A stretch of DNA of 49,651 bases, taken from IMG/VR virus record IMGVR_UViG_3300045988_028961. One strand, given 5' to 3'. Below, one piece after another: positions 1 through 49,651 of this stretch. The stretch comes from a virus. The position numbers and the translations under genes are program-made. The notes under the pieces are model-generated. The model saw nothing but the letters and a program-made list of their open reading frames with translations. It searched no databases and was not told the DNA's origin. Numbering within the stretch: position 1 is the stretch's first letter; every line of letters starts with the position of its first letter.

Positions 1-345
1 GCCACGGCAGGCAACTTCGGCGCAGCCACGGCAGGCGACAGAGGCGTAGCCACGGCAGGCGACAGAGGCGTAGCCACGGCAGGCAACAGCGGCGCAGCCA
101 CGGCAGGCAACAGCGGCGCAGCCACATCGAGAGGCTCTGTTTCCGTCGGCGAGAATGGCTGCGGCCTTGTTCGCGGCAACGGCGTGAAAATTAAGGGTGG
201 TTTTGGTGCTGTGCTGCTGATCTGTGAGGAAAACACGGACGATTGGGGCATCAAGGAATGGCAGGCGTTTGTCGTAGACGGCGTGGACATCAAGGCAGAC
301 ACTTGGTACAAGCTGGTGGACGGCAAGCTGGTGGAGGCTGAGTAA
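1..345 (+). CDS. C-terminal part of the wrap-around repeat protein (continuation of 49271..49651)
   Basis: Frame 1 is open from base 1 to TAA at 343-345. It starts inside 24-nt (8-aa) tandem units ATAGNFGA, ATAGDRGV x2 and ATAGNSGA x2, the same unit seen at 49607-49651. Confidence 0.75.
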   Translation, partial: ATAGNFGAATAGDRGVATAGDRGVATAGNSGAATAGNSGAATSRGSVSVGENGCGLVRGNGVKIKGGFGAVLLICEENTDDWGIKEWQAFVVDGVDIKADTWYKLVDGKLVEAE

Positions 346-608
346 TGGGTAAGCAACATCTATCCCGCGATGAGCGGCTGATACAGCAAGGGCGCCTGAA
401 AGGTACGCAGGAGTGCATGGACATGGTGGCGATGGTGCTGATGGACAAGTGCGGCTGGCATGTGCAGGAGCAGACTGAGGACTGTCGGGACACGCAGAGC
501 ATTGCGTATCTATACGAGTGTCTGACGCAGATCGCGCAGGAGATCAACGATGGCCGTATCCGTCGGCGGCATATCAAGGATATGCTCAAATATGATCTAC
601 ACCAATGA
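345..608 (+). CDS. hypothetical small protein (87 aa)
   Basis: The ATG overlaps the preceding TAA (TAATG coupling). No domain recognised. Confidence 0.5.
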   Translation: MGKQHLSRDERLIQQGRLKGTQECMDMVAMVLMDKCGWHVQEQTEDCRDTQSIAYLYECLTQIAQEINDGRIRRRHIKDMLKYDLHQ

Positions 609-1665
609 CCCGATAGCGCCGGAGCGGGCCAAAACCCTGCTGGCGCTGCCGCTGGAAGATAAGATTGTCACCTCGTGGGAGAAGATCGACCAGTGGTATA
701 CTGCGTGGGGCGGGCAGTGCTACGTCTCGTTCAGCGGCGGCAAGGATTCCACCGTACTGGCGTATCTGACGGCGCGGTATCTGGCAAGCTTCCGGACGCC
801 GCCGTGGCCGCTGAATCTGGTGTTTGTGAACACGGGGCTGGAATATCCAGAAATCCAGCGGTTTGTCAACGAGTACGCCGACTGGCTGCGGAAGGAGTTC
901 CCGCACATCACCGTGAATCTGGTGCGCCTGCGACCAAAAATGAACATCACGCAGGTGGTGACGAAGTACGGGTACAGCATCGTGAGCAAAGAGGTGGCCA
1001 ACTGCGTGTGGCTGGCCCGCAAGAGCAAAAACGAAAGTAGGATGGCAAGGTTACGGGGCGAGATGCTGGACAAGGCCGGGAACAAGAGCGTCTGGAACTG
1101 CGACAACTGGTCGTTTCTGTTAGATGCACCGTTTCAGATCTCCTCGGAGTGCTGCCGGGTCATGAAGAAAAGCACCGCACACGCCTACGAGAGAAAAGCC
1201 CACGAAAAGCCGATGGTGGCGACGATGGCTACCGAAGGACGGCAGCGGATGCAGAGGTGGATGGTGACTGGCTGCAATGCGTTTGAGGGCAAACGGCCTA
1301 TAGGCAAGCCTATGAGTTTCTGGACGGAGCAGGACGTGCTTCACTTTCTTGTTGACCGCCAGATACCCTATTGCGGCGTATACGGCGACATCGTAGCCAG
1401 CGACGGCGAGAACGACTACGACACTACGTTGGTGGACTGCCCGTTGCATTGCACGGGGTGCCAGCGCACGGGCTGTATGTTCTGCGGATTTGGGGCGCAC
1501 TTGGAAAAAGGCGTCAACCGATTCCAACGGATGAAAGAAACGCACCCAAAACATTACCGTTTTTGCATCGGCGGCGGGGCGTTCGACACGGACGGTCTGT
1601 GGAAGCCCACCAAGGACGGGCTGGGCTATGCGCGGGTGCTGGACTACATTGGAGTGAAATACTGA
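592..1665 (+). CDS. PAPS-reductase / DndC-IbrA-like PP-loop family protein
   Basis: PP-loop motif SFSGGKDSTV and a C-terminal Cys cluster CPLHCTGCQRTGCMFCGFG. The start is uncertain: ATG 592 (MIYTNDP) or ATG 550. Confidence 0.8.
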   Translation: MIYTNDPIAPERAKTLLALPLEDKIVTSWEKIDQWYTAWGGQCYVSFSGGKDSTVLAYLTARYLASFRTPPWPLNLVFVNTGLEYPEIQRFVNEYADWLRKEFPHITVNLVRLRPKMNITQVVTKYGYSIVSKEVANCVWLARKSKNESRMARLRGEMLDKAGNKSVWNCDNWSFLLDAPFQISSECCRVMKKSTAHAYERKAHEKPMVATMATEGRQRMQRWMVTGCNAFEGKRPIGKPMSFWTEQDVLHFLVDRQIPYCGVYGDIVASDGENDYDTTLVDCPLHCTGCQRTGCMFCGFGAHLEKGVNRFQRMKETHPKHYRFCIGGGAFDTDGLWKPTKDGLGYARVLDYIGVKY

Positions 1666-1679
1666 GAGGAGGAAGTGGC

Positions 1680-2127
1680 GTGAACACAGAAACTATGTTT
1701 TCCAGCGACAAAAACTACTGGGAGACGCCGCAAAGGTTGTTTGACGAGCTGGACGCGGAATTCCATTTTACGCTGGATGCCGCCGCCATCGACGAGAACC
1801 ACAAGTGCGAGAGGTACTTCACAGAGAAAGAAAACGGCTTGCGGCAAAACTGGGGGGGGTGAAACGGTGTTCTGCAACCCGCCGTATGGCAACAAAGAGA
1901 CAGGGCTATGGACGGAAAAATGCTACGCGGAAGCACAGAAGCCGGGAACAACGGTGGTACTGCTGATCCCCGCCCGAACAGACCGTGCCAGTTTCCATGA
2001 TTACATATTGGGCAACGCTGAAATACGCTTTCTACGCGGCAGACTGAACTTTGAACTGGACGGTCAGCCTATGGGACCTGCGCCGTTTCCCAGTATGGTT
2101 GTGATTTGGAGGGGAGGAAGCATATGA
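1680..2127 (+). pseudogene. Phage Dam-type N6-adenine DNA methyltransferase split by a frameshift at a G8 homopolymer
   Basis: The N-terminal part reads ...KNYWETPQRLFDELDAEFHFTLDAAA...NWGG and ends at TGA 1860-1862. The C-terminal part, in the next frame, reads ETVFCNPPYG... and runs to 2127. The junction is tGGGGGGGGt at 1852-1859; removing one G gives NWGGETVFCNPPYG in one frame. Confidence 0.75.
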
Positions 2128-2864
2128 CACGAGATGAAATCGTGACCGCGCTGCGGTGCTGTGCAGAACCGGGGCGAGACTGCAAAGAAGATTGCCCAAT
2201 GAACGAGATAAGCCGTGAACCGTGTCGTGAAATATTGGCTCCGGCCGCTGCTGATCTGATTGAGAACCAGCAGTGGGAAATAGAGGCGCTGAAATCTGCT
2301 CTGCATGAAATGGCTACTGACCTTGTGGCGTGGGGAAGAGTTGATTATTGGCTTTGCGACGATGTACCGACGAAACTGCACATGAAGCACCAGCCGAAAA
2401 ACGACGGAAATTACGAAAATGAACCGTGTGTCGAATGTGTGAAAGAATATTATTTGCAGAAAGCGAATAACAACCCCTCCGTCACCTTCGGTGCCACCTC
2501 CCCTTACACAGGAGAGGCAAGGGCTGTCGAGGACGCCAGCCCCTACGCAGCGACCGCCGAAGCCCCGGACGGTGACGAAATCTGCCGTGCGGCGCTGGAT
2601 ACGTTTGGCGAAGCGGTGCAGATCACAATGGTTTTCGAGGAGATGGCAGAGTTGCAGGACGTGCTGTGCAAATTCCTGCGCGGGCGTGTGGAGGACGATA
2701 CGCGCACCCACATTGCAGAGGAGATCGCCGACGTGGAGATCATGCTTCAGCAAATGGTGATGCTGTTCGACTGCGCGGGACAGGTGGAAGGATTCCGCTG
2801 GTACAAGCTGGAGCGGCTGGCGGGGCGGATCGAGGAGAAGAAAAATGGAAAAGAAAATACTTGA
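2124..2864 (+). CDS. Two-domain protein with a C-terminal MazG-like nucleotide pyrophosphohydrolase domain
   Basis: EEMAELQ ... EEIADVEIML motif pair typical of MazG-like all-alpha NTP-PPases. Cys-rich N-terminal region. ATGA overlap with the Dam stop; RBS GGAGGGGAGGAAG upstream. Confidence 0.6.
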   Translation: MTRDEIVTALRCCAEPGRDCKEDCPMNEISREPCREILAPAAADLIENQQWEIEALKSALHEMATDLVAWGRVDYWLCDDVPTKLHMKHQPKNDGNYENEPCVECVKEYYLQKANNNPSVTFGATSPYTGEARAVEDASPYAATAEAPDGDEICRAALDTFGEAVQITMVFEEMAELQDVLCKFLRGRVEDDTRTHIAEEIADVEIMLQQMVMLFDCAGQVEGFRWYKLERLAGRIEEKKNGKENT

Positions 2865-3354
2865 CGTGACGTGTGGGTCAAGAACGATATGGTTTGATAA
2901 ACAGCATCCGGCGGCGGTGTACTGCGATGTCCGCGATGAAGAATGTTCTGCGGTCTGGTCAAGCACCAAGCATGATTCTGAGCGAAAATGCATCATTCAC
3001 CCGGACATTCAGTGCGATTTTACGGATCTCCCGTTTCCGGAAAACACGTTCTCTCTCGTTGTTTTTGACCCGCCACACCTGCGCCGCATAGGCGAAAACG
3101 CATGGATGAGGAAAAAATACGGACAGCTTGGAGAAAACTGGCCGGAAATGCTGCATGATGGGTTCCAAGAGTGTATGCGCGTTCTCAAGCCGGATGGTGT
3201 ACTTGTTTTCAAATGGGCCGAAACGCAGATACCTGCGGGAGAAGTGTGGAAAGCGCTCGGACAAAAGCCTCTTTTCGGGCACCACAGCGGAAAGAAATCG
3301 CAAACCTTCTGGGGATGCTTTATGAAATTGGAGGGCGGCTATGGATGCGGTTAA
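2845..3354 (+). CDS. Small SAM-dependent (probably DNA) methyltransferase
   Basis: Motif I-like ILDVTCGS and motif IV-like VVFDPPH. 169 aa. Confidence 0.65.
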   Translation: MEKKILDVTCGSRTIWFDKQHPAAVYCDVRDEECSAVWSSTKHDSERKCIIHPDIQCDFTDLPFPENTFSLVVFDPPHLRRIGENAWMRKKYGQLGENWPEMLHDGFQECMRVLKPDGVLVFKWAETQIPAGEVWKALGQKPLFGHHSGKKSQTFWGCFMKLEGGYGCG

Positions 3355-3655
3355 GTTTATCGAGGAGCGGAACCGGATGTGCGGTACTATGAGCGAGGTG
3401 TGGGGCGTGGATGCCGAGCAAATCGTGAAGAACACCGAGAAATGGGCTGCCGCGCATCCCCGCAAGACACGGCAGAGCGTGTTTTTGGAGCAGTGGCCGG
3501 ATGCTAAACTCGACGAAGAAAGCATCGTTGCTATTTGTCCCGCAGTATTATCTAAGGCATATCGTATGTATAGCGGAGAAAAATGCCCAACTACAATAAC
3601 GCCAAAGATTTGCGCTGATTGCCGCCGTGAGTTCTGGAGTCAGGAGGTAGAGTGA
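3341..3655 (+). CDS. hypothetical protein (104 aa)
   Basis: Overlaps neighbouring genes at both ends. C-terminal CxxC (CADCRREFW). Confidence 0.5.
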   Translation: MDAVKFIEERNRMCGTMSEVWGVDAEQIVKNTEKWAAAHPRKTRQSVFLEQWPDAKLDEESIVAICPAVLSKAYRMYSGEKCPTTITPKICADCRREFWSQEVE

Positions 3656-4086
3656 TGGCGAAATACATTGACCAGTCCGCAGCGATTGCACGGCTGACCC
3701 ATCTGGAAGTGACAAAGCCAACGGCTACCATGACGGATGCCAAGCGTGCGCTGGCGGATATGTTTCCGGCTGACGTGGTCGAGGTTGTTCGATGCATGCA
3801 ATGCAGGCGATATCAATTGGGGGCCTGCCAGAAAATCTACTCGGATGGGAACATGAATAAAGACGCGTGGCAATGGCGTGAGCCTGATGACTTTTGCTCC
3901 TACGGAAGGAGAGATATTTCCAGCGGTGGGATCGGCAAACAAGCTGCGCAAAAGTGGATTTTTAACGGTTGCGCAACAAAGTGCCCGCATTGTGGGGCGT
4001 CTTTTGAAATTGCACAAATGGACGATGGATTAGAGTTGCTGCATTGTCCAGTATGCGGGAAAAGAGTAGGAGGTGAAGCCAAATAA
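3655..4086 (+). CDS. hypothetical protein with a C-terminal zinc ribbon
   Basis: AGGAGG lies 7 nt upstream of ATG 3655. Motif CPHCG...17 aa...CPVCG. Confidence 0.5.
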   Translation: MAKYIDQSAAIARLTHLEVTKPTATMTDAKRALADMFPADVVEVVRCMQCRRYQLGACQKIYSDGNMNKDAWQWREPDDFCSYGRRDISSGGIGKQAAQKWIFNGCATKCPHCGASFEIAQMDDGLELLHCPVCGKRVGGEAK

Positions 4087-4133
4087 AACGACGAAACCCA
4101 ACGACAAATGACCGCATTATTGCCGCCGGGTGC

Positions 4134-4676
4134 GTGTTACTTCTACTTGCGGCGGCATTGCTCGTGCTGACCGGTTTTTTTGCAAAGGAGCCAGAGCGGG
4201 AAGAACGCACGATCCTGGTGATCGAGGGCGGCCCGCACGAAGAAGCATACGAAGACCCCGACGAAGCGGAGAAGAGCGCGGAGGCGGTAATTGCCGCCAT
4301 CGGAACAGACCGCGAGATTGAGACCTTCGGCTACAACGTGACAAAGGTACTTCAGACCGTCACAGCAGAGGCGGGAAACGACACCGACCAGTGCCGTGGA
4401 ATTGTACAAGCCTTATTCAACGCCTGCAACCGCCACAGGAACCGCTACACGCCGGAGGACGTATGCAGGGAGTATCAGTATACTACCCCGGCAAGCTGGG
4501 TGTCTGACGCGGCATTAAATGCCTTTTGTAAGGTGTTTGTATACGGCGATATGTTTACCGACATCGGCAATGCGACGGTGTTCTACAATCCACAGATAGC
4601 CGGACATAGCGAATATCACGAAGGGCAGATTTACGTTTGCAGCATTGGAGATGTGAAATACTTCGAGGAGGTTTGA
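4134..4676 (+). CDS. Membrane-anchored protein, possible SleB-like cell-wall hydrolase domain
   Basis: N-terminal hydrophobic helix LLLLAAALLVLTGFF. The C-terminal pattern AEAGN...ALFNACNR...ATVFYNP...IG..KYF resembles the Hydrolase_2/SleB family, judged from memory only. GTG start. Confidence 0.4.
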   Translation: MLLLLAAALLVLTGFFAKEPEREERTILVIEGGPHEEAYEDPDEAEKSAEAVIAAIGTDREIETFGYNVTKVLQTVTAEAGNDTDQCRGIVQALFNACNRHRNRYTPEDVCREYQYTTPASWVSDAALNAFCKVFVYGDMFTDIGNATVFYNPQIAGHSEYHEGQIYVCSIGDVKYFEEV

Positions 4677-4754
4677 AAAGTTCTAAATTAGAATAACTAC
4701 TTTAGAAAATCCGCGTTTTTGCACTATGAACGTTGCGAAAAGTGTGGTACAATA

Positions 4755-5535
4755 GTCATGGGGACGTGCATACCCCATGACACCTCCTATTCATCATCTT
4801 GCTTGCATTCATTTTTCATTCTCCTTTCTGTGGACCGTCGTTGCACGGCGGCGGGCACACACGGCATTGTAGCTCAATGGGGAAGAGCGCACGGCGGGGA
4901 AACGCCGTCGATGGTCGTTGCAGGTTCGAGTCCTGCCAATGCCTCAATACCGGCTTTCACGGTATCGTTTTCCTTTCGACCGCTTACCCGCCAGCGGTAT
5001 ATGACGGGTATCTGCCGGACTGCGTGAGCTACCCCACGATCAGGGGCGAGAGGTCGCACCTCCCATCCGGCACCAAGGAGTGAAGCTTGACAGGAAACGG
5101 TGGAGTGTGCCGACACTTAGAAAACGGCTGGGCAATGCGGAGCCTGTAGAGACGGAAACCGCGACGAAAAAAGTGGTGCGGCACTACCGTGGGCAAGTGG
5201 CATAGCGTCCCGTCTGAAAGTGTGCCAGAACATTGAAGCGGCAGGCGCTCCGCCATGCGTTTGCCGTGAAGTTCCGAAGGGTTGTGCGTATTCCTCAAGG
5301 CGGATAGGCGAGAGCCGAAAGAAAACGCACCATTGCCGCTTTATCCGTGTATTGAGCGGCTAAAAATAACACGGTTGCCAATAGACGTGCCGCCCGTCCG
5401 GCGTAAAAGGCGGCTTGCACAGCATATCAGGGATAGCCCGACGGGGTGAAAAGCGGCCATTTCCTGCCTTTTGGCCGCTTCCCTGAATATAAAAAAGGCA
5501 GCATAACGATGTTCACACTTTAAATTTTTATATAA
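4755..5535 (+). ncRNA. Candidate large structured non-coding RNA (ROOL/GOLLD-class context); boundaries approximate
   Basis: ~0.86 kb without a credible ORF in a tightly packed genome. Extended -10 TGgTACAAT at 4745-4753. Many GC helices with GAAA-type loops and long-range complementarity (5131-5143 with 5247-5265). Contains a tRNA-like element. Confidence 0.45.
4863..4944 (+). tRNA. tRNA-like element with a non-canonical anticodon arm (identity undetermined)
   Basis: 7-bp acceptor GGCATTG/CAATGCC. D arm GCTC-AATGGGGAA-GAGC. T arm GCAGG-TTCGAGT-CCTGC. The anticodon position is a 6-bp stem ACGGCG/CGCCGT closed by a GGGAAA hexaloop (no U33, no 7-nt loop). 11-nt variable region. Confidence 0.45.
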
Positions 5536-5549
5536 AGGCAGGGATGCAC

Positions 5550-6311
5550 ATGAACGAACTGATGATTTTCAACAATCCGGAGTTTGGCGAGATTCGCACG
5601 ATGGAAGAGGACGGAGGCGTTCTTTTCTGCGGGAACGATGTTGCCAAAGCACTTGGTTACAAGAGCCCGAAAGATGCAGTTTCTACACACTGCCGTGGGG
5701 CGGTGAAACGCCGCCTCACCGATTCTTTGGGTAGAGAGCAAGATACGGCATTTATTCCCGAAAGCGATTTGTACAGGCTGGTGTTTAGTTCAAAGCTGCC
5801 AGCGGCGGAAAAGTTCACCGATTGGGTGACAAAGGATGTTTTGCCTACGATCCGCAAGACCGGCGGCTATTCGCTGCCGAAGGACTATCCTTCCGCGCTC
5901 CGTGCTCTGGCTGATGCAGAAGAAAAGCGCCTGGCACTCGTTGCGGAGAACGAACGCCAAGCGCAAATGATCGCAGAGTTTGAGCCTATCCGCCAGTATG
6001 TGGACACCATTCTGGAAAGCACGGACGCGCTGGCGACTTCTCAGATCGCCGCCGACTACGGCATGAGCGCCCAGCAGCTGAATAAGATCCTCCGTGACGA
6101 AGGAATCCAGCACAAGGTCAACGGCCAATGGCTGCTTTACAAGAAGCACATGAACAAGGGCTACACCAAGAGCAAGACGATCAAGTTCAATCACTCTGAC
6201 GGTAGGCCTGATACAAAGCTTTCCACCCAGTGGACACAAAAGGGCCGTTTGATGATTCACAACATTCTGGAGAGCCGTGGTGTCGTGGCGATGATGGATA
6301 GAGCGTCGTAA
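5550..6311 (+). CDS. Phage antirepressor (Bro-N plus KilAC-type domains)
   Basis: N-terminal FNNPEFGEIRT...GNDVAKALGY...DLYRLVFSSKLP...FTDWV is Bro-N-like. The C-terminal half resembles the KilAC/ANT type. ATG 5544 is an alternative start. Confidence 0.8.
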   Translation: MNELMIFNNPEFGEIRTMEEDGGVLFCGNDVAKALGYKSPKDAVSTHCRGAVKRRLTDSLGREQDTAFIPESDLYRLVFSSKLPAAEKFTDWVTKDVLPTIRKTGGYSLPKDYPSALRALADAEEKRLALVAENERQAQMIAEFEPIRQYVDTILESTDALATSQIAADYGMSAQQLNKILRDEGIQHKVNGQWLLYKKHMNKGYTKSKTIKFNHSDGRPDTKLSTQWTQKGRLMIHNILESRGVVAMMDRAS

Positions 6312-6323
6312 GGGGGGCTGAAA

Positions 6324-6704
6324 ATGATCTTTTGGATTGCTGTTATTTTAACGGTTGCCGCAATTGTGCTCGGATGCTTGTTTGATGACCTGTTTCCGGT
6401 TTGGCTGGGAATCGGTCTCACCAGCTTTGTAGCTGCTGTAGTTATGCTTATCATTATTATTGCCAACAATGTTGCACCCGATGCTCAGATTGCGCGGTGT
6501 TATGCCCAATACGACTCCTTGGTTTATCAATATGAAAATGACGTTTACGACAATGACAACGATCTTGGTAAACGTGATCTGATGGAAGACATTGAGTCGT
6601 GGAATAAAGATCTTGCTTACTACAGAAAAGTCCAGCGGAACTTCTGGGTCGGTATCTTCTACCCGAACATTTACGACAGATTTGATTTTATCGAACTGCA
6701 ATGA
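6324..6704 (+). CDS. hypothetical membrane protein (two TM helices)
   Basis: IFWIAVILTVAAIVLGCLF and LTSFVAAVVMLIIIIA helices. RBS AAGGGGGG. Confidence 0.55.
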   Translation: MIFWIAVILTVAAIVLGCLFDDLFPVWLGIGLTSFVAAVVMLIIIIANNVAPDAQIARCYAQYDSLVYQYENDVYDNDNDLGKRDLMEDIESWNKDLAYYRKVQRNFWVGIFYPNIYDRFDFIELQ

Positions 6705-6735
6705 AGGGGAAGGAGTGCAAGGGGAGGAACGGAGA

Positions 6736-6966
6736 ATGACACTTTGCGGAAAAGACTGCACACCATGCTGTGACTTCTGCACCTACGCCAAGCACGGTAC
6801 GGTTGTAGTTGACGGTAAACGTGTAACCGCTGGTCCTATTGGCTGTAAGCTACATAAGGACAAAGAACACCAGGACATTGCCGATACCTGCGGATACTGT
6901 GATGACTTTCGTTGTTTCCAAAGTTTGGTGCCGACAGGCGACGACGGGAGAAAAAGATGCGAATAA
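6736..6966 (+). CDS. hypothetical Cys-rich small protein
   Basis: RBS GGGGAGGAACGGAG lies before ATG 6736. Motifs CGKDCTPCCDFC...CGYCDDFRC. Confidence 0.45.
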   Translation: MTLCGKDCTPCCDFCTYAKHGTVVVDGKRVTAGPIGCKLHKDKEHQDIADTCGYCDDFRCFQSLVPTGDDGRKRCE

Positions 6967-7121
6967 AAAGCGCTGAATCTTTTGGATTTTGCGATGTTTT
7001 TATTAAAGAACTCAACAAGACAGTGCCGTTATATGGCGTAATACAAGAAGTGCAGAGGTGCCCAAAGTGCGAAACGTGCTCCGTGAAAAGATTTTGCTGT
7101 ATTCCAGAAAACGTGTATTAG
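6957..7121 (+). CDS. hypothetical small protein
   Basis: Overlaps the previous stop. CPKCETC motif. Weak support. Confidence 0.3.
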   Translation: MRIKSAESFGFCDVFIKELNKTVPLYGVIQEVQRCPKCETCSVKRFCCIPENVY

Positions 7122-7259
7122 GAGCTTCTCCGTGTGGGAAAAGATTGTGTTACCTGTATCGTGAACGGTAAAACTGGTGAGTTTTACGTTGGGTTTATGA
7201 GCTTAATACAACGGTATAAACAAGATTGAAAATACGATCCAGGAAGGCGAGGTGAGCGT

Positions 7260-7697
7260 ATGCCGGCAGGAGCGCCAAGAAAATGGAAAAGCGTAAGCGC
7301 GATGCAAAAGGCGATTGACGCTTACTTCAAAGAGTGTGAGGGTGAGCCGTTTATCGGCGATGACGGTTGTGCTGTGCGAGATAAGTACGGCATACCGATT
7401 ATCATTAACGTAAAGCCGCCGACGATAACGGGACTTGCGTTAGCACTTGGATTTACAGGCAGACAAGCGCTGCTGGATTATCAGGCAAGGCCAGAATTCG
7501 CGGACACGGTTACGCGAGCAAAGGCCAGATGTGAAGAATACGCTGAATCTCGCCTTTATGACAAGGACGGGGCAAACGGTGCAAAATTTAGTTTGGGTTG
7601 TAATTTTGGATGGAACTCCGGCGAGGAAAGGCGCGGCGATCCTGCTGCGTTTGCGGCTTTGATTTCTGCAATAAAGGGCGGCAGCGATGCAACTTAA
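7260..7697 (+). CDS. terS: Terminase small subunit (gp3-like DNA-packaging protein)
   Basis: Sits directly upstream of, and overlapping, the large terminase. PPTITGLALALGFTGRQALLDY is an HTH-like segment typical of small terminases. Confidence 0.7.
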   Translation: MPAGAPRKWKSVSAMQKAIDAYFKECEGEPFIGDDGCAVRDKYGIPIIINVKPPTITGLALALGFTGRQALLDYQARPEFADTVTRAKARCEEYAESRLYDKDGANGAKFSLGCNFGWNSGEERRGDPAAFAALISAIKGGSDAT

Positions 7698-8895
7698 ACA
7701 GCTTTCGCGGAAGCAAAAGGCCATATTTGGATTTACGGAATCTGACGATCTGGCTCTTGTGTGTGATGGCTCCGTCCGATCCGGCAAGACAACAATCATG
7801 ACGCTTGCGTTTGTTGCTTGGGCCATGAAGAACTACGACCGCACCAACTTTGCTATTTGCGGAAAGACGGTGCAGTCGGCGGAACGCAACATCTTAAAGC
7901 CGTTGATGGAAATAGAGGGGCTGGGCGCGGCGCTGTCGATGAGCTATAAGGTTTCCACGCGTGTGCTGACGGTTCGGTGTGGAAACGTGACGAACTGGTT
8001 TTATCTTTTCGGAGGAAAAGATGAAAGTTCGTACATGTTGATTCAGGGTATCACGCTGGCCGGAGTACTGTTTGACGAAGTGGCATTGATGCCGCGGTCG
8101 TTCGTCGAGCAAGCGCTTTCTCGCGCGATTTCGTTTGAACACCCCAAGTACTTTTTCAACTGCAACCCCGAAAGCCCAAACCATTGGTTTTATCAGGAGT
8201 GGATCAAAGCACCGCGGAAGAATACGCAGCATATTCACTTTTTGCTGGACGATAACCCCGTGTTGACGCCGCAGATGATAGAACGGACAAAGGCGATGTA
8301 CTCCGGTGTGTTCTACGACCGGTATATCCGGGGGCTGTGGGTGATCGCCGAGGGCCTTGTTTACCCCATGTTCTCCCGCGAGGTCAATGTGACCAGCGAA
8401 CGGGGTGGGCCGGGGACGTATTATATTAGCTGCGACTACGGCACGCAAAATCCCACGGTGTTTGGCCTGTGGCGTGTGCACAAGGGCGAAGCTGTGATGG
8501 AAAAGGAATACTATCACAGCGGGCGCGAGACAAACCGGCAAAAGACGGACGAGGAATATTATCAAGACCTGGAAGCCTTTGCGGATGGGGACAAGATCGA
8601 GCGGATCATTATTGACCCCAGCGCCGCATCGTTTGCGGAGTGCATACGGCGACATGGTAAGTTTTCTGTGTGGAACGCCAATAACGCGGTGTTGGACGGT
8701 ATTCGACTGACGGGTGCATTGATGAAAGCCGGAAAGATAAAGTTTCACGAAAGTTGTGTACATGCATTTGAGGAATTCGGACTTTACAGCTGGGATTCTG
8801 AAGCGGCAGAGGACAAGGTAATTAAAGAGAATGATCACGTGTGTGATGCCACACGCTATTTTTGCCAAACTGTACTTAGGAGAGAGTTAAGATGA
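7687..8895 (+). CDS. terL: Terminase large subunit
   Basis: Walker A CDGSVRSGKT, Walker B-like VLFDEV, and a C-terminal nuclease region with ...DHVCDATRYF. Confidence 0.9.
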   Translation: MQLKQLSRKQKAIFGFTESDDLALVCDGSVRSGKTTIMTLAFVAWAMKNYDRTNFAICGKTVQSAERNILKPLMEIEGLGAALSMSYKVSTRVLTVRCGNVTNWFYLFGGKDESSYMLIQGITLAGVLFDEVALMPRSFVEQALSRAISFEHPKYFFNCNPESPNHWFYQEWIKAPRKNTQHIHFLLDDNPVLTPQMIERTKAMYSGVFYDRYIRGLWVIAEGLVYPMFSREVNVTSERGGPGTYYISCDYGTQNPTVFGLWRVHKGEAVMEKEYYHSGRETNRQKTDEEYYQDLEAFADGDKIERIIIDPSAASFAECIRRHGKFSVWNANNAVLDGIRLTGALMKAGKIKFHESCVHAFEEFGLYSWDSEAAEDKVIKENDHVCDATRYFCQTVLRRELR

Positions 8896-10280
8896 GTTTT
8901 TGGGGCAACTTTATGAACACCGTAAGACGCGCACTATTCCCGCAGGCGGCAGCCGAGCGGGAATTTGGCGTATCTCCCGCCGTCAGCATGACGATGGAAA
9001 AGTATATTGCGCTGTGGTACGCCATGATGGTAAACACGCCGCCTTGGCAGGACTGCAACGTGAAAGCGGTGGGTTTGCCCGCCGCCATCTGCCGAGAGGT
9101 AACACGGCCCACGCTGGTGGAGTTCACGGCCAACATTACGGGGAGTCAGCGTGCGGATTACCTGAATGACGGTTTTCAGTTGGCGAAGGAGAATTTCGGC
9201 AAGGCGCTGGAGCTGGGGCTTGCGCTGGGTGGCGTGGCCTTGAAGCCTTACATCTACGGCGATAAACTGCTGGTGGACATGACCGGCGCGGCAGGATTTC
9301 AGCCCACAAAGTTTGACCCGACGGGCAGATGCATCGGCGGCGTATTTCGCGACAAGCCTGTGAAGGTCAACGGGAAGTACTATGTTCGATTGGAGTCCCA
9401 CGACCTGACCGATACCACTTACACCATCAAGAACAAGGCATATTACAGCGATTCTACCGGCTCTGTTGGTGCGCCTGCGCCGCTGGATGTGGCGCCGGAA
9501 TGGGCGGATATTCAGGAAGAGGTGACCATCCAGAACATGGATGGGCCGCTGTTTGCCTATTTCAAGCCGCCCATCGCCAACATAGCGGACACTAACAGCC
9601 TGTGCGGTATGTCCATCTATGGCGACGCGGCGACGGTGGAACTGATCAAGCAGGCGGATGAACAGTGGGAGCGTCTGCGGTGGGAGTTCAAGTCCGGTGA
9701 GCGCAAGGTGCTGATGGACGGCAACACAAGCACGGCGGACATGTTTGACAAGCGTCTGTTTGAGATTGGCGCTTTTACGGCTGACGGCGATTTCTACCAG
9801 TTCCTCAATCCGGAACTGCGAAATGACGCGGTTTACAAGGGTTTCCAAGACGTTCTACGGCGCATTGAGTTCAATGTGGGCCTGTCTTATGGCGACATTT
9901 CCGACCCCCAAACGGTGGAAAAGACGGCGACAGAAATCAGAAGCAGCAAGCAGCGCAAGTATGTGCTGATCAGCAGTATTCAGACGGCGCTTGAACATAC
10001 GTTCGACGCGCTGATCTACGCAATGAACACATATGCCACGCTGTACGGGCTGGCTGCGGATGGTGAGTATGAAGTCACTTACGATTGGGGCGACAGCATT
10101 CTTGACGATCAAGAAACCAAGGACAAGGAATTCGCACGAGACTTGCAGCTTTTGAGTGCTGGCATTGTCAACGATTGGGAGCTGCGGGCGAAGTACATGA
10201 ATGAAGATGAGGAAACCGCAAAGGCGGCGCTGCCAAGGATGCAGGACGTTGTGGAAGAGACGCAGCGGGAGGTGGAGTGA
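8892..10280 (+). CDS. Portal protein (SPP1 gp6-like)
   Basis: 462 aa, immediately after terL with an ATGA-type overlap. Acidic C-terminus. Position and size are typical of a portal. Confidence 0.85.
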   Translation: MSFWGNFMNTVRRALFPQAAAEREFGVSPAVSMTMEKYIALWYAMMVNTPPWQDCNVKAVGLPAAICREVTRPTLVEFTANITGSQRADYLNDGFQLAKENFGKALELGLALGGVALKPYIYGDKLLVDMTGAAGFQPTKFDPTGRCIGGVFRDKPVKVNGKYYVRLESHDLTDTTYTIKNKAYYSDSTGSVGAPAPLDVAPEWADIQEEVTIQNMDGPLFAYFKPPIANIADTNSLCGMSIYGDAATVELIKQADEQWERLRWEFKSGERKVLMDGNTSTADMFDKRLFEIGAFTADGDFYQFLNPELRNDAVYKGFQDVLRRIEFNVGLSYGDISDPQTVEKTATEIRSSKQRKYVLISSIQTALEHTFDALIYAMNTYATLYGLAADGEYEVTYDWGDSILDDQETKDKEFARDLQLLSAGIVNDWELRAKYMNEDEETAKAALPRMQDVVEETQREVE

Positions 10281-10371
10281 TGGGTTATCCTTGGGAAGAA
10301 AGCCACGGTTCGCTTTGGATAAACATCGGGACTGCTGAAAATCCAGATTGGGTGTTTTTGGGAGCCATAAA

Positions 10372-12036
10372 ATGAACAGATACCCGTTCGACCCCGCTAC
10401 TTTAGATGCGCTGCCGGAGGAACTGGCGGAGTTGTATCGCGGGCTGGAAGATACCCTGTTGATGGAGATATGCTCCCGGCTCAAGACTTCGGACGAGCTG
10501 AACGAGGTCACGGTGCAGGACATCAAGGCGCTTCGGGCGCACGGCATTGACCCGAAGGAGATCGAGAAAGCCATACGCAAGACCACGGGCATCAGTGAGC
10601 AGAAGCTCAAGAAGTTGCTGGACGATGTAGTGGCACGGAATCAGGCGTATTACACCGAGCTTATTACGTTGGCGGATGTGACGCGGCCTGACGTGCTGGT
10701 GGACGCGGCGGCTATTGCGGCGATCTACGCACAGACAAAGCAAGAGTGCCGGAACATCACCCGCAGCATGGGCTTTTTGGTGGACAATGGCCGGACGATG
10801 CTGCCGCCTGCCAAAGCGTACCAATGGTGCTGCGATTCCGCGCTTATGCAGGTGCAGAGCGGCGCGATTTCCTACAATCAGGCGATATCCAATGCCGTGA
10901 AGCAGCTGGCGGACAGCGGCTTGAAAACGGTGGACTACGAGAGTGGGCACCGGGATCAGGTAGACGTGGCGGCGAGACGGGCCGTTATGTCTGGCGTGAA
11001 CGCTCTCAATCAAAAGTATGCGGAGCAATCTGCCGAATATCTGGAGACCGATCTTGTGGAAGTAAGCGCTCATATCGGGGCGCGAAACACGGGAAACGGG
11101 CTGGAAAACCATGAGAGTTGGCAAGGCGGCGTGTATCGGTGGGCTGAGAAACCCGGAGATTCAAAGGGCGAGTACAAGGATTTTGTTGCTACCACCGGAT
11201 ACGGCCAGGGCGCTGGTCTGGGCGGATGGAACTGCCGACACACCTTTTATCCGTTTGTGGAGGGCATCAGTGAGCCGACCTATTCACAGGCCGACCTTGA
11301 CGCCATGAAGGGCGAGAACCGCAAGTTTGTGTTTGATGGCAAGGAGTACGACGGGTACACAGCCACGCAAATGCAGCGCAGCATAGAGCACCAGATACGC
11401 AAGCAGAAGCGCCTTAGAGACGCTTACAAGGCCGCTGGGCTGAAAGATGACGAGACCGCCGCCAACATCAAGCTGCGCCGCCTGAACGCCAAATACAAGG
11501 AATTCAGCAAGGCGGCGGGGCTGCCGGAACAACCGGAGCGGTTGAAGGTGCTTTATGGCGATACAAAAAGCACTGCCGCCGCTCAAGCGCTTAAGGCGCA
11601 GCGGCAAGCAGAAGCCGCACAGGCAGCGTTGCAAAACGAAAAGAATATCGCTATACTGAAAGAGAAGATCGCCAACGGCGAGATATCCACAGCAATCAGG
11701 CCACAGGTGCAAGCACGCCATATCGAAGGAACGGCGGAGTTTGAGCGGTATAAGGCGCAAAGACTTGCAAAGGGTAAGACTCCGCAAAGCATCTTAACGA
11801 TCACCGTAAAGGAAGCACAAGAAATCGTTGATAAATACGCCTGCACGGGAACTGTGACCATTAAGACGCCGAAAGACGCCCCAATAGAAATCAGAGAGTA
11901 TAGGAACGTGGATAAGGTGATCGGGCAATACTACAAAAACAATGCTTTCCACAGCACAAAACGCGCCATAATTGTGTACGCAAAAAAGGGGACACACATC
12001 GTTCCGACGATTCCAAAGGAGGATCAACATGGTTAA
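10372..12036 (+). CDS. MuF / SPP1 gp7-like head morphogenesis protein with a C-terminal toxin-like extension
   Basis: Follows the portal. The central region ...GGWNCRHTFYPF... is typical of the Mu F / minor capsid family. A coiled-coil linker leads to a ~115-aa extra domain ending ...YAKKGTHIVPTIP. TTG 10348 is an alternative start. Confidence 0.8.
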   Translation: MNRYPFDPATLDALPEELAELYRGLEDTLLMEICSRLKTSDELNEVTVQDIKALRAHGIDPKEIEKAIRKTTGISEQKLKKLLDDVVARNQAYYTELITLADVTRPDVLVDAAAIAAIYAQTKQECRNITRSMGFLVDNGRTMLPPAKAYQWCCDSALMQVQSGAISYNQAISNAVKQLADSGLKTVDYESGHRDQVDVAARRAVMSGVNALNQKYAEQSAEYLETDLVEVSAHIGARNTGNGLENHESWQGGVYRWAEKPGDSKGEYKDFVATTGYGQGAGLGGWNCRHTFYPFVEGISEPTYSQADLDAMKGENRKFVFDGKEYDGYTATQMQRSIEHQIRKQKRLRDAYKAAGLKDDETAANIKLRRLNAKYKEFSKAAGLPEQPERLKVLYGDTKSTAAAQALKAQRQAEAAQAALQNEKNIAILKEKIANGEISTAIRPQVQARHIEGTAEFERYKAQRLAKGKTPQSILTITVKEAQEIVDKYACTGTVTIKTPKDAPIEIREYRNVDKVIGQYYKNNAFHSTKRAIIVYAKKGTHIVPTIPKEDQHG

Positions 12037-12235
12037 TATTTGGGATTATGCCAATGAGCTGCCCCGCATAAAGCTTAAAGCGATAAACGGAGCTGAGCTT
12101 ATCGGGAATGTTGTTGCGGTTTTTGACGCTAACGAGATAGAAAGCGCACAGGACTGCATAGATGTTGAACTCGATAGCGGAGAAATCAAGTCCTTTTATC
12201 CGGACGATATTGAAAGCATTGAGGTGCTTGCATGA
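12029..12235 (+). CDS. hypothetical small acidic protein (candidate immunity partner of the MuF C-terminal domain)
   Basis: RBS AAGGAGG lies before ATG 12029. Overlaps the MuF stop. 68 aa. Confidence 0.5.
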   Translation: MVNIWDYANELPRIKLKAINGAELIGNVVAVFDANEIESAQDCIDVELDSGEIKSFYPDDIESIEVLA

Positions 12236-12399
12236 GCGAAAACGCGGTGTTGAGCGCAAATAGTGACATTTTGCAGGCTATCAACAGCGTTTTGAAGAAA
12301 GGCGACCGGGTGGAATTGATCCCCACCAAAGACGAGGTGCGGGTGATACATATCCGGCGCGAGAATGTGGACGTGAACAAAGGCAAAACGAAGCAATAA
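12232..12399 (+). CDS. hypothetical small protein (55 aa; not in the supplied ORF track)
   Basis: ATGA overlap with the previous stop. Reads MSENAVLSANSDILQAINSVLKKGDRVELIPTKDEVRVIHIRRENVDVNKGKTKQ*. Confidence 0.45.
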   Translation: MSENAVLSANSDILQAINSVLKKGDRVELIPTKDEVRVIHIRRENVDVNKGKTKQ

Positions 12400-12403
12400 G
12401 CGC

Positions 12404-12432
12404 TTGCCATCGGTTGCGTGGTATGGTATAAT
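12404..12432 (+). promoter_or_regulatory. Near-consensus sigma70-type promoter
   Basis: TTGCCA (12404-12409), a 17-nt spacer, then TATAAT (12427-12432), preceded by TGg (extended -10). Confidence 0.6.
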
Positions 12433-12438
12433 AAATCA

Positions 12439-12537
12439 AACAAATATTCGACCTCGCTCTAAGCGGTGAGTGAGAAGAGCCGAGAGGGGCTAACTGACTA
12501 CAGTTTGTAGTTGGTTAGCCCCTCTTTCTTTTTTTCA
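12439..12537 (+). ncRNA. Candidate ~100-nt small RNA (orphan promoter-to-terminator unit)
   Basis: Lies between the promoter at 12404-12432 and the intrinsic terminator at 12482-12537. No ATG-initiated ORF and no RBS. Confidence 0.4.
12482..12537 (+). terminator. Rho-independent terminator
   Basis: Long stem GAGGGGCTAAC...GTTAGCCCCTC with inner ACTACA/TGTAGT pairing, followed by TTTCTTTTTTT. Confidence 0.7.
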
Positions 12538-12625
12538 AAATTTTTGACCGGCCCGAAGTCGCAAAACTACGGGGCCACAGTGGAGGCGACCCACGCGAAA
12601 AAAGCGAAGTGGCGAAGGAGCAGAC

Positions 12626-13216
12626 ATGAAACGCGATTTTTTGGAAGGTCTGGGGCTGGAAAAGGAAGTTGTGGACAAAATCCTCGACGAAAACAGCCGG
12701 GACATTGGCCGCGAGAAGCAGAAAGCGGATCAGGCCAAGGAGGACTTGGCGGCGGCGCAGAAGAATCTGGCTGACCGCGACAAGGACATCGAGGAGCTGA
12801 AGAAATCCAGCGGCGACGCGGAGGGCATCCGCAAGCAGTTGGAGGAGCTGCAAGGTAAGTACACCAAGGAAACAGCCGAGTATAAGGCCCAGATCGCCGA
12901 CAGGGACTATTCCGACGCGATCAACAAGGTCATCAACGACAAGGGCATCAAATTCAGTTCCAAGGCGGCGGAACGTGCCTATATCGCAGACCTGAAAACC
13001 AAGGGTCTAAAGCTGGAAAACGGCGTGTTTGAGGGCTTTGACGAATGGCACAAGGCTCAGATGGACGCAGACCCCAGCGCGTTTCAGACCGGCAAGCCCG
13101 CACCCACGTTTGCAAAGCCCGTCGGTACCGGCGGCGCACTGAAAGCGGAAGGTTTGGGCGCAATGTACGCAAAACAATTCAACGCGCAGTATGCGCAGAC
13201 AACTACGAAGGAGTGA
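12626..13216 (+). CDS. Scaffolding protein (GP20-like)
   Basis: Highly charged coiled-coil sequence (EKQKADQAKEDLAAAQKNLADRDKDIEELKK) upstream of the capsid gene. Confidence 0.75.
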   Translation: MKRDFLEGLGLEKEVVDKILDENSRDIGREKQKADQAKEDLAAAQKNLADRDKDIEELKKSSGDAEGIRKQLEELQGKYTKETAEYKAQIADRDYSDAINKVINDKGIKFSSKAAERAYIADLKTKGLKLENGVFEGFDEWHKAQMDADPSAFQTGKPAPTFAKPVGTGGALKAEGLGAMYAKQFNAQYAQTTTKE

Positions 13217-13224
13217 TTTGATCC

Positions 13225-13782
13225 ATGTCTTTTGTGACCAATACGACCTGCACCAAGCGGCCTAATTTCCTGGAAAGCGAAGTTGGTCTGGTGCTGAAGA
13301 CCCGCGAGATTCCCGCCTCTATGGGCGTGCAGGACGGCATTTATAAGATCGTCGCACCCGGCACCCCTTATCCCTCCAACGACGGCAACGCTGTTGGCCT
13401 CGTGTTTGAGGCCGTGGACGTGACCAGCGGCAATATGCCCGGCTCCGTGCTGGTGGCTGGCCGCGTGCTGGCGGAGAACCTGAATCTCCAGACTGCCGCC
13501 AAGACCGCTCTGGCCGGTAAGGGCATCGTGTTTGTGGACACCCCCGCCATTACTCGCGGCTATACCGTGACTTACGACAAGAACGACGGCACCGGTACGC
13601 CTCCTGTGGATGGCAACACCTATTTCGAGGGTTCCATCGCGCCGGTTTCTACCAGTTACCCGCTGACTAAGGCCAGCAACAAGCAGACCGGCTGGAGCAC
13701 CAGCAAGGGCGGCGCTGCTGTGACTGAGGTCGAGGTGACCGGCAACGTGACCCTGTACCCTGTTTGGACTGCTAACATCTAA
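13225..13782 (+). CDS. Putative head decoration protein with a C-terminal Listeria-Bacteroides (InlB B / Flg_new-like) repeat
   Basis: Located between the scaffold and major capsid genes. The C-terminus YTVTYDKNDGTG...GW...VTGNVTLYPVW matches the Flg_new-type repeat pattern. Confidence 0.55.
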   Translation: MSFVTNTTCTKRPNFLESEVGLVLKTREIPASMGVQDGIYKIVAPGTPYPSNDGNAVGLVFEAVDVTSGNMPGSVLVAGRVLAENLNLQTAAKTALAGKGIVFVDTPAITRGYTVTYDKNDGTGTPPVDGNTYFEGSIAPVSTSYPLTKASNKQTGWSTSKGGAAVTEVEVTGNVTLYPVWTANI

Positions 13783-13799
13783 GTAAGGAGGAAGAAACC

Positions 13800-14837
13800 A
13801 TGCCTGATATCCTGAACATGATTTCCAGCGCCGAGCGCCTGGAATTTGCACAGAATCTGTCTGTTGCGCGGCCCGCTTACATCGGCGACCGCATTTTCCC
13901 CGACCAGAAAACCGCCAACCTCAAGGCGGAGTACCTGCGTCTGGCCGAAGGGGCAAACATCCCCGTGATGGCAACCGTACACGCCTTTGACACTGAGGCC
14001 GAGATCGGCACCCGTCCTGTGTTTGAAAAGACCGAGGTGGAAAAGCTGCTGATCAAGCGCAAGATCAACCAGACCGAGCGTGTGCGGCTGATGATCGAGA
14101 ACGGCGTGAGCGACGAGAACGAGATCATCCGCTATGTCTTTGACGACATGCGCCAGATGGCCGAGGCCGTCAAGACCCGCACCGAAGTTGCCAAGATGGA
14201 AGTTCTGGCCACCGGCAAGATGACCATCAACGAGAACAACCTGAACCTCAAGGTGGACTACGGCGTTCCCACCAAGAACACCGGCTACAAGATCGACTTC
14301 GGCCCCGATGCCGATATCGTGGGCCAGATCATGGCCGTGGCAGACGCCGCCGCTGAATCCGGCAACGCGCTGACCGAGATCGTGACCTCCACCAAGATCC
14401 TGCGTAAGCTGGCTGCCAACAAGGGCATTCAGACGCTGATTTACGGTACTGTGGGTGCTGGCACTTATGTTCCTGCTGAGAGAATCCGCTCTCTGTTCGC
14501 GGAACTGTTTGGCTTTGGCGTGATCACCACCAACGATCTGCGCTACAAGACCCAGACCGCCAGCGGCAACGAGGCCACCAAGCGCTTTTTCCCCGAGGAC
14601 AAGATGGCGTTCCTGTGCAACGGCACATCTTCCTCCTTCGGCGTTGGCCTGTGGGGCGTGACCCCCGAGGAAGCCGACTACGGCCAGTACAACGAGAAGA
14701 GCGCCAATCAGTTCATCACCATTACCCAGTGGGCCACTCCTGACCCCGTGGCGGTGTGGACTAAGGCCAGCGGCGTGTTTATCCCCGTTGTGCCCAATCC
14801 CAACGGCCTGTTTATCGCAGCCGACACCAGCAAGTAG
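13800..14837 (+). CDS. Major capsid protein (phage capsid E-like)
   Basis: 345 aa. RBS AAGGAGGAAG. Position after the scaffold and decoration genes. The N-terminus ...RIFPDQKTANLKAEYLRL is typical of the capsid-E family. Confidence 0.85.
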   Translation: MPDILNMISSAERLEFAQNLSVARPAYIGDRIFPDQKTANLKAEYLRLAEGANIPVMATVHAFDTEAEIGTRPVFEKTEVEKLLIKRKINQTERVRLMIENGVSDENEIIRYVFDDMRQMAEAVKTRTEVAKMEVLATGKMTINENNLNLKVDYGVPTKNTGYKIDFGPDADIVGQIMAVADAAAESGNALTEIVTSTKILRKLAANKGIQTLIYGTVGAGTYVPAERIRSLFAELFGFGVITTNDLRYKTQTASGNEATKRFFPEDKMAFLCNGTSSSFGVGLWGVTPEEADYGQYNEKSANQFITITQWATPDPVAVWTKASGVFIPVVPNPNGLFIAADTSK

Positions 14838-14908
14838 GCGCGCCTCCTCCCTGCCCCGATGGGAAACCTGACGGGTGGGGAGGAAACGATATAAAGGAGG
14901 CGGAAAGC

Positions 14909-15325
14909 ATGGTATACGCAGATTTTGAATACTACGCTACCGAGTTCTACGGCACGGCCATCGACGAGGACGCTTTCCCGGCTCTGGCTGGTAGGGCATC
15001 GGCCTATGTGGACTATGTGACCATGAACCGCGCCAGAAACGTCACCGGCGATGCCATGATCGCCGTGCAGAACGCGGTGTGTGCGCTCTGTGAGGTGATG
15101 CAGGACGGCGAACGGCTGAACAGCGTTGCGTTTAACGCCGAAAGACCTGTAGCAAGCGAATCCGTGGGCGACTGGTCAAAAAGCTACGGCACGAAAACGG
15201 TGTCTGCCGCCGACATGCAGCTGCTTGAGGCCAGGAAGCGGGAAATCGCGGCCATGTATCTGGCACCTTACGGACTTCTAAAGGCAAGGGGGTACGGATC
15301 ATGTCCATGTTCCCCCACACGGTAA
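14909..15325 (+). CDS. Head-tail connector (gp6-like) protein
   Basis: Position, size, and the N-terminal YADFEYYATEFYG... pattern common in connector proteins. Confidence 0.5.
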   Translation: MVYADFEYYATEFYGTAIDEDAFPALAGRASAYVDYVTMNRARNVTGDAMIAVQNAVCALCEVMQDGERLNSVAFNAERPVASESVGDWSKSYGTKTVSAADMQLLEARKREIAAMYLAPYGLLKARGYGSCPCSPTR

Positions 15326-15747
15326 CGCTGTACAACGTGACCCGCGAGGTGGACACCGGCACCATGCAAGACGCGACAAAGCTCTATGTGACGGTGCTTG
15401 ACGGTGTGCTTCTGTCCGCTTCCAAAACGGCCAACGTGCGGGCCAGCGGACTGGAAGGAGCCGACGCGGTAAACCTATATATTCCGTTTTCAGTTGTTGC
15501 AAAAGATGCAACAACCGGCAAAAAGAAACGGTATGCGGGGCCGCAGGACTTCTGGAACGCGGAGGAAAAGTCAGGGCTGTGGACACTTTCCACCAACGGC
15601 AACGGCGGAGAAAGCTTTTTCGTTAAAGGCCGGTTCGTCACGGACAACGAGACTGTGGCAAAGGGACATGACGATTGCTACGAGGTAACAAAAGTGGATA
15701 TGAAGGACTACGGCAGCCTGAAGCATTGGGCCGTTGGAGGTAAGTAA
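15301..15747 (+). CDS. Head closure / head-tail adaptor protein
   Basis: Synteny. The N-terminal FPHTVTLYN motif is seen in adaptor proteins. Confidence 0.5.
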   Translation: MSMFPHTVTLYNVTREVDTGTMQDATKLYVTVLDGVLLSASKTANVRASGLEGADAVNLYIPFSVVAKDATTGKKKRYAGPQDFWNAEEKSGLWTLSTNGNGGESFFVKGRFVTDNETVAKGHDDCYEVTKVDMKDYGSLKHWAVGGK

Positions 15748-16163
15748 TGGGACTGAAATTCAGCGTACACACCGAGGGCATGGACGAAGTACGGCGGCAG
15801 CTGGCGCTTGCCTGCGACAAGGCCGAACATGTCCTTGCCGTCCAGGTGGAGGCCGACACGGTTCCATATGTTCCGGCGCTGACCGGTTCGCTGACTGAGC
15901 GGACACGGGCCATCGGCAACACCGTTTTGTACCCGGGGCCTTACGCCAGATACCTTTACTACGGCAAGTTGATGGTCGACCCCGACACGGGGAGCCCGTG
16001 GGCCAAGAAAGGCGCGACAAAGGTTCTGACAGACAGAAATCTGGTATTTTCACAGGCTATGCACCCGAACGCGCAGGCGCATTGGTGCGAGGCATCCAAG
16101 GCGCAGAACCTTGAAAAATGGGTGCGCGTGGCGCAAAAGGCGGTGGCGAAGTATGGCAAATGA
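15747..16163 (+). CDS. HK97 gp10-like tail-neck component
   Basis: Synteny and the N-terminal GLKFSVHTEGMDEVRRQL pattern. Confidence 0.5.
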   Translation: MGLKFSVHTEGMDEVRRQLALACDKAEHVLAVQVEADTVPYVPALTGSLTERTRAIGNTVLYPGPYARYLYYGKLMVDPDTGSPWAKKGATKVLTDRNLVFSQAMHPNAQAHWCEASKAQNLEKWVRVAQKAVAKYGK

Positions 16164-16614
16164 CAAACCGAAAAAGCTGGTTTCGGCGGCAGAGGAGGAC
16201 AAAATTTCCCGGGCAATGCTGGTATGGCTGAACACCTGGCCGGACAAACCGGTGGATGTGATCCGGTATGAATTTCTTCCCGCTGACGGCGAGGGCGCAA
16301 TGGCACTTTCTACGATCCAGGGGACATACATCACACGGCGGTACATCCTTGGTGGCCACCAGGCAGAATACCAGTTCAAGGTGATTTACCGGCTGAAACC
16401 GGGCAACAGCAACGACAAACGCCTGAAAGCCGACGAACTGCTGGACAGTCTGGCGGATTGGTCGGCAAATGGCGGGCCGGACATCGGAGACGATGCGCGG
16501 GTGATCCGCGTGGAAGCCACAACGCGCTCCGCATTGTTCGGCGCATACGACAACGGCGACGAGGATCATCAGATCCTCATGAAAATGACTTACGAGGTGA
16601 TAACAAATGCCTGA
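16153..16614 (+). CDS. Tail completion protein (putative)
   Basis: Synteny. ATG 16153 overlaps the previous stop. Confidence 0.45.
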   Translation: MANDKPKKLVSAAEEDKISRAMLVWLNTWPDKPVDVIRYEFLPADGEGAMALSTIQGTYITRRYILGGHQAEYQFKVIYRLKPGNSNDKRLKADELLDSLADWSANGGPDIGDDARVIRVEATTRSALFGAYDNGDEDHQILMKMTYEVITNA

Positions 16615-17134
16615 TAACACTTTTAACACGACAGCGGGTCAGACCATTGACCGCGAGCTTCTGATTGCGTATCTGAACACCGGCGCCAGCACTTCGCCGG
16701 AGTGGTCGGCCTTTGGCACCCGCGTGACGGACTCCAGCATGGAATACGACTGGCAGGAGGATTCCAGCAAGGACATCCTTGGCACCACCCGCACCACCAT
16801 GAAAAAGCCCATTGTCACGCAGACCTTTGACCCCTGCGATCTGGACAGCGGCGACAAAGCGCTGACGAAGATCTGGGAGCTGGCCGTCAAGAAACAGGAT
16901 GCGGCTGCACTGGCAAATCAGGACGTGCTGATCGTCCACCACTACGCAGGCACCGCAAAGACGGCTGTGTTTGCCGAGCGCTACGAGGGCGCGATGGTGA
17001 AGCCCTCCAGCCTTGGCGGCGAGGGCGGCGGCTTTGTGGGAATGCCCATTGACGTTACTTACGGCGGCACCCGCACCACCGGCACAGCTTCCGTGACTGC
17101 CGGTGTGGTGACGTTTACGGCGGATTCGGAGTAA
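16607..17134 (+). CDS. Major tail protein
   Basis: 175 aa, located just before the tail chaperone genes. The N-terminal pattern NTTAGQTIDRELLIAYLNTG...EWSAFGTRVTDSS is typical of siphovirus major tail proteins. Confidence 0.7.
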   Translation: MPDNTFNTTAGQTIDRELLIAYLNTGASTSPEWSAFGTRVTDSSMEYDWQEDSSKDILGTTRTTMKKPIVTQTFDPCDLDSGDKALTKIWELAVKKQDAAALANQDVLIVHHYAGTAKTAVFAERYEGAMVKPSSLGGEGGGFVGMPIDVTYGGTRTTGTASVTAGVVTFTADSE

Positions 17135-17156
17135 CTGACCGAAGGAGGCGCGACAA

Positions 17157-17576
17157 ATGAAGGAACTGAAAATCACAACCGGCGTTGAAACCTATAAGCT
17201 GAACGATTCTGTTGAAGTCTCTTTCAACCCCACAGACGGCGCGTTTGTGGAAAAGCTTTTCAACGCCTTTGACACGCTGGATAAGCGGCAGGAATCCTAT
17301 AAGGCCGAAGTAGAGAAAAACGCTGGCAAAAGAGAGCTTTTTGACGTGGCCCGGAAACTGGATGGCGAAATGCGGGAAATCGTCAACGATGTGTTCGGTT
17401 TTGACGTATGCACCGGCCTTTTCGGAGCACTGAATGTGTACGCGCTGGCGGATGGCCTGCCCATCTGGGCGAACCTGATGCTGGCCATCATGGACGAGAT
17501 CGACGCCACGATGCTGCGGGAAAAGAAAGCCGCTGATCCCCGTATCGCCAAGTACACCAAGAAGTACCACAGATGA
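17157..17576 (+). CDS. Tail assembly chaperone (putative)
   Basis: Position between the major tail protein and the tape measure. Acidic protein. Confidence 0.5.
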   Translation: MKELKITTGVETYKLNDSVEVSFNPTDGAFVEKLFNAFDTLDKRQESYKAEVEKNAGKRELFDVARKLDGEMREIVNDVFGFDVCTGLFGALNVYALADGLPIWANLMLAIMDEIDATMLREKKAADPRIAKYTKKYHR

Positions 17577-18121
17577 CGTACACGCTGCCGACATCCGTCG
17601 AGATCAACGGACAGGAGTACGAGGTGCGGTCGGATTTTCGGGTCATCCTGGACATTCTGGAAGCCATTGGCGACGTGGAACTGGATGACCAGCAGCGGGC
17701 GGCGGTGGTGCTGGATATCTTCTATCCCGGATTTGAGGACATGCCTGCCGACGATTACGAGGAAGCCATTGCAAAATGCATGTGGTTTATCAACTGCGGG
17801 CAGATAGAAGAAACCAGCAAGAAGCCCAAGAAACTGGTGGACTGGCAGCAGGATTTCCCCGTGGTCGTCGCGCCTGTAAACCGCGTGATGGGTACGGAAG
17901 TTCGGTTGATGGAATATCTGCACTGGTGGACATTCATCGGCGCGTATCAGGAGATCGGAGACTGTCTGTTTGCCCAAATCGTGGGCATCCGGCAAAAGCT
18001 TGCCAACGGGAAGTCGCTGGACAAGAGCGAGAGAGAGTTTTACCGGAACAACCGGAACCTTGTTGATCTGAAGCATAGATACACCGATTGGGAGAACGAC
18101 AAGATTCGGGAATGGGTGTGA
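17573..18121 (+). CDS. Phage Gp15-like tail-associated protein
   Basis: LPTSVEINGQEYEVRSDFRVILDILEA resembles the Phage_Gp15 family. ATGA overlap with the previous gene. Confidence 0.5.
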   Translation: MTYTLPTSVEINGQEYEVRSDFRVILDILEAIGDVELDDQQRAAVVLDIFYPGFEDMPADDYEEAIAKCMWFINCGQIEETSKKPKKLVDWQQDFPVVVAPVNRVMGTEVRLMEYLHWWTFIGAYQEIGDCLFAQIVGIRQKLANGKSLDKSEREFYRNNRNLVDLKHRYTDWENDKIREWV

Positions 18122-18125
18122 AAAA

Positions 18126-18146
18126 GCCGCCCCGAAATGGGGCGGC
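18126..18146 (-). terminator. Intrinsic terminator for the minus-strand moron
   Basis: GCCGCCCC-gaaat-GGGGCGGC hairpin. The A5 run at 18121-18125 gives a U-run only for minus-strand transcripts. Confidence 0.6.
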
Positions 18147-18158
18147 TATTCCGAAAAC

Positions 18159-18734
18159 TTATTTGTTTGGGTAAATGGTGACGGATTCGCCTTTTTCCAC
18201 TGTGGAAACGCTGTTGTTGTCGTAAGCGACAAGGGAGAAATCTACCTTTTCCACATCGGAAAGCGGCGTATCGCAGAAAACGATGAAGGAGCCTGTCACT
18301 TTTTTCCCCGCGGCTGTGGTGACCGGCAGACCGGCTCCAGTGTTGCAGTGCTCGTCATCAACGTAAACATCTTCAAGGGTATACATACATTCTTTGTCAC
18401 TGGTGTTGCTGATGTTAATTGTGATGTAAAAAGCGCCCTGCACAGCGTCAGCGGAAAAGCACTTTTCAACTTGAGCGGTAAAACTGCCGTTGGTTATCGT
18501 CAATAACTCCGCTGCGGAAGAATCTCCGCCCGTGGAATTATTGGTTTCTTGCGGTGTATAACCGCCGCCGCAAGACTTTGCCATAATGCCAATAACGGCA
18601 CAAAGCGTAATGACAATGATGATGGAGCAAGCGCTTAACGCACCGACGTGCTGTTTTGCTCCGCACTTTGGACAGACTTTCGCGGATTTTGCTATTTCAG
18701 CGCCGCAGGTTTTGCATTTTACAAGTTTTGCCAT
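18159..18734 (-). CDS. Moron: zinc-ribbon, TM-anchored protein with an extracytoplasmic beta-rich (DUF4352-like) domain
   Basis: RBS GGAGGGG lies 8 nt before ATG 18734. CKTCG...CPKCG ribbon, TM helix ALSACSIIIVITLCAVIGIMA, then an ~140-aa Ser/Thr-rich domain. It is the only minus-strand gene inside the structural operon. Confidence 0.7.
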   Translation of the reverse strand: MAKLVKCKTCGAEIAKSAKVCPKCGAKQHVGALSACSIIIVITLCAVIGIMAKSCGGGYTPQETNNSTGGDSSAAELLTITNGSFTAQVEKCFSADAVQGAFYITINISNTSDKECMYTLEDVYVDDEHCNTGAGLPVTTAAGKKVTGSFIVFCDTPLSDVEKVDFSLVAYDNNSVSTVEKGESVTIYPNK

Positions 18735-18755
18735 TTTTATAACCCCTCCATAAAC

Positions 18756-18805
18756 ATAATTTGTGTGCGCACACAAATTATATCACTTTTGCACAAACAA
18801 GTCCA
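18756..18805 (-). promoter_or_regulatory. Moron promoter overlapped by a perfect 26-bp palindromic operator
   Basis: On the minus strand: TGGACT (18805-18800), a 17-nt spacer, then TATAAT (18782-18777). The palindrome ATAATTTGTGTGC|GCACACAAATTAT at 18756-18781 covers the -10 and the start site. An extra half-site CACACAAATTA lies at 18804-18814. Confidence 0.6.
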
Positions 18806-18833
18806 CACAAATTAACGAAAGCGTGGTGATCAT

Positions 18834-21107
18834 ATGGCAGCTGACGGCTCTATTGTTTTCAGCACGGAAATCGACGATAAGCAGGCGCAAGCGGAACTGA
18901 AAAAACTGGAAGCCAAAATCGAAAAGCTTAACAGCAAAATCTACGACAAGCGTCAGGCGCAGCTCCCGCTTGTAGAGCAGTCTAAGCAGTTGGGTGCGGC
19001 GCTGGATGCGGCACAGCAAAAGCTAGAAGATATGCGCAACGGCACGTCGTTTTATTACACAAAGTCTCAAATCAAGGATCAAGAGAAAGAGGTCAAGATC
19101 CTTGATAAGCAATTTCAGGCGCTGAACAACCGAATCGACAAAATTGGAGAGTCCATTGCTTCCGATACCAGAAATTTGGACGGCATGAAAGCAAAGGCCG
19201 GTGAGCTTTCCGGACAGATTGCCGGGGCCAAAAACCAAACAAACGGCATGAGCGACGCGGCGGAGGAAGCTTCCAAGCGCATGGACAATTTCGGCCAAAA
19301 AGTAAGAACGCTGGCGCGGCGCGTGTTCGTGTTTTCGCTGATCACAGCGGGTTTAAGAGCGCTGAAAGATTACCTGTGGGAAGCCATCAAGACCAACAAC
19401 GAGGCTGTGGCGGCTATCGCGCGGCTGAAGGGCGCATTGATGACGCTGGCGCAGCCCATTGTGGAGGTGGTGATACCGGCGTTCACGCTGCTGATCAACG
19501 TACTGACCCGCATCGTGACGGCGGTGGCGAAGCTGGTTTCCATGCTGTTCGGCACCACGATCCAGAAATCGGCGGCTGGCGCAAAAGCGCTGAACAAGCA
19601 GAAAAACGCCATTGAGGACGTGGGCGAAGCGGCAGAGGAAGCGTCGGGCAGTCTGGCAGATTTCGACGAGCTGACCACGATCTCTTACTCCGACAACAAA
19701 TCCTCCGGCAGCGGCGGACTTGGCGACATGGGCCTTGACGCCAGCGGCGGCATTGCGCCGGACTTTACCAGCATGATCGATGATGGGTTGAGCGCCATTC
19801 TGGAACTCTTTACCGGCGCGGCGCTGCTGGCGCTGGGCGCTATTCTGACCTTCTCCGGCGCGAATATCCCGCTGGGTATCGCACTGATGGTGTTGGGCGC
19901 TATCGCCATCTGGGACGCCATTTCGGAGAATTGGGACGCGATAAAGGAAATGCTGCAAGGGCCGCTGGGCTGGGCGGTGGCTATTATCAGCACGGCCCTG
20001 TTGGTGATCGGCGCGATCTTGATCTTCACGGGCGCAAACGTCCCGTTGGGCATCGGACTTCTGATCGCGGGAGCCATCGGACTGGCAACAACAGTAGCGG
20101 CCAACTGGAGCTTTATCGTAGAGGCTTTGCAGGGACCGTTGGGTCTGGTCATGGGGCTTTTGAGTACGGCTTTTCTTGTACTTGGCGTCATCATCCTGTT
20201 CACCGGCGCAAGCCTGCCGCTGGGCCTTGGCCTGTTGATCATCGGCGCGGTCGGCATGGCGGCCTCTATTGCGCCCAACTGGAACACCATTGTAGAAGCG
20301 CTGCAAGGGCCGCTGGGCGCGGTTGTGGCGCTGGTAAGCGGTGCTTTGCTGGTGCTGGGTATTATCCTGCTGTTCACCGGCGTGGGCATTCCGTTGGGCG
20401 TGGGCTTGATCCTGGCGGGCGCTGCGGGGCTGGTGGGCACCGTTGCCGTCAATTGGGATTTCATCCAAGACAAAATCATGAGCATCTGGGACGGCATCAA
20501 AAACTGGTGGAACACAAAAGTCAAAAAGTATTTTACCGCACAATATTGGCAAGACCTTGGCCGAAAAATGCTCAACGGCCTTTCGGATGGTTTAAAAAAC
20601 GCGTGGACGGCGGTAAAGAATTGGGTTCTTGATAAGGTGCAATGGATTATTGACGCTTTTAGCAGAGCGGCCAACTTCTTTTCCAATACGTTTTCCAAGA
20701 AAAACAATCTTGGTTCCGGCGGTGTTGGGGGATATGGCGCTTACAAACCTCAGTCTATGCCCGCGCTGCGGCGCGCGGAAGTGCCTGCGCTGGCGCAGGG
20801 CGCGGTGATCCCGGCTAACAAAAAGTTCCTGGCGGTTCTGGGTGACCAGACCAGCGGGACAAACGTGGAAGCTCCTTTGAGCACCATTCAGCAGGCGGCG
20901 GTTCAGGCGTTTGCGGAGATGGGGCCGGAGTTTGCAAGGTATATTGTGCAGGCGTTTGTGGAGGCCGGTATGCTGGGCAACATCCGGGCCATCGAGGACT
21001 ACGCAAGGGTGACGGCGCAGAAGGATTTCACGCTGGGTAAACCTTCGTCCTCTGCGGGCCGGTGGATCAACCAGAGCATGGAAGCATACGAAGCGGTAAG
21101 GGGGTGA
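18834..21107 (+). CDS. Tape measure protein
   Basis: 757 aa. N-terminal coiled coil, then a central region of Gly-rich hydrophobic repeats. Position before the tail-tip genes. Confidence 0.9.
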   Translation: MAADGSIVFSTEIDDKQAQAELKKLEAKIEKLNSKIYDKRQAQLPLVEQSKQLGAALDAAQQKLEDMRNGTSFYYTKSQIKDQEKEVKILDKQFQALNNRIDKIGESIASDTRNLDGMKAKAGELSGQIAGAKNQTNGMSDAAEEASKRMDNFGQKVRTLARRVFVFSLITAGLRALKDYLWEAIKTNNEAVAAIARLKGALMTLAQPIVEVVIPAFTLLINVLTRIVTAVAKLVSMLFGTTIQKSAAGAKALNKQKNAIEDVGEAAEEASGSLADFDELTTISYSDNKSSGSGGLGDMGLDASGGIAPDFTSMIDDGLSAILELFTGAALLALGAILTFSGANIPLGIALMVLGAIAIWDAISENWDAIKEMLQGPLGWAVAIISTALLVIGAILIFTGANVPLGIGLLIAGAIGLATTVAANWSFIVEALQGPLGLVMGLLSTAFLVLGVIILFTGASLPLGLGLLIIGAVGMAASIAPNWNTIVEALQGPLGAVVALVSGALLVLGIILLFTGVGIPLGVGLILAGAAGLVGTVAVNWDFIQDKIMSIWDGIKNWWNTKVKKYFTAQYWQDLGRKMLNGLSDGLKNAWTAVKNWVLDKVQWIIDAFSRAANFFSNTFSKKNNLGSGGVGGYGAYKPQSMPALRRAEVPALAQGAVIPANKKFLAVLGDQTSGTNVEAPLSTIQQAAVQAFAEMGPEFARYIVQAFVEAGMLGNIRAIEDYARVTAQKDFTLGKPSSSAGRWINQSMEAYEAVRG
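19810..20470 (+). repeat. About 4 tandem copies of a 174-nt (58-aa) hydrophobic repeat inside the tape measure gene
   Basis: The unit G(A/V)(N/S)xPLGxxLxxxGAxxxxxxxxxNWxxIxExLQGPLGxxxxxxSxAxLVxGxILxFT recurs with a ~174-nt period; GANIPLG, GANVPLG, GASLPLG and GVGIPLG begin near 19857, 20030, 20205 and 20378. Confidence 0.7.
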
Positions 21108-21111
21108 CGAG

Positions 21112-21516
21112 GTGTACAACGGCTATCTTGTCAAAGTAAACGGGACTGTGTTTCCTATGAAATACATTGCCGAAAAGTCTTACACCGCGCACCCCGACCA
21201 GCGGCTTGATCTGGACAGTGAGAGAGACGCAACGGGCATCCTGCACCGACAAGTGGTAAGCCACATGCCAAACAAGGTGGAGTTCAACACCATTCCGCTG
21301 ACCAACACCGAGGTTGCGGAGATCACGCGGATCACGGGTTTAGGCCCGTCCAACCGGGCACGAGACGTTACCATTGAGCTATACAACACCGAAACGGACG
21401 GGTACGAGACGGCGCGATGCTATATTCCAAACCTGGAATATTCTATCGACTGGATCGACAACGAGAAAAAAGTCATCCACTATTCACCCATCCGGTACGC
21501 ATTTATCGAATACTAA
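21112..21516 (+). CDS. Distal tail protein-like (putative)
   Basis: First gene after the tape measure. GTG start with RBS AAGGGGG. Short for a Dit protein, so tentative. Confidence 0.4.
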   Translation: MYNGYLVKVNGTVFPMKYIAEKSYTAHPDQRLDLDSERDATGILHRQVVSHMPNKVEFNTIPLTNTEVAEITRITGLGPSNRARDVTIELYNTETDGYETARCYIPNLEYSIDWIDNEKKVIHYSPIRYAFIEY

Positions 21517-21528
21517 GGAGGTGGCCGA

Positions 21529-23703
21529 TTGTATCAGGCAAGCACGGCATTTCATACGTCGGCCATGTCCGAGACCACAGACAAACGCCTGCTGATGCAG
21601 TTTTCCGACACGTTTCTGACGGGAGCGGATGTTGGCGATATTGAAGTAACCTATCCGCTGAATGAGGAAACGGATCTATCTGTCGGGAAATGCGTATCGG
21701 CAGAGCTGAAAACGTCGGTTTTAAATTACCACGGTCTGCTGAACGGGTTTGGATTTGGTAAGTGCAAGGTGTCTCTGGGTGCTTTGATCGGTACAGACAC
21801 ATGGAGCGGAAGCGGCGTAAGCGTGATGTATAACTACGGCACTGCAAATGCTGTGACCATCACGGCAAATGCCACAGCGCCGTATCTGAGCGGCGTGACG
21901 GGCGATCAGCCTACGTTTTCACCGGACTGCCTGGTGCTGGTGGGGGACACGCTGTACGCGGGAGACGGGGACGGGAACGCATGGGCGGCCACCATCGACG
22001 GCAGCACGTTGACGGCGGTGGGCGGCGGCACCTGGGCCAACGTTTCCGCAAAAACGTGGGCGCAGGTCTCCGGCCAGACATGGGCCGGGCTGAGCCAGCA
22101 GGGCGTGAGCGCGTTTATGGCCCACAAGCTTCAGCAGTGGTCTGGGCGCGGCCTGAGCTATCAGGACGGCATGGCGTATGAGTTTACGACCAACGGCGTG
22201 GACAAGTACGAATATGTCCCGCTGGGTACGTTCTACTTCTCGACGCCGGAGCAGCGGCGAGTGGCTAACATCTCCTGCGAGGCGCTGGACGGGATGCAGC
22301 TGTTCAACGTGGACGTGGATGACTGGTGGGCTTCCCTCACCTGGCCGCTGACGCGGGGGCAGCTTCTTGCCAGCCTGTGTGCTCACGTCGGCGTGCCGCT
22401 GAAAACCACCACGTTCCCGGGGAGCGACGTATCCATTGCATCGGCTCCTATGGCCGGGAACGGTCTTGTGGGCAAAGACGTGCTGGGCTGGATCGCGGAG
22501 ACGGCGTGCGCCTACGCACGGATGAGCCGGGACGACAAGCTGGAACTGGTGTGGTTCGCTTCCCAGAACGTCAAGCTGACGCAGAGCCAGCACTTCGGGG
22601 ATTCTCCGGCGGAGTATGAAACGCCTGCCGTGCAGGCGCTGCATGTGATGGTGGCCAACACCGACCTGGGCGTGATGCTGCCGGAAAACGGGACGGGCAA
22701 CGAGTATCAGGTGCTGGACAATCCCTTGTATTACGGCTCTACGGAGGCGGAGATCAGGAGCAAGGCGCAAGACCTGTATGAAAAGCTGGCCGCGTTCCCG
22801 GCCTACACGCCCAATAGCGTGGACGCGGTGTGCGACTGGTCTATCGAGCCGGGCGACATCATCCAGGTGGTGGGCGGCGATGGCACGACGCGGACACTGC
22901 CCATCTTCCGCATGACCCTGAAATGGGTCGGAGGCTGGGCGAGGGCTACCTACGAGTGCACCGGCGGGACGGGCCGAAAGCCCGCGCCGCAAAGTAAACG
23001 GCGTGAGTTCGCCGCATATCGGGCGTACCACAAGCTGGAGGTGGACATCACCGGTATCCACAGTGAGATCGGCGACGTGAAGGGCAACGTGGCCACGCTG
23101 GAGGTGACGGCCAGCGAACTGCGGACGCAGATCAGCGGCAAGCTCGACGGGAACCAGGCCCAAAGCTTGATTGACCAGACGGTGGACAAAATCTCACTGG
23201 AGGTGTCCAGCGGCTCCGGAGGATCGTCCTTCGTCCTGAAAAAGGACGGGGTGCAAATCTCGTCCGACACCGTGGATATCACGGCAAACGCCATCAATCT
23301 CTCCACGGCCAACATCTCCGGGACATTGAGCGCATCCTACATCGACGCGGCAAACTTGCATGTGCAGGGCGCCAATATCGACAACCTGACGGTGACAAAC
23401 GCCATGATCGACACGCTGTATGCCAGCAAGATCATCGGCGGCAGCGGGACGTATGGCGGGTATCTGCCTCAGGCGGCTATCTCCGATCTGGGGCGGCGGC
23501 TGGACTACCTGTACAGCAAGGACGGGTCGTTCTCCGGTACGCTGGGTACCAACATCATCACCGCCAGCAATTACCTGCGGTTCTATTCGGGCGAGACGGT
23601 AGGGGCCGAGCTGTCGGCCTCCGGCGTGACGGCGGGCAGCACCACCAAGACCTGGGCGCAGATCCTGGCGGGCGCGGGCGGCGGTGCGGCTGTGTTTGGG
23701 TGA
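21529..23703 (+). CDS. Tail tip / tail-associated (endopeptidase-tail family-like) protein
   Basis: 724 aa, second gene after the tape measure. TTG start with RBS AAGGAGGTGG. C-terminal coiled-coil and repeat region. Confidence 0.6.
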   Translation: MYQASTAFHTSAMSETTDKRLLMQFSDTFLTGADVGDIEVTYPLNEETDLSVGKCVSAELKTSVLNYHGLLNGFGFGKCKVSLGALIGTDTWSGSGVSVMYNYGTANAVTITANATAPYLSGVTGDQPTFSPDCLVLVGDTLYAGDGDGNAWAATIDGSTLTAVGGGTWANVSAKTWAQVSGQTWAGLSQQGVSAFMAHKLQQWSGRGLSYQDGMAYEFTTNGVDKYEYVPLGTFYFSTPEQRRVANISCEALDGMQLFNVDVDDWWASLTWPLTRGQLLASLCAHVGVPLKTTTFPGSDVSIASAPMAGNGLVGKDVLGWIAETACAYARMSRDDKLELVWFASQNVKLTQSQHFGDSPAEYETPAVQALHVMVANTDLGVMLPENGTGNEYQVLDNPLYYGSTEAEIRSKAQDLYEKLAAFPAYTPNSVDAVCDWSIEPGDIIQVVGGDGTTRTLPIFRMTLKWVGGWARATYECTGGTGRKPAPQSKRREFAAYRAYHKLEVDITGIHSEIGDVKGNVATLEVTASELRTQISGKLDGNQAQSLIDQTVDKISLEVSSGSGGSSFVLKKDGVQISSDTVDITANAINLSTANISGTLSASYIDAANLHVQGANIDNLTVTNAMIDTLYASKIIGGSGTYGGYLPQAAISDLGRRLDYLYSKDGSFSGTLGTNIITASNYLRFYSGETVGAELSASGVTAGSTTKTWAQILAGAGGGAAVFG

Positions 23704-23709
23704 TAGAGC

Positions 23710-25245
23710 ATGGATGTTAATCTTACATTTCGATGCGGAGACGGCATCAGCAAATTCGTTGTGCACGTCAGCAACGACAATCGGTTTCCGCAGACGATCA
23801 GCACAACGTCGGGTCAAACCTGGAGCGGCATCACACAGGGCGCGAGATGCTGGATCGACGGCATTGTTTACAAGAGCGGCTATTCCGGCGCGCGGGCCAA
23901 GTGCAGCGCCAACGGAAGCGACTGGAACTTGGCGGAGGACAAGTACGTCGGGACGAGTACGACCCGAAACATCACGGTATACGCGTCAAGCTCCGGCTAC
24001 GACACCAACAGCATCTATTTTCGCGTGGGCACCGGCGTGGCCAGCTACCGGATGCAGTATGCCAACGCAACGTCTACGGGCCTGCTGAGCAACTACATCA
24101 ACTCGGATTACCAATCCACGGTGCTGGCAGTGCGGGACGGCACCAACGCGGCACTGTACGGCCTGACGTATGAAGACGGCTACGGAGAGCCATACCAGTT
24201 CGTCGAGTACACCAACAGCGCGTTTTCCTCCGTAAAGAAGTATTTCACGGCGGGAGATGGCTATGTATACTCCAGCGGGACGCGATACATCGCTCTGACG
24301 GCCACAAGGCTGGCTTATTGGTACCGCGTGAGGGCGTGGGGCAACGGCGGCACGTTCACGGGGCAGGGCGGCGCGGACAACTATTATACCGCGCTGGCCA
24401 GCAGCGCCACCACGTCGATCAATTTTGACACGGGAACGCTGGAAACGCCGACGCGGGCCGGGTACACGTTCCTGGGCTGGGGCTACAGCTCCAGCGCAAC
24501 GCAATACTACAACGGGACGATCTCTATCAGCGCTACGTCCCAGAGCTCCAGCAGCCCCACCATCTACAACCTGTATGCGATCTGGGAGAAAGTGACCTAC
24601 ACCGCCAACGTCAAGCTGGGCGATGGCGTCACGGCGGCGAATGTCTTGGTGAACGGTGCGCAGAAGTCCTATATCACCGACCGGGCCTACCACGCGATCT
24701 CCATCTCTAATGGTGACACGCTGACGATCAACGGCATTGCAAAGAAAACCGGATATGGTCTGCCGTACCTGCTGACGTACTACGCCAGCGCCACCTCCAC
24801 GACGCCGATCCGCACGGCGGAGTACAGCACGGAGAGCGTTGAATTTACCTGGGCTTCCGGGAACCTGTGGATGGTGCTGTCCGCTGCAAAAACGAGCATT
24901 GACCTGTTCTATTGGAGCAGCGCTACATGGGACGCAGCAAACATCAAGGCGGGACAGCCCATCAGCAACCTGACGGCCACGCGGTGGAACAATCTGCTGG
25001 CGAAGATCAAGGAATTGGCAGAGGCCGAGGGCGGCAGCTACAGCTATTCCCGCGTCAGCTCCGGCGCGACCATCTATGCCAGCAGCTTCAACGCCGTCCG
25101 GACGGCCATCAGTAACCGGACGGGCTACGGGACGCTGCCAGCGGCGCAGAGCAAGGGCAACAACGTCAAGGCGGCACTATTCGAGGGCAGCGGCTCCCTA
25201 AAGTCGGCACTGAATGCCGCCATCAACCACTACAACAACAGTTAG
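23710..25245 (+). CDS. Tail fibre / receptor-binding candidate with a Flg_new-like repeat
   Basis: GYTFLGWGYSS...YNLYAIWEKV repeat signature. Ser/Thr/Tyr-rich. Tail-distal position. Confidence 0.55.
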   Translation: MDVNLTFRCGDGISKFVVHVSNDNRFPQTISTTSGQTWSGITQGARCWIDGIVYKSGYSGARAKCSANGSDWNLAEDKYVGTSTTRNITVYASSSGYDTNSIYFRVGTGVASYRMQYANATSTGLLSNYINSDYQSTVLAVRDGTNAALYGLTYEDGYGEPYQFVEYTNSAFSSVKKYFTAGDGYVYSSGTRYIALTATRLAYWYRVRAWGNGGTFTGQGGADNYYTALASSATTSINFDTGTLETPTRAGYTFLGWGYSSSATQYYNGTISISATSQSSSSPTIYNLYAIWEKVTYTANVKLGDGVTAANVLVNGAQKSYITDRAYHAISISNGDTLTINGIAKKTGYGLPYLLTYYASATSTTPIRTAEYSTESVEFTWASGNLWMVLSAAKTSIDLFYWSSATWDAANIKAGQPISNLTATRWNNLLAKIKELAEAEGGSYSYSRVSSGATIYASSFNAVRTAISNRTGYGTLPAAQSKGNNVKAALFEGSGSLKSALNAAINHYNNS

Positions 25246-25254
25246 GAGGAGACT

Positions 25255-25563
25255 ATGCAGATCGTATTTGACCGAGGTCTGGAGACCCAGAACGCCATCA
25301 ACATTGCGTTTTTCGGCGAGAACCTGAACCGAGGCACGCTGAACGCCAGTATGACGAAGCGTCTGACGCCGGAGGATAGCAAGGTTCCCAATCTGGGGAC
25401 GCTGGAGAAGCGGTTCTCCGTGCTGGAGATCGTAGACGGCAGCGTATCCGTGCCGGTGCAGGGCAGCTACAACACGGTGCTGGACGCGTCGGCAGCGTAC
25501 AACTCCGCCACGAAGGAGTACAGCGTGACGGTGATCCTGGGCCATACGGAGGCGCAGGCATGA
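25255..25563 (+). CDS. hypothetical tail-module protein
   Basis: RBS AGGAGGAG. Coupled to neighbouring genes. Confidence 0.45.
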   Translation: MQIVFDRGLETQNAINIAFFGENLNRGTLNASMTKRLTPEDSKVPNLGTLEKRFSVLEIVDGSVSVPVQGSYNTVLDASAAYNSATKEYSVTVILGHTEAQA

Positions 25564-25910
25564 CGACCACCACCAATCTGGGCCTGCAGAAGCCTGCGGA
25601 GAACGACAATCTGGGCGCGTCGCTGACAGCGTTCAATGACAATTTTGACAAACTGGACGCCGCGCAGCCGAGGAAAACTGCCGTCTCGCTGCCCGCTTCC
25701 GGTTGGGACGCGGAGGCGAAGACGCAGACGGTGAGCGTGACGGGGATGACGGAGTCGGCGCTGGTCATCACGTCGGCGGCGCCGGTAAGCTTCGTCGCGT
25801 GGAGCGACGCCGGGGTGCGGTGCTCCGCCCAGAGCGGCGGGGCGCTGACCTTTGCGTGCGAGACGATCCCCACGGCGGATCTGACCGGGAATGTGGTGAT
25901 CCTGGCATGA
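25560..25910 (+). CDS. hypothetical tail-module protein
   Basis: ATGA overlaps at both ends. Confidence 0.45.
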   Translation: MTTTTNLGLQKPAENDNLGASLTAFNDNFDKLDAAQPRKTAVSLPASGWDAEAKTQTVSVTGMTESALVITSAAPVSFVAWSDAGVRCSAQSGGALTFACETIPTADLTGNVVILA

Positions 25911-26494
25911 TCTTCAACATGACGCCATACCGGCGGCCCATTACGCTGGTGCCGGTGCCCACGCTGTGGAGCAGCAACTACACTTATACCGGGTCGGAGA
26001 TCACGCAGACGGCGATCGGCTATGACAGCACCCTGATGACCCAGTCGGGTACAGTTTCTGCCACGAATCCTGGTACATACAGCGTCACCTACTCTCTTGT
26101 TGATCCGCTGAACTGCCAATGGGCGGATGGGACGACGGAGGACAAGACGCTGCAATGGTCGATCAACAAGGCGCGGTACAGCCTCTATGTCGCCCATACC
26201 GGCACGCTGCAGTATAAGGTCGGAATAACGGCTCCCAGCATGCTATCGGCTTCCGATGCCGCCAACTTCTCGCTGAACGCCGAGATGCGGTATGGTCGGT
26301 TTAATGTTTCTGTTGGGAGCGTGGAGGAGATGGCGGAGTCGCCAAGCGGCGCGTCCAGATTCAGCGTGGCAATAGGACTAACTCGGAATTATTCCAATAC
26401 AGTGACAGACTACATGACTGTTACGCTGACGTACACAGGAGACAATGGTAATATCATGGAGACAGAGAGCAAGCTTGTAAAAGTCACCGAATAA
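25907..26494 (+). CDS. hypothetical tail-module protein (Ig-like repeat flavour)
   Basis: ATG 25907 overlaps the previous TGA. YTYTGSEITQ...GTYSVTYSL pattern. Confidence 0.45.
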   Translation: MIFNMTPYRRPITLVPVPTLWSSNYTYTGSEITQTAIGYDSTLMTQSGTVSATNPGTYSVTYSLVDPLNCQWADGTTEDKTLQWSINKARYSLYVAHTGTLQYKVGITAPSMLSASDAANFSLNAEMRYGRFNVSVGSVEEMAESPSGASRFSVAIGLTRNYSNTVTDYMTVTLTYTGDNGNIMETESKLVKVTE

Positions 26495-26505
26495 GGAGGG
26501 ACGCA

Positions 26506-27060
26506 ATGGCACACAGACTGGACTACTCATGGCTGGATCTGGAGTACCCCAGGCGGGGCAAACAGGTCTGGCGCAAACTGATCCCCCTGGAGGGGCTATT
26601 GCAGGACGACTACGGCAAGCGGCTGGACTGCACGCTGACCTCGCTGGCCTGCATCTTCGGCAAGAAGTACTACGGCGACATCGAGGGCATCGCCCTCAAG
26701 TATGGCTACAACGGCGACAAGCGGGGCACCAATCCGCTTGTCGTGAAGGCCATTATGCGGGAGCTTGCCCGGCGGTGGAATATCCCCGGCAAGGCCCGCA
26801 GCGCCTACGGCAAGGGCGTGGGCTGGACGTGGCGCATGGTCAAGGACATCGTGAGCCGCAACATCCCCATCGTCCTCAACCTGTGGCGGGACGGCAGGGG
26901 CTACTACAAAGACCACAGCGTGACGGTCATCGGCGCGGAGGAATACGAGCAGGCGCGGTTTTTGCTGGTTTTGGACAACTGGCACAAGACGGTGAGCCTG
27001 ATCGACTACGACAAGCTGTGGATCATCAGCAGCGTCAACTGGATGGAGGGAGCGACATGA
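26506..27060 (+). CDS. Papain-fold (C39-like) cysteine peptidase candidate in the tail module
   Basis: Candidate nucleophile in LDCTLTSLACIF and candidate His in KDHSVTVIG, followed by LDNW. 184 aa. Confidence 0.45.
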   Translation: MAHRLDYSWLDLEYPRRGKQVWRKLIPLEGLLQDDYGKRLDCTLTSLACIFGKKYYGDIEGIALKYGYNGDKRGTNPLVVKAIMRELARRWNIPGKARSAYGKGVGWTWRMVKDIVSRNIPIVLNLWRDGRGYYKDHSVTVIGAEEYEQARFLLVLDNWHKTVSLIDYDKLWIISSVNWMEGAT

Positions 27061-27719
27061 TCGAGCCTATCGTGATCAAGGTCACGGACAAGGTGCCGGA
27101 GCTGGTCTCCGGGCCGGAGTATGTGGTCTGCGACAACAGCGATTACACCGTGGTGTGGCAGCTGGACGAGGAGTGGGCCCAATTTGAGCACAGGACGATG
27201 CAGGTCAACTACAAGGACGGTACCTATGAGCGGGTGCTGTTCACCGGCGACACCTGCGCACTCCCGGCTATCCCTGTGCCGGGGCCGGTGCATGTGGGCC
27301 TGTTCGCGGGCGATATCCACACCACGCGGCCCGCGCGGCTGCTGGCGGTGCGCTCCGCCACCACGGACAGCGGCGAGGAGCGCGACCCCATGCCCGACGG
27401 CTACGCCCAGGCCATTAAGGCGCTGGACGGGAAGCTGGACAAGAACCAGGGCGCGAACAACGCGGGGAAGGCGCTGGTCGTCGGCGATGACGGCAACGTT
27501 GTGCCCGGCAAGGCGCAGGGCGGTGGTGGCGGCGCGACGGAGTGGAGCGAGCTGCTGAACAAGCCGTTTGAGACCATCGACGCCGGACTGAAGGTGGAGG
27601 ACGGTGCACTTATGGTGGACACGGCGGACGAAGTGGAGCAGGACAACACCAAGCCCATCACCGCAGCAGCGGTGTATATGGAAGTGGGCAACATCAACGC
27701 CTTGCTTGCGACCATCTGA
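27057..27719 (+). CDS. Tail fibre-associated protein
   Basis: ATGA coupling at 27057. The upstream part of track ORF 26529..27719 is an out-of-frame shadow. Confidence 0.5.
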   Translation: MIEPIVIKVTDKVPELVSGPEYVVCDNSDYTVVWQLDEEWAQFEHRTMQVNYKDGTYERVLFTGDTCALPAIPVPGPVHVGLFAGDIHTTRPARLLAVRSATTDSGEERDPMPDGYAQAIKALDGKLDKNQGANNAGKALVVGDDGNVVPGKAQGGGGGATEWSELLNKPFETIDAGLKVEDGALMVDTADEVEQDNTKPITAAAVYMEVGNINALLATI

Positions 27720-27735
27720 TTGGAGGGAATCATCT

Positions 27736-28617
27736 ATGAGCACTCAGACTGAAATTACAAGACTTCAGAATGCGAGAAACACGATCCGCACCTGGCTGGT
27801 AGGCTTGGGGCTGGCCACGGCCACCGACAAGATGGACGCGCTGGCCACCAAGGCGGCGGCCATCAAGAACCAGGGCGCTATTGACGCCAGCGTCAAGGAG
27901 GGCGAGAGCTACACCATCCCGGCGGGATATCATAACGGCACCGGCACCGTCAAGGGTGTGGCGGGCGGCGGCAACTACCAGCTGCAGGCCAAGACCGCGA
28001 CCCCCACCAAGGAGCAGCAGTCCATTACGCCTGACCAAGGCTACTACGGCCTGTCCGGCGTGACCGTTGGCGCCATCCCCGAAAACTATCAGGACGTGTC
28101 CGCAACCACAGCGAAGGAGGGCGACGTGCTGGCCAACAAGGTCTTTGTCAAGGCCGATGGTTCCACGGCAGCCGGTACCATGAAGGACAACGGCAGCGTG
28201 AGCAAGACGCTGGACGCCACCACCGACAACCAGAGCTACACCGTCCCCGCTGGTAAGCACAGCGGCGAGGGCACGGTGACGATCGTGCTGGAGGAGAAGA
28301 GCGCCACGCCCGCCGAGGCAGCCCAGACGGTTTCCCCCACGGCGGGCAAGGTGCTGAGCAAGGTGACTGTGGCGGCGATCCCCGTTAAGTACAAGGACGT
28401 GTCCGGTGTGACGGCCACGGCGGCCCACGTGCTGGCGGGCGACAAGTTTGTGGACAGCAAGGGCGTGCTCACAGACGGCACCATGGCCAACAACGGAGCA
28501 GTGTCCAAGACCATGGACGGCCTGACAGAGACCTCTGTGACCATCGCCGCGGGCTACACTTCCGGCGGCACTGTGATCTTGACCAACGCCATCGAGACCG
28601 CGCTGGCGGCGATTTGA
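27736..28617 (+). CDS. Tail fibre protein with internal repeats
   Basis: The N-terminal TEITRLQNARNTI module is shared with the next gene. Repeated ATP..(E)QQ..P..G..LS.VTV.AIP..Y.DVS..TA units. Confidence 0.6.
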   Translation: MSTQTEITRLQNARNTIRTWLVGLGLATATDKMDALATKAAAIKNQGAIDASVKEGESYTIPAGYHNGTGTVKGVAGGGNYQLQAKTATPTKEQQSITPDQGYYGLSGVTVGAIPENYQDVSATTAKEGDVLANKVFVKADGSTAAGTMKDNGSVSKTLDATTDNQSYTVPAGKHSGEGTVTIVLEEKSATPAEAAQTVSPTAGKVLSKVTVAAIPVKYKDVSGVTATAAHVLAGDKFVDSKGVLTDGTMANNGAVSKTMDGLTETSVTIAAGYTSGGTVILTNAIETALAAI

Positions 28618-28625
28618 GGTGCACT

Positions 28626-30329
28626 ATGAGTATTTTGACTGAAATCACACGGTTAGAAAACGCAAAAGCCGCCATTGCCGCAGCAATCGCAGAAAAAGGC
28701 GTTACTGTGCCGGATGGGACACTGCTGGACGGCATGGCGGCGTTGATTGACAGCATTGAAACCGGTGTAGGCGACGACACGCCGGACTATGTGCTGACCG
28801 CCGCCGATGCGCTGGCCAAGAAGGTCGTGAACCACATCGGAAGCGACAACATCGTGTTTGCAGCAATGGCGGACGCGCACCTTGGCTACTATACCGACAC
28901 GGAGAACGCTGCAGGCAAACAGGCGGGGCAGGCGCTGAAACGGCTTACCGAGCGGTGCGACTTGGATTTTGTTGTCCATCTGGGCGACTACACCACCGGC
29001 GCGTGGAACACCACCGTGGAATCTGCTATGCAGGACAACGCAGACTATCAGCTGCTTATCGGTTCCAAGTTTCCCGGTCGGCAGGCGTGGTGCGTGGGCA
29101 ACCACGATGACGCGCCCTATCAGGCCACGGCGAACCGAATGACCCAGACGCAGGTGTACGCCGCCATCAGCCGGAAGAATCTGGCCAGCAACGGCTATGT
29201 GCCGGGCAACACAGCCTACGGCTACATGGACTTCCCCGCGCTGCGGCTGCGACTGATTTATCTGGACACCCATGACCGGAGAGGTTGGAGCAGCGCGCAG
29301 GTAGGTGTAGGTGAGAACTGCAATTTTCTTAATGTGGAAAACATCGGCGCTGTGCAGCTCCAGTGGCTGGCAGACCACGCGCTGAATTTCAGCGACGTGG
29401 ACGATCCCTCCAAGTGGTCGATTCTGGTTTTATCACACGCTGTTTTGGGTACGTCCGGCACCTACACCGACCCCGGCCCCGGCGGCATGGTGCATCCGTG
29501 CAATACGGCCAACGCGGCGACGCTGCTAAAAGCCTACGCCACCAAGAAGAGCGGCAGCATCTCCCACGGCGGCGTGGCAGTGAACTACGATTTCACGGCG
29601 GTCACACCGGCGGGGATCATCGGGTGTATCCACGGCCACGAACATCGCTATGCCAACGAGACCGTGGGCGGGGCGTTCCTGTCCATTTGCTGCCCAAACA
29701 TCTTGAACGGGCGAGAGCGTGTGTCGGTGGACGGCAACACTTACAGCAAGACGGCGGGGACGGCCAACGGCACATCCTTCTGCGTGTTCAGTATCAACCG
29801 CGCTGACAAGAAGATCTATGTTGACCACTACGGCCCCGGCATTGACAGGGAGTTTGACTATACCGTGATCGACCCCAGCGCACCCAGCTACACCAACATG
29901 CTGCCCAGTGCCACCGACACGGACGGCAGCGTCTACAACGACGTAGGCTATGCGGTGGGCCAGCGGCTCAACAGCTCCGGCACCGCCGAGAGCTACACCG
30001 GTATGTATCTGACAGGCTTCATTCCGGTCAGTTTTGGCGACGTGGTGCGGCTGAAGAACGTCACATGGCAGTACGGCGTGACCTCCGGGATCACCAGCAA
30101 CAACCAGCGTATTTCCTTCTACGACGCGAACAAGAGCCATCTGGGACAGACAAACGGTGCTGGCGCGGGCGGCACGCTGGCTGGCGTGAAGGATGCCAAC
30201 AACATCTGGACGCAGTTCACGGTGAAAAACTCCAGCGGTCTAACGCTGGATAATGTCGCTTATTTCAGGCTTTGCTGCGCAGGCATCACAAGCGAGAGCA
30301 TCATCACCGTCAACGAGGAGATCACGTAA
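28626..30329 (+). CDS. Tail fibre-like protein carrying a calcineurin-type metallophosphoesterase domain
   Basis: N-terminal TEITRLENAKAAI module. Phosphoesterase motifs ADAHLG, HLGDY, GNHD, LSHA and GHEHR, in order. A ~150-aa C-terminal beta-rich domain. Confidence 0.65.
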   Translation: MSILTEITRLENAKAAIAAAIAEKGVTVPDGTLLDGMAALIDSIETGVGDDTPDYVLTAADALAKKVVNHIGSDNIVFAAMADAHLGYYTDTENAAGKQAGQALKRLTERCDLDFVVHLGDYTTGAWNTTVESAMQDNADYQLLIGSKFPGRQAWCVGNHDDAPYQATANRMTQTQVYAAISRKNLASNGYVPGNTAYGYMDFPALRLRLIYLDTHDRRGWSSAQVGVGENCNFLNVENIGAVQLQWLADHALNFSDVDDPSKWSILVLSHAVLGTSGTYTDPGPGGMVHPCNTANAATLLKAYATKKSGSISHGGVAVNYDFTAVTPAGIIGCIHGHEHRYANETVGGAFLSICCPNILNGRERVSVDGNTYSKTAGTANGTSFCVFSINRADKKIYVDHYGPGIDREFDYTVIDPSAPSYTNMLPSATDTDGSVYNDVGYAVGQRLNSSGTAESYTGMYLTGFIPVSFGDVVRLKNVTWQYGVTSGITSNNQRISFYDANKSHLGQTNGAGAGGTLAGVKDANNIWTQFTVKNSSGLTLDNVAYFRLCCAGITSESIITVNEEIT

Positions 30330-30556
30330 TGGATAACACCTGTGTGTGCTGCGGGGCAATCGTCCCCGAGGGGCGGATGGTCTGCCCCATCTGCGAGAAA
30401 TACGAAAGGAGGGCGGGCGATGGAAGCATGGGTAAGTCAGATCGTCGTGCCGCTGGCGGTGGCCGTTCTGACGAGCGGCGGCCTGTGGGCGCTGATCGCC
30501 AAGCGGGCGGACAAGAACGATGCGGAGCGGAAGATGCTGGTGGGGCTGGCGCATGA
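30329..30556 (+). CDS. Small zinc-ribbon ORF (end uncertain)
   Basis: TAATG coupling. MDNTCVCCG...CPICE looks genuine. The distal Arg/Gly-rich part overlaps the next gene out of frame and looks spurious. Confidence 0.25.
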   Translation: MDNTCVCCGAIVPEGRMVCPICEKYERRAGDGSMGKSDRRAAGGGRSDERRPVGADRQAGGQERCGAEDAGGAGA

Positions 30557-30722
30557 CCGGATCATCCATCTGGGCATGACCTACGTCCAGCGGGGCGAGA
30601 TCACGCAGGACGAGTATGAGAACCTCAACGATTATCTGTATGCGCCGTATGAGAAGATGGGCGGAAACGGCAGCGCCAAGCGCGTGATGGAAGAAGTGCG
30701 CAGGCTGCCGATCCGGAAATAA
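30420..30722 (+). CDS. Single-pass membrane protein in the lysis cassette (possible holin accessory)
   Basis: RBS AAGGAGGG. TM helix IVVPLAVAVLTSGGLWALI. Immediately upstream of the holin. Confidence 0.5.
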   Translation: MEAWVSQIVVPLAVAVLTSGGLWALIAKRADKNDAERKMLVGLAHDRIIHLGMTYVQRGEITQDEYENLNDYLYAPYEKMGGNGSAKRVMEEVRRLPIRK

Positions 30723-30757
30723 TGGACAGGCTGATGAAGCCGGAAAGGAACTACATC

Positions 30758-30985
30758 ATGAAACTGAATGACAAAATCTATGATACCCTCAAGTGGGTGG
30801 TGATGATCGTACTGCCCGCCATCGCCACGCTGTATGCCGCGCTGGCTCCCGTCTGGGGCTGGCCCCGGCCCGATGACGTGGTGCTGACGCTGAACGCCGT
30901 GACGGCCTTCGCAGGCGCTGTGCTGGGCATTTCCACGGCGCAGTACAACAAGGACAAGGCCAATGAGGGCAGCGACAATGCCTAA
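30758..30985 (+). CDS. Holin
   Basis: Two TM helices (LKWVVMIVLPAIATLYAALA and LNAVTAFAGAVLGIS) and a charged C-terminus. Directly upstream of the amidase. ATG 30722 is an alternative start. Confidence 0.7.
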   Translation: MKLNDKIYDTLKWVVMIVLPAIATLYAALAPVWGWPRPDDVVLTLNAVTAFAGAVLGISTAQYNKDKANEGSDNA

Positions 30986-31676
30986 CATCTTCCTCAGTCC
31001 CGAGGATCGGGCCAGCAACGTCTACGCCAGCTCTGCATTGTGGAACGGGCGCACCACCAACGAGAAGGAACAGATGGGCCGGTGCGCCGACTATCTGGAG
31101 ATCGCGCTGAAGCGCTGCGGCTGCGAGGTGATCAATGCCCAGTACGGCAACATGTACGACCGGGTGCGGGCATCCAACGCGTGGCCCGCCGATCTCCACA
31201 TCGCGCTGCACACCAACGGCTTCAATGGCTCAGTGGCGGGTACGCGGGTTCACTGCTACCCCAGCGACAAGAGCCGGAAGATCGGCAAGCTGATCCAGGA
31301 GCGGATCGCGCCCCGGTCTCCCGGCGCTCCGGACTATCTGGTGGAGGATTCCGCCCTGTACGAGCTGCGGGCAACCACCATGCCCGCCGTGCTGCCGGAG
31401 TTCGGCTTCCACGACAATCCGGAGGAGGCCCAGTGGCTCATCGACAACATGGAGGCCATCGCGGAGCAGACCTGTCAGGCCGTGTGCGAGTTCTTCGGCA
31501 TTCCCTACATCGCGCCGGACAAGCAGATCGACCTCGATCCGGAGCCGGTGCCCGATTCGGGCACGATCTACCGGGTGCAGGTGGGCGCGTTTGAGAGCAA
31601 GACCAATGCCGAGGCGTATCTGGCGAAGGTGCGCGAGGTGCTGCCGGAGGCGTTCATCGCCGAAGTGAGGGTGTGA
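30978..31676 (+). CDS. Endolysin: N-acetylmuramoyl-L-alanine amidase (Amidase_3-like) with a C-terminal SPOR-like domain
   Basis: ...DLHIALHTNG...RVHCYP...LPEFGFHDN is amidase-like. The C-terminal YRVQVGAFESKTNAEAYLAKV is a SPOR signature. Confidence 0.85.
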   Translation: MPNIFLSPEDRASNVYASSALWNGRTTNEKEQMGRCADYLEIALKRCGCEVINAQYGNMYDRVRASNAWPADLHIALHTNGFNGSVAGTRVHCYPSDKSRKIGKLIQERIAPRSPGAPDYLVEDSALYELRATTMPAVLPEFGFHDNPEEAQWLIDNMEAIAEQTCQAVCEFFGIPYIAPDKQIDLDPEPVPDSGTIYRVQVGAFESKTNAEAYLAKVREVLPEAFIAEVRV

Positions 31677-31687
31677 GAAAACGACAA

Positions 31688-31711
31688 CAGCGCACCCATG
31701 TGGGTGCGCTG
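31688..31711. terminator. Hairpin between convergent genes
   Basis: CAGCGCACCCA tg TGGGTGCGCTG perfect inverted repeat. Weak U-runs. Confidence 0.5.
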
Positions 31712-31725
31712 TTGATCAATAAGCG

Positions 31726-32064
31726 TCAGCCTCTCTCGTGCAGGCCAACGGCCTGGGCCAGCAGAAGACGAACGTAAGCTGGGCAGGTGTTCGTGCCAGA
31801 TTCCCAGTTTTCCACCGTCCGGCGGGGGATGCAGAAGCGCTGGGCAAAGGCGGCCTGGGACAGGCCGGTGGCGGCACGGATCTCCTTGACCGTCAGATGG
31901 GCGGCGTCCCAGAGCTGGCCGAGCTGCTGGAGGCGGTCATCCGGGATCGCGGCGTCGGGCGCGTCGCCCCAGATGGATGACAGGGCCGCGTCGGAAATGA
32001 AGGCGTCGCGGTCGGCGGAGGCCAAGGCCTCGGCCCAGAGGACGTTGAATTGAAAATCAGTCAT
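31726..32064 (-). CDS. XRE-type HTH protein (antitoxin-like or autoregulator candidate)
   Basis: The C-terminal LTVKEIRAATGLSQAAFAQRFCIPRRTVENWESG... is a classic XRE HTH. Confidence 0.7.
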   Translation of the reverse strand: MTDFQFNVLWAEALASADRDAFISDAALSSIWGDAPDAAIPDDRLQQLGQLWDAAHLTVKEIRAATGLSQAAFAQRFCIPRRTVENWESGTNTCPAYVRLLLAQAVGLHERG

Positions 32065-32082
32065 GCTGCTCTCCCTTCTGCG

Positions 32083-32370
32083 TCAGCGGACTTCGAACGC
32101 GACGATCTCACTGTCGCGGTCGGCGTTCTCCTCGTCGAACTCCCGGCCCTCGGCCTGGAAGCGGTAGACGGGCCACAGCTCGACTTCCTGCGGGTTCTCC
32201 GTGTCGAGGTCGTAGCGGTTCAGCACCCGGAAGGAGCGCAGGTATGCTTCGCCGTTCCAGCCGTCGGCGCAGTACAGAGCACCGTCGATATCGTAGATGG
32301 GCATGTCGTTGGAGGGCTGGGCGTTCCACCAGGAATCAACCGGGGCGATGGCTTTGATGTTCTCGTTCAT
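32083..32370 (-). CDS. hypothetical acidic protein (95 aa), first gene of the 2-gene module
   Basis: RBS GAGAGGAG. Trp- and acid-rich. No domain recognised. Confidence 0.6.
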   Translation of the reverse strand: MNENIKAIAPVDSWWNAQPSNDMPIYDIDGALYCADGWNGEAYLRSFRVLNRYDLDTENPQEVELWPVYRFQAEGREFDEENADRDSEIVAFEVR

Positions 32371-32422
32371 GTTGTTCTCCTCTCTGCCGCGTGGCGGCGA
32401 TCCATATCTAACTTACGGGTTT

Positions 32423-32451
32423 AGTATACCACCGATTCGGTGGTATGTCAA
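32423..32451 (-). promoter_or_regulatory. Consensus-like promoter with a palindromic operator in the spacer
   Basis: On the minus strand: TTGACA (32451-32446), a 17-nt spacer, then TATACT (32428-32423). The palindrome ATACCACCG-att-CGGTGGTAT at 32426-32446 fills the spacer. Confidence 0.65.
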
Positions 32452-32561
32452 GCATAAATCGCAGAACTTTTTGAAAGAAAATCTGAGCGAGGCGTGAGGC
32501 TACGATCCGCCGCCCTCCGCCTCCGTGAATAGCTCCGCAAGCTCACGGCGTGGGAATCAGC

Positions 32562-32801
32562 ATGAATCCGACACATCGTGATATCCGGGCAAAGCTACAG
32601 TCTATGGCGCCCCAGCGGGCGGTGGCCTACATCGCCGGGCTGGGATTGCAAAGCGACGAAGAATTTTTCCTGATCGAGTGCGACGTAAAAGGCAGAAGCT
32701 ATGCGCAGCTATGCACACAGCATTTTGTCACGCCGGAATATATCAACCGGCGACGGCGACGCGCTTACGGGAAAATCGCAGACCATATAAAGAATTTATA
32801 G
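32562..32801 (+). CDS. Sigma-70 region-4-like / phage transcription regulator candidate
   Basis: ...EEFFLIECDVKGRSYAQLCTQHFVTPEYINRRRRRAYGKIADHI resembles the region-4 HTH of small phage activators. The start is uncertain (32550 or 32562). Confidence 0.45.
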   Translation: MNPTHRDIRAKLQSMAPQRAVAYIAGLGLQSDEEFFLIECDVKGRSYAQLCTQHFVTPEYINRRRRRAYGKIADHIKNL

Positions 32802-32804
32802 TCA

Positions 32805-32856
32805 AAAGACCAAACAATGACCATTTATCGGCCATTTGTTTGGTCTTTTTTGTTTT
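32805..32856 (+). terminator. Rho-independent terminator
   Basis: ~17-bp stem AAAGACCAAACAATG.../...CATTTGTTTGGTCTTT followed by TTTTTTGTTTT. Confidence 0.75.
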
Positions 32857-32884
32857 AGACTGGAAACAACAAGGAGGTGTGGAC

Positions 32885-33034
32885 ATGAGCAACAGAAAAC
32901 GATTGATTGAGTGCGGATACACGGAGGAAATGGCAGCGGAAATCTGCCGACTGTACGAAAACGACGAATCCGGACTTTCGATGTTTGTCCATATCATCGA
33001 ACTGTTTTTTGATGACAGGCGAGAGTATGTATAG
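32885..33034 (+). CDS. hypothetical small protein (49 aa)
   Basis: RBS AAGGAGGTG lies before ATG 32885. Confidence 0.4.
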   Translation: MSNRKRLIECGYTEEMAAEICRLYENDESGLSMFVHIIELFFDDRREYV

Positions 33035-33404
33035 CTATTTCAATAAAAACCCCAGGGGCAAAAATGTGGGAGATTGCACGGTGAGGGCAATCTCAAAAGC
33101 CACGGGCCAGGACTGGGAGACAACTTACCTTGCGCTGGCGATGCAGGGCTATTTGGAAGGAGACATGCCGTCTGCAAACGCGGTGTGGGGTGCGTATCTG
33201 CATCGGCTTGGCTACAAAAGACACTTGGTGCCGGATACCTGTCCGGTCTGCTACACGGTAGGCGATTTTGCAAAAGAACATTTGGTAGGCACCTACATTC
33301 TGGCGCTGTCCGGGCATGTGGTATGCGTGCAGGACGGGACGATCTACGATTCGTGGAACTGTGAAAACGAAACGGTTTTGTATTACTGGAGCAAGGAGGA
33401 CTAA
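33027..33404 (+). CDS. hypothetical protein, possible papain-fold Cys/His enzyme
   Basis: NVGDCTVRAIS (candidate Cys), LSGHVVCV (candidate His) and IYDSWN. The start is 33012 or 33027. Confidence 0.5.
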   Translation: MYSYFNKNPRGKNVGDCTVRAISKATGQDWETTYLALAMQGYLEGDMPSANAVWGAYLHRLGYKRHLVPDTCPVCYTVGDFAKEHLVGTYILALSGHVVCVQDGTIYDSWNCENETVLYYWSKED

Positions 33405-33407
33405 ATC

Positions 33408-33839
33408 ATGGCGTACCCTTACGGCTATCAAAATCCTTATTATCCGCAGCCGATGCCGGACAATCTGATGCAGATGCGACAGCAGCAAATGCCGCAGATG
33501 CAGCCAATGCCGCAGGCAGCAAATCCTATCCCCCAGAGCGGCGTGCAGTGGGTCAACGGCGAGATGGAGGCAAGAAACTGGATGGTGGCACCCAACGCAG
33601 CTATCGCGCTGTGGGATTCTTCGGCACCGACGGTGTACTTGAAACAGGCAGACGCCAGCGGTAAACCAACGCTGAAAATCTACGACCTTGTAGAACGCGC
33701 AGAAACGGGCGCTCCTGCGGCGCAAAAAGCTGGCGTGGAGTTTGTCACCCGCGAGGAATTTGACCGCTTAGCGGCACTTGTGGGCGAACTGAAAGGCAAG
33801 AAAAAGCGCAGAGTGGAGGAGGATGACGACGATGAGTAA
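33408..33839 (+). CDS. hypothetical protein with a P/Q/M/Y-rich N-terminus and an acidic tail
   Basis: MAYPYGYQNPYYPQPMPDNLMQMRQQQMPQMQPMPQ..., and the C-terminus KKKRRVEEDDDDE. Confidence 0.55.
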   Translation: MAYPYGYQNPYYPQPMPDNLMQMRQQQMPQMQPMPQAANPIPQSGVQWVNGEMEARNWMVAPNAAIALWDSSAPTVYLKQADASGKPTLKIYDLVERAETGAPAAQKAGVEFVTREEFDRLAALVGELKGKKKRRVEEDDDDE

Positions 33840-34053
33840 CAATCCGTTTTTTGGTGCGCTGGGCGGCAGGCAAATGCCGGGGCCGGTAAGCGGCTTTGCA
33901 CAAATGGTGCAGCAGTTCAACCAGTTTAAGCAGACATTTAAAGGCGACCCCAAAGCGGAGGTGGAAAAGCTTTTGCAGAGTGGGGCTATTTCGCAGCAGC
34001 AGTTGAACCAGTTGCAGCAGATGGCGAAACAGTTCCAAAGTCTGATGCAGTAA
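33832..34053 (+). CDS. hypothetical Q-rich helical small protein
   Basis: Overlaps the previous stop. ...FAQMVQQFNQFKQTF...QQQLNQLQQMAKQFQSLMQ. Confidence 0.5.
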   Translation: MSNNPFFGALGGRQMPGPVSGFAQMVQQFNQFKQTFKGDPKAEVEKLLQSGAISQQQLNQLQQMAKQFQSLMQ

Positions 34054-34132
34054 AAAATATAAGGCAAATATTTTAATTCTTTATCGTGGCCACGATTCAG
34101 ATAAAAACAATTTTAAATAAAGGAGTGATTAT

Positions 34133-34855
34133 ATGTCTCTTTCTGACGGCGGCGCTCCCATGATGACTATGCCTGTGGCTCCCGCCAACAATTACGGAGG
34201 CGGTATGGGCATGTGGGGCGACAATTGGATCTGGATCATCGTTCTCTTTCTGTTTGGCTGGGGCCGTAACGGCTGGGGCGGCAACGGTAACGGCGGTGTG
34301 ATGGATGGCTACATCCTGACTTCTGACTTTGCCAACATCGAGCGCAAACTGGACGGCGTAAACAACGGTATTTGCGACGGCTTTTATGCCATGAATACCG
34401 GTATGCTGAACGGCTTTGCCGGTGTGACCCAGGCTGTGACCAGCGGCTTCTCCGCTGCGGAGCTGGCCCGTTGCAACCAGCAGGCAGCCTTGATGCAGCA
34501 GCTTACTGCTATGCAAATGCAGAATCAGGAGTGCTGCTGCGAAAACCGTGCGGCTATCGCACAGGTCCGGTATGACATGGCGACGCAGGCCTGCGACACC
34601 CGCAATACGGTGAGCACTGCTGCGCGTGACATCATCGACAACCAGAACCAGAACTCCCGCGCTATCCTGGATTTCCTGACCCAGAGCAAGCTGCGTGATC
34701 TGGAAAGCGCCAATCAGGAGCTGCGTCTGCAGGCTTCTCAGGCTGCGCAGAACAATTATCTGGTGTCTCAGCTGCGGCCCACGCCGATTCCCGCGTACCA
34801 GTCCTGTAACCCCTGGGCTGGCGGCAGCTACACCGGCTGCTGCTCCTGCGCCTGA
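34133..34855 (+). CDS. hypothetical membrane protein: G/W/N-rich N-terminus, one TM helix, coiled coil, Cys-rich C-terminus
   Basis: RBS AAAGGAG. GGGMGMWGDNWIWIIVLFLFGWGRNGWGGNGNGG, an internal QECCCENR, and the C-terminal GCCSCA. Confidence 0.6.
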   Translation: MSLSDGGAPMMTMPVAPANNYGGGMGMWGDNWIWIIVLFLFGWGRNGWGGNGNGGVMDGYILTSDFANIERKLDGVNNGICDGFYAMNTGMLNGFAGVTQAVTSGFSAAELARCNQQAALMQQLTAMQMQNQECCCENRAAIAQVRYDMATQACDTRNTVSTAARDIIDNQNQNSRAILDFLTQSKLRDLESANQELRLQASQAAQNNYLVSQLRPTPIPAYQSCNPWAGGSYTGCCSCA

Positions 34856-34936
34856 CAACTGCATAGCATAGCTTTTCGGGCATCATATTGGTGATGTCAC
34901 CGAAATGTTCGGCCCCGTGCCGATACTGACAACAAC

Positions 34937-34969
34937 GCGGCGGGGCTTTTGCTCCGCCGCTGTATTTTT
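34937..34969 (+). terminator. Rho-independent terminator
   Basis: GCGGCGGGGC-tttt-GCTCCGCCGC followed by TGTATTTTT. Confidence 0.7.
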
Positions 34970-34986
34970 GAGAAAGGATCTGTTTT

Positions 34987-35202
34987 ATGAGAACCGTAAA
35001 CGAACTGAAAATTGATTTTGTCAATCATTTGGCAACCCTGGACAAGTCTAAGATGAACATCTATGAACTGGGCAATTATGCGGATCTGCTGCGTAAGGCA
35101 GACGAGCTTTTTAAGCCCAGCTACACAGACCTGCTTTCCAATGGGGCGCTGTCCCCTTTTGGGGCAATCTTCGGGAAGAAGGAGGAGAAAGAGAATGGCT
35201 GA
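34987..35202 (+). CDS. hypothetical small protein (71 aa)
   Basis: Follows the terminator. Overlaps the start of the next gene. Confidence 0.45.
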   Translation: MRTVNELKIDFVNHLATLDKSKMNIYELGNYADLLRKADELFKPSYTDLLSNGALSPFGAIFGKKEEKENG

Positions 35203-35617
35203 GTTTTTTAATAATGCTGTTGTTGATGTTTCCGCTGGACAAAGCGTCCCTCTCACATCCACGGCAGTCAACAACAAGCCCTGCATCGTTCATCGCAACG
35301 GAAGCGGGCAGGTGACGCTTCGCGGGCTCACTAACCAATGCAAAGCACGCTATAGAGTGGCCTTTGGCGGCAACATTGCCATCCCCACCGGAGGCACAGT
35401 TGAGGCGATCAGCGCCGCTCTGGCGATCAACGGCGAACCGCTGAACAGCGCGACGGCCATCGTTACGCCTGCGGCGGTGGAAAATTATTTCAATATCTAC
35501 GTCAGCGCCATCGTGGAGGTCCCGCGCAACTGCTGTCTGACTGTGGCAATGGAAAACACAAGCACGCAGGCTGTCAGCTTTGCCAACTCCAACATGGCCG
35601 TTGACCGAATCTCTTGA
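35195..35617 (+). CDS. hypothetical beta-rich protein (possible BclA-C / C1q-TNF-like jelly roll)
   Basis: RBS GAAGGAGGAG. Alternating beta-strand-like sequence ...VTLRGLTNQCKARYRVAFGGNIAIPTGG...YVSAIVEVPRNCCLTVAMEN. The fold call is a guess. Confidence 0.55.
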   Translation: MAEFFNNAVVDVSAGQSVPLTSTAVNNKPCIVHRNGSGQVTLRGLTNQCKARYRVAFGGNIAIPTGGTVEAISAALAINGEPLNSATAIVTPAAVENYFNIYVSAIVEVPRNCCLTVAMENTSTQAVSFANSNMAVDRIS

Positions 35618-35630
35618 AAGGAGCGATAAT

Positions 35631-36005
35631 ATGAGCATGAAAGCATTAAACGATATCCGGGATATGCTGTGCGAGGAACTGGACGAATTGGCCCGCAAGG
35701 GCGAGCTGGGTGCTGGTGATTTGGAGATCATCCACAAGGCCGTTTCTTCCATCAAGAACATTGACAAGATTGAGATGTTCGACGGCGGCTATTCTCGCGA
35801 CGGTGACTGGGACGCCAATATTCGCGGCACTTACGGACGGGGCAGTTCTTACCGTGGCCGTCACCGCGATTCTATGGGCCGCTACAGCCGAGACGATGCC
35901 CACGAACATATGCGCCGCCAGTTGCAGGACATGATCCGCGACGCTGACGATGATAACGTGCGTGAGGCTCTGCGGCGCTGCATGACGCAGATGGAGACCA
36001 TGTAA
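35631..36005 (+). CDS. hypothetical charged protein with an R/G/S/Y/D-rich centre
   Basis: RBS AAAGGAG. ...GGYSRDGDWDANIRGTYGRGSSYRGRHRDSMGRYSRDD... Confidence 0.5.
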   Translation: MSMKALNDIRDMLCEELDELARKGELGAGDLEIIHKAVSSIKNIDKIEMFDGGYSRDGDWDANIRGTYGRGSSYRGRHRDSMGRYSRDDAHEHMRRQLQDMIRDADDDNVREALRRCMTQMETM

Positions 36006-36020
36006 GGGGGTGCGCCCCCC

Positions 36021-36350
36021 GTGATCGACGAGAAGGAATTGCAGCTTTGGATTAGTAGGCTCGAAACCGAAGAATCCAGCTGGGGCAACTATGAAAAGCT
36101 GGCCGCGTTATACACCATTGCCAATCAGCACAAAGAGGTAAGCTTGCCGGAAATGCCGGTCATGTACTCTGCCGCGCCTGCGCCGGAAGCTGTGCAGTTG
36201 GTAGGCGAGTATGGGGACAGCCCGTTTTTACAGGCGGTCGCCAAAGTGTCACCGGAAAAGGCATGGGGCGTGATGGACGAGCTGATGGACGCGCTGATCA
36301 TTTCCAATAGCCGGGTATACAACAGCGTAATGGCAAAACTGGGGCGGTAA
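36021..36350 (+). CDS. hypothetical protein (109 aa)
   Basis: GTG start after AAGGGGG. Last gene before attP. Confidence 0.45.
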   Translation: MIDEKELQLWISRLETEESSWGNYEKLAALYTIANQHKEVSLPEMPVMYSAAPAPEAVQLVGEYGDSPFLQAVAKVSPEKAWGVMDELMDALIISNSRVYNSVMAKLGR

Positions 36351-36483
36351 AATTGTTAGTAATTTGTCAGCTACCCAGCGAAAACACACAGAAACAGGGA
36401 AACGTTTTTGCTGGAAAAGTTTGCAATATTGCTGTGTATTGCTGGGAAATGTCAACTTATGCTCGATTTTTAATTGCGTGCTA

Positions 36484-36531
36484 TGCCTTTTAAGCAGGGT
36501 GTCCGGGGTTCGAATCCCCGACGGGGCACCA
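36484..36531 (+). other. attP core: 3' portion of a tRNA-Lys(UUU)-like gene
   Basis: Anticodon loop CTTTTAA, 3' anticodon stem GCAGG, T arm CGGGG-TTCGAAT-CCCCG, acceptor 3' strand ACGGGGC, then A-CCA. No matching 5' acceptor strand or D arm lies upstream. The integrase gene is adjacent. Confidence 0.65.
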
Positions 36532-36533
36532 AA

Positions 36534-36574
36534 AAATCCTCGTAACCATGCGGGTTACGAGGATTTTTCTTTTT
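36534..36574. terminator. Bidirectional intrinsic terminator
   Basis: 14-bp stem AAATCCTCGTAACC/GGTTACGAGGATTT flanked by an A-run and a T-run. Follows the tRNA fragment (+) and the integrase stop (-). Confidence 0.7.
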
Positions 36575-36577
36575 CTG

Positions 36578-37681
36578 CTATTTTGCCTTTGTTTGTAACG
36601 TGTTAGTAACCGCACTGACCAGCGTTTCTGCGTCAATGTGCGTGTAAACGTCGGCAGTTGTGGCATAATTGGCATGACCGAGAATTTTTTGCAGATATTC
36701 AGGGGCAAGACCTTCTTTGACCGCGCGGGTGGCGTAAGTGTGCCGCGTGGCATGGGGGGTCTTTTTTTCTATTTTGAGCCTTTCCAACAGGGAGTAATAT
36801 TCCCGCCTGCGGAAGTTGGCAGGGACTTTTTGACCATCATATCCTGAAATTAGCAAACTGCCGTTTGCTTTTTTTGCAAAGTATGCAAAATACTCCTGGC
36901 CTTCTGGCCGGATAGGGATAATGCGGTTTTTGCCTGCTTCTGTCTTTTCACCGCCGACCACATAATCCCCGTGATAATCTTTCAGTGGTAGGGTGAACAA
37001 TTCACCGATGCGCATACCGGTGGCAAGAAGCATAAGGATGATCTTGGCGGTGTCGCTGCCGTCCTTTTCTAGCTTTTTAATCTCGGCGGCGGTAAACACG
37101 TCTTTTTCTTTCTTGACGTTTTCCGGAAGCTTTACAAAGCGGGCAAAGTTGGTGGTGCAAATTTCCTCTCGCACGGCCCATGTGGACATCTGGGTAATAA
37201 GCTGCTTGTACTTGTTTACCGTGGAGTGGCTTTTGCTCATGTGCTGGTCGATCACCGATTGGAAGTCATCGGTGCGCAGGCTGCGAAATTTCTTATCGTG
37301 CAGTGGCTGAAAGATCACATAAGCGCGTTCGTAGGTCTCGATGCCCTTCTCTCCGATCTCGCGGTAATGCTCCGCTTTCCACTCGGTAAAAACTTCCGAG
37401 AAGGTCATGTTGTACCGTTCGTCCAAATCCTTGCCGGAAAGCTTCTCTAAGGCCGCCAGCGCGTCCGTTTTCTTCTCGTAGTATCCGACAATGACCTTGT
37501 TCTTCGCGGCCACCCACGGCCTTGTACGGCGGCCTGAAAGCTTATAAACGGTTCCGGCTCCGTTGGGACGCTTCAACGCTTTGCGGGGCGCTGCGGCCTG
37601 TCTCTTTCCACACCACGGGCAAAACGTTGCATTGGCGGGAACTTCTCTCTTACAGCTCTTACATTTCGTTGACTTTTCCAT
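36578..37681 (-). CDS. int: Tyrosine integrase with an N-terminal zinc ribbon
   Basis: CKSCK...CPWCG N-terminus. C-terminal catalytic region ...HATRHTYATRAV...LGHANYATTADVYTH. Confidence 0.9.
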   Translation of the reverse strand: MEKSTKCKSCKREVPANATFCPWCGKRQAAAPRKALKRPNGAGTVYKLSGRRTRPWVAAKNKVIVGYYEKKTDALAALEKLSGKDLDERYNMTFSEVFTEWKAEHYREIGEKGIETYERAYVIFQPLHDKKFRSLRTDDFQSVIDQHMSKSHSTVNKYKQLITQMSTWAVREEICTTNFARFVKLPENVKKEKDVFTAAEIKKLEKDGSDTAKIILMLLATGMRIGELFTLPLKDYHGDYVVGGEKTEAGKNRIIPIRPEGQEYFAYFAKKANGSLLISGYDGQKVPANFRRREYYSLLERLKIEKKTPHATRHTYATRAVKEGLAPEYLQKILGHANYATTADVYTHIDAETLVSAVTNTLQTKAK

Positions 37682-37779
37682 CGTTTTGTGTTACCCTAAT
37701 TGGGCAAACTCCTTTCATTGATTTTGTGGTAGATTTCTGTGTTGGGGGTTGCGGGCCGCTCCGAAAGGGGCGGTCTTTT

Positions 37780-38346
37780 TTACTGCTCTTTTATCTTCCT
37801 CGCGTATCGCAAAGCGTTCAAAAACGCCGACGCGATTACGCCTACACCGACCGCCAGCAGGACAATAACGATCCATGCCAGTGTGCTGGCCTGACCGCCC
37901 TGTATCAAACCGGCGTATGGTACGCTGTAGTCGAATACAACATAGCCGACAAGCACCAGCAGCAGGATCACGGCAATCGTTGTGACGCTGTACAGAGAAA
38001 CGCGCAGGCGCTTTTCTTTGGTGTTCTGGTTGTCTACTGTTTTGTTGAGCTGTTCTACACTTCCTTCAAGGTGGGCAAGCTTCAGCTCTGCCTTGTGGTC
38101 ATGCTCCAGTTCCCGCACCTGATCTTCCGGCAGAACATACGGCGTGATGTCAAAATATTTGTCCATTGAAACACCACATGCTCGGCATATGTTGCCGGAG
38201 TTATTTACAGTTGGCGTTTTAGATGTAGATGCAAAAAAGTTTTGCACACTGGAAAGCGGAACGTTGGCTTTGTCTGCAACGTCCTGATTGGTCATACCCT
38301 GTCGGTCTCTGGCCTCTCTGCATATATCCTGTAAAGATTTGTTCAT
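37780..38346 (-). CDS. Membrane-anchored XRE-type HTH regulator
   Basis: N-terminal HTH (GMTNQDVADKANVPLSSVQNFF), a coiled-coil linker, then two C-terminal TM helices (VTTIAVILLLVLVGYVVF and LAWIVIVLLAVGVGVIASAFL). Confidence 0.7.
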   Translation of the reverse strand: MNKSLQDICREARDRQGMTNQDVADKANVPLSSVQNFFASTSKTPTVNNSGNICRACGVSMDKYFDITPYVLPEDQVRELEHDHKAELKLAHLEGSVEQLNKTVDNQNTKEKRLRVSLYSVTTIAVILLLVLVGYVVFDYSVPYAGLIQGGQASTLAWIVIVLLAVGVGVIASAFLNALRYARKIKEQ

Positions 38347-38621
38347 TTCCTGCTCCTCTACCCATTGTTGGGTAGGAAATACCCGAATGTCGGTATGTCT
38401 AGTTTTGTCGAATACCCATCTTCGGCATTGACCTACCCAACCTATTTTTGCTACGCTCTCATTGCGCGGCGGGCATGGTGGGTGTCCGTCGGGAAAAGCC
38501 CTCCGCCGTTGTTGCGGAGACGGCGGAGGGCTTACACAGGCCAGTTATAATGATGGGACATGGGCGGAACGCCTCCCTTGACGTTAGTGGTCTTTCCCTA
38601 AAATTATACCACATCTAGCGG

Positions 38622-38650
38622 TTGCAAAACAGTTAAGGTTGTGTTACAAT
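38622..38650 (+). promoter_or_regulatory. Sigma70-type promoter (plus strand) inside the minus-strand lysogeny island
   Basis: TTGCAA (38622-38627), a 17-nt spacer, then TGtTACAAT (extended -10; TACAAT at 38645-38650). Confidence 0.55.
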
Positions 38651-38704
38651 AAGCGTATGAAATGAAACGCTTGTTCTAACACGGAACTTGGACGGAGGAA
38701 CGGA

Positions 38705-38851
38705 ATGATGACGGAACAGGTACATAAGAGCAATCTGGAACAGATCAAACTTGATGACCTGCGGAAACAAATCATTGAAATGCTTGACCGGCTACCCGAC
38801 AAAGATTTCAATGAGGTTTATGAAACGCTGAAAGAAAGAGGTATTCTATGA
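38705..38851 (+). CDS. hypothetical small protein (48 aa; not in the supplied ORF track)
   Basis: RBS GGACGGAGGAACGGA lies before ATG 38705. Reads MMTEQVHKSNLEQIKLDDLRKQIIEMLDRLPDKDFNEVYETLKERGIL*. Confidence 0.4.
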   Translation: MMTEQVHKSNLEQIKLDDLRKQIIEMLDRLPDKDFNEVYETLKERGIL

Positions 38852-39054
38852 AAGAGCTTTTTTGTGCGCTGCTTGTATTCTCCGTTCTGTCGAACATCTG
38901 GTTGTGGATCAATTTTTGGAACTTAAAGTGCCGACACTTTGAGTTTGAAGAAATTACCCTTTCTTCTATCCGCGACCTGTTAACAGTACTTTGCAAGCAC
39001 CCAGCCGAGGATCGTTCCGGCCAAAGTGCCGAGCAGGCCGCCGACAAAGTATAA
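38848..39054 (+). CDS. hypothetical small membrane protein (weak)
   Basis: ATGA coupling to the previous ORF. N-terminal hydrophobic segment. The 3' end overlaps the convergent ORF 38980..39189. Confidence 0.3.
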   Translation: MKELFCALLVFSVLSNIWLWINFWNLKCRHFEFEEITLSSIRDLLTVLCKHPAEDRSGQSAEQAADKV

Positions 39055-39189
39055 ATCTGCTTTTCTTTCTGCACGCTTTCTTAGGTATTCTTCCCTTTCG
39101 TTCTTCTGGACAATATAGGGGACAGTTTCACCGCGGGCGATTGGCGGGATCTCAATGTCTTTCCCATTAAAGGTGAATTTATTTTTCAT
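38980..39189 (-). CDS. hypothetical tail-anchored membrane protein (69 aa)
   Basis: C-terminal TM helix LYFVGGLLGTLAGTILGWVLA. Overlaps the stop of the upstream gene by 11 nt. Confidence 0.45.
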   Translation of the reverse strand: MKNKFTFNGKDIEIPPIARGETVPYIVQKNEREEYLRKRAERKADLYFVGGLLGTLAGTILGWVLAKYC

Positions 39190-39646
39190 TTTTCTTTTCC
39201 AATTCCTTTAGCTTTTGAGCGACTTCGTTCATGATATCCAGCAAAACCGAAGCGTCAGTTGATTCGCGGATAAAACTTGATACAGTGCTTCTCTTGCCCT
39301 CGATCGTCGGATCGGGGGTTTCTTTTTTTGCGCCCTGGCGCTGCTGGTCAAGCAGGTCGCGGACACGGGCAATGTCCTTCTGGCACTTGGCGGTTTCTTC
39401 TTCGGTCTCGCCCTGGTGGAGAAGGATTTCGTCGGGGGTGGTTTGGAGCAGGACGCACATTTGGGCGGCTGCATTGTAAGATGGCAAGTTCATGCTGCGT
39501 CCTCTTCTTAAATCTGCCACCCATCTATTATTTTTTTCAAACTTCCTTGAAAACGCGGCTTCGCTTATATCTTCCTTTGCGCAATAGCTTTCAATCAACT
39601 TTAAACAATTAGAATTAAGCGAAACGCTGTTTAACTTTTTTGGCAT
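39179..39646 (-). CDS. HTH protein, candidate CI-like repressor (no peptidase domain)
   Basis: The N-terminal ~75 aa has an XRE-like HTH flavour, followed by a charged coiled-coil C-terminus. Position is in the leftward lysogeny operon. Confidence 0.5.
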   Translation of the reverse strand: MPKKLNSVSLNSNCLKLIESYCAKEDISEAAFSRKFEKNNRWVADLRRGRSMNLPSYNAAAQMCVLLQTTPDEILLHQGETEEETAKCQKDIARVRDLLDQQRQGAKKETPDPTIEGKRSTVSSFIRESTDASVLLDIMNEVAQKLKELEKKNEK

Positions 39647-39658
39647 ACTGAGTTTCCT

Positions 39659-40333
39659 TTAACTAATTTTTATTCCGACCAATTCAGCCTGCTTTACTAT
39701 TTTTTGATAATTTTTTGAATTTGTGCTTTTCATTCTGGAATATCCAGATAAAGATTTTGGACACAAGTCCGGTAATTTTTCTTGCAAGTAATAATATTCG
39801 TGACGTAATGAACGCTTTCTAATTCTTTCGTTTTCCATGCTTTTGATAAGGCGCTTCCACTTAAAAAAAGCAGATATGCCGGGAAAATTTCTTATAGAAA
39901 ACCGAGGGTACATGTCAACTATATTAAAATGTGCGTCTACGCGGTTTTCTTCCTCCCATGCTTCTTTATGTGCGCCAATTTCGTGCAGACAAGAAATTCT
40001 GGATATGTAATCATCATATTTCCAAATCATATCAGAAATAAACATCAGACTGTGTGCTTTTCGGACGCACTCTACTGCAAGCGGAACGTTTTTTGACTTA
40101 TAATAATTCATAAAACATTCTCCGCGCAAATAATACTCTACTCGCCCTGTGGGGGAGCCACCGTTCACCTCTTTACACGGAACAGGAATAGCCCGTATTC
40201 CTTCAACGGTGGTAAAGTCATATAAATTTCGCAATTTAATAACTTCTTGTTCCCGTATTCTCAAGTAAGCCGCGTTTTTCTCTTCGAGGGTTTTAGAATC
40301 ATCATAAAAAATATTGTAGGCCATTTTTAACAC
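39659..40333 (-). CDS. hypothetical protein (224 aa) in the AT-rich island; candidate defence / exclusion gene
   Basis: First gene of the leftward operon next to the switch. Very AT-rich codon usage. No motif recognised. ATG 40324 is an alternative start. Confidence 0.55.
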   Translation of the reverse strand: MLKMAYNIFYDDSKTLEEKNAAYLRIREQEVIKLRNLYDFTTVEGIRAIPVPCKEVNGGSPTGRVEYYLRGECFMNYYKSKNVPLAVECVRKAHSLMFISDMIWKYDDYISRISCLHEIGAHKEAWEEENRVDAHFNIVDMYPRFSIRNFPGISAFFKWKRLIKSMENERIRKRSLRHEYYYLQEKLPDLCPKSLSGYSRMKSTNSKNYQKIVKQAELVGIKIS

Positions 40334-40348
40334 GTCCTATTGGTTTTC

Positions 40349-40373
40349 GCGCGGAATTTATTCCGCGCTTTTT
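40349..40373 (+). terminator. Plus-strand-oriented intrinsic terminator just upstream of the rightward promoter
   Basis: GCGCGGAA-ttta-TTCCGCGC followed by TTTTT. The reverse orientation lacks a U-run. Confidence 0.6.
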
Positions 40374-40451
40374 CATTTTAATAAAAACCGACAAAACAAA
40401 AACAAGAAATTTGTACGTTATGTAAAAACCAACGTTTTGTAGGAAAATACA

Positions 40452-40480
40452 TTGACATCCACCGTTATGTAGGCTATAAT
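40452..40480 (+). promoter_or_regulatory. Perfect-consensus early rightward promoter
   Basis: TTGACA (40452-40457), a 17-nt spacer, then TATAAT (40475-40480). An operator-like repeat lies in the spacer. Confidence 0.75.
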
Positions 40481-40644
40481 AGCCTTACAGAACTTGAAGC
40501 AGGCAACAAAAAACCAAACCCCCATCGGAAATCTCCGTTTTGCGGGCTTATAGCCGATATTTTGTTGGCTGACACTTACATAATAACGGTTGGTATAGCG
40601 TTTGTCAAGATAAAGTTCTGAACACCGAAAGGAGGGCTGAGAGC

Positions 40645-40866
40645 TTGGAATTAAAGGCGCTGCGAGAAAACGCGGGTTTGAGCCAGAGCTACGTCGCAAA
40701 GAAGTGCAACGTGACTGTCGCCGCCGTGTCGAACTGGGAGAACCGCGTGAACGGCATCGCAAGGAAGTACCACAAGACGCTGGCAAGGCTGTACGGCGTG
40801 ACAGTGGCGGACATTGAGGACGCTGTGCGGTGTACGGCGGAGGAACGGAAGAAGGAGGAGAAATGA
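40645..40866 (+). CDS. Cro-like XRE HTH regulator
   Basis: TTG start 8 nt after AAAGGAGGG. LRENAGLSQSYVAKKCNVTVAAVSNWEN HTH. Divergent from the lysogeny operon. Confidence 0.75.
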   Translation: MELKALRENAGLSQSYVAKKCNVTVAAVSNWENRVNGIARKYHKTLARLYGVTVADIEDAVRCTAEERKKEEK

Positions 40867-41150
40867 ACTATCTTAACAATCCGGCTCTTATGAGCTGCTG
40901 CCCGCTCAATGACTTTGATACGGTCAAAGTTGAGAAGCGCATTGTGCTGGAGGACACGGAAACCGAGAAGGCCATTGGCGTTGGCGAACAGCCTGAGCTT
41001 GGCAAGACGTACCGGTGCAAAGAAAAGTGGGTGCTGATCAAGGGCTATCTTCCGGCAGGGTATTACGCAACGGAAGACCAGGCGCGGGCCGCTTATGAAA
41101 AGCTCATAAGCGAGTTCAACGAGCAAGGACGCGTTTTTTGCGTAGAATGA
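40863..41150 (+). CDS. hypothetical early protein (95 aa)
   Basis: ATGA coupling to the cro-like gene. Confidence 0.5.
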   Translation: MNYLNNPALMSCCPLNDFDTVKVEKRIVLEDTETEKAIGVGEQPELGKTYRCKEKWVLIKGYLPAGYYATEDQARAAYEKLISEFNEQGRVFCVE

Positions 41151-41171
41151 CGAAACAAAGGAGAATGAAAA

Positions 41172-41801
41172 ATGAAGCAGACAACAAAAGAAGTCGTAAT
41201 TCCGGCGATTGATTTTCGCCACGCAACAATCAAGATAGTGGGCGATTCCCCTCTTATTGTTCACAAGTGGAGCGAGAAAGCGAAAAAGGAAATCCTTGAC
41301 AAGCAGATGAAAAAGGCCAAGACAAAAGGCCATGACGCAAAAGACCCGGTGCGTGACTTTATTGACAGCCTTTATTGGTTGGACGGTGAGCCGAAAGAAA
41401 AGACTCCGGAGGGCTTTGCAAAAGCCCTCTCGTCTGGCGCCCGGTTTGGTTTTCCCGCTAAGGCATTTAAGGCGGCGGCGGTTGACGCGGGATATCGTTC
41501 CGGCATAACGAAGGACAAGGCTTCCACAAGAAGTGCATTTCACGTTACTGGTGAGTTTGTGGAAATCGCTGGAACGCCAACCATGCGAGAGGATATGGTG
41601 CGCGTTGGCATGGGGACGGCGGATATTCGCTACCGCGGCGAGTTTCCCGAGTGGTCTGTTGTGCTGCCGATAAAGTATAACGCAGCTGCAATCACCCTTG
41701 AGCAGATCATCAACTTAATCAACTTTGGTGGCTTTGCTTGCGGCGTAGGTGAATGGCGCGCGGAAAAAGACGGAACGTTTGGGCTGTTCCACGTTGAATG
41801 A
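41172..41801 (+). CDS. hypothetical early protein (209 aa)
   Basis: RBS AAAGGAGAATG... Good coding character. Family not recognised. Confidence 0.6.
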   Translation: MKQTTKEVVIPAIDFRHATIKIVGDSPLIVHKWSEKAKKEILDKQMKKAKTKGHDAKDPVRDFIDSLYWLDGEPKEKTPEGFAKALSSGARFGFPAKAFKAAAVDAGYRSGITKDKASTRSAFHVTGEFVEIAGTPTMREDMVRVGMGTADIRYRGEFPEWSVVLPIKYNAAAITLEQIINLINFGGFACGVGEWRAEKDGTFGLFHVE

Positions 41802-41810
41802 TCCACACTT

Positions 41811-42024
41811 GGCAGGCAAGGCCAGGCGAGACGAGGCCCGGCGAGGCCCGGCGAGGCCCGGCAGGGCGAGACAGGGCGTGGCAAGGCGGGGCTTGGCATG
41901 GCAGGCGGGGCAGGGCTAGGTCAGGCGGGGCGCGGCATGTCAAGGATCGGCGTGGCAGGCAAGGCTTGGTATGGTATGGCGAGCCGGGGCGGGGCGCGGC
42001 GAGGCTAGGCCAGGTTTGGCAGGT
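41811..42024 (+). repeat. About 43 tandem copies of a degenerate pentanucleotide GGCNN (strand-asymmetric, G-rich)
   Basis: ggcag gcaag gccag gcgag acgag gcccg gcgag gcccg gcgag gcccg gcagg ... The 5-nt register holds for ~215 nt with one phase slip. A period of 5 is incompatible with codon-level selection. Confidence 0.8.
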
Positions 42025-42039
42025 AAGGAGGTGAAAAAT

Positions 42040-42483
42040 TTGGTTTATGATTGGGTCGTTCCCAGTTTGTATCCGGTCAGCGCAAAAGACGCGATGGAGG
42101 ACTTGCAGCGCATTTATTCAAAACACGGTCGGATCGATGCAACCGATGTTGTCGACGAAAGCAGAGCGGAAAACGCCGTGCTGCACAACTGCTTTGAATG
42201 GAACGATGAAATCGCGGCCGAAAAGTACCGCAAGACGCAGGCGGAGGACATTATCCGGGCTATCGTTGTTGTAAATGATGAACAAAAAGAGCCGGTTAAA
42301 GTTCGCGCTATCGTCCATGTGCAGTCATCTTATCAGCCGATTTCCGTTGTGGTCAACGACACGGACAAGATGTCTGAGCTTCTGGCGTCTGCTTTACGGG
42401 AACTGCAAGCGTTCAGGCGAAAGTATGAATCGCTTGCAAGCTTGAAGCCGGTTATGGACGCGATTGAAGCGGTGTCGGCATAA
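42040..42483 (+). CDS. hypothetical early protein (147 aa)
   Basis: TTG start 8 nt after AAGGAGG (GTG 42031 is an alternative). ...HNCFEWNDEIAAEKYRKTQAEDIIRAI motif seen in phage proteins. Confidence 0.5.
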   Translation: MVYDWVVPSLYPVSAKDAMEDLQRIYSKHGRIDATDVVDESRAENAVLHNCFEWNDEIAAEKYRKTQAEDIIRAIVVVNDEQKEPVKVRAIVHVQSSYQPISVVVNDTDKMSELLASALRELQAFRRKYESLASLKPVMDAIEAVSA

Positions 42484-42590
42484 TGGAGAAGCCCTGCCCG
42501 GTGTAGCAGACCGAGCAGGGCGAGAGAATGGAAACACAATCCCTTGTGTTTAGGACATTGTAACACAGAGCCGGAGGAAAGGCAAGAGAT

Positions 42591-42791
42591 ATGATCGAAA
42601 CAATGAGTTTAAATCAGGCGGTGGAGTATCTGCGGGGCCACGGCTTCCGGATCGGGAACGTGGTGTTGGCCAACGGCCTGGAGCAAGGCAAGTTCGAGTT
42701 CGGTTTCTGCATCGTCAGCGATCAGGGCAGACGGTCGTTCCAGATCTTTCGGGCGCTGCTGGACAAATGGATCGAAGAAAGGACGGTGTAA
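42591..42791 (+). CDS. Small DNA-binding protein, possible excisionase-like
   Basis: 66 aa. LNQAVEYL...FRALLDKWIEE resembles small MerR/Xis-type HTH proteins. Tentative. Confidence 0.4.
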   Translation: MIETMSLNQAVEYLRGHGFRIGNVVLANGLEQGKFEFGFCIVSDQGRRSFQIFRALLDKWIEERTV

Positions 42792-42793
42792 AC

Positions 42794-42883
42794 ATGATCG
42801 CGTACATTATGATCATCATCGGAGCGCTGACGGTCTCGGTGCAGTTCATGCACCTGATCGACCGGCTGGAGGGGCGCAAGTGA
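42794..42883 (+). CDS. Very small hydrophobic peptide (29 aa; not in the supplied ORF track)
   Basis: Reads MIAYIMIIIGALTVSVQFMHLIDRLEGRK*. GTGA overlap with the next gene. Confidence 0.3.
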   Translation: MIAYIMIIIGALTVSVQFMHLIDRLEGRK

Positions 42884-43197
42884 GCGCCGCAAGAAAAGCC
42901 TATCAAAGGGCGTACTACGAGACCAACAAGCCGCGTTTTGTCGAGTACCGCAAGGCAAATTCCGGGAAGCTTGCCCGATATTCCAGTGACTACTACCGGA
43001 AGAATCAGCTTCGGTATGCTGATGGACAGCGGTTTTTGAAGGAAGCCCGTATGCGCATGGGCTGGTCACAGGCCGCCGTGGCTGCGGACGTTGGCGTAAG
43101 TCAGGTGACGATCTCGCGGTTGGAGACCGGTGCGCTGCCGCTGGAGACCTTCCGAAAGCGGGACAAGCTGCTGGAGGTACTGGGGGTGGAGGTATGA
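42880..43197 (+). CDS. HTH (XRE-like) protein
   Basis: The C-terminal MGWSQAAVAADVGVSQVTISRLETG is an HTH. Confidence 0.55.
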   Translation: MSAARKAYQRAYYETNKPRFVEYRKANSGKLARYSSDYYRKNQLRYADGQRFLKEARMRMGWSQAAVAADVGVSQVTISRLETGALPLETFRKRDKLLEVLGVEV

Positions 43198-43433
43198 GCG
43201 TGATGATGGAGCACCATGTGACGATCCCGTGTCCCTGTACCACAGATTGCCCCGACCGGCGGGCGCTGTGCTTCGCCGTTTGTAGGCCATATCTGGAATA
43301 CGAGAAATCCCGCAACGCCGGATATGAGGTGCGCAAGAAGTGCAAGCGCGAATCAGATGATGCATACGCCGGTATCAAGAAAGCAACAGACCGGGCAAGA
43401 CGCGCAAAGCTTGCCCACGGAAGAAGGAGATAA
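43194..43433 (+). CDS. hypothetical Cys-rich small protein
   Basis: CPCTTDCPDRRALCFAVC motif. Coupled to neighbouring genes. Confidence 0.45.
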   Translation: MSVMMEHHVTIPCPCTTDCPDRRALCFAVCRPYLEYEKSRNAGYEVRKKCKRESDDAYAGIKKATDRARRAKLAHGRRR

Positions 43434-43434
43434 G

Positions 43435-43803
43435 ATGTACCGATGCAATGAGACGGGGCGGGAGTTCGAGAAGCCCATCTATGACCGGGATTTCTGGAAC
43501 GAGAATGATGGGGCGTATGTCTGCCCCTGCTGCGGCGACACCCATTATGACGAGGTGTTTGAGTGCGACATCTGCCGCGCCCATGTGTCGTGGGACGAGG
43601 GCCACGTCGGCAGCCGATATGACAAGAGTTTCCTGTGCCCGGCCTGCCGCGCCATTGCCATCGTCAACCTGTTTGAAAAGGGCGCCCGGGAGCTGGGCAC
43701 CACGGAAGAAGCTTGGTTGGATGACGTGATGGATGGCAACAGCTGGGCGGATTTGAAAGAAATTTATGAGGAGGCCAAAGAACATGGCACTGTTACCCTT
43801 TGA
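43435..43803 (+). CDS. hypothetical zinc-ribbon protein
   Basis: RBS GAAGGAGA. CPCCG...CDIC...CPAC. Confidence 0.5.
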   Translation: MYRCNETGREFEKPIYDRDFWNENDGAYVCPCCGDTHYDEVFECDICRAHVSWDEGHVGSRYDKSFLCPACRAIAIVNLFEKGARELGTTEEAWLDDVMDGNSWADLKEIYEEAKEHGTVTL

Positions 43804-44434
43804 AGAACTGATCAAGATCGATGTGCGGCCTTTCTGCGAGACGCGGAAGGCCAAGGACGACAACGGCAACGTGGTGGACGTGCCCTATCTGAACTGGGCC
43901 AAGTGCGTGAAGCTGCTGCACGAGAACGGCGCAAAGGACGTATGGTTCACGCCCCGTATCTGCCCGGAGACGAAAACCTATCTGTGGCCCCAGGCGGATG
44001 TGACCACCCGGAAGGGCTACAAGACGCAATGCTGGTTCGTCAGCGTAGATATCCATATTGACGAGCTGGTGTTCAACATGGACACGCCGCTGCTGAACGG
44101 GGCGCTGGTGGTCTATGAGGACACGCTGAACCAGCTGCGCATTTCCAATGCGCAGGCCCGCGCTTTTGTGAAGGGCGTGGCGCTGCGGACGGGGCTGGGC
44201 TTTGACCTGTGGGCCGAGAGCGGCGACGGGGACGACGGCGAGGATGATCTGAGCCGCCACAGCATCTGGGCCATTCGGGAGCGGCTGGAGCGGGCCATTA
44301 CCGCCAAGGAAAAGGCGGGACTGGATCACAAAGACCTGCTGGCCGCCCTGCGGATCAACGACAAGCAGCTGAACCAGCTGATGGGCTACTTCGCTAAGCT
44401 GGACATCCTGGAGAGAGCGGTGAACAAGCTGTGA
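43784..44434 (+). CDS. RAD52/Sak-like single-strand annealing protein
   Basis: The N-terminal ...VDVPYLNWAKCVKLLHENG... pattern is typical of the DUF1071/Sak family. Followed by an exonuclease gene. Confidence 0.65.
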   Translation: MALLPFEELIKIDVRPFCETRKAKDDNGNVVDVPYLNWAKCVKLLHENGAKDVWFTPRICPETKTYLWPQADVTTRKGYKTQCWFVSVDIHIDELVFNMDTPLLNGALVVYEDTLNQLRISNAQARAFVKGVALRTGLGFDLWAESGDGDDGEDDLSRHSIWAIRERLERAITAKEKAGLDHKDLLAALRINDKQLNQLMGYFAKLDILERAVNKL

Positions 44435-45015
44435 TCCACGATCAGGACAGGAGCGGGTGGTTCGGGGCATCGGACACGGCCACCATCATGGGATCGTGGG
44501 AGACGGAGACATTCCGGAAGTGGTGGGCGGTGAAGCTTGGCATCCGGCAGGATCACTACACCAACGCCGCCATGCAGGCGGGGACGGCCTACGAGCACAA
44601 GATCCTGGACGCGCTGGGGGTAAAGACCCGCGACCGGCAGATCCGGATATACGACCTGCGGCTGCGGGTGAACTACGACGGGGACGACGCCCAGACCATT
44701 ACGGAGGTCAAGACCTACAGCAAGGCCCCCTTCAAGGTGAGCCGGGCCTACTGGATGCAGTGCCAGGTGGAGATGTTTGCCAGCGGGTGGGGCCTGCGGC
44801 GGCGGAAGATGTGCCGGATCGCGGCCTATCAGATCGGCGAGGCGGAGAAGCAGAACTTCTTTTTGACCGTCGACCCCGGCAGGATCAGCCTGTGGCCCGT
44901 GGAGTACGATGAGACGTGGGTGGAGGAGAAGTACCTGCCCCGCCTGCGGTATCTGGCAACGTGCCTGAAAACAGGCCGGTGGCCCCGAAAGGAGGAGGCG
45001 CCATGCAGCAGGTGA
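44431..45015 (+). CDS. YqaJ-like recombination exonuclease (PD-(D/E)XK)
   Basis: GWFGASDTATIMG...GTAYEHKILD...ITEVKT are motifs typical of YqaJ / lambda-Exo-like nucleases. Confidence 0.7.
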   Translation: MIHDQDRSGWFGASDTATIMGSWETETFRKWWAVKLGIRQDHYTNAAMQAGTAYEHKILDALGVKTRDRQIRIYDLRLRVNYDGDDAQTITEVKTYSKAPFKVSRAYWMQCQVEMFASGWGLRRRKMCRIAAYQIGEAEKQNFFLTVDPGRISLWPVEYDETWVEEKYLPRLRYLATCLKTGRWPRKEEAPCSR

Positions 45016-45548
45016 CGGTGGACGCTGCCCGGTGGCTGCGGGACGGTGACGGGTCGTGGCTGGCCTTCCGGGTAGGCAGCGACAAGACGGCTATGGACGT
45101 GTGCGACAGCCTGAAAGCCGGGAAGGAATACAACCTGACGTTGAAGCGCAAGGGCCGCAGTCTGGACGCCAACGCCTATTTCTGGGTGCTGGTGAACCGG
45201 CTGGCGGACAAGCTGAAGATCGAGCCGGAGGGCATCTACCGGGCCTATATCCCGGATATCGGCGGCGGCTATGAGGTGGTGCCGGTGCGGGAGGATCGCA
45301 TTGACGCATGGGAAAAGATTTGGTGCAGCGGTCACATCGGCAGGATGATCGAGGACATGGGGCCGTGCCGCAACATCAAGGGCTATCACAATGTACGGTC
45401 GTACATATCTTCCAGCGATTACGACACGGCTCAGATGTCCCAACTCATTGAGCTGGTGGTGGTGGACTGCAAGGAGAACGGCATTGAGACCATGACGCCC
45501 AGAGAGCTTGATGCTCTGGTGTCCCGTTGGGGCGAGGTGAGCGTATGA
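45003..45548 (+). CDS. NinB/Orf-like recombination mediator
   Basis: KRKGRSLDANAYFWVLV parallels the RSLDQNxxxW motif of lambda NinB. Confidence 0.55.
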   Translation: MQQVTVDAARWLRDGDGSWLAFRVGSDKTAMDVCDSLKAGKEYNLTLKRKGRSLDANAYFWVLVNRLADKLKIEPEGIYRAYIPDIGGGYEVVPVREDRIDAWEKIWCSGHIGRMIEDMGPCRNIKGYHNVRSYISSSDYDTAQMSQLIELVVVDCKENGIETMTPRELDALVSRWGEVSV

Positions 45549-46117
45549 GTACGCGCCGAAAATACCGCTACAAGGGCGAAGAGAAGTATTTGCCCGAGTG
45601 GGCCACCATCTACGGCATGGGCATTACCACGCTGCGCAAACGGCTTTCTGCCGGATGGTCGCTGCATGATGCGCTGACAACGCCAACACGGGAAAGGGCA
45701 AAGAATCTTCCATCTCGTAAAGCAAACCATGTGGGAGAAAGGCACGGCATGTTGAAGGTCGTTTCCTTTGCCGGGCGGAACGCCAGTGGGGAACTGACAT
45801 GGAAGTGCGAATGCAAGTGCGGCGGAACGCGCATTGCCACAACACGGATGCTGCGATACGTCACGCACTGCGGATGCCAGCGAAAAGGCAGAAGCAGGCG
45901 CAAGGGCGACGAACCTACACACGATCAACCGTGCTGGACGTGCAAGAACTATGTCGACGGGTGCAGCTGGTCGCGGAAAGAACACCTTCCCGTCGATGGG
46001 TGGGACGCTACGCCGACCACCAAATATCAAGGCTATACACGTCGCGGAGAGTTGCTGTCTTATGCCATCCACTATTGCCCGGAATACGTTTCGGACGGAA
46101 CGGAGGGGAGATTGTGA
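45545..46117 (+). CDS. hypothetical DNA-binding / Cys-rich protein
   Basis: ATGA coupling. N-terminal HTH-like ITTLRKRLSAGWSLHDAL, then several Cys clusters. Confidence 0.45.
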   Translation: MSTRRKYRYKGEEKYLPEWATIYGMGITTLRKRLSAGWSLHDALTTPTRERAKNLPSRKANHVGERHGMLKVVSFAGRNASGELTWKCECKCGGTRIATTRMLRYVTHCGCQRKGRSRRKGDEPTHDQPCWTCKNYVDGCSWSRKEHLPVDGWDATPTTKYQGYTRRGELLSYAIHYCPEYVSDGTEGRL

Positions 46118-46395
46118 TGGAAGAAAAAAGATGCTTTCTTTGCGGCAGGAATGATCCGTCAGACCCATTGGAGCACCATCACATATTTGGTTCCGCGTGC
46201 CGCAAGAAGAGCGAGAAATACGGACTCGTGGTCTATCTCTGCGGCAACAGGTGCCACCGGAACGGAAGGGGAGCTGTACACCGCAACGGAGACCAGATGC
46301 GCCGCCTGCGACGCTATGGGCAGCTTAAAGCCATGCAGGAACAGGGCTGGACAGAAGATGATTTCCGGCGAGAGTTCGGGAAATCGTACTTATAG
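46117..46395 (+). CDS. hypothetical zinc-binding protein (92 aa)
   Basis: CFLCG...EHHHIFG...LCGNRCH pattern. Confidence 0.5.
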   Translation: MEEKRCFLCGRNDPSDPLEHHHIFGSACRKKSEKYGLVVYLCGNRCHRNGRGAVHRNGDQMRRLRRYGQLKAMQEQGWTEDDFRREFGKSYL

Positions 46396-46403
46396 GAGGG
46401 CTT

Positions 46404-46622
46404 ATGACACAGTGTGAAAGAATCCTGGAATACATGGAAACGGTAGGCCCCATTACACAACTGGATGCCGCCCGCGAGTTTGGCTGCTACCGGCTTGGTG
46501 CGAGGATTTGGGACTTACGCCACGCAGGACATGCCATCAGCAAGCGGACGGTGACGAATAAGAACCGATACGGCGAGAACGTGAGTTTCGCCGAATATAG
46601 ACTGGAGGAGAAAAAATGCTGA
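46404..46622 (+). CDS. Winged-helix DNA-binding protein
   Basis: ILEYMETVGPITQLDAAREFGCYRLGARIWDLR pattern. Confidence 0.55.
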   Translation: MTQCERILEYMETVGPITQLDAAREFGCYRLGARIWDLRHAGHAISKRTVTNKNRYGENVSFAEYRLEEKKC

Positions 46623-47032
46623 ACAAGATTTTCATTATGGGCCGGTTGACCAAGAACCCGGAGCTTCGTCGCACAAACAGCGGCGCGGCGGTTACCAGCT
46701 TCACGCTGGCCGTTGACCGCGATTTTAAGAACGCGGATGGCACGAAGGAGACAGACTTCATTGATTGCGTCGCGTGGCGATCCACGGCGGAGTTCGCGGC
46801 GAAGTACTTCACGAAGGGCCGTATGGCCGTTGTAGAGGGCAAGCTTCAGATCCGCGACTGGACGGACAAGGACGGCAACAAGCGCCGCAATGCGGAGGTC
46901 ATTGCTGACAACCTGTACTTTGGCGACAGCCGCAGCGACAACGGCGGACATCAGGCGGCGAAAGCGCCGGTCAGCGTGGACGCGGAGGACTTCGACGAGG
47001 TCGAGGACGATGATAGCGACCTTCCGTTCTGA
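46616..47032 (+). CDS. ssb: Single-stranded DNA-binding protein
   Basis: MLNKIFIMGRLTKNPELR... OB fold. Acidic tail ending DDDSDLPF. Confidence 0.9.
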   Translation: MLNKIFIMGRLTKNPELRRTNSGAAVTSFTLAVDRDFKNADGTKETDFIDCVAWRSTAEFAAKYFTKGRMAVVEGKLQIRDWTDKDGNKRRNAEVIADNLYFGDSRSDNGGHQAAKAPVSVDAEDFDEVEDDDSDLPF

Positions 47033-47040
47033 GGTAAGTC

Positions 47041-47841
47041 ATGGCAAAGAGCGGGATCGACTACTTTCCGCTTGATGTCGCATTGGATGCAAAGTTTGAA
47101 CTGATAGAGGCAGAATTTGGCTTGACAGGATTTGGTGTAGTCGTTCACTTGCTGCAAGAGATTTACGGCAAGGCGGGTTACTACATTGAATGGACAGAGG
47201 AGGTTGCGCTTTTGTTTGCCCGCAAGGTCGGGTTGGGTGGGAGCGTCGTTTCCGAAATAATAGAGGCTTCTATCAGACGAGGGATGTTCGACAAAGAGAA
47301 ATATGACAAGTACCATGTGCTGACCTCAAAAGGGGTGCAGAAAAGGTACTTCGAGGCAGTCAGCCGCCGTAAAGTTCTCAGCGTCGATTACAACATCCTT
47401 CTGGTTAATGTCACCAAAATTTGCCCCAATGTCAACATTCAGGCCGAAAATGTAAACAGTTTTTCAAAAAATGCTGACATCGAAAAACAAAGTAAAGTAG
47501 AGAAGAGTAGAGTAGAGGAGAGTAAAGAAGATATATGCGCGGAGCCGCAAGCGGCATCCACGCCGCCCGTCGCCAATCTGATTCTCAATGACGGAACGAC
47601 ATATACCGTTCAGGAGGCGGATGCGGTTCAATGGGAAAAGTTGTATCCCAACGTCAACGTGCGGCAACAACTCCGGAACATGGTAGGCTGGTGTGATTCC
47701 AATCCGGCGAAGCGCAAGACGCGCGGCGGCATTAAGAGGTTTATCACTTCGTGGCTTGCCAGAGAACAGGATCGCGGCGGAAAAGCACAGCAAAATAAGC
47801 CGTTTACCTATGACTACGGCAGTACGGAGGACAGCTTATGA
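47041..47841 (+). CDS. Replisome organiser (DUF4373 / DnaD-like N-terminal domain)
   Basis: IDYFPLDVALDAKFELIEAEFGLTGFGVVVHLLQEIY is the Lin1244-type N-terminal signature. Precedes the helicase loader. Confidence 0.7.
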   Translation: MAKSGIDYFPLDVALDAKFELIEAEFGLTGFGVVVHLLQEIYGKAGYYIEWTEEVALLFARKVGLGGSVVSEIIEASIRRGMFDKEKYDKYHVLTSKGVQKRYFEAVSRRKVLSVDYNILLVNVTKICPNVNIQAENVNSFSKNADIEKQSKVEKSRVEESKEDICAEPQAASTPPVANLILNDGTTYTVQEADAVQWEKLYPNVNVRQQLRNMVGWCDSNPAKRKTRGGIKRFITSWLAREQDRGGKAQQNKPFTYDYGSTEDSL

Positions 47842-48665
47842 ACGCAGATTTCATCATCGACAGCATTGCGCAGAATGTTGCGCAGGACTGTGACGTTCTG
47901 GACTACGAGAAGGATGGCCTGATGTATTGCGGTCATTGCGACACGCCAAAACAGTGCCGTATCGACATCGCCGGGAAGGTGCGGATCGTCAAGTGCCAGT
48001 GCGCTTGCGCGGCCAGAAAGTACGAGGCGGAGAAAAAGGCGCGTCAGGATCAGGAAATGCGCTTGCGCATCGAAACGCTTCGGGCGGACGGTATCCGCGA
48101 CAAGAGCCTTGCGGGCTGCCGGTTTGACGGTGCCACTATGACGGACGAGCTTGCCAAGTGCAAGCGATATGCCGACCGGTGGGACGAAATGGCGCAGAGC
48201 AACAGCGGCTTGCTTCTGTGGGGCAATACGGGCAACGGAAAGACCTTCGCGGCGGCCTGCATCGCAAACCAGCTGATCGACCGTGGGATTCCGGTTATGA
48301 TCACAAGCTTTCCGCGCATTCTGAACGCCGGATATGACAAGCAGGACATTGTTGACCAGATGCGCTATTATCCCCTGCTTGTCATTGACGATCTGGGCGC
48401 GGAGCGGAGCAGCGATTACGCGCTGGAAACGGTGTACATGGTCATTGACGAGCGCTACAAAGCCAAGAAGCCGCTGATCGTGACCACCAACCTGACGCTG
48501 GACGAAATCTGCAAGCCGAAGAACATGGCCTATCAGCGTATCTATGACCGTGTGCTGGAAATGTGCGCACCGCTGGTGTTTCGCGGAGACAGCGTCCGGC
48601 GCGGCAAGGCAAAGGAACAGCTCAGTTTCGTCAAGTCGATTTTGGAGGGTAGCCATGACATTTGA
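47838..48665 (+). CDS. DnaC/IstB-like AAA+ helicase loader
   Basis: Walker A LLLWGNTGNGKTF and Walker B LLVIDDLGAE. Confidence 0.85.
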   Translation: MNADFIIDSIAQNVAQDCDVLDYEKDGLMYCGHCDTPKQCRIDIAGKVRIVKCQCACAARKYEAEKKARQDQEMRLRIETLRADGIRDKSLAGCRFDGATMTDELAKCKRYADRWDEMAQSNSGLLLWGNTGNGKTFAAACIANQLIDRGIPVMITSFPRILNAGYDKQDIVDQMRYYPLLVIDDLGAERSSDYALETVYMVIDERYKAKKPLIVTTNLTLDEICKPKNMAYQRIYDRVLEMCAPLVFRGDSVRRGKAKEQLSFVKSILEGSHDI

Positions 48666-48891
48666 CCAAGCCAACCAGATACATACCAAGCGCCTTTGCC
48701 CCGTGTGCATCGGGGAGCTGGAGAAGGACAACAACATCGTTCAGCCCACGCGGGAACAGCGCTTTGACCCGTCAAAAGACCGATGGGAGCCTGGTGTCTG
48801 CCAGCGCTGCGGGAAACAGCGCAGGCTGACGAAGGAACGGCGGTATATCTTCAACTACGAAGGATTTTGGGAAAGGGGCCTGCATGAGTAA
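48655..48891 (+). CDS. hypothetical zinc-ribbon protein (78 aa)
   Basis: RBS GGAGGG. CPVC...CQRCG. Confidence 0.45.
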   Translation: MTFDQANQIHTKRLCPVCIGELEKDNNIVQPTREQRFDPSKDRWEPGVCQRCGKQRRLTKERRYIFNYEGFWERGLHE

Positions 48892-49252
48892 ATACAAGGC
48901 GAAAAAGGCCACGCGGGGCAACCTGACGTTTGATTCTCAGGCAGAAGCGCGGCGGTATGATGAGCTTCTATTGCTGCTGCGTGCCGGTCAGATCAGGAAC
49001 TTGCAGTTGCAGAAAACATACTGCTTGCAGGAGCCGTTTACTGGGCTTGATGGGAAGCGCGTACTTGGTGTGGACTACAAGGCAGATTTTGACTATGAGC
49101 GCAAAACCGCGCCGGAATGCAACGGGAATACTTACTGGCTCCACGTTACCGAGGACGTCAAGGGGATGCGCACAGACAAGTATTCCGTAAAGGCCAAGAT
49201 GTTTCACGCGAAATACGGCTATGCCATTACGGAAATTTCGGTAAGAAGATAA
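48884..49252 (+). CDS. DUF1064-type endonuclease (resolvase-like)
   Basis: FDSQAEARRYDEL...VDYKADFDY...EDVKG...DKYSVKAKMF pattern. Confidence 0.6.
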   Translation: MSKYKAKKATRGNLTFDSQAEARRYDELLLLLRAGQIRNLQLQKTYCLQEPFTGLDGKRVLGVDYKADFDYERKTAPECNGNTYWLHVTEDVKGMRTDKYSVKAKMFHAKYGYAITEISVRR

Positions 49253-49270
49253 CGATAAGGAGAATGAAAA

Positions 49271-49651
49271 ATGAAAGCTTACAAGGGCTTTGATAAGAAT
49301 TTGCAGTGCCGTGGTTTGCAGTATGAGATCGGCGGAACGCAGGAATTTGACAATGTGAAATTGTGCGAACGAGGCGGGCACGCATGCGAGGCGCCGTTAG
49401 ACGTGTTCAGATATTACGAACCGGGCAAAGGCAGCCGGTATTGTGTCGTGGAGTTGGACGGCGTGAGCGAGGAACGCGGCAACGACAGCAAGCGTGTTGC
49501 CAAGAAGCTTACCGTCGGAGCGGAGATCGGAATTCCCGGTTTGGTAAAGGCGCACATTGAGTATGTCAAGGCGCATACAACGATGGAGCATACTGACCCG
49601 AAAGCAGCCACGGCAGGCAACTTCGGCGCAGCCACGGCAGGCAACTTCGGC
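49271..49651 (+). CDS. N-terminal part of the wrap-around repeat protein (DUF7666-like N-terminal domain); continues at 1..345
   Basis: RBS AAGGAGAATG... before ATG 49271. There is no stop before the window end. MKAYKGFDKNLQCRGLQYEIGG...CERGGHACEAPLDVFRYY is a conserved phage/bacterial N-terminal module as far as I recall. The ATAGNFGA repeats begin at 49607. Confidence 0.75.
   Translation, partial: MKAYKGFDKNLQCRGLQYEIGGTQEFDNVKLCERGGHACEAPLDVFRYYEPGKGSRYCVVELDGVSEERGNDSKRVAKKLTVGAEIGIPGLVKAHIEYVKAHTTMEHTDPKAATAGNFGAATAGNFG

Follow-up and report, generated by a model that had tools for sequence, protein, structure and literature searches.

A poly-G tract that splits a phage Dam-family methyltransferase gene: a probable mutational on/off switch

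The window, by which we mean the whole 49,651-nucleotide stretch of DNA that was analyzed (IMG/VR record IMGVR_UViG_3300045988_028961), is a complete, circularly permuted phage genome. It encodes an antirepressor, a small and a large terminase, minor capsid protein 2, and an E-type major capsid protein, and it probably represents a temperate, tailed phage of human gut samples. A megablast search against phage records found no close relative of the window, and the contigs from metagenome-assembled genomes that carry relatives have inconsistent taxonomic labels (Oscillospiraceae, Alistipes, Odoribacter, and Staphylococcaceae). The ends of the window cut inside an array of 24-nt (8-aa) tandem repeats, ATAGNSGA/ATAGDRGV, which lies within a DUF7666 gene at positions 1-345 and 49380-49651 (joined across the permutation point). 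The copy number of this repeat varies between otherwise identical contigs, so that the product is 314 aa long in L013, 250 aa in L015, and 234 aa in L016. The plus-strand gene at 10348-12036 combines a Phage_min_cap2 domain (PF06152) with a bacterial toxin domain, Ntox50, at its C-terminal end.

A Dam-family methyltransferase gene is found adjacent to a PAPS-reductase-like gene, within a DNA-modification module, and is divided between two reading frames. The features of this region are as follows.

550-1665, plus strand: PAPS-reductase-like PP-loop protein (PF01507, 2.8e-14), the upstream neighbor in the same DNA-modification module.
1668-1672, plus strand: ribosome-binding site GGAGG, 7 nt 5' of the GTG start, read directly from the sequence.
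1680-1862, plus strand: ORF-A, the N-terminal 60 codons of the Dam-family methyltransferase and a premature stop (PF05869).
1852-1859, plus strand: poly-G tract of eight G's (G8), taken directly from the sequence; a slippage-prone site that would be in frame with seven (G7).
1860-1862, plus strand: frame-0 TGA that results from the added G, which turns GGT GAA into G GGT GAA and hence gives the reading GGG TGA A.
1861-2127, plus strand: ORF-B, the C-terminal 88 codons in the +1 frame, with a TGA stop at 2125-2127 (PF05869).
1867-1869, plus strand: GTG (Val63) in the ORF-B frame, 7 nt 3' of the G run, used as a start in some gene calls.
1876-1887, plus strand: catalytic motif IV, NPPY (AAC CCG CCG TAT), invariant in a 61-sequence alignment.
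2124-2864, plus strand: downstream gene whose ATG overlaps the ORF-B stop, with no Pfam match.
2845-3354, plus strand: second small class-I methyltransferase in the module (Pfam Methyltransf_11, 2.8e-07).

ORF-A begins at the GTG at position 1680, and its product reads VNTETMFSSDKNYWETPQ...LRQNWGG. The run at 1852-1859 is exactly eight G's long, and TGA follows directly at 1860-1862. ORF-B reads ETVFCNPPYG...IWRGGSI and is free of any other lesion. An earlier note on this DNA had claimed that the G8 run splits a Dam-type methyltransferase, and both the coordinates and the PF05869 matches of the two halves agree with that description. One G fewer gives a contiguous 148-aa methyltransferase, and the same 148-aa protein is obtained when the window is read with a single four-base step (GGGT read as G). 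The further claim, that either seven or ten G's would restore the same uninterrupted sequence, holds for G7, but G10 restores the frame with an extra glycine (NWGGGETVF); exact product look-ups, which covered the 148- and 149-aa forms, found no G10 allele.

Both halves were positively identified as parts of Pfam family PF05869 (Dam, phage DNA N6-adenine methyltransferase), for which the curated gathering cut-off is 28.1 bits. The N-terminal half scores 56.9 bits over profile positions 6-58 and the C-terminal half 33.7 bits over positions 62-145, and the joined reading gives 100.2 bits (E=1.3e-28) in a contiguous match over 6-145 of the 169 positions. An uninterrupted ORF spanning the whole domain is absent from the window, which carries a broken allele of a family member. 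In the joined product NPPY occupies residues 66-69, and 41 of 41 invariant alignment columns are retained. Single-ORF homologues number in the thousands; the closest is 148 aa long and the identity does not exceed 86%, although an in-frame protein with a higher identity could be missed, because the search ran on protein clusters looser than 90% identity, inside which P0158 and P0174 were hidden. Among cultured phages the family is present in 1,306 records, the nearest being from Geobacillus phages, at 66% identity.

The joined product was modeled with AF2, using 60 homologues as the alignment (pLDDT of 88.8, pTM of 0.85), and is predicted to be a complete class-I AdoMet N6-adenine methyltransferase fold. 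The closest solved folds to the model are the N6-adenine methyltransferases PCIF1/CAPAM (TM scores of 0.71 to 0.73), followed by E. coli Dam; no relative of the joined product in the PDB was detectable by sequence. Gly59 and Gly60, which are encoded by the tract, are placed in a loop before the strand at 62-65, with NPPY at 66-69 next. The N-terminal third contains FTLDAAA, which we take to be a degenerate AdoMet-binding motif I. Since the Pfam match is contiguous, the homologues are single ORFs, and the modeled fold is complete, we conclude that the two halves belong to one gene. Comparisons between haplotypes gave an omega of 0.04 to 0.11 for the C-terminal half in its own frame (p<=1e-7) and of at least 1 in the other two frames; ORF-B is therefore under purifying selection in its own frame only, and the gene, being conserved and selected, would be functional when in frame.

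The G8 run is the only homopolymer of at least eight of any base, and the only G/C run of at least seven, in the 49.6-kb genome. Dinucleotide shuffles of the window nevertheless gave a mean of 3.0 G8 runs, with at least one in 85 of 100 shuffles, and the run alone is within chance expectation. Chance does not account for where the run lies, which is just where a conserved gene changes frame, or for how it behaves in relatives.

Homopolymers are classic sites of miscalls, and the earlier note had raised a homopolymer miscall as the trivial alternative, namely, that the true sequence is G7 and the split an artefact of sequencing or assembly. Other assemblies of the phage were fetched by way of the upstream PAPS-reductase-like protein, so that their retrieval was independent of the tract. 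Seven loci (L013 to L019) were obtained in this way from differing samples and assemblers, namely MEGAHIT, SPAdes (with a Hadza sample among them), and two JGI metagenomes; each carries G8, and the 448-nt gene is 100% identical among them. The contig L111, from a scan of metagenomes, has G8 as well, and at the DNA level the identical G8 is found in nine independent assemblies; the window's exact junction was not found in IMG/VR. In a collection of 15 billion proteins, the truncated 60-aa product is encoded on 31 contigs, with a further 5 and 2 under other start calls, and the products of the upstream and downstream neighbors on 30 and 27 contigs, respectively; these counts are so close that they leave no room for in-frame copies. 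Sister haplotypes, moreover, assemble as G7 in many samples, in some cases at 177 to 243x coverage, and elsewhere as G8 at 179x, which argues that assemblers resolve both lengths. With the same G8 in every independent assembly of the phage, across different studies, samples, and assemblers, the artefact is hardly credible, and the miscall can be set aside.

One of these loci departs from the window outside the gene. L018/L111, a 7,486-bp contig, matches the window over 2.4 kb (430-2829, comprising the PAPS-like gene, the split Dam gene, and the start of the next gene), and past that stretch the strand changes and the genes are unrelated, encoding a metallophosphatase/5'-nucleotidase and an aminotransferase. 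The contig could derive from a prophage remnant, from recombination, or from chimeric assembly.

Comparison of the tract in related phages, as the earlier note had suggested, was carried out with degenerate pattern scans that accepted any tract length in IMG/VR, GTDB genomes, and metagenomes. At this position the closest in-frame relatives have either G7 or a run with an interruption, for example GGA GGC or GAG GGC. The scans recovered 86 loci with tracts from G6 to G11, of which 54 are in frame, 21 are shifted by +1, and 11 are shifted by +2, so that the frame is lost in 32 of 86, in either direction. Across the Dam genes of many gut phages, the run at the corresponding W-G-G-E codons ranges from G6 to G14; some of the long tracts (G11 on a 1.9-kb contig and G14 on a 3.0-kb one) are from short Logan contigs and perhaps less reliable. 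Both halves are full length in every evaluable out-of-frame locus except L023, which has a second lesion.

The tract is length polymorphic between otherwise identical genomes from different samples. L044 and L063 have no mismatches over 6,709 bp, nor do L042 and L043 over 7,885 bp, and in each pair the sole difference is one G in the tract; L021 and L033, and likewise L043 and L058, are near-identical genomes that show the same single-G difference. In a tree of 39 haplotypes, the out-of-frame alleles are mostly tips with identical in-frame sisters. Counts from the large protein collection, in which contigs are not equivalent to independent samples, were obtained for six haplotypes, the last two of which belong to the window's clade.

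P0124/L052: 38 contigs in frame; 15 to 24 out of frame (G8), plus one G11 and one G14.
L035: 99 contigs in frame; 4 out of frame.
L042: 81 contigs in frame; 3 out of frame.
L063: 3 contigs in frame; 5 out of frame.
L089: 8 contigs in frame; about 11 out of frame.
L145: 4 contigs in frame; 1 or 2 out of frame.

For P0124/L052, both states occur inside the same studies, for example, G7 in SRR1747029 and G8 in SRR1747030. The G11 and G14 tracts occur in the P0124 backbone (L079 to L085, L095, and L132 to L141), where the same Dam haplotype has a C5 DNA methylase/HNH fusion on one side and a Mom-like gene on the other. The occurrence of one Dam haplotype in differing phage backbones suggests that the small Dam gene moves between DNA-modification modules. 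In P0010 (233 aa) and P0007 (223 aa), the Dam ORF continues into the downstream gene or an extension; the run-on occurs at the G-rich 3' end (IWRGG; GGAGGGGAGGAAG), the equivalent of 2100-2127 in the window, which may be a second indel-prone spot.

Two further observations bear on how the tract changes and why it persists. Loci are out of frame more often in lineages whose in-frame form is G9 (16 of 27) than in those with G7 (11 of 53; p=0.001), the length dependence that slippage predicts. The first glycine codon of the W-G-G-E motif is GGG in 26 of 34 distinct in-frame genes, compared with 20% of the other glycine codons in those genes (p=3e-12 in an unbiased scan, by a statistic that ignores phylogeny); as synonymous sites are otherwise saturated, this over-use indicates that the G run is maintained. 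Taken together, the comparisons show that the tract is a hypermutable site in nature.

We consider it likely that G8 is a genuine, heritable +1 allele in a slippage-prone poly-G tract that acts as a mutational on/off switch of the Dam gene. The tract encodes the W-G-G-E loop just 5' of the catalytic NPPY strand, and slipped-strand mispairing during replication would add or drop G's there. G7 would be the ON state, with the 148-aa enzyme intact, and G8, G6, G11, or G14 would be OFF, with truncation after 60 residues, such that the N-terminal third containing FTLDAAA is separated from the catalytic part. The coexistence of both states for identical gene sequences in related phages would then amount to a switch of phage-encoded adenine methylation, of which the window's haplotype would represent the OFF position in every population sampled. 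The allele is real, the length of the tract is polymorphic, and the remaining gene is intact and selected. Replication slippage is the most likely cause; switching may be reversible and frequent, and it may have an adaptive role, for example the bet-hedging between classical restriction-modification and methylation-dependent nucleases that the earlier note proposed. A very similar pattern across relatives would arise if the gene were simply lost again and again at a mutational hotspot, with no adaptive value. The state of the tract might also extend beyond Dam: the ORF-B stop overlaps the ATG of the next gene (ATGA, 2124-2127), translation of the gene at 2124-2864 may be coupled to that of ORF-B, and the OFF state may, through this overlap, lower the translation of downstream genes.

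The on/off idea of the earlier note receives strong comparative support in the sister haplotypes and the wider family, but not in the window's own haplotype, for which the 15-billion-protein collection holds 0 in-frame and 38 out-of-frame contigs; the in-frame count comes from exact look-ups of the 148/149-aa form with the MNTET start, which would miss other start calls. Sister haplotypes, when pooled, are about 81% in frame. The contigs of the window's haplotype are near-clonal (99.9% identity over 5.6 kb), so the 38 are not independent, and one inherited OFF allele suffices to account for them. Even so, their spread across many human populations is what would be expected of an early pseudogene, in which the extra G is a fixed loss-of-function mutation at a mutational hotspot, Dam is dispensable, and the gene is being lost, without any switching. 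The phage evidently thrives although the gene is broken, there is another methyltransferase gene 700 nt further downstream, and decay does occur, as the second lesion in the relative L023 illustrates. There is likewise no sign of special pressure on GATC, which is not depleted in this Dam-OFF genome (242 sites observed and 240 expected). The earlier note had proposed that a dead gene would be recognized by a fixed G8 together with further inactivating mutations. G8 is indeed fixed at the consensus level, but no further inactivating mutation is present: neither half has a secondary lesion, and all family-invariant residues are retained. The coexistence of G8 with G7 in sister haplotypes indicates that reversion is mutationally accessible, the haplotypes of the clade have diverged under strong purifying selection, and the tract itself is conserved against codon bias. 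On balance, we regard the pseudogene as unlikely, and prefer the switch.

At one stage the window's clade (the window, L088/L089, L143/L144, and L145, with G8 and TGA) appeared to be always frameshifted and yet selected, which suggested recoding. This reading was withdrawn because G7 forms of L089 and L145 were found. The frameshift-only appearance was a retrieval bias, the loci having been fetched through their truncated products, and was worsened by the loose protein clusters. From its tract sequences, the window's clade appears to switch like the other clades, and we attribute the purifying selection on the C-terminal half to the time spent in frame.

A third alternative is that G8 is leaky, with full-length or two-piece Dam still being made, and that tract length is a dosage dial rather than a switch. 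Three routes can be envisaged: a +1 ribosomal slip in GGG GGG UGA, either from GGG to GGG in the run or from GGG to GGU at the stop; slippage of RNA polymerase along the G's; and termination followed by reinitiation at the GTG at 1867, with the G run serving as a Shine-Dalgarno sequence. GGG-U is a +1 shift-prone context, and a slip within the run would re-pair perfectly and yield exactly WGGE. The UGA abuts the run and the GTG lies 7 nt further on; some gene callers start an 86-aa ORF-B product there (gene calls in L079 to L085, L143, and L145), and it is, speculatively, a candidate reinitiation site. Alleles with T after the run, the type that creates an immediate UGA, are also more often out of frame (7 of 17) than those with C (4 of 36; p=0.025, uncorrected for phylogeny). 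A dosage dial, if true, would explain why G8 alleles with UGA are common and why this haplotype succeeds as G8 everywhere.

The comparative evidence does not favor such leakage, however. Out-of-frame alleles are both +1 and +2, and only some of them have a stop at the tract, which argues against a conserved recoding signal; most homologues are plainly in frame; and the deep clade that had seemed to be frameshift-only dissolved once the in-frame forms of L089 and L145 were found. The GTG is found without exception in the 25 haplotypes compared, yet fixation at other fourfold sites is already 84 to 92%; its conservation is not clearly above theirs and is weak evidence for an internal start. We therefore judge leaky expression to be improbable, more so than the pseudogene, and retain the mutational switch as the preferred reading.

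The window also contains a tRNA gene at 4863-4945 on the plus strand (Rfam RF00005, 45.5 bits) whose anticodon arm is abnormal. The anticodon called by ARAGORN has four bases, GGAA, and the arm can be folded as a 6-bp stem with a 6-nt loop, GGGAAA, or as a 5-bp stem with an 8-nt loop, GGGGAAAC. This tRNA was considered as a frameshift suppressor and rejected; its anticodon cannot pair with GGGU, GGGG, or UGAA, and so it could not read the tract junction in support of leaky expression.

Orphan methyltransferases of phages determine whether the phage DNA escapes host restriction or falls to methylation-dependent nucleases, and a slippage tract in such a gene would let one lineage yield both methylated and unmethylated progeny. 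Many temperate gut-phage lineages share one poly-G site, which in PF05869 Dam genes encodes the loop preceding the catalytic strand; both tract states are common in human gut metagenomes, with roughly one in three of the loci that bear a tract being out of frame. For annotation, this means that such split genes are to be treated as real alleles, neither errors nor plain pseudogenes, and it bears on the reading of gut-virome methylomes and on predictions of host range.

The principle is already known from the Bordetella phage gene bpm, from Campylobacter phages, and from bacterial phasevarions. We found no published description of a poly-G site in the PF05869 genes of gut phages. Several hallmarks of a phase-variable locus are present, in that a frame-setting simple sequence repeat lies within the ORF and the tract is kept against codon bias; length polymorphism is found in the sister haplotypes and the wider family, but not in the window's haplotype.

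The bpm gene (bbp30), reportedly first described by Liu and colleagues in the Journal of Bacteriology in 2004, is similar in being an adenine methyltransferase gene of a temperate phage with an intragenic poly-G tract that varies by single G's. The tract is G8 in BPP-1, where it is in frame and annotated, G9 in BIP-1, and G10 in BMP-1, and it is the only difference over 900 nt among the three (L146, 29758-30513; L147; L148). The BIP-1 and BMP-1 records carry two annotated features each, and the missing bpm gene call there is uninformative. Bpm differs in belonging to PF01555 (N6_N4_Mtase), in its length of 251 aa, in having the tract elsewhere in the protein, and in its proteobacterial host; it is also known from three isolates only, whereas the gut-phage Dam gene is documented by counts at population scale.

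In Campylobacter phages, the tracts reportedly lie in receptor-binding protein genes, and switching is said to have been demonstrated experimentally by Sorensen and colleagues, whereas for the gut-phage Dam gene we infer it from comparative metagenomics alone. These phages are reported to carry hypermutable polyG tracts (Sorensen et al. 2021, Cell Rep 35:109214, cited in PMC12823448), and intragenic changes in polyG length give rise to ON and OFF phage subpopulations; they differ in being lytic and in having the tracts in genes other than a methyltransferase.

Leaky expression would have a parallel in the programmed +1 ribosomal frameshift of prfB (CUU UGA C), which places a shift-prone codon directly before UGA, with a G-rich, Shine-Dalgarno-like stretch upstream. 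The window's GGG GGG UGA A may resemble this arrangement, with a spacing that differs from that of prfB; in the Dam family, moreover, the shift is neither obligatory nor conserved.

Phasevarions share with the gut-phage gene a simple sequence repeat inside a methyltransferase ORF, on/off control by frameshift, and the resulting epigenetically mixed populations. The Type III mod genes of Haemophilus, Neisseria, and Helicobacter are switched in this way. Further methyltransferases switched by simple sequence repeats include ModM of Moraxella (PMC6902483), with phase-variable methyltransferases also described for Actinobacillus (PMC10123105) and a repeat-switched Type IIG enzyme for C. jejuni (PMC4889913). 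Phasevarions differ, however, in that they are chromosomal, derived from restriction-modification systems (Type III, I, and IIG), found in bacterial pathogens, and regulate host regulons, whereas the gut-phage Dam is a small orphan phage methyltransferase (PF05869) whose presumed role is the protection of phage DNA.

Follow-up and report, generated by a model that had tools for sequence, protein, structure and literature searches.

A mosaic island of non-coding RNA modules with an orphan drum RNA in a temperate gut phage

Results

A gene-free gap holds three known RNA families

The gene-free stretch of 867 nt at positions 4677-5543 of the phage DNA analyzed here (the window, 49,651 nt in all) is very probably a mosaic island of non-coding RNA (ncRNA) modules of a temperate gut phage, separable from one another and all on the + strand; we are confident of both the identity of the modules and their modular architecture. 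Searched with Rfam, the gap gave matches to three distinct families, tRNA, drum (RF02958) and int-alpA (RF02996), each scoring higher than its curated threshold. Since the drum and int-alpA motifs were both first described in 2017 (PMC5737381; Rfam RF02958 and RF02996), the locus is not a new RNA class, and its pieces, apart from the spacers, were already catalogued. The explanation that best covers the locus as a whole, and to which we give a slightly better than even chance, is an ncRNA island punctuated by a tRNA-like element, with an orphan drum RNA that may neutralize PBECR4, a predicted BECR-fold RNase.

The gap lies between a gene of 180 aa (4134-4676, + strand) and a Bro-N/KilAC antirepressor gene, ant (5544-6311, + strand), and its length agrees with the ~865 bp between two + strand genes given in the initial annotation. 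It had no blastn match among 50,697 phage records, and was compared with a set of about 45 related phage and metagenome loci. The four ORFs in the gap had been dismissed as spurious, rightly as it turns out: frame-shifting indels and stops break all four in most relatives. Among 23 aligned sequences, ORF 4719-5027 was intact in four, ORF 5029-5298 (- strand) in two, and ORFs 4799-5083 and 4874-5116 (- strand) in one each; a hidden protein gene was ruled out because none of these ORFs is kept. The upstream 180-aa gene, by comparison, bears a clear codon signature (27, 19 and 95 variable columns at codon positions 1, 2 and 3, respectively). The non-coding blocks of the gap have 71-92% invariant columns vs. 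40% at third codon positions of this adjacent gene. Judged from these alignments, the gap is real and non-coding.

The drum RNA is an orphan copy

The drum RNA occupies positions 5228-5333 on the + strand (78.1 bits against an Rfam threshold of 43, E 4e-13). The match runs over the full length of the model (positions 1-112 of 112); all 21 pairs form, and all four helices are present together with the conserved single-stranded core (GGGUUGUGCG..CCUCAA..CGGAUAGG..GAAAGAAAACGC). In an alignment of 20 lineage sequences, the Rfam structure pairs 97.4% of cells, vs. 25-45% with slid partners. Two double-sided changes were seen in the orphan lineage, a number that 56 of 500 shuffles also reach; covariation within this lineage is too sparse to prove selection on structure.

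Elsewhere, drum is closely associated with PBECR4. A PBECR4 gene (PF18813, E 8e-41) was found on the same strand in 47-55 of 87 distinct drum loci, a proportion that is not unbiased since the loci were gathered by sequence pattern, and its ORF or start codon typically lies 38-60 nt 3' of drum. Conversely, all eight PBECR4 genes found by protein pattern had a drum upstream. The canonical layout, present in all 14 examples inspected, consists of a promoter (a strong one), a 5' hairpin, drum, an intrinsic terminator, a ribosome-binding site and PBECR4. The 5' hairpin covaries and sits between the promoter and the start of the Rfam model, the terminator follows within about 10-40 nt, in keeping with the Rho-independent terminator originally reported behind the motif (Weinberg et al. 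2017, PMC5737381), and each inspected locus has a single drum copy upstream of PBECR4. No conserved protein neighbor of drum, such as a protein antitoxin, was found among 22 loci, and sequence searches of PADLOC, NCBIfam and the PDB added nothing to the Pfam annotation of PBECR4.

The drum of this phage matches the family in full length, helices and core, but lacks the canonical surroundings. It has no canonical promoter, a terminator scan of positions 5333-5695 gave no terminator-like site 3' of it, and a six-frame search for PBECR4 was negative both in the whole 49.65-kb window and in the related loci L001-L030. The drum of this phage is an orphan copy. Its identity to every PBECR4-linked drum sampled is only about 70%, so that none of these picks out a cognate target. 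In metagenomes, drums of this phage's type were orphans in 20 of 20 cases, near a tRNA or tRNA-like gene. Stand-alone drums with a terminator occur in about seven viral contigs of ~90-230 kb (most of them 139-150 kb), and drums within the tRNA arrays of L077 and L060 lie 1-9 nt from the next tRNA. Overall, no fewer than four phage groups unrelated to one another contain orphan drums, and some of these copies have a terminator of their own. A general linkage of drum to tRNAs is nevertheless false, with a tRNA within 1 kb in only three of 85 loci; the link holds only for drums of this phage's type and for the copies in tRNA arrays.

The phage also encodes a MuF-Ntox50 toxin, 3' of whose gene lie small candidate immunity ORFs. 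A role for drum as immunity factor for this toxin was rejected, the PBECR4 and Ntox50 domains having no profile similarity.

A tRNA-like element with an altered anticodon arm

The tRNA-like element lies at positions 4863-4944 on the + strand (Rfam tRNA 45.5 bits, threshold 29). Its minimum free energy (MFE) fold is a cloverleaf in which the acceptor stem, the D-arm (with GG in the D-loop) and the T-arm (T-loop TTCGAGT) are intact, and a mini-hairpin occupies the variable region. The anticodon arm consists of a 6-bp GC stem with the loop GGGAAA, which is not 7 nt long and has no U33; ARAGORN called the element tRNA-???, with an 8-nt loop 'ggaa', and it fails as a canonical tRNA, for which a readable 3-nt anticodon in a 7-nt loop with U33 was sought. 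The 3' end is TCAA, without an encoded CCA, where relatives have TCCA or GCCA.

In relatives, the same slot is filled by a canonical tRNA-Asn(GTT) in some cases and by elements with GC-clamped loops of 3, 4 or 6 nt (AAA, GGAA or GGGAAA) in others, and further variants have mismatched anticodon stems or a deleted arm. Over these variants there is hardly any change in the acceptor stem and D-stem, and the T-stem shows a compensatory change from A-T to T-A. The element has retained those parts of a tRNA that are seen by processing enzymes (acceptor stem, D-stem and T-arm), whereas the anticodon arm has been scrambled. A role as attP core was rejected, the integrase gene (36578-37681, - strand) being about 31 kb away from the gap.

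Directly 3' of the tRNA-like element, the terminator scan picked out a short hairpin with a T-tract (4947-4975, + strand), which would be either a weak terminator or a 3' processing site. Its sequence is nearly all replaced in relatives (pairwise difference 0.43), each time again by a small hairpin and T-tract, and it is deleted in four loci.

Could the tRNA-like element and the drum simply be debris? A dying tRNA-Asn gene beside a drum left behind when the toxin was lost from a drum-PBECR4 cassette, both functionless, would account for the mismatches and deletions that the anticodon arm has gathered in relatives, for the loss of the encoded CCA in this phage's copy and for a drum with neither canonical promoter nor terminator. 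Loci with a truncated PBECR4 behind an intact drum do exist (visibly so in L102), and the region is a recombination hotspot. However, drum and its flanks are 74-76% invariant vs. 40% at synonymous-like sites of the neighboring gene, the drum retains 97.4% of its pairs and shows two compensatory changes, and the compensatory change in the T-stem and the near-invariant acceptor stem run against loss of function in the tRNA-like element. The recurrence of orphan drums in unrelated phage groups, some still with a terminator, also fits decay poorly. We consider decay unlikely.

The int-alpA RNA and the antirepressor leader

The int-alpA RNA (5426-5498, + strand) scored 38.2 bits vs. a threshold of 35.8, a marginal match. 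It has the three-helix fold of the family, with an outer stem CAGGGA/TCCCTG around the hairpins CCC-GAC-GGG and AAGCGGCCA/TGGCCGCTT. At 53 bits, the related phage copies in L183 and L186 score higher; they have a 28-nt core in common with this phage. In L183-L189 the outer stem gives way entirely to AACAAACGGA/TCCGTTTGTT, another pair of complementary strands, around the identical 28-nt core; the stem therefore covaries, in a comparison of only two versions. Unlike the arrangement that gave the family its name, the element stands here between drum and the antirepressor gene and not between integrase and alpA genes; elsewhere its core stands upstream of an HNH-like gene, and L195 has the same arrangement of drum and int-alpA as this phage. 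The idea that int-alpA travels with ant was rejected, since ant homologues occur in relatives without such an element.

Between int-alpA and the start of ant lies a leader (5499-5543, + strand) with two AAAGGCAG Shine-Dalgarno-like boxes and a 4-codon mini-ORF (5510-5524), into which reaches an inverted repeat (5482-5495/5525-5538). In relatives, these leader features are not kept in front of the ant homologues.

The position of drum and int-alpA upstream of ant, on the same strand, raises the question of whether drum, with or without int-alpA, is a cis-acting attenuator or riboswitch-like 5' UTR, of PBECR4 in the canonical loci and of ant here. The canonical arrangement, in which drum belongs to the 5' region of PBECR4 and a terminator separates the two, does look like that of an attenuator, and an AAGGG-like box closes the Rfam int-alpA consensus. 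Yet relatives with the same drum have unrelated sequence downstream, their ant homologues being 7-8 kb off behind a small ORF, and stand-alone drums with a terminator but no downstream partner occur in large phages and tRNA arrays. Nor is there a terminator 3' of drum in this phage, and Weinberg et al. judged a riboswitch role for drum improbable (PMC5737381). We find such a regulatory role very unlikely.

Spacer blocks and the unity of the locus

The remainder of the island consists of spacers. A conserved block at 4966-5072 (+ strand) can form a stem (5014-5019/5066-5071) around two hairpins (5032-5046 and 5050-5062), with a further hairpin upstream (4979-4998). It was found only in this phage lineage, where 74% of its columns are invariant vs. 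40% of third codon positions in the neighbor gene; it had no Rfam match at E<=10, no covariation support and an MFE not below that of shuffles.

Next comes a 5' extension of drum (5104-5161, + strand) with the hairpins AGTGT-gccg-ACACT (5104-5117) and GGCT...AGCC (5127-5145), followed by a lineage-specific insertion of 65 nt (5162-5226, + strand) between this extension and the drum core; both set this phage's copy apart from the drum model. In the otherwise unrelated viral contigs L031, L032, L039 and L052, segments corresponding to 5105-5161 and 5227-5330 directly adjoin each other at 91-93% identity, and the same junction is found at the same identity in metagenome contigs L196, L197, L205 and L207. 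On this comparison the extension travels with the drum RNA. The insertion is absent from the L031/L052 lineage, which has only 5105-5161 and drum in common with this phage; it is 76% invariant within this phage's own lineage, and its 3' end repeats the AGTGTGCC of position 5104. The last spacer (5334-5417, + strand; MFE z -1.55) carries two hairpins (5336-5361 and 5389-5414) and is common to only a subset of relatives. No tandem repeats were found in 4600-5600.

The initial annotation had read the whole gap as a candidate for one large ornate ncRNA with an embedded tRNA-like module. The non-coding, RNA-dense character of the locus, its tRNA-like module and its phage context are borne out, but the single 0.86-kb RNA is not. 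Across the comparison set, modules are gained, lost and swapped independently, and phages, related or not, can be found that have any one module but lack the others. Some relatives are homologous as far as 5333 and others as far as 5416/5417, and an indel of 29 nt (5073-5101) separates relatives within the spacers.

Folding analyses point the same way. Every short helix listed in the annotation lies where it had been placed, but the description of the locus as helix-rich did not hold up, the folding energy of the region being within chance relative to dinucleotide shuffles (z -0.67 for 4755-5500 on the + strand, +0.96 for 4966-5227, and -1.45 for the minus strand). Taken singly, int-alpA (z -3.0) stands out, and the tRNA-like element (-1.63) and drum (-1.65) do not. 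The suggested long-range pairing of 5131-5143 with 5247-5265 was rejected: it competes with the P1 hairpin of the drum Rfam model and is weakened in most relatives, where G5137 is replaced by A with no compensating change at C5253. RNAalifold gave no covariation tying the pieces together; with 20 sequences, 4966-5227 showed one double-sided change and no covariation support.

Kinship with the large RNAs named in the annotation also failed, covariance models of ROOL, GOLLD, raiA, OLE and HEARO finding nothing in 4600-5620 even at E<=10 with permissive filters. A single RNA of ~0.8 kb with the tRNA-like domain inside, whether ROOL/GOLLD-like or a new class, fits the size of the locus and its phage context next to a tRNA-like sequence. 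Blocks 4966-5072 and 5102-5227 moreover match drum in conservation, so that a composite RNA of ~370 nt (4966-5333) is possible in this lineage. Against the single RNA, however, stand the silence of the large-RNA models, the independent coming and going of modules, the hairpin and T-tract that cut the tRNA-like element off from the rest, the lack of covariation in 4966-5227 and an MFE not below shuffles. It is largely refuted, and we regard it as highly improbable.

The 5' side of the island

The extended -10 promoter-like site TGgTACAAT reported in the initial annotation was recovered by pattern search at 4745-4753 (+ strand), with no good -35. The block around it (4676-4754) has 71% invariant columns in an alignment of 28 sequences (this phage and 27 relatives), and the pattern also matches where promoters would be plausible, at 12424 (before gut-2) and at 38603/38642 (a divergent pair). 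The pattern TGNTANAAT alone is mildly enriched, with seven matches vs. 3.1 expected, a number reached by four of 100 shuffles. By its sequence, the site is a candidate start of the ncRNA transcription unit.

Two nucleotides past the -10 begins a perfect 9-N9-9 inverted repeat, GTCATGGGG/CCCCATGAC (4755-4781, strand undefined), which is unique within the window. Among relatives, G4761A and C4775T together change both arms symmetrically, further differences are of the wobble type, and a single one, T4759C, disrupts the pairing. The repeat may act as an operator across the start site, or else form a 5' hairpin in the RNA. That the whole island is a DNA-level element (an operator cluster, packaging site or origin, conserved as protein-binding sites) can be given almost no credence: this repeat over the putative transcription start, the sequence conservation of 4966-5072 without covariation, and the position of the island between replication/modification and packaging genes would agree with it, but the most prominent features match RNA covariance models in a strand-specific way, the packaging genes are 7-8 kb from the island in relatives, and the explanation could apply to 4676-4781 and 4966-5072 only.

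Discussion

The data are best accommodated by a tRNA-punctuated island, for which we propose the following course of events. Transcription of the island would begin at the extended -10 at 4745, or else reach it by read-through of the operon upstream. The tRNA-like element would then be cut by RNase P and RNase Z, which would free the downstream RNA from the mRNA, in parallel with the drum copies embedded in phage tRNA arrays. In canonical loci, drum would be the RNA partner, as a type III-like antitoxin or immunity factor, of the predicted endoRNase PBECR4, and an orphan drum would act in trans, as antidote or decoy against PBECR4 modules in resident prophages of the host. Since drum normally precedes a predicted toxin gene that is missing here, its role in this phage may be that of an antidote; this mechanism is a tentative one, to which we give somewhat less than an even chance.

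Processing handles of the tRNA-like kind, and transcripts punctuated by tRNAs, are familiar from phage tRNA arrays and from the MALAT1 mascRNA principle. The element described here resembles them in its conserved acceptor stem, D-stem and T-arm and in the dispensability of its decoding part, as does the close spacing of drum and tRNAs in other phages. It differs in lying 283 nt upstream of drum with a candidate weak terminator between.

Canonical drum loci are laid out like type III toxin-antitoxin (TA) systems (ToxIN, CptIN and TenpIN, and likewise AbiF-RCd22), with a promoter, an RNA, a terminator and an endoRNase gene, and like them have no protein antitoxin. The abiF-motif RNA RCd22 provides a precedent for a type III-like antitoxin (bioRxiv 10.1101/2025.04.15.648962). 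The type III operon order is kept in canonical drum-PBECR4 loci and broken in this phage, which has no toxin gene. There are two further differences: known type III antitoxins are tandem repeats that the toxin processes whereas drum is one complex fold of ~110 nt, and PBECR4, with its predicted BECR fold, has no relation to ToxN or AbiF; its toxicity and its binding of drum are postulated. A precedent for an RNA carried alone is the pseudo-ToxI mimicry of phage PhiTE (PMC3475682); phages likewise carry drum RNA alone, and drum might act by similar mimicry.

ROOL and GOLLD share with this locus a phage context and nearby tRNA genes, but have no sequence or structure match here; they are single folds of 500-800 nt, whereas small modules, each independent, are strung together in this locus. 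The int-alpA RNA, for its part, resembles its family in fold and in scoring above threshold, and departs from it in the marginal score and in its place upstream of an antirepressor gene.

A broader reading, which we find rather doubtful when taken as a whole, would join these elements. PBECR4 would be a possibly tRNA-cleaving abortive-infection RNase, found mainly in Lachnospiraceae prophages beside terminase genes, and drum its RNA antitoxin or immunity factor. Rival phages would have captured drum without the toxin and built a combined counter-defense island. The captured drum would be expressed from tRNA or tRNA-like operons, matured by RNase P and RNase Z, and paired with spare tRNAs or with look-alikes that lack a cleavable anticodon loop. 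This phage would then be the minimal version, with a nuclease-proof tRNA handle and an orphan drum.

The drum RNA has stood since 2017 among the 'sophisticated-looking' bacterial RNA motifs without an assigned function. If the antitoxin and antidote roles proposed here are true, drum-PBECR4 would be a new type III-like TA or abortive-infection family with a non-repeat RNA, and orphan drums in gut phages would be a natural and widespread form of RNA-based anti-defense mimicry. A natural experiment on which parts of a phage tRNA matter without decoding is also offered by the tRNA-like element, whose body is conserved and whose anticodon arm is hypervariable.

Three known RNA elements lie in the gap upstream of the antirepressor gene

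The window represents a temperate, siphovirus-like gut phage, with genes for methyltransferases and a PAPS-reductase-like protein upstream of the gap, antirepressor (ant), TerS, TerL, portal, MuF, scaffold and capsid genes downstream, and an integrase gene on the minus strand. As the initial annotation had proposed, the 867 nt between the gene for a 180-aa protein (4134-4676) and ant (5544-6311) hold no credible gene. The four ORFs called there were rightly discounted: all are intact in just 1 to 4 of 23 aligned sequences (the window and 22 relatives), being disrupted in relatives by stop codons and frame-shifting indels. In the adjacent gene, variable columns number 27, 19 and 95 at the first, second and third codon positions, a textbook pattern for coding sequence. 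The short helices described for the gap were all found in place, as was an extended -10 (TGgTACAAT, 4745-4753); other matches to this motif in the window lie at plausible promoters. Judged by folding energy, the helix-rich character ascribed to the gap does not exceed chance: the MFE z-score is -0.67 for 4755-5500 on the plus strand and -1.45 on the minus strand, and +0.96 for 4966-5227.

When the whole window was scanned with the Rfam 15 models at their curated thresholds, three matches fell within the gap: a tRNA (4863-4944, 45.5 bits), in agreement with the tRNA-like module suspected initially and also called by ARAGORN; a full-length drum RNA (RF02958, 5228-5333, 78.1 bits vs. a threshold of 43); and an int-alpA RNA (RF02996, 5426-5498), which exceeds its threshold narrowly (38.2 vs. 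35.8 bits). A permissive scan of 4600-5620 (E<=10) yielded nothing further credible, with no match to ROOL or GOLLD, the families to which the locus had been likened, nor to raiA, OLE or HEARO. The gap elements are members of known families and not a new class.

The island is a mosaic of independently varying pieces

Relatives were gathered as 29 IMG/VR loci by the upstream protein and 20 metagenome loci by a drum-specific pattern. The stretch 4676-5333 is common to them at 83-93% identity, homology ending at 5333 or at 5416/5417, and the pieces of this shared block vary independently of each other. The anticodon arm of the tRNA-like element and the hairpin that follows it are swapped wholesale (pairwise differences of 0.40 and 0.43), the hairpin being missing from four loci; the window is almost alone in having a 29-nt segment (5073-5101); and many relatives carry an insertion of about 553 nt ahead of the island, at the gene/island junction. 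This pattern of presence and absence argues against the single integrated 0.86-kb fold originally envisaged. An AT-rich palindrome (TTCTAAATTAGAA, 4681-4693) and a further TTTAGAA (4699-4705) directly follow the stop codon of the 180-aa gene, just downstream of the insertion. They lie within a highly conserved block; most relatives have a TT to GT change that disrupts part of the palindrome.

Another phage lineage, with no other relation to the window (viral loci L031, L032, L039 and L052; metagenome loci L196, L197, L205 and L207), has in common with it 5105-5161 and 5227-5330 only, directly joined and 91-93% identical. The mobile unit is thus drum with a 57-nt 5′ extension, and 5162-5226 is an insertion particular to the window lineage. 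True tRNA genes (Thr-CGT; Trp, Thr and Thr; or Met and Gly) occur roughly 70-440 nt 3′ of window-type drums in L001 (5482-5557), L031, L032, L039, L052, L196, L197 and L205-L207, which also share sequence around AATAGTCTGCC that is absent from the window.

Most relatives lack the int-alpA element; L195 has it, and its other occurrences are in different phages. Ahead of ant, it is absent from the relatives. Its core contains an exact 25-nt stretch (28 nt by blastn) common to seven other viral contigs, where the outer stem is fully different from that of the window, yet complementary, and where the element lies between a MuF N-domain gene and an HNH-like gene. The copies in L183 and L186, the only two scanned with Rfam, score 53 bits each, and the window copy gives the strongest energy signal among the pieces (z -3.0). 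We regard it as a genuine, mobile member of the family. In L183-L189 the copies (e.g. L186 4193-4259, minus strand) come immediately after the MuF N-domain stop codon, and the product of the gene inserted 3′ of them, starting MGAILNLTGKRFGSLTAV..WECKCDCGG, is HNH/homing-endonuclease-like; int-alpA may be a 5′ marker of mobile 'moron' genes.

A tRNA body with a variable anticodon arm

The tRNA-like element folds as a cloverleaf, but in its anticodon arm GGGAAA caps a 6-bp GC stem, and it has lost the encoded CCA. ARAGORN reports it as 'tRNA-???' with an 8-nt loop. The same slot holds a canonical 75-nt tRNA-Asn(GTT) with encoded CCA in some relatives, and in others 84-nt versions with an AAA triloop, or a GGAA tetraloop, mismatched stems or a deleted arm. 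Across these variants, the acceptor stem and the D-stem hardly change, and a compensatory change (A-T to T-A) occurs in the T-stem; each variant is followed by its own small hairpin and a T-tract. The tRNA 'top half' is the part read by RNase P, RNase Z and the CCA-adding enzyme; it is retained here, and the decoding part varies freely. The leader just 5′ of the element echoes parts of its odd anticodon and variable arms: 4830-4845 is repeated in 4907-4922 (GTGGACCGTCGTTGCA vs. GTCGATGGTCGTTGCA), and GCACGGCGG occurs at both 4847-4855 and 4889-4897. This suggests that the leader was the source of the aberrant arm, through either a local duplication or gene conversion.

Most of the island is under constraint

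Most island blocks evolve more slowly than the third codon positions of the neighbouring gene (40% invariant), with invariant columns amounting to 71% in 4676-4754, 92% in 4837-4862, 74% in 4966-5072, 75% in 5102-5161, 76% in 5162-5227 and 74% in drum. Because of this excess, and despite the mosaicism, we take the island from its conservation to be functional sequence. Structural support for 4966-5227 was not found by RNAalifold, Rfam or folding energy; the covariation sought for its helices came to one double-sided change and several disruptive ones among 20 distinct sequences, close relatives that give such tests little power. The stretch 4966-5333 could conceivably form a lineage-specific composite RNA.

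Drum precedes a PBECR4 gene in other loci

Viral and genome collections were scanned by pattern and the hits filtered with an nhmmer profile, which left 87 distinct drum loci. A gene of ~200-226 aa lies 3′ of drum on the same strand in 47-55 of them, a proportion biased by the collection of loci via sequence patterns. The downstream ORF or start codon typically comes 38-60 nt after drum, ORF calls being spread from overlapping drum to >100 nt off. The product is PBECR4 (PF18813, E 8e-41), a predicted metal-independent endoRNase of the Barnase-EndoU-ColicinE5/D-RelE fold (PMC5512222). The order in the printed loci is stereotyped: a TTGACT-N17-TATAAT promoter comes first, followed by a covarying 5′ hairpin and then drum, and between drum and the PBECR4 start codon lie a strong intrinsic terminator and a ribosome-binding site. 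Conversely, all eight PBECR4 genes found by protein pattern have a drum ending about 58 nt upstream, and no other conserved protein accompanied PBECR4 in 22 distinct loci. The modules often adjoin terminase and portal genes, which places them in prophages.

The canonical loci share their architecture with type III toxin-antitoxin systems and also match the AbiF-RCd22 pair, in which RCd22, another motif from 2017, turned out to be an RNA antitoxin (10.1101/2025.04.15.648962). A literature search returned no published function for drum; the passages on drum in the 2017 paper speak of a 'compelling association' with a nearby protein, and no more.

Orphan drums

PBECR4 was found in no frame of the window, nor in loci L001-L030. 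Window-type drums from metagenomes are all orphan (20/20) and all near a tRNA or tRNA-like gene (20/20). Adjacency to tRNA as a general property of drum was rejected, a tRNA lying within 1 kb in only 3/85 loci. Independent orphans occur in about seven viral contigs of ~90-230 kb (most 139-150 kb), in the order gene, drum, terminator, and further ones are embedded in the tRNA arrays of phages, with 1-9 nt separating them from the next tRNA. The latter co-occur with skipping-rope RNA, a further protein-associated motif of the 2017 study. The two RNAs are interleaved with tRNAs in the large phages L060 (6524-6616 and 10537-11432, with two drum copies), L071 (4289-4397 and 6142-6233) and L077 (2850-3610, with a group I intron just 3′ of the array); phage tRNA arrays seem to gather orphan 'protein-associated' RNA motifs. 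In the orphan lineage, the Rfam drum structure is held in 97.4% of cells, with two compensatory changes, in a sample too shallow for significance. The window drum has neither canonical promoter nor terminator and is only about 70% identical to the nearest sampled PBECR4-linked drum.

Other regulatory and toxin features of the window

In the ant leader, two AAAGGCAG boxes each lie 8-9 nt 5′ of an ATG. A mini-ORF of four codons (ATGTTCACACTTTAA, 5510-5524) begins at the first and is flanked by a 14-nt inverted repeat (5482-5495/5525-5538), and translational control of the antirepressor by 5482-5543 is possible. Two extended -10 sites on opposite strands, 30 nt apart (TGGTATAAT, minus; TGTTACAAT, plus; 38603-38650), about 1 kb from the integrase gene, are probably divergent promoters of the lysis-lysogeny switch. 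A gut-2 RNA (RF02990, 12450-12497, 47 bits) follows a near-consensus promoter (TTGCCA-N17-TATAAT, extended TG, 12404-12432). A strong intrinsic terminator (GAGGGGCTAAC, 12484-12494/GTTAGCCCCTC, 12514-12524, then a T-run) overlaps the 3′ hairpin of gut-2 with its 5′ arm. The unit (12404-12535) sits just ahead of the scaffold gene (12626) and has the look of an attenuator for the late or structural operon; the related phage L183 has a GP20-b RNA (9045-9103) in a comparable spot upstream of structural genes. The MuF-like minor capsid protein (10348-12399; Phage_min_cap2, E 1e-91) has an Ntox50 toxin domain (E 4e-16) at its C-terminus, identifying it by profile as a MuF polymorphic toxin; two small ORFs after it (about 12029-12235 and 12232-12399) could encode immunity proteins. 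MuF-Ntox50 and PBECR4 have no profile similarity.

A possible role for the island

We propose that transcription of the island would start at the extended -10, or come by read-through, and that RNase P and RNase Z would cut at the tRNA-like element. Drum would serve PBECR4 as an RNA antitoxin or immunity factor, and an orphan copy would act as an antidote, by analogy with the pseudo-ToxI of phage PhiTE (PMC3475682). That the elements are non-functional remnants is unlikely, this reading being weakened by the constraint and by the repeated occurrence of orphans. A cis-acting leader controlling the downstream gene is improbable, as relatives have unrelated downstream sequences, and one large RNA is very improbable. 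DNA-level sites, plausible for 4676-4781 and 4966-5072 only, deserve hardly any weight. The analysis thus contributes a testable hypothesis on drum function and, in addition, the observation of tRNA bodies with scrambled anticodon arms.

What the first reader, a model, noticed from the sequence alone, without database searches (positions are those of the whole stretch)
18121..18830. Antisense moron wedged between the tail chaperones and the tape measure, under a palindrome-controlled promoter
This is the only minus-strand gene in the 24-kb structural block. It encodes a zinc ribbon (CKTCG..CPKCG), one TM helix and an ~140-aa extracytoplasmic beta-rich domain.

It has its own promoter (TGGACT, 17-nt spacer, TATAAT on the minus strand, 18805-18777) and its own minus-strand-specific terminator (18126-18146 followed by a U-run). 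A perfect 26-bp palindrome ATAATTTGTGTGCGCACACAAATTAT (18756-18781) covers the -10 and the start site, and a third half-site CACACAAATTA lies at 18804-18814.

This architecture suggests a lysogen-expressed surface protein (superinfection exclusion, receptor masking or a defence sensor) under a dedicated repressor or activator.

It also means late tail transcription must run head-on through an active convergent unit, so transcriptional interference is possible.
Basis: partly seen in the sequence, partly recalled or inferred. Interest (0 to 1): 0.6.

Follow-up and report, generated by a model that had tools for sequence, protein, structure and literature searches.

The report
Backwards membrane-protein cassette in phage tail operon
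A gut phage carries a self-contained 0.7-kb gene cassette, read backwards between its tail-chaperone and tape-measure genes, for a membrane-anchored surface protein; it is a real "moron" in a known cargo hotspot, it most likely protects the carrier cell from other phages, and the palindrome over its promoter is not conserved.

Summary
A 191-aa gene (18734..18162, minus strand) has its own near-consensus promoter, ribosome-binding site and minus-strand-only terminator. A perfect 26-bp palindrome and a third half-site are present.

The protein has a cytoplasmic zinc ribbon, one membrane helix and a confidently modelled Ig-like beta-sandwich. That sandwich is distantly DUF4352-like and faces outward.

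It is a true moron. In 77 related phage contigs chosen by the neighbouring chaperone gene alone, the slot is empty in 48 and holds exactly one reverse-strand gene in 29. There are at least 10 cargo types. Two phages with 99% identical tape-measure proteins carry unrelated cargo.

The same 705-bp cassette (window 18126-18830, 76% identity) also stands alone in bacterial contigs, just downstream of a tmRNA gene.

The gene is under purifying selection (dN/dS 0.04-0.2).

The slot is the one where HK97 gene 15, the original moron and an injection blocker, sits. This scan has met similar cassettes in other genomes.

The "palindrome-controlled promoter" is not supported. The perfect palindrome occurs only in three lineages that share an identical promoter segment. 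Relatives keep the promoter but not the symmetry, and the half-site occurs nowhere else in the phage.

Function is inferred, not shown: most likely prophage-expressed protection against phage entry.

The parts
17573..18121 (+). Left flank: Phage_Gp15-family gene, the second of the two tail-chaperone-position genes. Its stop codon TGA (18119-18121) abuts the cassette.
   Evidence: PF06854 E=1.7e-24; phrog_706.
18121..18147 (-). Intrinsic terminator of the cassette. Stem GCCGCCCC/GGGGCGGC (18126-18133 / 18139-18146), loop GAAAT, then U5 (18125..18121) on the minus strand only.
   Evidence: Sequence. RNA fold -24 kcal/mol, z = -5.9; the plus-strand tail is UAUUCCG. The same hairpin type follows nearly all other cargo genes in this slot.
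18159..18734 (-). Cargo gene of 191 aa plus stop. Zn ribbon (residues 5-27), TM helix (32-53), low-complexity linker (54-78) and Ig-like beta-sandwich (79-190).
   Evidence: dN/dS 0.04-0.22 against relatives.
18743..18749 (-). Ribosome-binding site GGAGGGG, 8 nt upstream of the ATG.
   Evidence: Sequence. Conserved in L002-L006, L164 and L165.
18756..18781 (.). Perfect 26-bp palindrome ATAATTTGTGTGCGCACACAAATTAT. It covers five of the six bases of the -10 hexamer (18777-18781) and the predicted start site.
   Evidence: Not conserved beyond lineages that share an identical promoter segment.
18777..18805 (-). Sigma-A/sigma-70-type promoter: TGGACT (-35), 17-nt spacer, TG-n-TATAAT (extended -10).
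   Evidence: The GTGGAC(A/T)-17-TGnTAnAAT form is conserved with other cargo types and in the chromosomal copy.
18804..18814 (+). Third copy of the half-site CACACAAATTA, overlapping the -35 by 2 nt.
   Evidence: Degenerate in L004-L006 and in L165.
18126..18830 (-). Extent of the mobile cassette, defined by homology to the stand-alone chromosomal copy.
   Evidence: blastn of L165 367-1069 against window 18830-18126: 76% identity over 706 columns. Empty-slot relatives have only 8-34 nt here.
18834..21107 (+). Right flank: tape measure protein gene (757 aa).
   Evidence: phrog_1535 E=1.4e-36.

Best explanation
Window 18126-18830 is a discrete moron cassette: promoter, RBS, one gene and a one-way terminator. 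It sits antisense in the cargo slot between the tail-chaperone genes and the tape-measure gene of a temperate gut siphophage, probably of Clostridia. This is the slot where the archetypal moron, HK97 gene 15, lies.

Shown:
- The cassette is present or absent, and is swapped for unrelated single reverse-strand genes, among close relatives.
- It also exists alone in bacterial contigs.
- The gene is under purifying selection.
- Its product has a Zn ribbon, one TM helix and an Ig-like beta-sandwich.
- The same beta-sandwich occurs elsewhere behind a lipoprotein signal peptide, so it faces outward.

Inferred:
- Host RNA polymerase reads the near-consensus extended -10 promoter in the lysogen while the late operon is silent.
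- The hairpin stops only the leftward transcript, so late tail transcription can read through it during lytic growth and then swamp the cassette.
- The protein sits in the cytoplasmic membrane with its beta-sandwich in the wall zone. There it most likely interferes with adsorption or DNA entry of incoming phages (superinfection exclusion).
- The perfect palindrome is a lineage-specific sharpening of a degenerate quasi-palindrome at the start site, not a conserved operator.

Confidence is about 0.9 for the cassette and topology part, and about 0.45 for the anti-phage function.
For: Anatomy.

Fold: AlphaFold2 gives pLDDT above 90 for residues 79-190. Foldseek against viral models hits DUF5067 and DUF4352 phage proteins at E = 1e-7 to 4e-6.

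Topology: L099 carries the same ectodomain behind a lipobox (LSLSAC), and L094 carries a related one behind LLAGC.

Slot census chosen by the Gp15-like gene only:
- 48 of 77 loci are empty, with an 8-34 nt gap.
- 29 are filled, always with one reverse-strand ORF.
- There are at least 10 cargo types, including bPH_1, tRNA_anti-like OB and DUF4352.

Dynamics:
- The tree needs at least 11 cargo changes. The window's own starred clade holds 3 cargo types.
- L084 and L087 have 99.3% identical tape-measure proteins but unrelated cargo.
- 79 of 80 phage loci found by the Zn-ribbon motif have the gene in this same slot and orientation.

Stand-alone copy: it lies 138 nt after a tmRNA gene.

Selection: dN/dS 0.04-0.22.

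Lifestyle: the phage is temperate, with a tyrosine integrase and an HTH_3 protein.

Literature:
- HK97 gene 15 lies between the tail-tube chaperone and tape-measure genes and blocks genome injection (PMC3594210).
- The DUF4352 protein Mpr is membrane-bound and anti-phage, and escape maps to a minor tail protein (PMC12596739).
- Ltp, a surface lipoprotein of a Gram-positive phage, targets the tape-measure protein (cited in PMC3952083).
Against: - There are no expression data and no phenotype.
- PADLOC gives no hit for this protein or for 10 other cargo proteins.
- The ectodomain does not reach any Pfam model, even at E = 1. The ectodomain-only profile comparison with DUF4352 is weak (E = 0.007, probability 5.6%).
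- Some cargo in the slot is cytoplasmic (bPH_1) or regulatory (Bro-N/Rha-like genes in L022, by eye). The slot therefore does not dictate an envelope or exclusion function.
- Cargo type is not coupled to tape-measure type. This argues against a specific partnership with the resident tape-measure protein.
- Pairwise dN/dS shows no diversifying selection of the kind often seen in arms-race surface proteins.
Confidence: 0.55

Rival explanations
1. Lysogenic-conversion surface factor unrelated to phage exclusion. The outward Ig-like domain binds a wall polymer, a host glycan or a nutrient, or it buffers envelope stress. This would raise the fitness of the lysogen in the gut.
For: Ig-like beta-sandwiches are generic binding modules. 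The PDB fold hits are adaptor-ear, MSP and lipoprotein folds with no functional signal. A 69%-identical copy persists in bacterial contigs outside any recognisable prophage. DUF4352/DUF5067 proteins are common non-phage lipoproteins of Firmicutes (names; PMC5020093 listed, not read). No PADLOC hit.
Against: 79 of 80 phage loci keep the gene inside the tail operon next to the tape measure. The only experimentally characterised residents or relatives are anti-phage: HK97 gp15 and Mpr.
Confidence: 0.25
2. The 26-bp palindrome plus the third half-site form an operator. A dedicated phage or host repressor or activator binds it to switch the moron promoter.
For: The palindrome is statistically exceptional, with 13-nt arms against at most 11 in 30 shuffles. 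It covers the -10 and the start site, and a third exact half-site overlaps the -35. The phage encodes HTH proteins. Relatives retain a weak quasi-palindrome of 8-9/13.
Against: The perfect form occurs only where the whole promoter segment is identical by descent: window, L002 and L164. Window versus L002 shows dS = 0 over codons 1-55 but 0.70 in the ectodomain. L003-L006 and the chromosomal copies keep the promoter and RBS but lose the symmetry. The exact 11-mer or 9-mer occurs nowhere else in the 49.6-kb phage. Other cargo promoters in the slot have unrelated sequence at this position. A templated quasi-palindrome correction would produce the same clustered changes.
Confidence: 0.15
3. A lytic-cycle helper rather than a prophage-expressed gene. 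It would be made early after infection or induction from its own promoter. It could mask receptors so that progeny are not wasted on lysing cells (as with T5 Llp), or tune lysis or envelope events.
For: A near-consensus sigma-A promoter would also fire early in infection. Many of the relatives retrieved were not checked for lysogeny genes.
Against: Once late transcription starts, antisense read-through should oppose its expression (inferred). The window phage is temperate. A stand-alone chromosomal copy has no lytic cycle to serve.
Confidence: 0.1

Closest known systems
HK97 gene 15 moron (gp15, YebO-like inner-membrane superinfection-exclusion protein; Juhala et al. 2000; Cumby et al. 2012, summarised in PMC3594210)
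   Same: The genomic slot is the same: between the tail-tube chaperone and tape-measure genes. Both are self-contained transcription units of deviant composition. Both encode a small membrane-anchored protein. Both have bacterial homologues outside prophages.
   Different: There is no sequence relationship, and no YebO hit in Pfam at E <= 0.1. Here the gene is antisense to the tail operon. The protein has a Zn ribbon and a 110-aa outward beta-sandwich. The host is Gram-positive-type. The function is untested.
Mpr of Mycobacterium smegmatis and mycobacteriophage DUF4352 proteins (PMC9262609, PMC12596739)
   Same: Both are membrane-bound proteins with one TM segment and a C-terminal DUF4352-type beta-sandwich. 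Phage-encoded versions occur in temperate phages. The function is anti-phage, with escape mutations in a tail protein.
   Different: The window protein's ectodomain does not reach the DUF4352 model. Its N-terminal part is a 30-aa Zn ribbon, not Mpr's unstructured exonuclease region. So the Mpr mechanism of DNA degradation cannot simply be transferred.
Zn-ribbon + TM + DUF4352/DUF5067 proteins of Firmicutes prophages (e.g. the slot genes of MT835513 and L022-L081)
   Same: The Zn-ribbon and TM anchor are homologous: M-x-K-x-x-x-CK-x-CG-x-x-IAK-x-A-x-x-CP-x-CGA. The slot, orientation and terminator type are the same. Whole-protein hhalign gives probability 99.8%.
   Different: The ectodomain belongs to a separate small family with no Pfam model. 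About 12 clusters at 90% identity were found, and they carry conserved Cys residues.
Ltp-type superinfection-exclusion lipoproteins of Streptococcus thermophilus phages (PMC3952083; Bebeacua et al. 2013)
   Same: Both are prophage-encoded proteins displayed on the outer face of a Gram-positive membrane. Ltp acts on the incoming tape-measure protein.
   Different: Ltp is a lipoprotein with helix-turn-helix repeat domains, encoded in the lysogeny module. Here the protein has a signal-anchor with a Zn ribbon and a beta-sandwich, and the gene lies in the tail operon.
Lambda bor (from my own knowledge: a lipoprotein moron transcribed opposite to the late operon)
   Same: It is an antisense, independently transcribed envelope-protein gene inside the late region of a temperate phage.
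   Different: The slot differs (after the lysis genes). The protein family and the documented role (serum resistance) also differ.

Membership tests
Moron (Hendrix/Juhala definition) | Extra DNA present in some and absent from other closely related phages at the same position | tested here: met
   48 empty and 29 filled slots among 77 relatives chosen by the neighbouring gene. Gains and swaps are mapped on the tree.
Moron (Hendrix/Juhala definition) | Own promoter and own terminator flanking the gene | tested here: met
   10/12 promoter match with extended -10. Strong minus-strand-only terminator. Activity was not measured.
Moron (Hendrix/Juhala definition) | Base composition different from the neighbouring genes | tested here: met
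   47.1% GC against 57-58% in the flanks.
Moron (Hendrix/Juhala definition) | Expressed from the repressed prophage | not testable with these tools
Zn_Ribbon_1 (PF13240) | HMM score above the gathering threshold, with four Cys in CxxC...CxxC | tested here: met
   29.6 bits against 25. C7, C10, C21 and C24 are invariant across the first, 13-sequence alignment, which includes a true DUF4352 slot protein.
DUF4352 (PF11611) / DUF5067 (PF16729) | HMM match of the ectodomain | tested here: not met
   No hit for P0001 or its close family, even at E <= 1. Only 2 of the 13 members of that alignment match DUF4352; these are presumably the distant members, including the MT835513 slot protein.
DUF4352 (PF11611) / DUF5067 (PF16729) | Ig-like beta-sandwich fold and remote homology | tested here: inconclusive
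   Foldseek hits viral DUF5067/DUF4352 models at E = 1e-7 to 4e-6. Ectodomain-only hhalign gives E = 0.007 but probability 5.6%, with matching NxS, YVDD and AGKK motifs.
HK97 gp15 / YebO family | Sequence homology to YebO/gp15 | tested here: not met
   No such Pfam, PHROG or NCBIfam hit. Only the position and the membrane anchoring are shared.
Mpr-type defence | N-terminal exonuclease region joined to TM and DUF4352 | tested here: not met
   The N-terminal 30 residues are a Zn ribbon. There is no room for Mpr's nuclease region.
Ltp-type Sie lipoprotein | Lipoprotein signal peptide with lipobox, and HTH-repeat ectodomain | tested here: not met
   The N-terminus is a Zn ribbon. 'AKSC' is not a canonical lipobox, and the Cys is absent in most relatives. 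The ectodomain is all-beta.
Known anti-phage defence systems (PADLOC-DB 2.0) | Match to any defence protein model | tested here: not met
   0 families at E <= 1. Other cargo proteins also have none, apart from one chance-level hit.

The most novel reading that the evidence does not exclude
The chaperone/tape-measure junction of this large gut-phage lineage may work as a cassette-exchange site. A shared 'frame' would bracket interchangeable single genes. The frame is a GCCGCCC(C)...GGGGCGGC one-way terminator abutting the Gp15 stop codon, plus a GTGGAC(A/T)-17-TGnTAnAAT promoter next to the tape-measure RBS. The whole 0.7-kb unit would move as a block between phage tail operons and bacterial chromosomes, as in the copy found just after a tmRNA gene. 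A modular Zn-ribbon/TM anchor would be recombined with different outward domains: the P0001 type, DUF4352 and tRNA_anti-like OB. That would amount to an integron-like shuffling system for envelope-acting anti-phage proteins, rather than ordinary illegitimate recombination.
Probability: 0.15. Interest if true: 0.7.

Novelty: new member of a known kind. Interest (0 to 1): 0.4.

Why it matters
Morons are the main way temperate phages change their hosts, yet almost none from gut Clostridia phages has a known function.

This locus gives a clean, experimentally tractable set. There is one slot, dozens of near-isogenic phage backbones, and at least ten alternative single-gene cargoes, most of them membrane-anchored proteins facing outward.

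If the cargoes are entry blockers, they would help explain phage-host specificity and prophage competition in the gut. They would also extend the HK97 gp15 paradigm to Gram-positive-type hosts.

The negative result on the palindrome matters as well. It stops a striking but lineage-private symmetry from being read as a regulatory circuit.

Tried and rejected
1. Function from databases. Nothing specific was found for the ectodomain.
- PADLOC, NCBIfam and Pfam gave nothing for it.
- PDB sequence search with two profiles found nothing significant; the best hits, both to the DUF4352-type profile, were an 'uncharacterized beta-sandwich protein' and a 'conserved hypothetical'.
- Foldseek against the PDB gave only generic Ig-like ears and MSP domains.

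2. An RNA element at the palindrome or cassette. Rfam found nothing at E <= 1 in 17500-19500. The palindrome would be only half-transcribed from the predicted start, so a 5'-UTR hairpin was rejected.

3. A regulon for the half-site. There are no further exact copies. One-mismatch 9-mers occur less often than chance predicts.

4. Diversifying selection on the ectodomain. Rejected: dN/dS is 0.03-0.22.

5. Coupling of cargo type to tape-measure or tail-tip type (the idea of a self-matched exclusion specificity). Rejected. L084 and L087 have 99.3% identical tape-measure proteins but different cargo. P0001-type cargo rides with different Dit/Tal sets.

6. Pseudogenised cargo in L150-L161. This was an artefact of my first script; the 291-aa gene is intact.

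7. Mechanism of the chromosomal copy. There are no flanking direct repeats. The window phage does not carry the tmRNA 3' end.

It was redone without that row.

No whole genome is held for this window.
Full report
**1. What is there**

The minus-strand ORF listed as 18776..18159 really starts at the ATG at 18734. That ATG lies 8 nt after GGAGGGG and gives 191 aa. All homologues start at the same MAK and most are 186-197 aa long.

Residues 5-27 are a four-cysteine zinc ribbon (PF13240, 29.6 bits against a 25-bit cut-off). An AlphaFold2 model built on 18 sequences gives:
- a helix at residues 32-53;
- a disordered Ser/Gly/Thr-rich linker;
- a beta-sandwich at 79-190 with pLDDT above 90.

The lysine-rich N-terminus predicts an orientation with the N-terminus inside and the C-terminus outside.

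The promoter-like site is TGGACT-17-TGaTATAAT at 18805..18777, scoring 10/12. The hairpin at 18126-18146 is followed by U5 only on the minus strand (-24 kcal/mol, z = -5.9). On the plus strand its tail is UAUUCCG, so it should not stop late transcription.

The perfect 26-bp palindrome (18756-18781) and the third half-site (18804-18814) are exact. The 13-nt arms exceed all 30 shuffles of the window.

The cassette is 47.1% GC against 57-58% on either side. The flanks are a Phage_Gp15-family gene (PF06854) and the tape-measure gene. The phage is temperate: it has a tyrosine integrase at 36578-37681 and an HTH_3 protein at 37780-38346. Other long reverse ORFs in the structural block have no PHROG hit, whereas the overlapping forward ORFs do.

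**2. The protein family**

A search of 5.8 billion proteins found about a dozen full-length relatives at 44-96% identity that are annotated only with the Zn ribbon. It also found many weaker hits whose conserved part is the Zn ribbon plus TM segment and whose ectodomain is DUF5067/DUF4352.

PHROGs has a family of unknown function covering residues 3-118 (phrog_14275). PADLOC and NCBIfam give nothing.

The ectodomain itself reaches no Pfam model, even at E = 1. Three lines still point to a distant DUF4352 relationship:
- Foldseek against viral models returns DUF5067 and DUF4352 phage proteins at E = 1e-7 to 4e-6.
- Whole-protein profile comparison with true DUF4352 slot proteins gives probability 99.8%, but the Zn ribbon drives this.
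- Ectodomain-only comparison aligns the NxS, YVDD and AGKK motifs at E = 0.007, probability 5.6%.

I therefore call it DUF4352-like in fold, with membership not established. PDB hits are generic Ig-like sandwiches.

The same ectodomain occurs behind a canonical lipoprotein signal peptide in L099, and a related one in L094. This independently places it outside the membrane.

**3. The slot**

A motif-based scan of viral contigs gave 80 loci. In 79 of them the Zn-ribbon gene lies antisense between the Gp15-like gene and the tape measure, although the flanking tail proteins have diverged to 50-60% identity. The human-faecal phage MT835513 has a 29%-identical protein in the same place; it is presumably one of the two alignment members that match DUF4352.

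That set was chosen by the gene itself, so I made a second set chosen only by the Gp15-like neighbour. Of 77 scorable loci:
- 48 have 8-34 nt between the Gp15 stop and the tape-measure start.
- 29 carry 0.5-1.2 kb, holding exactly one reverse-strand ORF of 127-365 aa.

The cargo types are:

| Cargo | Loci |
|---|---|
| Zn ribbon + TM + this ectodomain | 3 |
| Double Zn ribbon + TM + tRNA_anti-like OB fold | 3 |
| Zn ribbon + TM + long C-terminal region with no Pfam match (365 aa) | 1 |
| TM + tRNA_anti-like OB | 1 |
| Cytoplasmic bPH_1 domain | 3 |
| Unknown 232-aa protein | 4 |
| Lipoproteins | 2 |
| TM + DUF5067/DUF4352 | 1 |
| DUF2846-like + TM + DUF4352 (291 aa) | 11 |

On a Gp15 tree the states need at least 11 changes. 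The window's own well-supported clade of eight holds three cargo types. The 291-aa cargo is a gain nested among empty-slot phages.

L084 (this family) and L087 (bPH_1) have 99.3% identical tape-measure proteins. Cargo replacement is therefore recent, and cargo is not matched to the tape measure.

Nearly every cargo ends in the same kind of hairpin, GCCGCCC(C)-loop-GGGGCGGC. Its U-tract runs into the Gp15 stop codon, and it usually terminates only the cargo strand. Most cargoes also have a strong extended -10 promoter, often GTGGAC(A/T)-17-TGnTAnAAT. One subgroup (L007-L020) has only about 30 nt before the tape-measure start, so its promoter must lie inside that gene.

**4. A stand-alone copy**

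The 69%-identical protein P0005 is encoded in bacterial-looking contigs from several samples. It lies next to a hybrid histidine kinase, not next to tail genes.

blastn shows that exactly window 18126-18830 is shared at 76% identity. This span runs from the terminator hairpin to the complement of the tape-measure RBS. The copy starts 138 nt after a tmRNA gene (Rfam RF00023).

No flanking direct repeats were found. The window phage lacks the tmRNA 3' end.

**5. Selection and mosaicism**

Pairwise dN/dS is 0.04-0.22 in all three parts of the gene, comparable to the neighbouring Gp15 gene. The gene is functional and is not obviously under diversifying selection.

Between the window and L002, the promoter and codons 1-78 are essentially identical. 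The ectodomain, in contrast, has dS = 0.70 with only six amino-acid changes. A recombination junction therefore lies inside the gene.

**6. The palindrome**

The perfect palindrome occurs in the window, L002 and L164. In all three the 130 nt upstream of the gene are the same sequence, so this is identity by descent and not independent conservation.

In L003-L006 and in the chromosomal copies, the -35, spacer, extended -10, the downstream AAATT(A/G)TG and the RBS are kept. The 11 nt after the -10 differ at 5-6 positions, leaving 8-9/13 complementarity. All of these changes are transitions. The upstream half-site is also degenerate in L004-L006 and in L165.

The exact half-site occurs nowhere else in the 49.6-kb phage. 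Other cargo promoters have unrelated sequence at this position.

The simplest reading is that a degenerate quasi-palindrome at the start site was sharpened to perfection in one sub-lineage, for example by a templated strand switch. A dedicated regulator cannot be excluded, but nothing here requires one.

**7. How it most likely works**

Shown: a mobile, selected, self-contained unit that encodes a protein anchored in the membrane with an outward Ig-like domain.

Inferred:
- Host sigma-A polymerase transcribes it in the lysogen.
- Late transcription reads through the one-way hairpin and, being antisense, shuts the cassette down during lytic growth.
- The protein acts at the envelope.

By position it parallels HK97 gene 15, the first element ever called a moron. 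That gene lies between the tail-tube chaperone and tape-measure genes and blocks genome injection in a tail-dependent way (PMC3594210). By domain type it parallels Mpr and phage DUF4352 proteins: membrane-bound, anti-phage, with escape in a minor tail protein (PMC12596739 and PMC9262609). Mpr's nuclease region is absent here. Ltp of S. thermophilus phages shows that surface-displayed prophage proteins of Gram-positive hosts can block entry through the tape-measure protein (PMC3952083).

I put about 0.45 on superinfection exclusion or entry blocking, and 0.25 on a non-phage surface function. The remainder is spread over an early lytic role and other roles.

**8. Novelty**

The kind (a moron in the chaperone/tape-measure slot) is textbook. 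The antisense orientation has precedents (lambda bor, from my own knowledge). This scan has already reported the same type of cassette in other genomes, with the same closest-known element.

New here:
- the ectodomain family;
- the quantitative slot census;
- the shared terminator/promoter frame;
- the near-isogenic cargo swap;
- the stand-alone chromosomal copy.

**Limits**

No host genome is held. Only 80 of more than 556 related loci were examined.

Noticed in passing
L165 1-1265 (also L166-L170): The whole 705-bp cassette (76% identical to window 18126-18830) stands alone in bacterial-looking contigs. It lies 138 nt downstream of a tmRNA gene and converges on a hybrid histidine-kinase gene. 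There are no tail genes and no flanking direct repeats.
   Followed up: partly
window 18762-18775 and the same position in L003-L006: The segment just after the -10 is a 14-nt strictly alternating pyrimidine-purine tract in the window (TGTGTGCGCACACA) and in L003, L004 and L005. All 11 differences between these versions are transitions, which preserve the alternation. The chromosomal copy keeps it only in part. This may be a Z-DNA-prone or flexible start region, or just mutational bias.
   Followed up: partly
window 18162-18734 versus L002 4001-4573: There is a recombination breakpoint inside the gene. The promoter and codons 1-78 are virtually identical (dS about 0-0.12). The ectodomain has dS = 0.70 with only 6 amino-acid changes.
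   Followed up: yes
L030 1120-1281 and L031 4001-4177: In two phages the slot gene is cut down to 53-58 aa, just the Zn ribbon plus TM helix with no ectodomain. These are either decayed copies or a minimal form.
   Followed up: no
L022 4650-7290: In one relative the slot is about 3.3 kb. Besides the reverse-strand Zn-ribbon/DUF4352 gene it holds, on the late-gene strand, a Bro-N/antirepressor-like 250-aa ORF and a Rha-like 259-aa ORF. These assignments are by eye and were not scanned.
   Followed up: no
window 36578-37681 (-): The tyrosine integrase carries an N-terminal zinc-ribbon-like segment at residues 4-27 (DUF7575/UPF0547/DZR hits, all below cut-off).
   Followed up: no
window 37780-38346 (-): The HTH_3 repressor candidate is 188 aa. 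It has a C-terminal part that weakly resembles a membrane-protein domain (DUF2207_C, below cut-off). It could be a membrane-tethered repressor.
   Followed up: no
L116 4040-4090: In this relative the cargo terminator has T-runs on both sides, so it looks bidirectional. It should then also stop late transcription just before the tape-measure gene, unless late transcription is antiterminated.
   Followed up: no
L162 (CALIHA010000015.1): A 42-kb contig carrying this phage type is binned in a MAG labelled Collinsella (Actinomycetota), whereas the other genome hit is Oscillospiraceae. This is probably a binning artefact and is relevant to host assignment.
   Followed up: no

Follow-up and report, generated by a model that had tools for sequence, protein, structure and literature searches.

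What kind of system is the small two-gene unit that lies beside the endolysin gene of this phage, and what might it do for its carrier? The window, by which we mean the whole stretch of 49,651 nucleotides that we analyzed, is the genome of a temperate phage, with both a large terminase (7687 to 8895) and an integrase (36578 to 37681), and it also encodes tail and fibre genes. The hosts of the phage are gut Clostridia, Oscillospiraceae-like. The unit lies on the minus strand and directly adjoins the endolysin gene (Amidase_3 and SPOR; 30963 to 31676), which is on the opposite strand; the endolysin gene and the second gene of the unit, which encodes an HTH protein, are convergent. The first-pass annotation of this DNA took the unit for a toxin-antitoxin system, a defence or exclusion module or, as a fallback, a novel accessory system. 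We consider it very likely that the unit has an acr-aca-type architecture with an autorepressor, and probable that, as a whole, it serves this temperate gut-Clostridia phage as an anti-defence cassette of the acr-aca type.

The unit carries its own promoter and its own terminator, as befits the self-contained accessory unit that the first-pass annotation described, and the parts it named (a promoter, a palindrome, an acidic protein of 95 amino acids, an HTH protein of 112 amino acids, and a hairpin) were all recovered in place on the minus strand. The promoter is of the sigma-70 type (32423 to 32451), with a −35 box TTGACA (32451 to 32446), a 17-nt spacer, and a −10 box TATACT (32428 to 32423). 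It agrees with the consensus at 11 of 12 positions and is the sole promoter-like site within 31000 to 33200; transcription is predicted to start at about 32416. A 21-bp palindrome, ATACCACCG-aat-CGGTGGTAT (centre also written att; 32426 to 32446, assigned to neither strand), fills the spacer and overlaps both hexamers as a putative operator. By chance, 0.03 copies of its core, TACCAC-N7-GTGGTA, would be expected in the 49.6-kb window, and there is one. The first gene (32083 to 32370) encodes the acidic 95–amino acid cargo protein, here called p95, and has an AGGAG ribosome-binding site 6 nt upstream (32377 to 32381). After a gap of 18 nt comes the HTH gene (31726 to 32064), whose 112–amino acid product consists of a three-helix N-terminal domain (residues 1 to 55) and a C-terminal XRE-type HTH (residues 59 to 105). 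An intrinsic terminator hairpin (31685 to 31714, minus strand; 13-bp stem with 9 G-C pairs, loop of 4, T-rich tail) sits between the convergent HTH and endolysin genes.

We compared the window with 80 IMG/VR loci that carry HTH homologues (54 to 89% identity), making 81 loci in all, and with eight loci that carry p95 homologues; many of the 81 are near-duplicates, and counts among them overstate the independent support. A promoter-operator of the form TTGACA-TACCAC-N7-GTGGTA-TAnAnT was present on the same strand, 270 to 1435 nt upstream of the HTH gene, at 76 of the 81 loci. Judged from this conservation, the promoter-operator is far beyond chance. We agree with the earlier suggestion that the promoter holds an operator and that the HTH protein is the likely autoregulator. 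The outer half-sites of the operator are conserved across loci. The inner bases are variable and vary as palindromes (CCGAATCGG, CCAAATTGG, GCAATGC, and CCCAATGGG), and their changes go hand in hand with changes at residues in the HTH helices: operators with ACCAC-GCAAT-GC pair with IPTRTLEDWERG in the HTH, those with ACCACC pair with IPRRTVENWESG, and those with ATACCCC pair with the residues GLTRT...IPYR, the sequences being related and the counts therefore not independent. This covariation between operator bases and HTH residues lends indirect support to binding, and the HTH protein probably binds the TACCAC-N7-GTGGTA operator.

The DNA between the promoter and the HTH gene is a different matter. 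Open reading frames called there with an in-house script, using ribosome-binding-site and length rules, number one to three per locus and fall into at least 11 unrelated families and 22 architectures. Their products range from 63 to 185 amino acids and are mostly small, and five of the families (F3, F4, which is p95, F7, F9, and F12) have a pI of 4.05 to 4.2. The slot is filled by p95 in just 6 of the 76 operator-bearing HTH loci and by other cargo in the remaining 70. It lies upstream of the HTH gene in the window and in three near-identical contigs (L008 to L010); in L050 and L040, it is fused to an extra 70–amino acid N-terminal module upstream of the HTH gene, from which it is separated in L040 by another gene. 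What L094 retains of p95 is a weak partial match, with 49% identity over residues 49 to 95. Furthermore, the eight loci with p95 homologues (L001 to L007 and L091) lack this HTH protein. The conserved frame is the operator-bearing promoter together with the HTH gene, and not the p95-HTH pair. Pairing of p95 with the HTH protein is thus non-obligate, which counts against a toxin-antitoxin system; that part of the first-pass annotation failed on co-occurrence, the pair being confined to near-identical phages and the two p95-fusion loci.

Clusters of the cargo families occur away from the HTH anchor, too. Loci L001 and L002 carry F1-F5-p95-(F3-like) and L091 carries p95-F1-F5, with DUF4942 genes adjoining the cargo clusters of all three. 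In L003 to L007, a Cro-like early operon has the p95 homologue in second place, and LPD25 and DUF4942 genes come next; we take LPD25 and DUF4942 to be domains of the polyvalent proteins associated with early counter-defence. In L004, no comparable operator was seen in the promoter ahead of the Cro-like HTH gene that neighbours the p95 homologue. Position and orientation of the cassette itself also differ among phages: in L011 to L027, it lies between homologues of the window genes at 32550 and 32907, and in L052, L056, and L076, it follows the lysis genes in the same direction. The cassette thus acts as a portable unit.

Two of the sibling cargoes could be identified, and both concern CRISPR-Cas. 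The protein F12 (65 amino acids; 2789 to 2986 of L060, and also in L082) occupies the exact slot of p95 and belongs to the AcrIC5 family, with matches to the Pfam model PF22147 (E value of 3.6e-24; 85 bits, where the cut-off is 27) and to the solved structure of AcrIC5 (PDB 7yhr; E value of 5.8e-9). It aligns with AcrIC5 along almost all of its length. The activity of AcrIC5 as a broad-spectrum inhibitor of type I-C CRISPR-Cas has been validated, and gut Firmicutes and Actinobacteria harbor homologues of it (PMC7913775); the protein is acidic and is predicted to occlude the PAM site of Cas8c (bioRxiv 10.1101/2025.06.06.658234). It resembles p95 in being small and highly acidic. However, p95 has no sequence similarity to AcrIC5, giving no match to PF22147 in Pfam at E values up to 0.1, and is predicted to be mostly beta-strand. 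The second identified cargo is a lone Cas7 homologue (PF05107, E value of 2.9e-49) directly upstream of an HTH protein with 48% identity, found at L102 in a MAG of Candidatus Gemmiger faecavium. This gene is part of a prophage, in which it is flanked by the integrase on one side and by the holin, endolysin, and tail-fibre genes on the other, and no other cas gene is present at that locus.

These cargoes bear on the alternative that survives best, namely that the unit is a prophage defence or superinfection-exclusion moron in which the HTH protein would set the expression level of p95 and p95 would shield the lysogen from other phages. Morons classically occupy a slot between lysis genes and integrase, where this unit lies with a promoter and a terminator of its own, and variable cargo in one fixed place is typical of prophage defence hotspots as well. 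Yet the cargo proteins are tiny and acidic and have no enzymatic domains, the sibling cargo that could be identified is either counter-defence (AcrIC5) or a lone Cas subunit, and p95 homologues also occur in early operons with polyvalent-protein-type genes. Nor did PADLOC return a match for p95 or for any of the ten other cargo families, the HTH protein giving weak generic HTH matches only, and the defence or exclusion module that had been put forward earlier was not supported. We regard such a moron as unlikely.

A second alternative is a purely regulatory pair, in which p95 would have no role in host immunity and would instead modulate the HTH protein, whether as a co-factor, as an anti-repressor, or as a sensor domain. 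This is what a natural fusion protein, P0176, might suggest, since it joins an XRE HTH (HTH_3) to a p95 domain (hhalign probability of 97.7%), and the genes of p95 and the HTH protein are predicted to be always co-transcribed within the phage lineage of the window. However, a dedicated co-factor would leave it unexplained that the same HTH protein goes with more than ten cargo families that are unrelated to one another. In addition to being found without this HTH protein, p95 also appears as a domain of larger proteins (P0149 and P0161), which have tandem and C-terminal p95 domains. Within the window, the operator is confined to the unit's own promoter, and thus no regulon is apparent. The fusion has a counterpart among known inhibitors, because Acr-Aca fusions such as AcrIIA1, AcrIIA13 to AcrIIA15, AcrIF24, and AcrIIA32 (PMC9410906) are likened to P0176 in its joining of an XRE HTH to a p95-type domain; unlike in those fusions, the regulator and p95 of the window are separate genes. 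Overall, a purely regulatory role seems improbable to us.

There remains a toxin-first type II toxin-antitoxin system in the style of HigBA or MqsRA, with p95 as the toxin and an HTH protein that would neutralize it through the N-terminal domain and repress its own operon. The order of a small gene and then an HTH gene, an operator-bearing promoter (autoregulated in HigB2-HigA2 and MqsR-MqsA, and predicted to be so here), and an HTH of the XRE fold are all shared with those systems. The closest relatives of the HTH domain in both sequence and fold are HigA2 antitoxins, with weak scores that cover the generic HTH only (PDB E value of 0.002), and the MqsA model TIGR03830 gives 24.9 bits, short of its cut-off of 61.8, again in the HTH region only. 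HigA2 also has an extra N-terminal segment ahead of its HTH. That segment is disordered, whereas the corresponding domain of our protein is predicted to be folded, and this conserved domain lacks CxxC pairs, so that the zinc-finger cysteines of MqsA are absent.

The HTH protein belongs to a large family, with at least 291 clusters at 90% identity and members in 347 IMG/VR stretches. It is matched over its full length by phrog_25567 and carries an HTH_3 domain at residues 59 to 95. In the AlphaFold2 model (pLDDT of 95.1), the conserved three-helix N-terminal domain packs on the XRE-type HTH. A Foldseek search retrieved only generic XRE folds, all with E values above 0.3 (the C-terminal domain of HigA2, HipB, C-proteins, Aca2, and Aca7, the last two with E values above 1), and no structural relative of the N-terminal domain. 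With matches as generic as these, the fold cannot tell an Aca and an antitoxin apart. When the PDB was searched with a profile of the HTH protein, no entry named Aca came up at E values up to 10. Distant full-length homologues (30 to 32% identity) occur in the Streptococcus phages PH15, Javan242, and Javan273, where they lie after lysin genes and behind small unknown genes, and these upstream genes gave no match to known Acr proteins.

The first protein, p95, has 21 Asp and Glu residues, 8 Lys and Arg residues, and 4 Trp residues, with a pI of 4.06 and a net charge of about −13. It has no family match in Pfam (E values up to 0.1), PHROGs, NCBIfam, or PADLOC. Its own family is small, with 27 clusters at 90% identity, and a profile search of 1.84 billion representatives (50% identity) recovered just 55 p95-family proteins. 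The AlphaFold2 model, built with 21 homologues as input, is mainly beta-strand (pLDDT of 92.8, pTM of 0.79). Searched against the PDB with Foldseek, it gave nothing with an E value below 1; the best was about 1, and a match to AcrIF1 was not significant. Among the viral structures of BFVD, it found a single uncharacterized viral relative.

In a sequence search of the PDB, p95 also drew designed Kelch propellers (SAKe6, E value of 1.6e-8, with no single stretch passing), and its profile touched RHS-repeat proteins. We rejected a Kelch or RHS propeller identity for p95 and read these matches as a shared beta-hairpin motif (G.LY...GWNGE.Y), because Foldseek found neither a propeller nor any other fold.

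Given the quality of the p95 model, a known toxin fold should in all likelihood have surfaced in the search; no toxin family and no toxin fold did, which bears out the remark of the first-pass annotation that the first protein, being acidic, is unlike known toxins. With its toxin-like partner and its obligate pairing, a toxin-antitoxin system sits so poorly with an acidic p95 of this kind, with cargo that ranges from one to three genes, and with the presence of AcrIC5 and Cas7 in the same slot that we consider it very improbable. The fallback label of a novel accessory system was the apt one.

We therefore return to the acr-aca-type cassette. The published hallmarks of acr-aca operons are consensus −35 and −10 boxes, an inverted repeat within the core promoter, one or more small upstream genes, and a downstream HTH gene (PMC9410906), and the Aca regulator serves as the guilt-by-association anchor for the discovery of Acr proteins (also in PMC6765145 and PMC13551039). 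The anatomy of the window fits these defining features, and thus suggests an acr-aca-type reading. A regulator gene lies downstream of a small gene on a mobile element, an inverted repeat lies in a consensus core promoter, a single regulator family stands with unrelated small upstream genes, and a validated Acr is among the sibling cargo (L060 and L082). The cassette shares with the operons of Aca1 to Aca12, including Aca1 of Pseudomonas phage JBD30 and Aca2 of Pectobacterium phage ZF40, the strong consensus promoter with an inverted repeat in its core, the small upstream gene or genes, and the downstream HTH that anchors unrelated cargo, with at least one cargo family that is a validated Acr. 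It departs from them in that its HTH protein has no significant sequence match to PDB entries named Aca and has an extra conserved three-helix N-terminal domain, and in that its hosts are gut Clostridia. The validated acrIB2 locus of a Clostridioides difficile phage lies right after the structural and lysis genes and next to the lysogeny region (PMC10732046), a position like that of our cassette after the lysis genes, although the proteins of the two are unrelated. We accordingly predict, from its sequence and setting, that the HTH protein represses its own operon in the manner of an Aca and anchors the cassette as its conserved gene.

We infer repression by the HTH protein, an anti-defence activity of p95, and a target of p95, which together would work as follows. 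On entry of the phage, the near-consensus promoter would fire strongly and give one transcript, from which p95 and then the HTH protein would be made. The former would bind and block a component of host immunity, for which type I-C CRISPR-Cas is the leading candidate. As the HTH protein accumulated, it would dimerize and bind TACCAC-N7-GTGGTA between the −35 and −10 boxes, and the bound dimer would exclude RNA polymerase, so that the operon would fall to a low level that would also be held in the lysogen. In this scheme, the conserved frame consists of the promoter-operator plus the HTH gene, and whatever gene or genes lie between them are exchangeable cargo.

How far the function of p95 can be specified is a separate question. 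We favor p95 as a candidate anti-defence protein with moderate confidence. That it is specifically an anti-CRISPR is a more tentative proposal, which we put at somewhat less than an even chance, and the link to CRISPR comes from the sibling cargo and not from p95. Type I-C is the favored target for two reasons only, the I-C–linked sibling cargo and the presence of Cas8c, the type I-C protein, in two of the five host MAGs that bear the cassette, one of which has an array of 74 repeats. We also looked for self-targeting in one host MAG (G004): none of the 73 spacers of its I-C array matched either the cassette contig or the window. One G004 spacer has a 30-nt partial match to the unrelated locus L117.

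The kind of system that we describe is already known; what is new is a candidate Aca-like family and a set of candidate inhibitors. The HTH protein is a candidate for a new Aca-like family in that it does not detectably fall in those of the named Aca families (Aca1 to Aca14) that have solved structures. Two further families are set apart from it by description only: Aca11, whose DNA-contact residues are 18 to 39 against an HTH at residues 59 to 95 here, and Aca12, which has 140 amino acids against 112 here and is restricted to phages of Streptococcaceae. The Aca survey of PMC13551039 does not mention Clostridia or gut hosts. A bolder version of our reading is speculative and, to our minds, somewhat less likely than not as a whole: the HTH protein would found a new Aca family of gut-Clostridia phages, the cassette would catalogue at least ten undescribed anti-defence proteins, p95 would be a new-fold inhibitor of type I-C or of a defence system without a known inhibitor, and the phage Cas7 would poison Cascade assembly.

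Gut Clostridia are abundant and hard to culture, and few anti-CRISPR or other anti-defence proteins are known from their phages. A regulator with the operator TTGACA-TACCAC-N7-GTGGTA-TAnAnT offers a precise search handle, with at least 11 candidate families in 80 viral contigs, and makes the cassette useful as a discovery anchor in these phages. If p95 and the sibling cargo are confirmed, they would provide new inhibitor folds and parts for controlling type I-C editing tools, and would give insight into the dynamics between phages and their hosts in the gut.

CRISPR-linked genes are among the cargo of sibling cassettes, units in which an operator-bearing promoter and cargo gene(s) accompany the gene of an XRE-type regulator (the HTH anchor). 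In two related loci, L060 (2789-2986) and L082, the cargo slot is occupied by AcrIC5-family genes (Pfam E = 3.6e-24; PDB 7yhr, E = 5.8e-9). A lone Cas7 homologue (PF05107, E = 2.9e-49) was also detected in a Ca. Gemmiger faecavium MAG (DXFO01000006.1; L102:2189-3004). This gene is the final cargo gene ahead of the HTH anchor and lies within a prophage, with an integrase on one side and holin, endolysin, and tail-fibre genes on the other. No further cas genes were present in this 6.3-kb locus. The homologue could be a phage-borne Cascade subunit directed against type I-C. Separately, we note that a type I-C locus is present in a cassette-carrying host MAG (G004; L124:2100-7100, contig C75). The CRISPR array of this locus comprises 74 repeats (ATTTCAATCCACGAGGCCCGCATGGGCCTCGAC), and its 73 spacers include no match to the cassette contig or to the window.

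Regulatory sequences vary among the cassettes. L060 has an additional palindrome, CACCACCATTTTGGTGG, immediately 5' of the -35 box and thus two operators, a layout that resembles the IR1/IR2 pair of several Aca families. Where the cargo is of F2-F1 type (L032, L034, L047-L049, L057-L074, and others), a separate promoter-like site for the HTH gene, TTGACATTTCCTGCGCAGCGTGGTAAACTAT, includes one operator half-site; 3' of this site, ~65 nt before the HTH start codon, is a strong hairpin (AGGAAAAGCACCGG-TTT-CCGGTGCTTTTCCT). Both elements lie between positions -190 and -55 (numbered from the HTH start), and their presence suggests that the regulator is under separate control in cassettes of this type. 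The window is without this HTH-proximal site and hairpin. It does have a terminator hairpin (31685-31714) with a T-rich tail on the minus-strand side only; because this hairpin separates the endolysin and HTH genes, which converge on it, it may serve both.

Full-length HTH homologues (30 to 32% identity) were also found in Streptococcus phages Javan242 (L129; MK448882.1, 31165-32111), PH15, and Javan273. These are located 3' of holin and lysin genes and are preceded by two small unknown genes, one of which has a weak Phage_Gp111 match, as does one cargo gene of L104.

The domain of p95, the acidic 95-residue candidate anti-defence protein (32083-32370, minus strand), occurs in several other architectures. 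It is joined to an N-terminal XRE HTH in P0176 (156 aa), duplicated in tandem in P0149 (299 aa), and C-terminal in P0161 (467 aa), which has a weak DUF3849 match. In L040 and L050 (150 to 157 aa), a second acidic module of 70 aa (MKKLIDTATNTT...) is fused N-terminal to the p95 core; the same module is stand-alone cargo in L044 and L053-L055 (70 to 77 aa), where the next gene encodes a basic zinc-ribbon protein (F6). Residues 17-58 of p95 contain the motif MPIYDIDGALYCADGWNGEAY, which is similar to single Kelch or RHS-type beta-hairpin repeats. This motif produces multi-stretch matches to RHS proteins and to Kelch propellers of designed origin that are spurious, and a propeller fold is not predicted.

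Cargo genes also cluster where the HTH anchor is absent. In L001 (3131-4703) and L091 (3001-4164), F1, F5, p95, and an F3-like 131-aa protein occur together in variable order, adjoined by a 630-aa DUF4942 gene. Each cluster resembles an anti-defence island whose genes come from the same pool as the cassette cargo.

Follow-up and report, generated by a model that had tools for sequence, protein, structure and literature searches.

What is a run of small, unfamiliar genes doing between the lysis genes of a phage and its attachment site? The question is raised by the virus record IMGVR_UViG_3300045988_028961 in IMG/VR, whose 49,651 nucleotides we call the window. A sequence-only reading of this DNA described seven co-directional genes there, g1 to g7, as a cassette of compositionally odd proteins, and proposed that they are cargo: a surface or envelope structure supplied to the host by lysogenic conversion. 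Here we report that the genes are real and recur far beyond this phage, that they belong to a larger module, and that the cargo proposal fits the distribution of the module poorly.

The locus is important because, of the gene sets in gut phages that lack an explanation, this module is one of the more widespread. It spans phage families and host phyla, and each of its members is represented by thousands of protein clusters, yet all carry the annotation 'hypothetical'. A membrane apparatus of the lytic cycle would be a new component in the way that phages of anaerobes complete an infection or keep rivals out. Should lysogens make it instead, it would be a very common route by which prophages change abundant Firmicutes of the gut. 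A test is possible now, since two cultivable systems carry the module: Butyrivibrio phage Ceridwen (host B. fibrisolvens) and the CPD1-like phages of Clostridium perfringens.

Extent of the module

All seven open reading frames were found where the sequence-only reading had placed them, on the plus strand (Table 1). Each is preceded by a GGAGG-like site, in agreement with the strong ribosome-binding sites described earlier. The exact sequences of all seven proteins are present in public collections, as hypothetical proteins, and g5 and g3 have thousands of relatives (6083 among 90%-identity clusters for g5; 1528 among 50%-identity clusters for g3). g1 to g7 are genuine genes and not chance reading frames. 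The positions given for the palindrome, for the terminator inside the cassette and for attP beside it likewise hold, and the low-complexity or Cys-rich character of the proteins is borne out: A, P and Q abound in g1, which ends in an acidic tail; Q makes up 22% of g2; g3 contains 10 Cys; and D, R and G abound in g6.

The boundary drawn around seven genes did not survive. The conserved unit reaches upstream to 32480 and begins with a structured leader, followed by p83, the p49 reading frame and p8; the seven genes thus make up the larger part of a module of ten. g4 does not belong to the conserved set: it is a variable filler, and in most relatives g5 comes straight after the terminator.

Table 1. 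Features of the module and its surroundings in the window. Loci, number of the 161 related IMG/VR loci in which the gene is present.
Feature	Position	Strand	Loci	Remarks
Leader	32480..32561	+		GC-rich, structured; between lysis genes and p83
p83	32562..32801	+	107	79 aa, basic, predicted helix-turn-helix protein; directly upstream of module
p49	32885..33034	+		conserved 49-aa reading frame; called as gene in public records
p8	33027..33404	+	143	125 aa, candidate minimal papain-like Cys-His-Asp hydrolase; phrog_3754
g1	33408-33839	+	143	143 aa; phrog_21718
g2	33832-34053	+	144	73 aa, Q-rich, helical; phrog_22984
Inverted repeat ATCGTGGCCACGAT	34083..34096			just 5' of g3 ribosome-binding site
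g3	34133-34855	+		240 aa, invariant core protein; phrog_16490
Terminator or attenuator	34937..34969	+		intrinsic, 3' of g3; stem 34937-34960 (10-bp GC) plus T-run
g4	34987-35202	+	17	71 aa, variable
g5	35195-35617	+	143	140 aa, stand-alone C1q/TNF-like jelly roll with conserved CC pair; phrog_20016
g6	35631-36005	+	142	124 aa; phrog_28802
g7	36021-36350	+	123	109 aa, acidic, helical, GTG start; last module gene
attP core	36484..36535	+		3' part of tRNA gene; 100% identical to ends of two other phage contigs
Integrase gene	36578-37681	-		

The earlier view that no described family covers these proteins is supported: the PHROGs to which module proteins belong are annotated 'unknown function'. 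No family in Rfam, Pfam, NCBIfam or PADLOC accounts for the module as a whole. The PADLOC models matched none of the ten module proteins; this library covers defence, not counter-defence.

In the window no further block separates the module from the attachment site. In an integrated form of the same phage (L244) identity to the window ends at the 3' end of the tRNA, at about 36535 (...GGGGCACCAAAAA), and beyond it lie host genes, among them those for CtsR and ClpC.

Conserved proteins and RNA elements

The leader, an element of about 80 nt between the endolysin stop and the ATG of p83, is conserved in related loci; in close relatives a structured leader of 88 nt is all that separates the two genes. 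Its main stem shows compensatory substitutions across relatives (GGGAAAGAG/CTCTTTCCC, GGGGCAGAG/CTCTGCCCC and GGGAGAC/GTCTCCC), and the motif CYGCAAGYYC is invariant among related loci. It has no match in Rfam, and automatic consensus folding from a poor alignment yielded no fold. The protein that follows, p83, is probably the regulator of the module, with a likeness to sigma region 4. Genes at its position in distant loci match Sigma70_r4_2 (5), Sigma70_r4 (3) or GerE (3), and the exact protein is named 'ECF sigma factor' by one public source. The p83 of the window itself has no match in Pfam, and no sigma-70-like promoter was found upstream of it on the plus strand. The p49 frame lies between p83 and p8 in 49 fetched loci, at 39-100% identity by tblastn.

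The p8 family (3352 relatives) looks like a very small papain-like hydrolase. In 121 sequences N6, N8, D16, C17, R20, H97, D108 and W121 are invariant, so that the catalytic order Cys-His-Asp (C17, H97, D108) is kept, and the order of secondary structures fits the papain-like fold. The AlphaFold2 model (pLDDT 87) places the Cys at a helix N-terminus and the His and Asp on a C-terminal sheet, as in Josephin, OTU and C39 leader peptidases. It differs from these in size, since the family spans 118-126 aa, below known papain-like members, and in the weakness of every match to them. Matches in the PDB (Josephin-2 as the best, E 0.11 and TM 0.44; also OTU and Tae4) all have E values of at least 0.1, which is not significant. 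Among viral structures in BFVD it matches many uncharacterised phage proteins, one protein annotated 'Peptidase C39 domain' (E 2e-3) and one with a Josephin domain (E 0.05). No model in Pfam or NCBIfam, C39 included, matches it. Is p8 a C39 peptidase that cleaves a double-glycine leader? We rejected this candidate: the C39 sequence match is missing, and the N-terminal tail of g3 in the window is of a TMPVAP type with no GG leader.

g3 is found in every module variant, including those of crAss-like phages. From the N-terminus it consists of an acidic tail, a short hydrophobic segment between Gly-rich stretches, an N/Q/A-rich helical domain with a conserved CCC, a Pro-rich part and a CxC C-terminus; it has no match in Pfam or among PDB sequences. 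The earlier description of g3 as a membrane protein needs qualifying. A hydrophobic segment is present, and g3 alone among the module proteins has one. The run is just 12 residues long in the window (family median about 15, range 12-16) and scores 1.23 over 19 residues on the Kyte-Doolittle scale, below the transmembrane threshold of 1.6, so membrane insertion is only presumed. Its topology is ambiguous, with an acidic tail and few charges on either side of the run.

Conserved hairpins bracket g3, which bears out the earlier view of a punctuated cassette. The ATCGTGGCCACGAT repeat is present in most of 36 distinct g2-g3 intergenic regions; in most relatives it is lengthened to TCAAATCGTGGCCACGATTTGA, and the variants CCGGCCGG and GTGCGCAC preserve the palindrome. 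On the other side, 51 of 63 distinct intergenic regions keep the terminator, and its stem shows compensatory changes.

A jelly roll of the C1q/BclA-C kind had been suggested for g5, and modelling upholds it. The AlphaFold2 model is confident (pLDDT 93.5), and Foldseek returned 176 PDB matches at E <= 1e-3. The top matches are the C-terminal domains of F-BclA and BclA, ExsFA/BxpB and EDA, with TM scores of 0.70-0.76 and E values down to 2e-7. As modelled, g5 is a jelly roll of the C1q/TNF/BclA type, with ten strands in a domain of about 135-150 residues. Across 15 diverse homologues H33, G36, C113 and N131 do not vary and C114 hardly varies; in a 144-sequence alignment C113 and C114 are both invariant. 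The BclA C-terminal domain and ExsFA, from the exosporium of the Bacillus cereus group, share with g5 the jelly roll of about 140 residues, and ExsFA, like g5, is a bare domain without a signal peptide. Being such a domain, g5 would be made in the cytoplasm. It differs from both proteins in that identity is 10-16%, there is no collagen-like stalk or spore context, and phages encode it, some of them infecting hosts that do not form spores. A BclA-type exosporium glycoprotein was therefore rejected: g5 lacks N-terminal collagen-like repeats and is phage-borne, in a Butyrivibrio phage among others.

Among the remaining proteins, g1 has a P/Q/Y-rich disordered N-terminus, a conserved domain of about 60 aa, a short coiled coil and a basic-acidic tail, a layout kept in 28 diverse homologues. 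It has no match in Pfam or the PDB and occurs together with g3 in 39 of 78 genome loci. g2 is invariably flanked by g1 and g3; a start at the alternative ATG, 33823, would lengthen it to 76 aa. In the family alignment g6 consists of a helical hairpin, a disordered R/G/S/Y/D-rich centre with an RDSMGRYS motif, and a C-terminal helix. Homologues of g7 occur in Ceridwen and CPD1.

Distribution among phages

The sequence-only reading proposed co-occurrence across genomes as a test, and the genes do occur together far beyond this phage. Gene order is fixed across 161 IMG/VR loci, and the same order recurs in hundreds of retrieved contigs of gut and rumen phages; g5 and g3, the two members scanned, are each found in more than 540 IMG/VR loci. 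The set that travels together, through widely differing phages of anaerobic bacteria from gut and rumen, comprises a regulator resembling sigma region 4, p49, a small peptidase, g1, g2, g3, a small beta protein with Cys and a disordered helical protein; g7 may be present or absent. A core of six (the PQ-rich, Q-rich helical, Cys-rich hydrophobic-segment, small beta and disordered helical proteins and the peptidase) recurs in distant phages, and is retained where g3 identity drops to 30-50%. The carriers are apparently siphophages of Clostridia and Bacilli and, in a reduced form, crAss-like phages; so far all are phages of obligate anaerobes. Upstream of the module lie mostly holin, amidase and sigma-r4/GerE genes.

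Several slots are filled by unrelated proteins. In other lineages a Cys-rich beta protein (type B) replaces g5 (hhalign probability 0.5%), and an HExxH protein takes the p8 slot. DUF7841 (PF25223) proteins fill the g6 slot in variant modules and, beside a g3 homologue, in crAss-like cr53_1. This domain is absent from the window, and its family likewise has no known function. The crAss-like phages have just g3 and the type-B protein; the partial module of cr53_1 (g3, DUF7841 and type B) adjoins a holin. A small peptidase is present in 109 of 112 loci with g6-type modules and absent from 18 of 19 of the DUF7841 type. The motif in the g3 tail, TMPVAP in the window and DIAAxTGG in some lineages only, follows the g6/DUF7841 type and not the type of beta protein. 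With few independent lineages, this correlation of peptidase, g6 and tail could reflect shared descent.

Some carriers lack an annotated integrase or have the gene content of virulent phages. Ceridwen has no integrase and has been seen to grow only lytically. The C. perfringens phages carry the module, in CPD1 among DNA-metabolism genes, as do phages encoding NrdD, dUTPase and RuvC. In Dulem virus 36, with no integrase annotated, it lies directly 3' of a receptor-binding protein gene and 5' of replication genes, about 17 kb from the lysis genes.

Possible functions

Because the module also occurs in phages without lysogeny genes, it probably serves the lytic cycle. Our preferred reading, to which we give a probability of roughly 0.35, is a self-contained, separately punctuated accessory module at the distal end of the late (tail and lysis) block that acts in lytic growth and is not host-converting cargo. 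Its late timing is deduced from gene order only; the module's own regulator, its terminators and its place next to attP fit a moron expressed in the lysogen equally well.

How might such a module work? g3 would insert its Gly/Trp-flanked hydrophobic segment into the cytoplasmic membrane and nucleate a complex with cytoplasmic partners, for which g1 and g2 may be the scaffold and which a C1q-like oligomer of g5 would join through conserved Cys pairs. Control would act on the g3 tail through g6 and a dedicated peptidase (p8, or the HExxH protein elsewhere); in lineages without a peptidase the DUF7841 protein would take over. When and how much g3 is made could be set by the leader together with the two elements that flank g3, palindrome and terminator. 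As the output of the module we consider most likely a late function directed at the membrane: lysis timing or egress, or blocking the entry of other phages. That this amounts to an undescribed phage machine, a late apparatus unlike holins, spanins and known exclusion proteins in which a peptidase- or DUF7841-gated, Cys-rich, membrane-active protein carries a C1q-like oligomer and a disordered scaffold, is a possibility that we think rather unlikely.

In outline g3 recalls the class III holin T of T4 and the i-spanin Rz, whose architecture we take to be the same: a short N-terminal tail, one hydrophobic segment and a long helical domain, which in g3 contains Cys. Like lysis accessories it often lies beside holin and endolysin and is tightly bracketed transcriptionally. 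It has no sequence or profile similarity to T or Rz, the phages already encode a standard holin, and a spanin is unnecessary because most hosts are monoderm. A holin or spanin role with obligatory linkage to endolysin was rejected, since g3 adjoins the lysis genes in many loci and is unlinked in CPD1 and Dulem virus 36; because these modules stand apart from the lysis genes, any link of the lytic-cycle module to lysis is not obligatory.

An unlikely alternative places the products in the virion, encoded after the tail-fibre genes: g5 as a detachable adhesin or decoration knob, g3 as a membrane-penetrating ejection protein and p8 as a wall or maturation peptidase. The module does lie directly 3' of tail or receptor-binding protein genes in two contigs (L179 and L186) and in Dulem virus 36; virion genes flank it in cr53_1; and the g5 fold also matches the short tail fibre of cyanophage A-1(L) and the central spike of phi812. 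However, an N-terminal attachment region is missing from g5, these phages already encode a tape measure and a tail-tip (Tal-like) protein, and in temperate members lysis genes stand between the tail genes and the module. Disordered PQ-rich and RGY-rich proteins, a dedicated transcription regulator and a hairpin-bracketed g3 are also atypical of structural genes.

Lysogenic conversion, with expression from the prophage and a surface-layer or envelope structure built on the living host, seems to us improbable. In the window and its temperate relatives the module occupies the classical moron slot of Firmicutes siphophages, from endolysin to attP or attR, and has its own regulator and terminators. 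One contig (L246) keeps module and integrase beside host genes, like a retained remnant, and g5 resembles exosporium surface proteins. The proposal is weakened because the module occurs in the phages without lysogeny genes described above. A temperate-only, variable moron was rejected for this reason and for the fixed order in 161 loci; an eight-to-ten-gene set in conserved order across hundreds of phage contigs is unlike strain-specific morons, and in relatives it directly adjoins the late operon. No sortase motifs or secretion genes were found in the module and no signal peptide in any of its proteins. Since g3 has the sole hydrophobic segment, this is evidence against the idea that a living lysogen makes and secretes a surface structure.

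Equally improbable is synthesis in the cytoplasm followed by release on lysis, either of a cross-linked exosporium-like protein matrix or fibre, or of a bacteriocin-like weapon in which a receptor-binding C1q trimer is combined with a Gly-rich, membrane-active g3 and activated by a peptidase. BclA and ExsFA, the closest folds, assemble in the mother-cell cytoplasm, and g3, g5 and the type-B protein all have conserved Cys clusters. Q-rich proteins lie beside a Cys-His-Asp enzyme, and there are disordered regions rich in Tyr and Arg; some g3 tails (…DIAAVTGG) resemble double-glycine leaders, and p8 weakly matches the C39-annotated viral protein. Yet the leader-like motif is missing from g3 of the window and from DUF7841 lineages, the PDB matches of p8 fall short of significance, and no Pfam match to C39, Ena or transglutaminase families was found. 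The hosts include non-spore-formers, Butyrivibrio and presumably the Bacteroidota that we assume crAss-like phages infect.

Least probable, and very much so, is a counter-defence or host-takeover module unrelated to membranes, such as a condensate-forming scaffold of PQY-rich and RGY-rich disordered regions: prion-like and RGG/Y-like low-complexity regions in g1, g6 and DUF7841 proteins and a spread over phage types typical of accessory modules speak for it, whereas the lack of a match in PADLOC (a defence library), a position at the end of the late block and not among early genes in most phages, and a hydrophobic-segment protein as the invariant member speak against it.

A conserved block and its punctuation

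The sequence-only reading had described seven co-directional genes (g1 to g7) without recognizable domains between the lysis genes and attP. All seven open reading frames lie where it placed them, each preceded by a GGAGG-type ribosome-binding site. They are real genes: exact copies of the seven proteins are publicly deposited under the name 'hypothetical protein [Caudoviricetes sp.]' (DAU55055-DAU55062), five of the seven are assigned to PHROG families of unknown function, and both g5 (6083) and g3 (1528 clusters at 50% identity) have relatives. Searches of the seven proteins against Pfam, NCBIfam and PADLOC gave no matching family.

The genes of the proposed cassette stand; its boundary does not. 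We collected 161 IMG/VR loci via g5 or g3 and found that the families co-occur in an invariable order, p83 - p8 - g1 - g2 - g3 - (g4) - g5 - g6 - g7. The conserved unit, here called the module, thus extends upstream to p83 and p8, and the 49-amino-acid frame between these two (p49) is likewise conserved. The exception is g4, present in only 17 loci. Downstream of g7 comes either the end of the contig or an integrase gene on the opposite strand. Genes for HNH or other homing-type endonucleases have repeatedly been inserted in the module, mostly between g2 and g3 or beside g5; those in Butyrivibrio phage Ceridwen and in CPD1 are called HNH-like from their sequence only. In one such locus (L203) the g3 reading frame is apparently split.

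Regulatory elements punctuate this block. In close relatives, a structured leader is the only spacer between the endolysin stop codon and p83. Its main stem covaries between lineages through compensatory changes, as read from individual folds rather than a consensus fold, and the motif CYGCAAGYYC is invariant. An Rfam search gave no known RNA motif in the leader or elsewhere in the module. The leader may join the late operon to the module, as an attenuator or by allowing read-through. The palindrome noticed earlier is present; of 36 distinct intergenic regions before g3, most contain it or a variant that is still palindromic. The internal terminator was also correctly called: it follows g3 in 51 of 63 distinct intergenic regions, with compensatory changes in its stem.

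Coordinates of features in the window and in related loci
Feature	Sequence	Position	Strand	Remark
tRNA-like gene	window	4863-4945	+	Rfam tRNA score 45.5 bits
drum RNA	window	5228-5333	+	78 bits
int-alpA RNA	window	5426-5498	+	38 bits
gut-2 RNA	window	12450-12497	+	47 bits
571-aa protein	window	28614-30329		just upstream of holin
Two-gene insert	window	31685-32451	-	between endolysin and module
112-aa HTH_3 protein	window	31726-32064	-	in two-gene insert
95-aa protein	window	32083-32370	-	in two-gene insert
Structured leader	window	32480-32561		GC-rich, ~80 nt, upstream of p83
p83	window	32562-32801	+	true start ATG 32562
p49	window	32885-33034	+	49 aa
p8	window	33027-33404	+
g1 to g7	window	33408-36350	+
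Palindrome	window	34083-34096		before g3
Terminator	window	34937-34960		followed by T-run
attP core	window	36484-36535		3' part of tRNA gene
Integrase	window	36578-37681	-
Genes next to g3 homologue	crAss-like cr53_1 (L241)	3379-6698		in-frame stops in several
Module-bearing region	ENA ERZ1745275 NODE_2149 (L246)	6267-11115		12-kb contig
Endonuclease insert	L001	7046-7597
Endonuclease insert	L201	3394-3891
Endonuclease insert	L203	7450-7950
Endonuclease insert	L240	4044-4667
Endonuclease insert	L242	6109-6903

The surroundings of the module vary among phages. Dulem virus 33 is laid out like the window. Ceridwen, which lacks an integrase and whose observed growth is lytic only, carries the full set after its endolysin gene. 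The module directly follows the receptor-binding protein gene in Dulem virus 36, about 17 kb from the holin and lysin, and lies amid DNA-metabolism genes in the CPD1-like phages of Clostridium perfringens. In crAss-like cr53_1, the genes beside an annotated holin encode a DUF7841 protein, a homologue of g3 and a beta protein resembling type B. Matches to g3 in the phage collection are confined to phages of anaerobes and phages from gut, rumen or faeces.

Two related loci have peculiarities of their own. Several annotated genes near the cr53_1 g3 homologue contain in-frame stops when read in the standard code. This fits stop-codon reassignment, which we read as TAG to Gln; 'holin' and 'LysB-like' are annotators' guesses at genes of this region. 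On the ENA contig, a truncated g1 is followed by g2 to g7, an integrase and a repressor, with no further phage genes; Ppx/Ppk and more cellular genes are immediate neighbours. It is either a prophage remnant retaining the module or an assembly chimera.

Slots and their occupants

Profile searches over 78 genome-derived loci found g1, g5 and p8 still alongside g3 when g3 identity is only 30-50%. The slots are conserved and their occupants exchangeable. The C1q-like g5 or an unrelated Cys-rich protein (type B) fills the beta-protein slot; the g6 slot is taken by g6 or by a DUF7841 protein that has an R/D/Y-rich region, and the peptidase slot by p8 or by a HExxH protein of about 106 amino acids. 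In raw counts, uncorrected for shared descent, a peptidase is present in 109 of 112 g6-type loci and absent from 18 of 19 DUF7841-type loci. The N-tail motif of g3 tracks this g6/DUF7841 split, not the type of beta protein. Homology between the two beta proteins was rejected (hhalign probability 0.5%), as was an Ena-like pilin identity for type B, for which Pfam and PDB searches were empty.

The guess that g5 is a C1q/BclA-C-like jelly roll proved right: the confidently predicted structure (pLDDT 93.5) is a C1q/TNF jelly roll, closest to the C-terminal domains of BclA and F-BclA and to ExsFA/BxpB. In p8, Cys17, His97 and Asp108 are invariant and the order of secondary structure is papain-like. 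The PDB yields weak matches (Josephin-2, E 0.11); the fold is frequent among uncharacterised phage proteins, one of them annotated with a C39 domain. A Pfam search with p83 itself gave no match; in other loci, the genes that take its place match Sigma70_r4 or GerE.

The remaining proteins are best described by their layout. From an acidic N-tail, g3 runs through a short hydrophobic stretch flanked by Gly-rich sequence and a helical domain rich in N, Q and A, where a CCC is nearly invariant, to a Pro-rich, CxC-rich C-terminus. It had been called a membrane protein; the hydrophobic run exists but is short, so that membrane insertion is only inferred. Weak PDB matches between g3 and the fusion-peptide regions of influenza HA2 (E ~0.15) were treated as compositional, and the label 'spike protein/glycoprotein' on crAss homologues probably reflects the same effect. 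A PQY-rich disordered region in g1 precedes a conserved domain of about 60 amino acids and a coiled coil; in g6, a helical hairpin and a final helix enclose a disordered centre that is rich in R, G, S, Y and D and carries a conserved RDSMGRYS motif.

A proposed role in lytic growth

What does the module do? Gene content, conservation, two folds and regulatory punctuation are established; the functions are proposals. Common to the carriers is a block that closes the late genes, with its own small probable regulator, a hairpin-bracketed g3, soluble partners and a dedicated predicted peptidase. Tentatively, at a probability of about 0.35, we therefore propose that the peptidase would control a membrane-associated complex, with the hydrophobic, Cys-rich g3 and its soluble partners as parts. 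This complex would act at a late stage of the lytic cycle, to time lysis or in egress, or to keep other phages out.

The rivals we list are a virion accessory, a matrix or weapon released at lysis, a condensate or counter-defence function, and lysogenic conversion. The last had been proposed from the mix of proteins in the cassette, as a cell-envelope or surface-layer structure supplied by the prophage. It is disfavoured because the module occurs also in phages without lysogeny genes such as Ceridwen, because the module is contiguous with the late operon, and because secretion signals are absent.

No described system matches the module, and likenesses are at the level of fold or architecture only. 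A spore-coat or exosporium module had been suggested by the BclA/ExsFA fold, by the Gly-rich hydrophobic segment, which is YjcZ-like, and by the proteins rich in Tyr or Cys; taken literally this is rejected, since phages of non-spore-formers carry it too. A C39 peptidase acting on a double-glycine leader was rejected as well: sequence models gave no matches, neighbours in the PDB fall short of significance, and the window's g3 lacks the motif. A defence system was dismissed on an empty PADLOC search. The module has thousands of homologues, and phage-host pairs that can be cultivated carry it.

Integration site and other features of the window

The attP assignment is confirmed by an 86.5-kb contig holding the same phage integrated, on which identity to the window ends at the tRNA 3' end (~36535). 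Host genes beyond this point include CtsR, McsA and ClpC, and the host can be placed broadly, as a Firmicute with a CtsR-ClpC operon; MAG labels are no reliable guide to it, the contigs being of phage size.

The minus-strand pair has been inserted between the endolysin gene and p83, where close relatives have the leader alone. Its own promoter is close to consensus (TTGACA-17-TATACT, extended -10), and its terminator is bidirectional. Its HTH gene occurs in only 12 of the 161 loci, so the pair is the real 'moron' here.

The 571-aa protein has a weak metallophosphatase match (PF00149) in public gene calls, which is unusual where a distal tail protein or receptor-binding protein would be encoded. 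The three RNAs in the table, all at Rfam gathering level, are orphan metagenomic motifs. ARAGORN assigns the tRNA-like gene a four-base anticodon, 'ggaa'; this phage tRNA could be of the frameshift-suppressor type or unusual in some other way.
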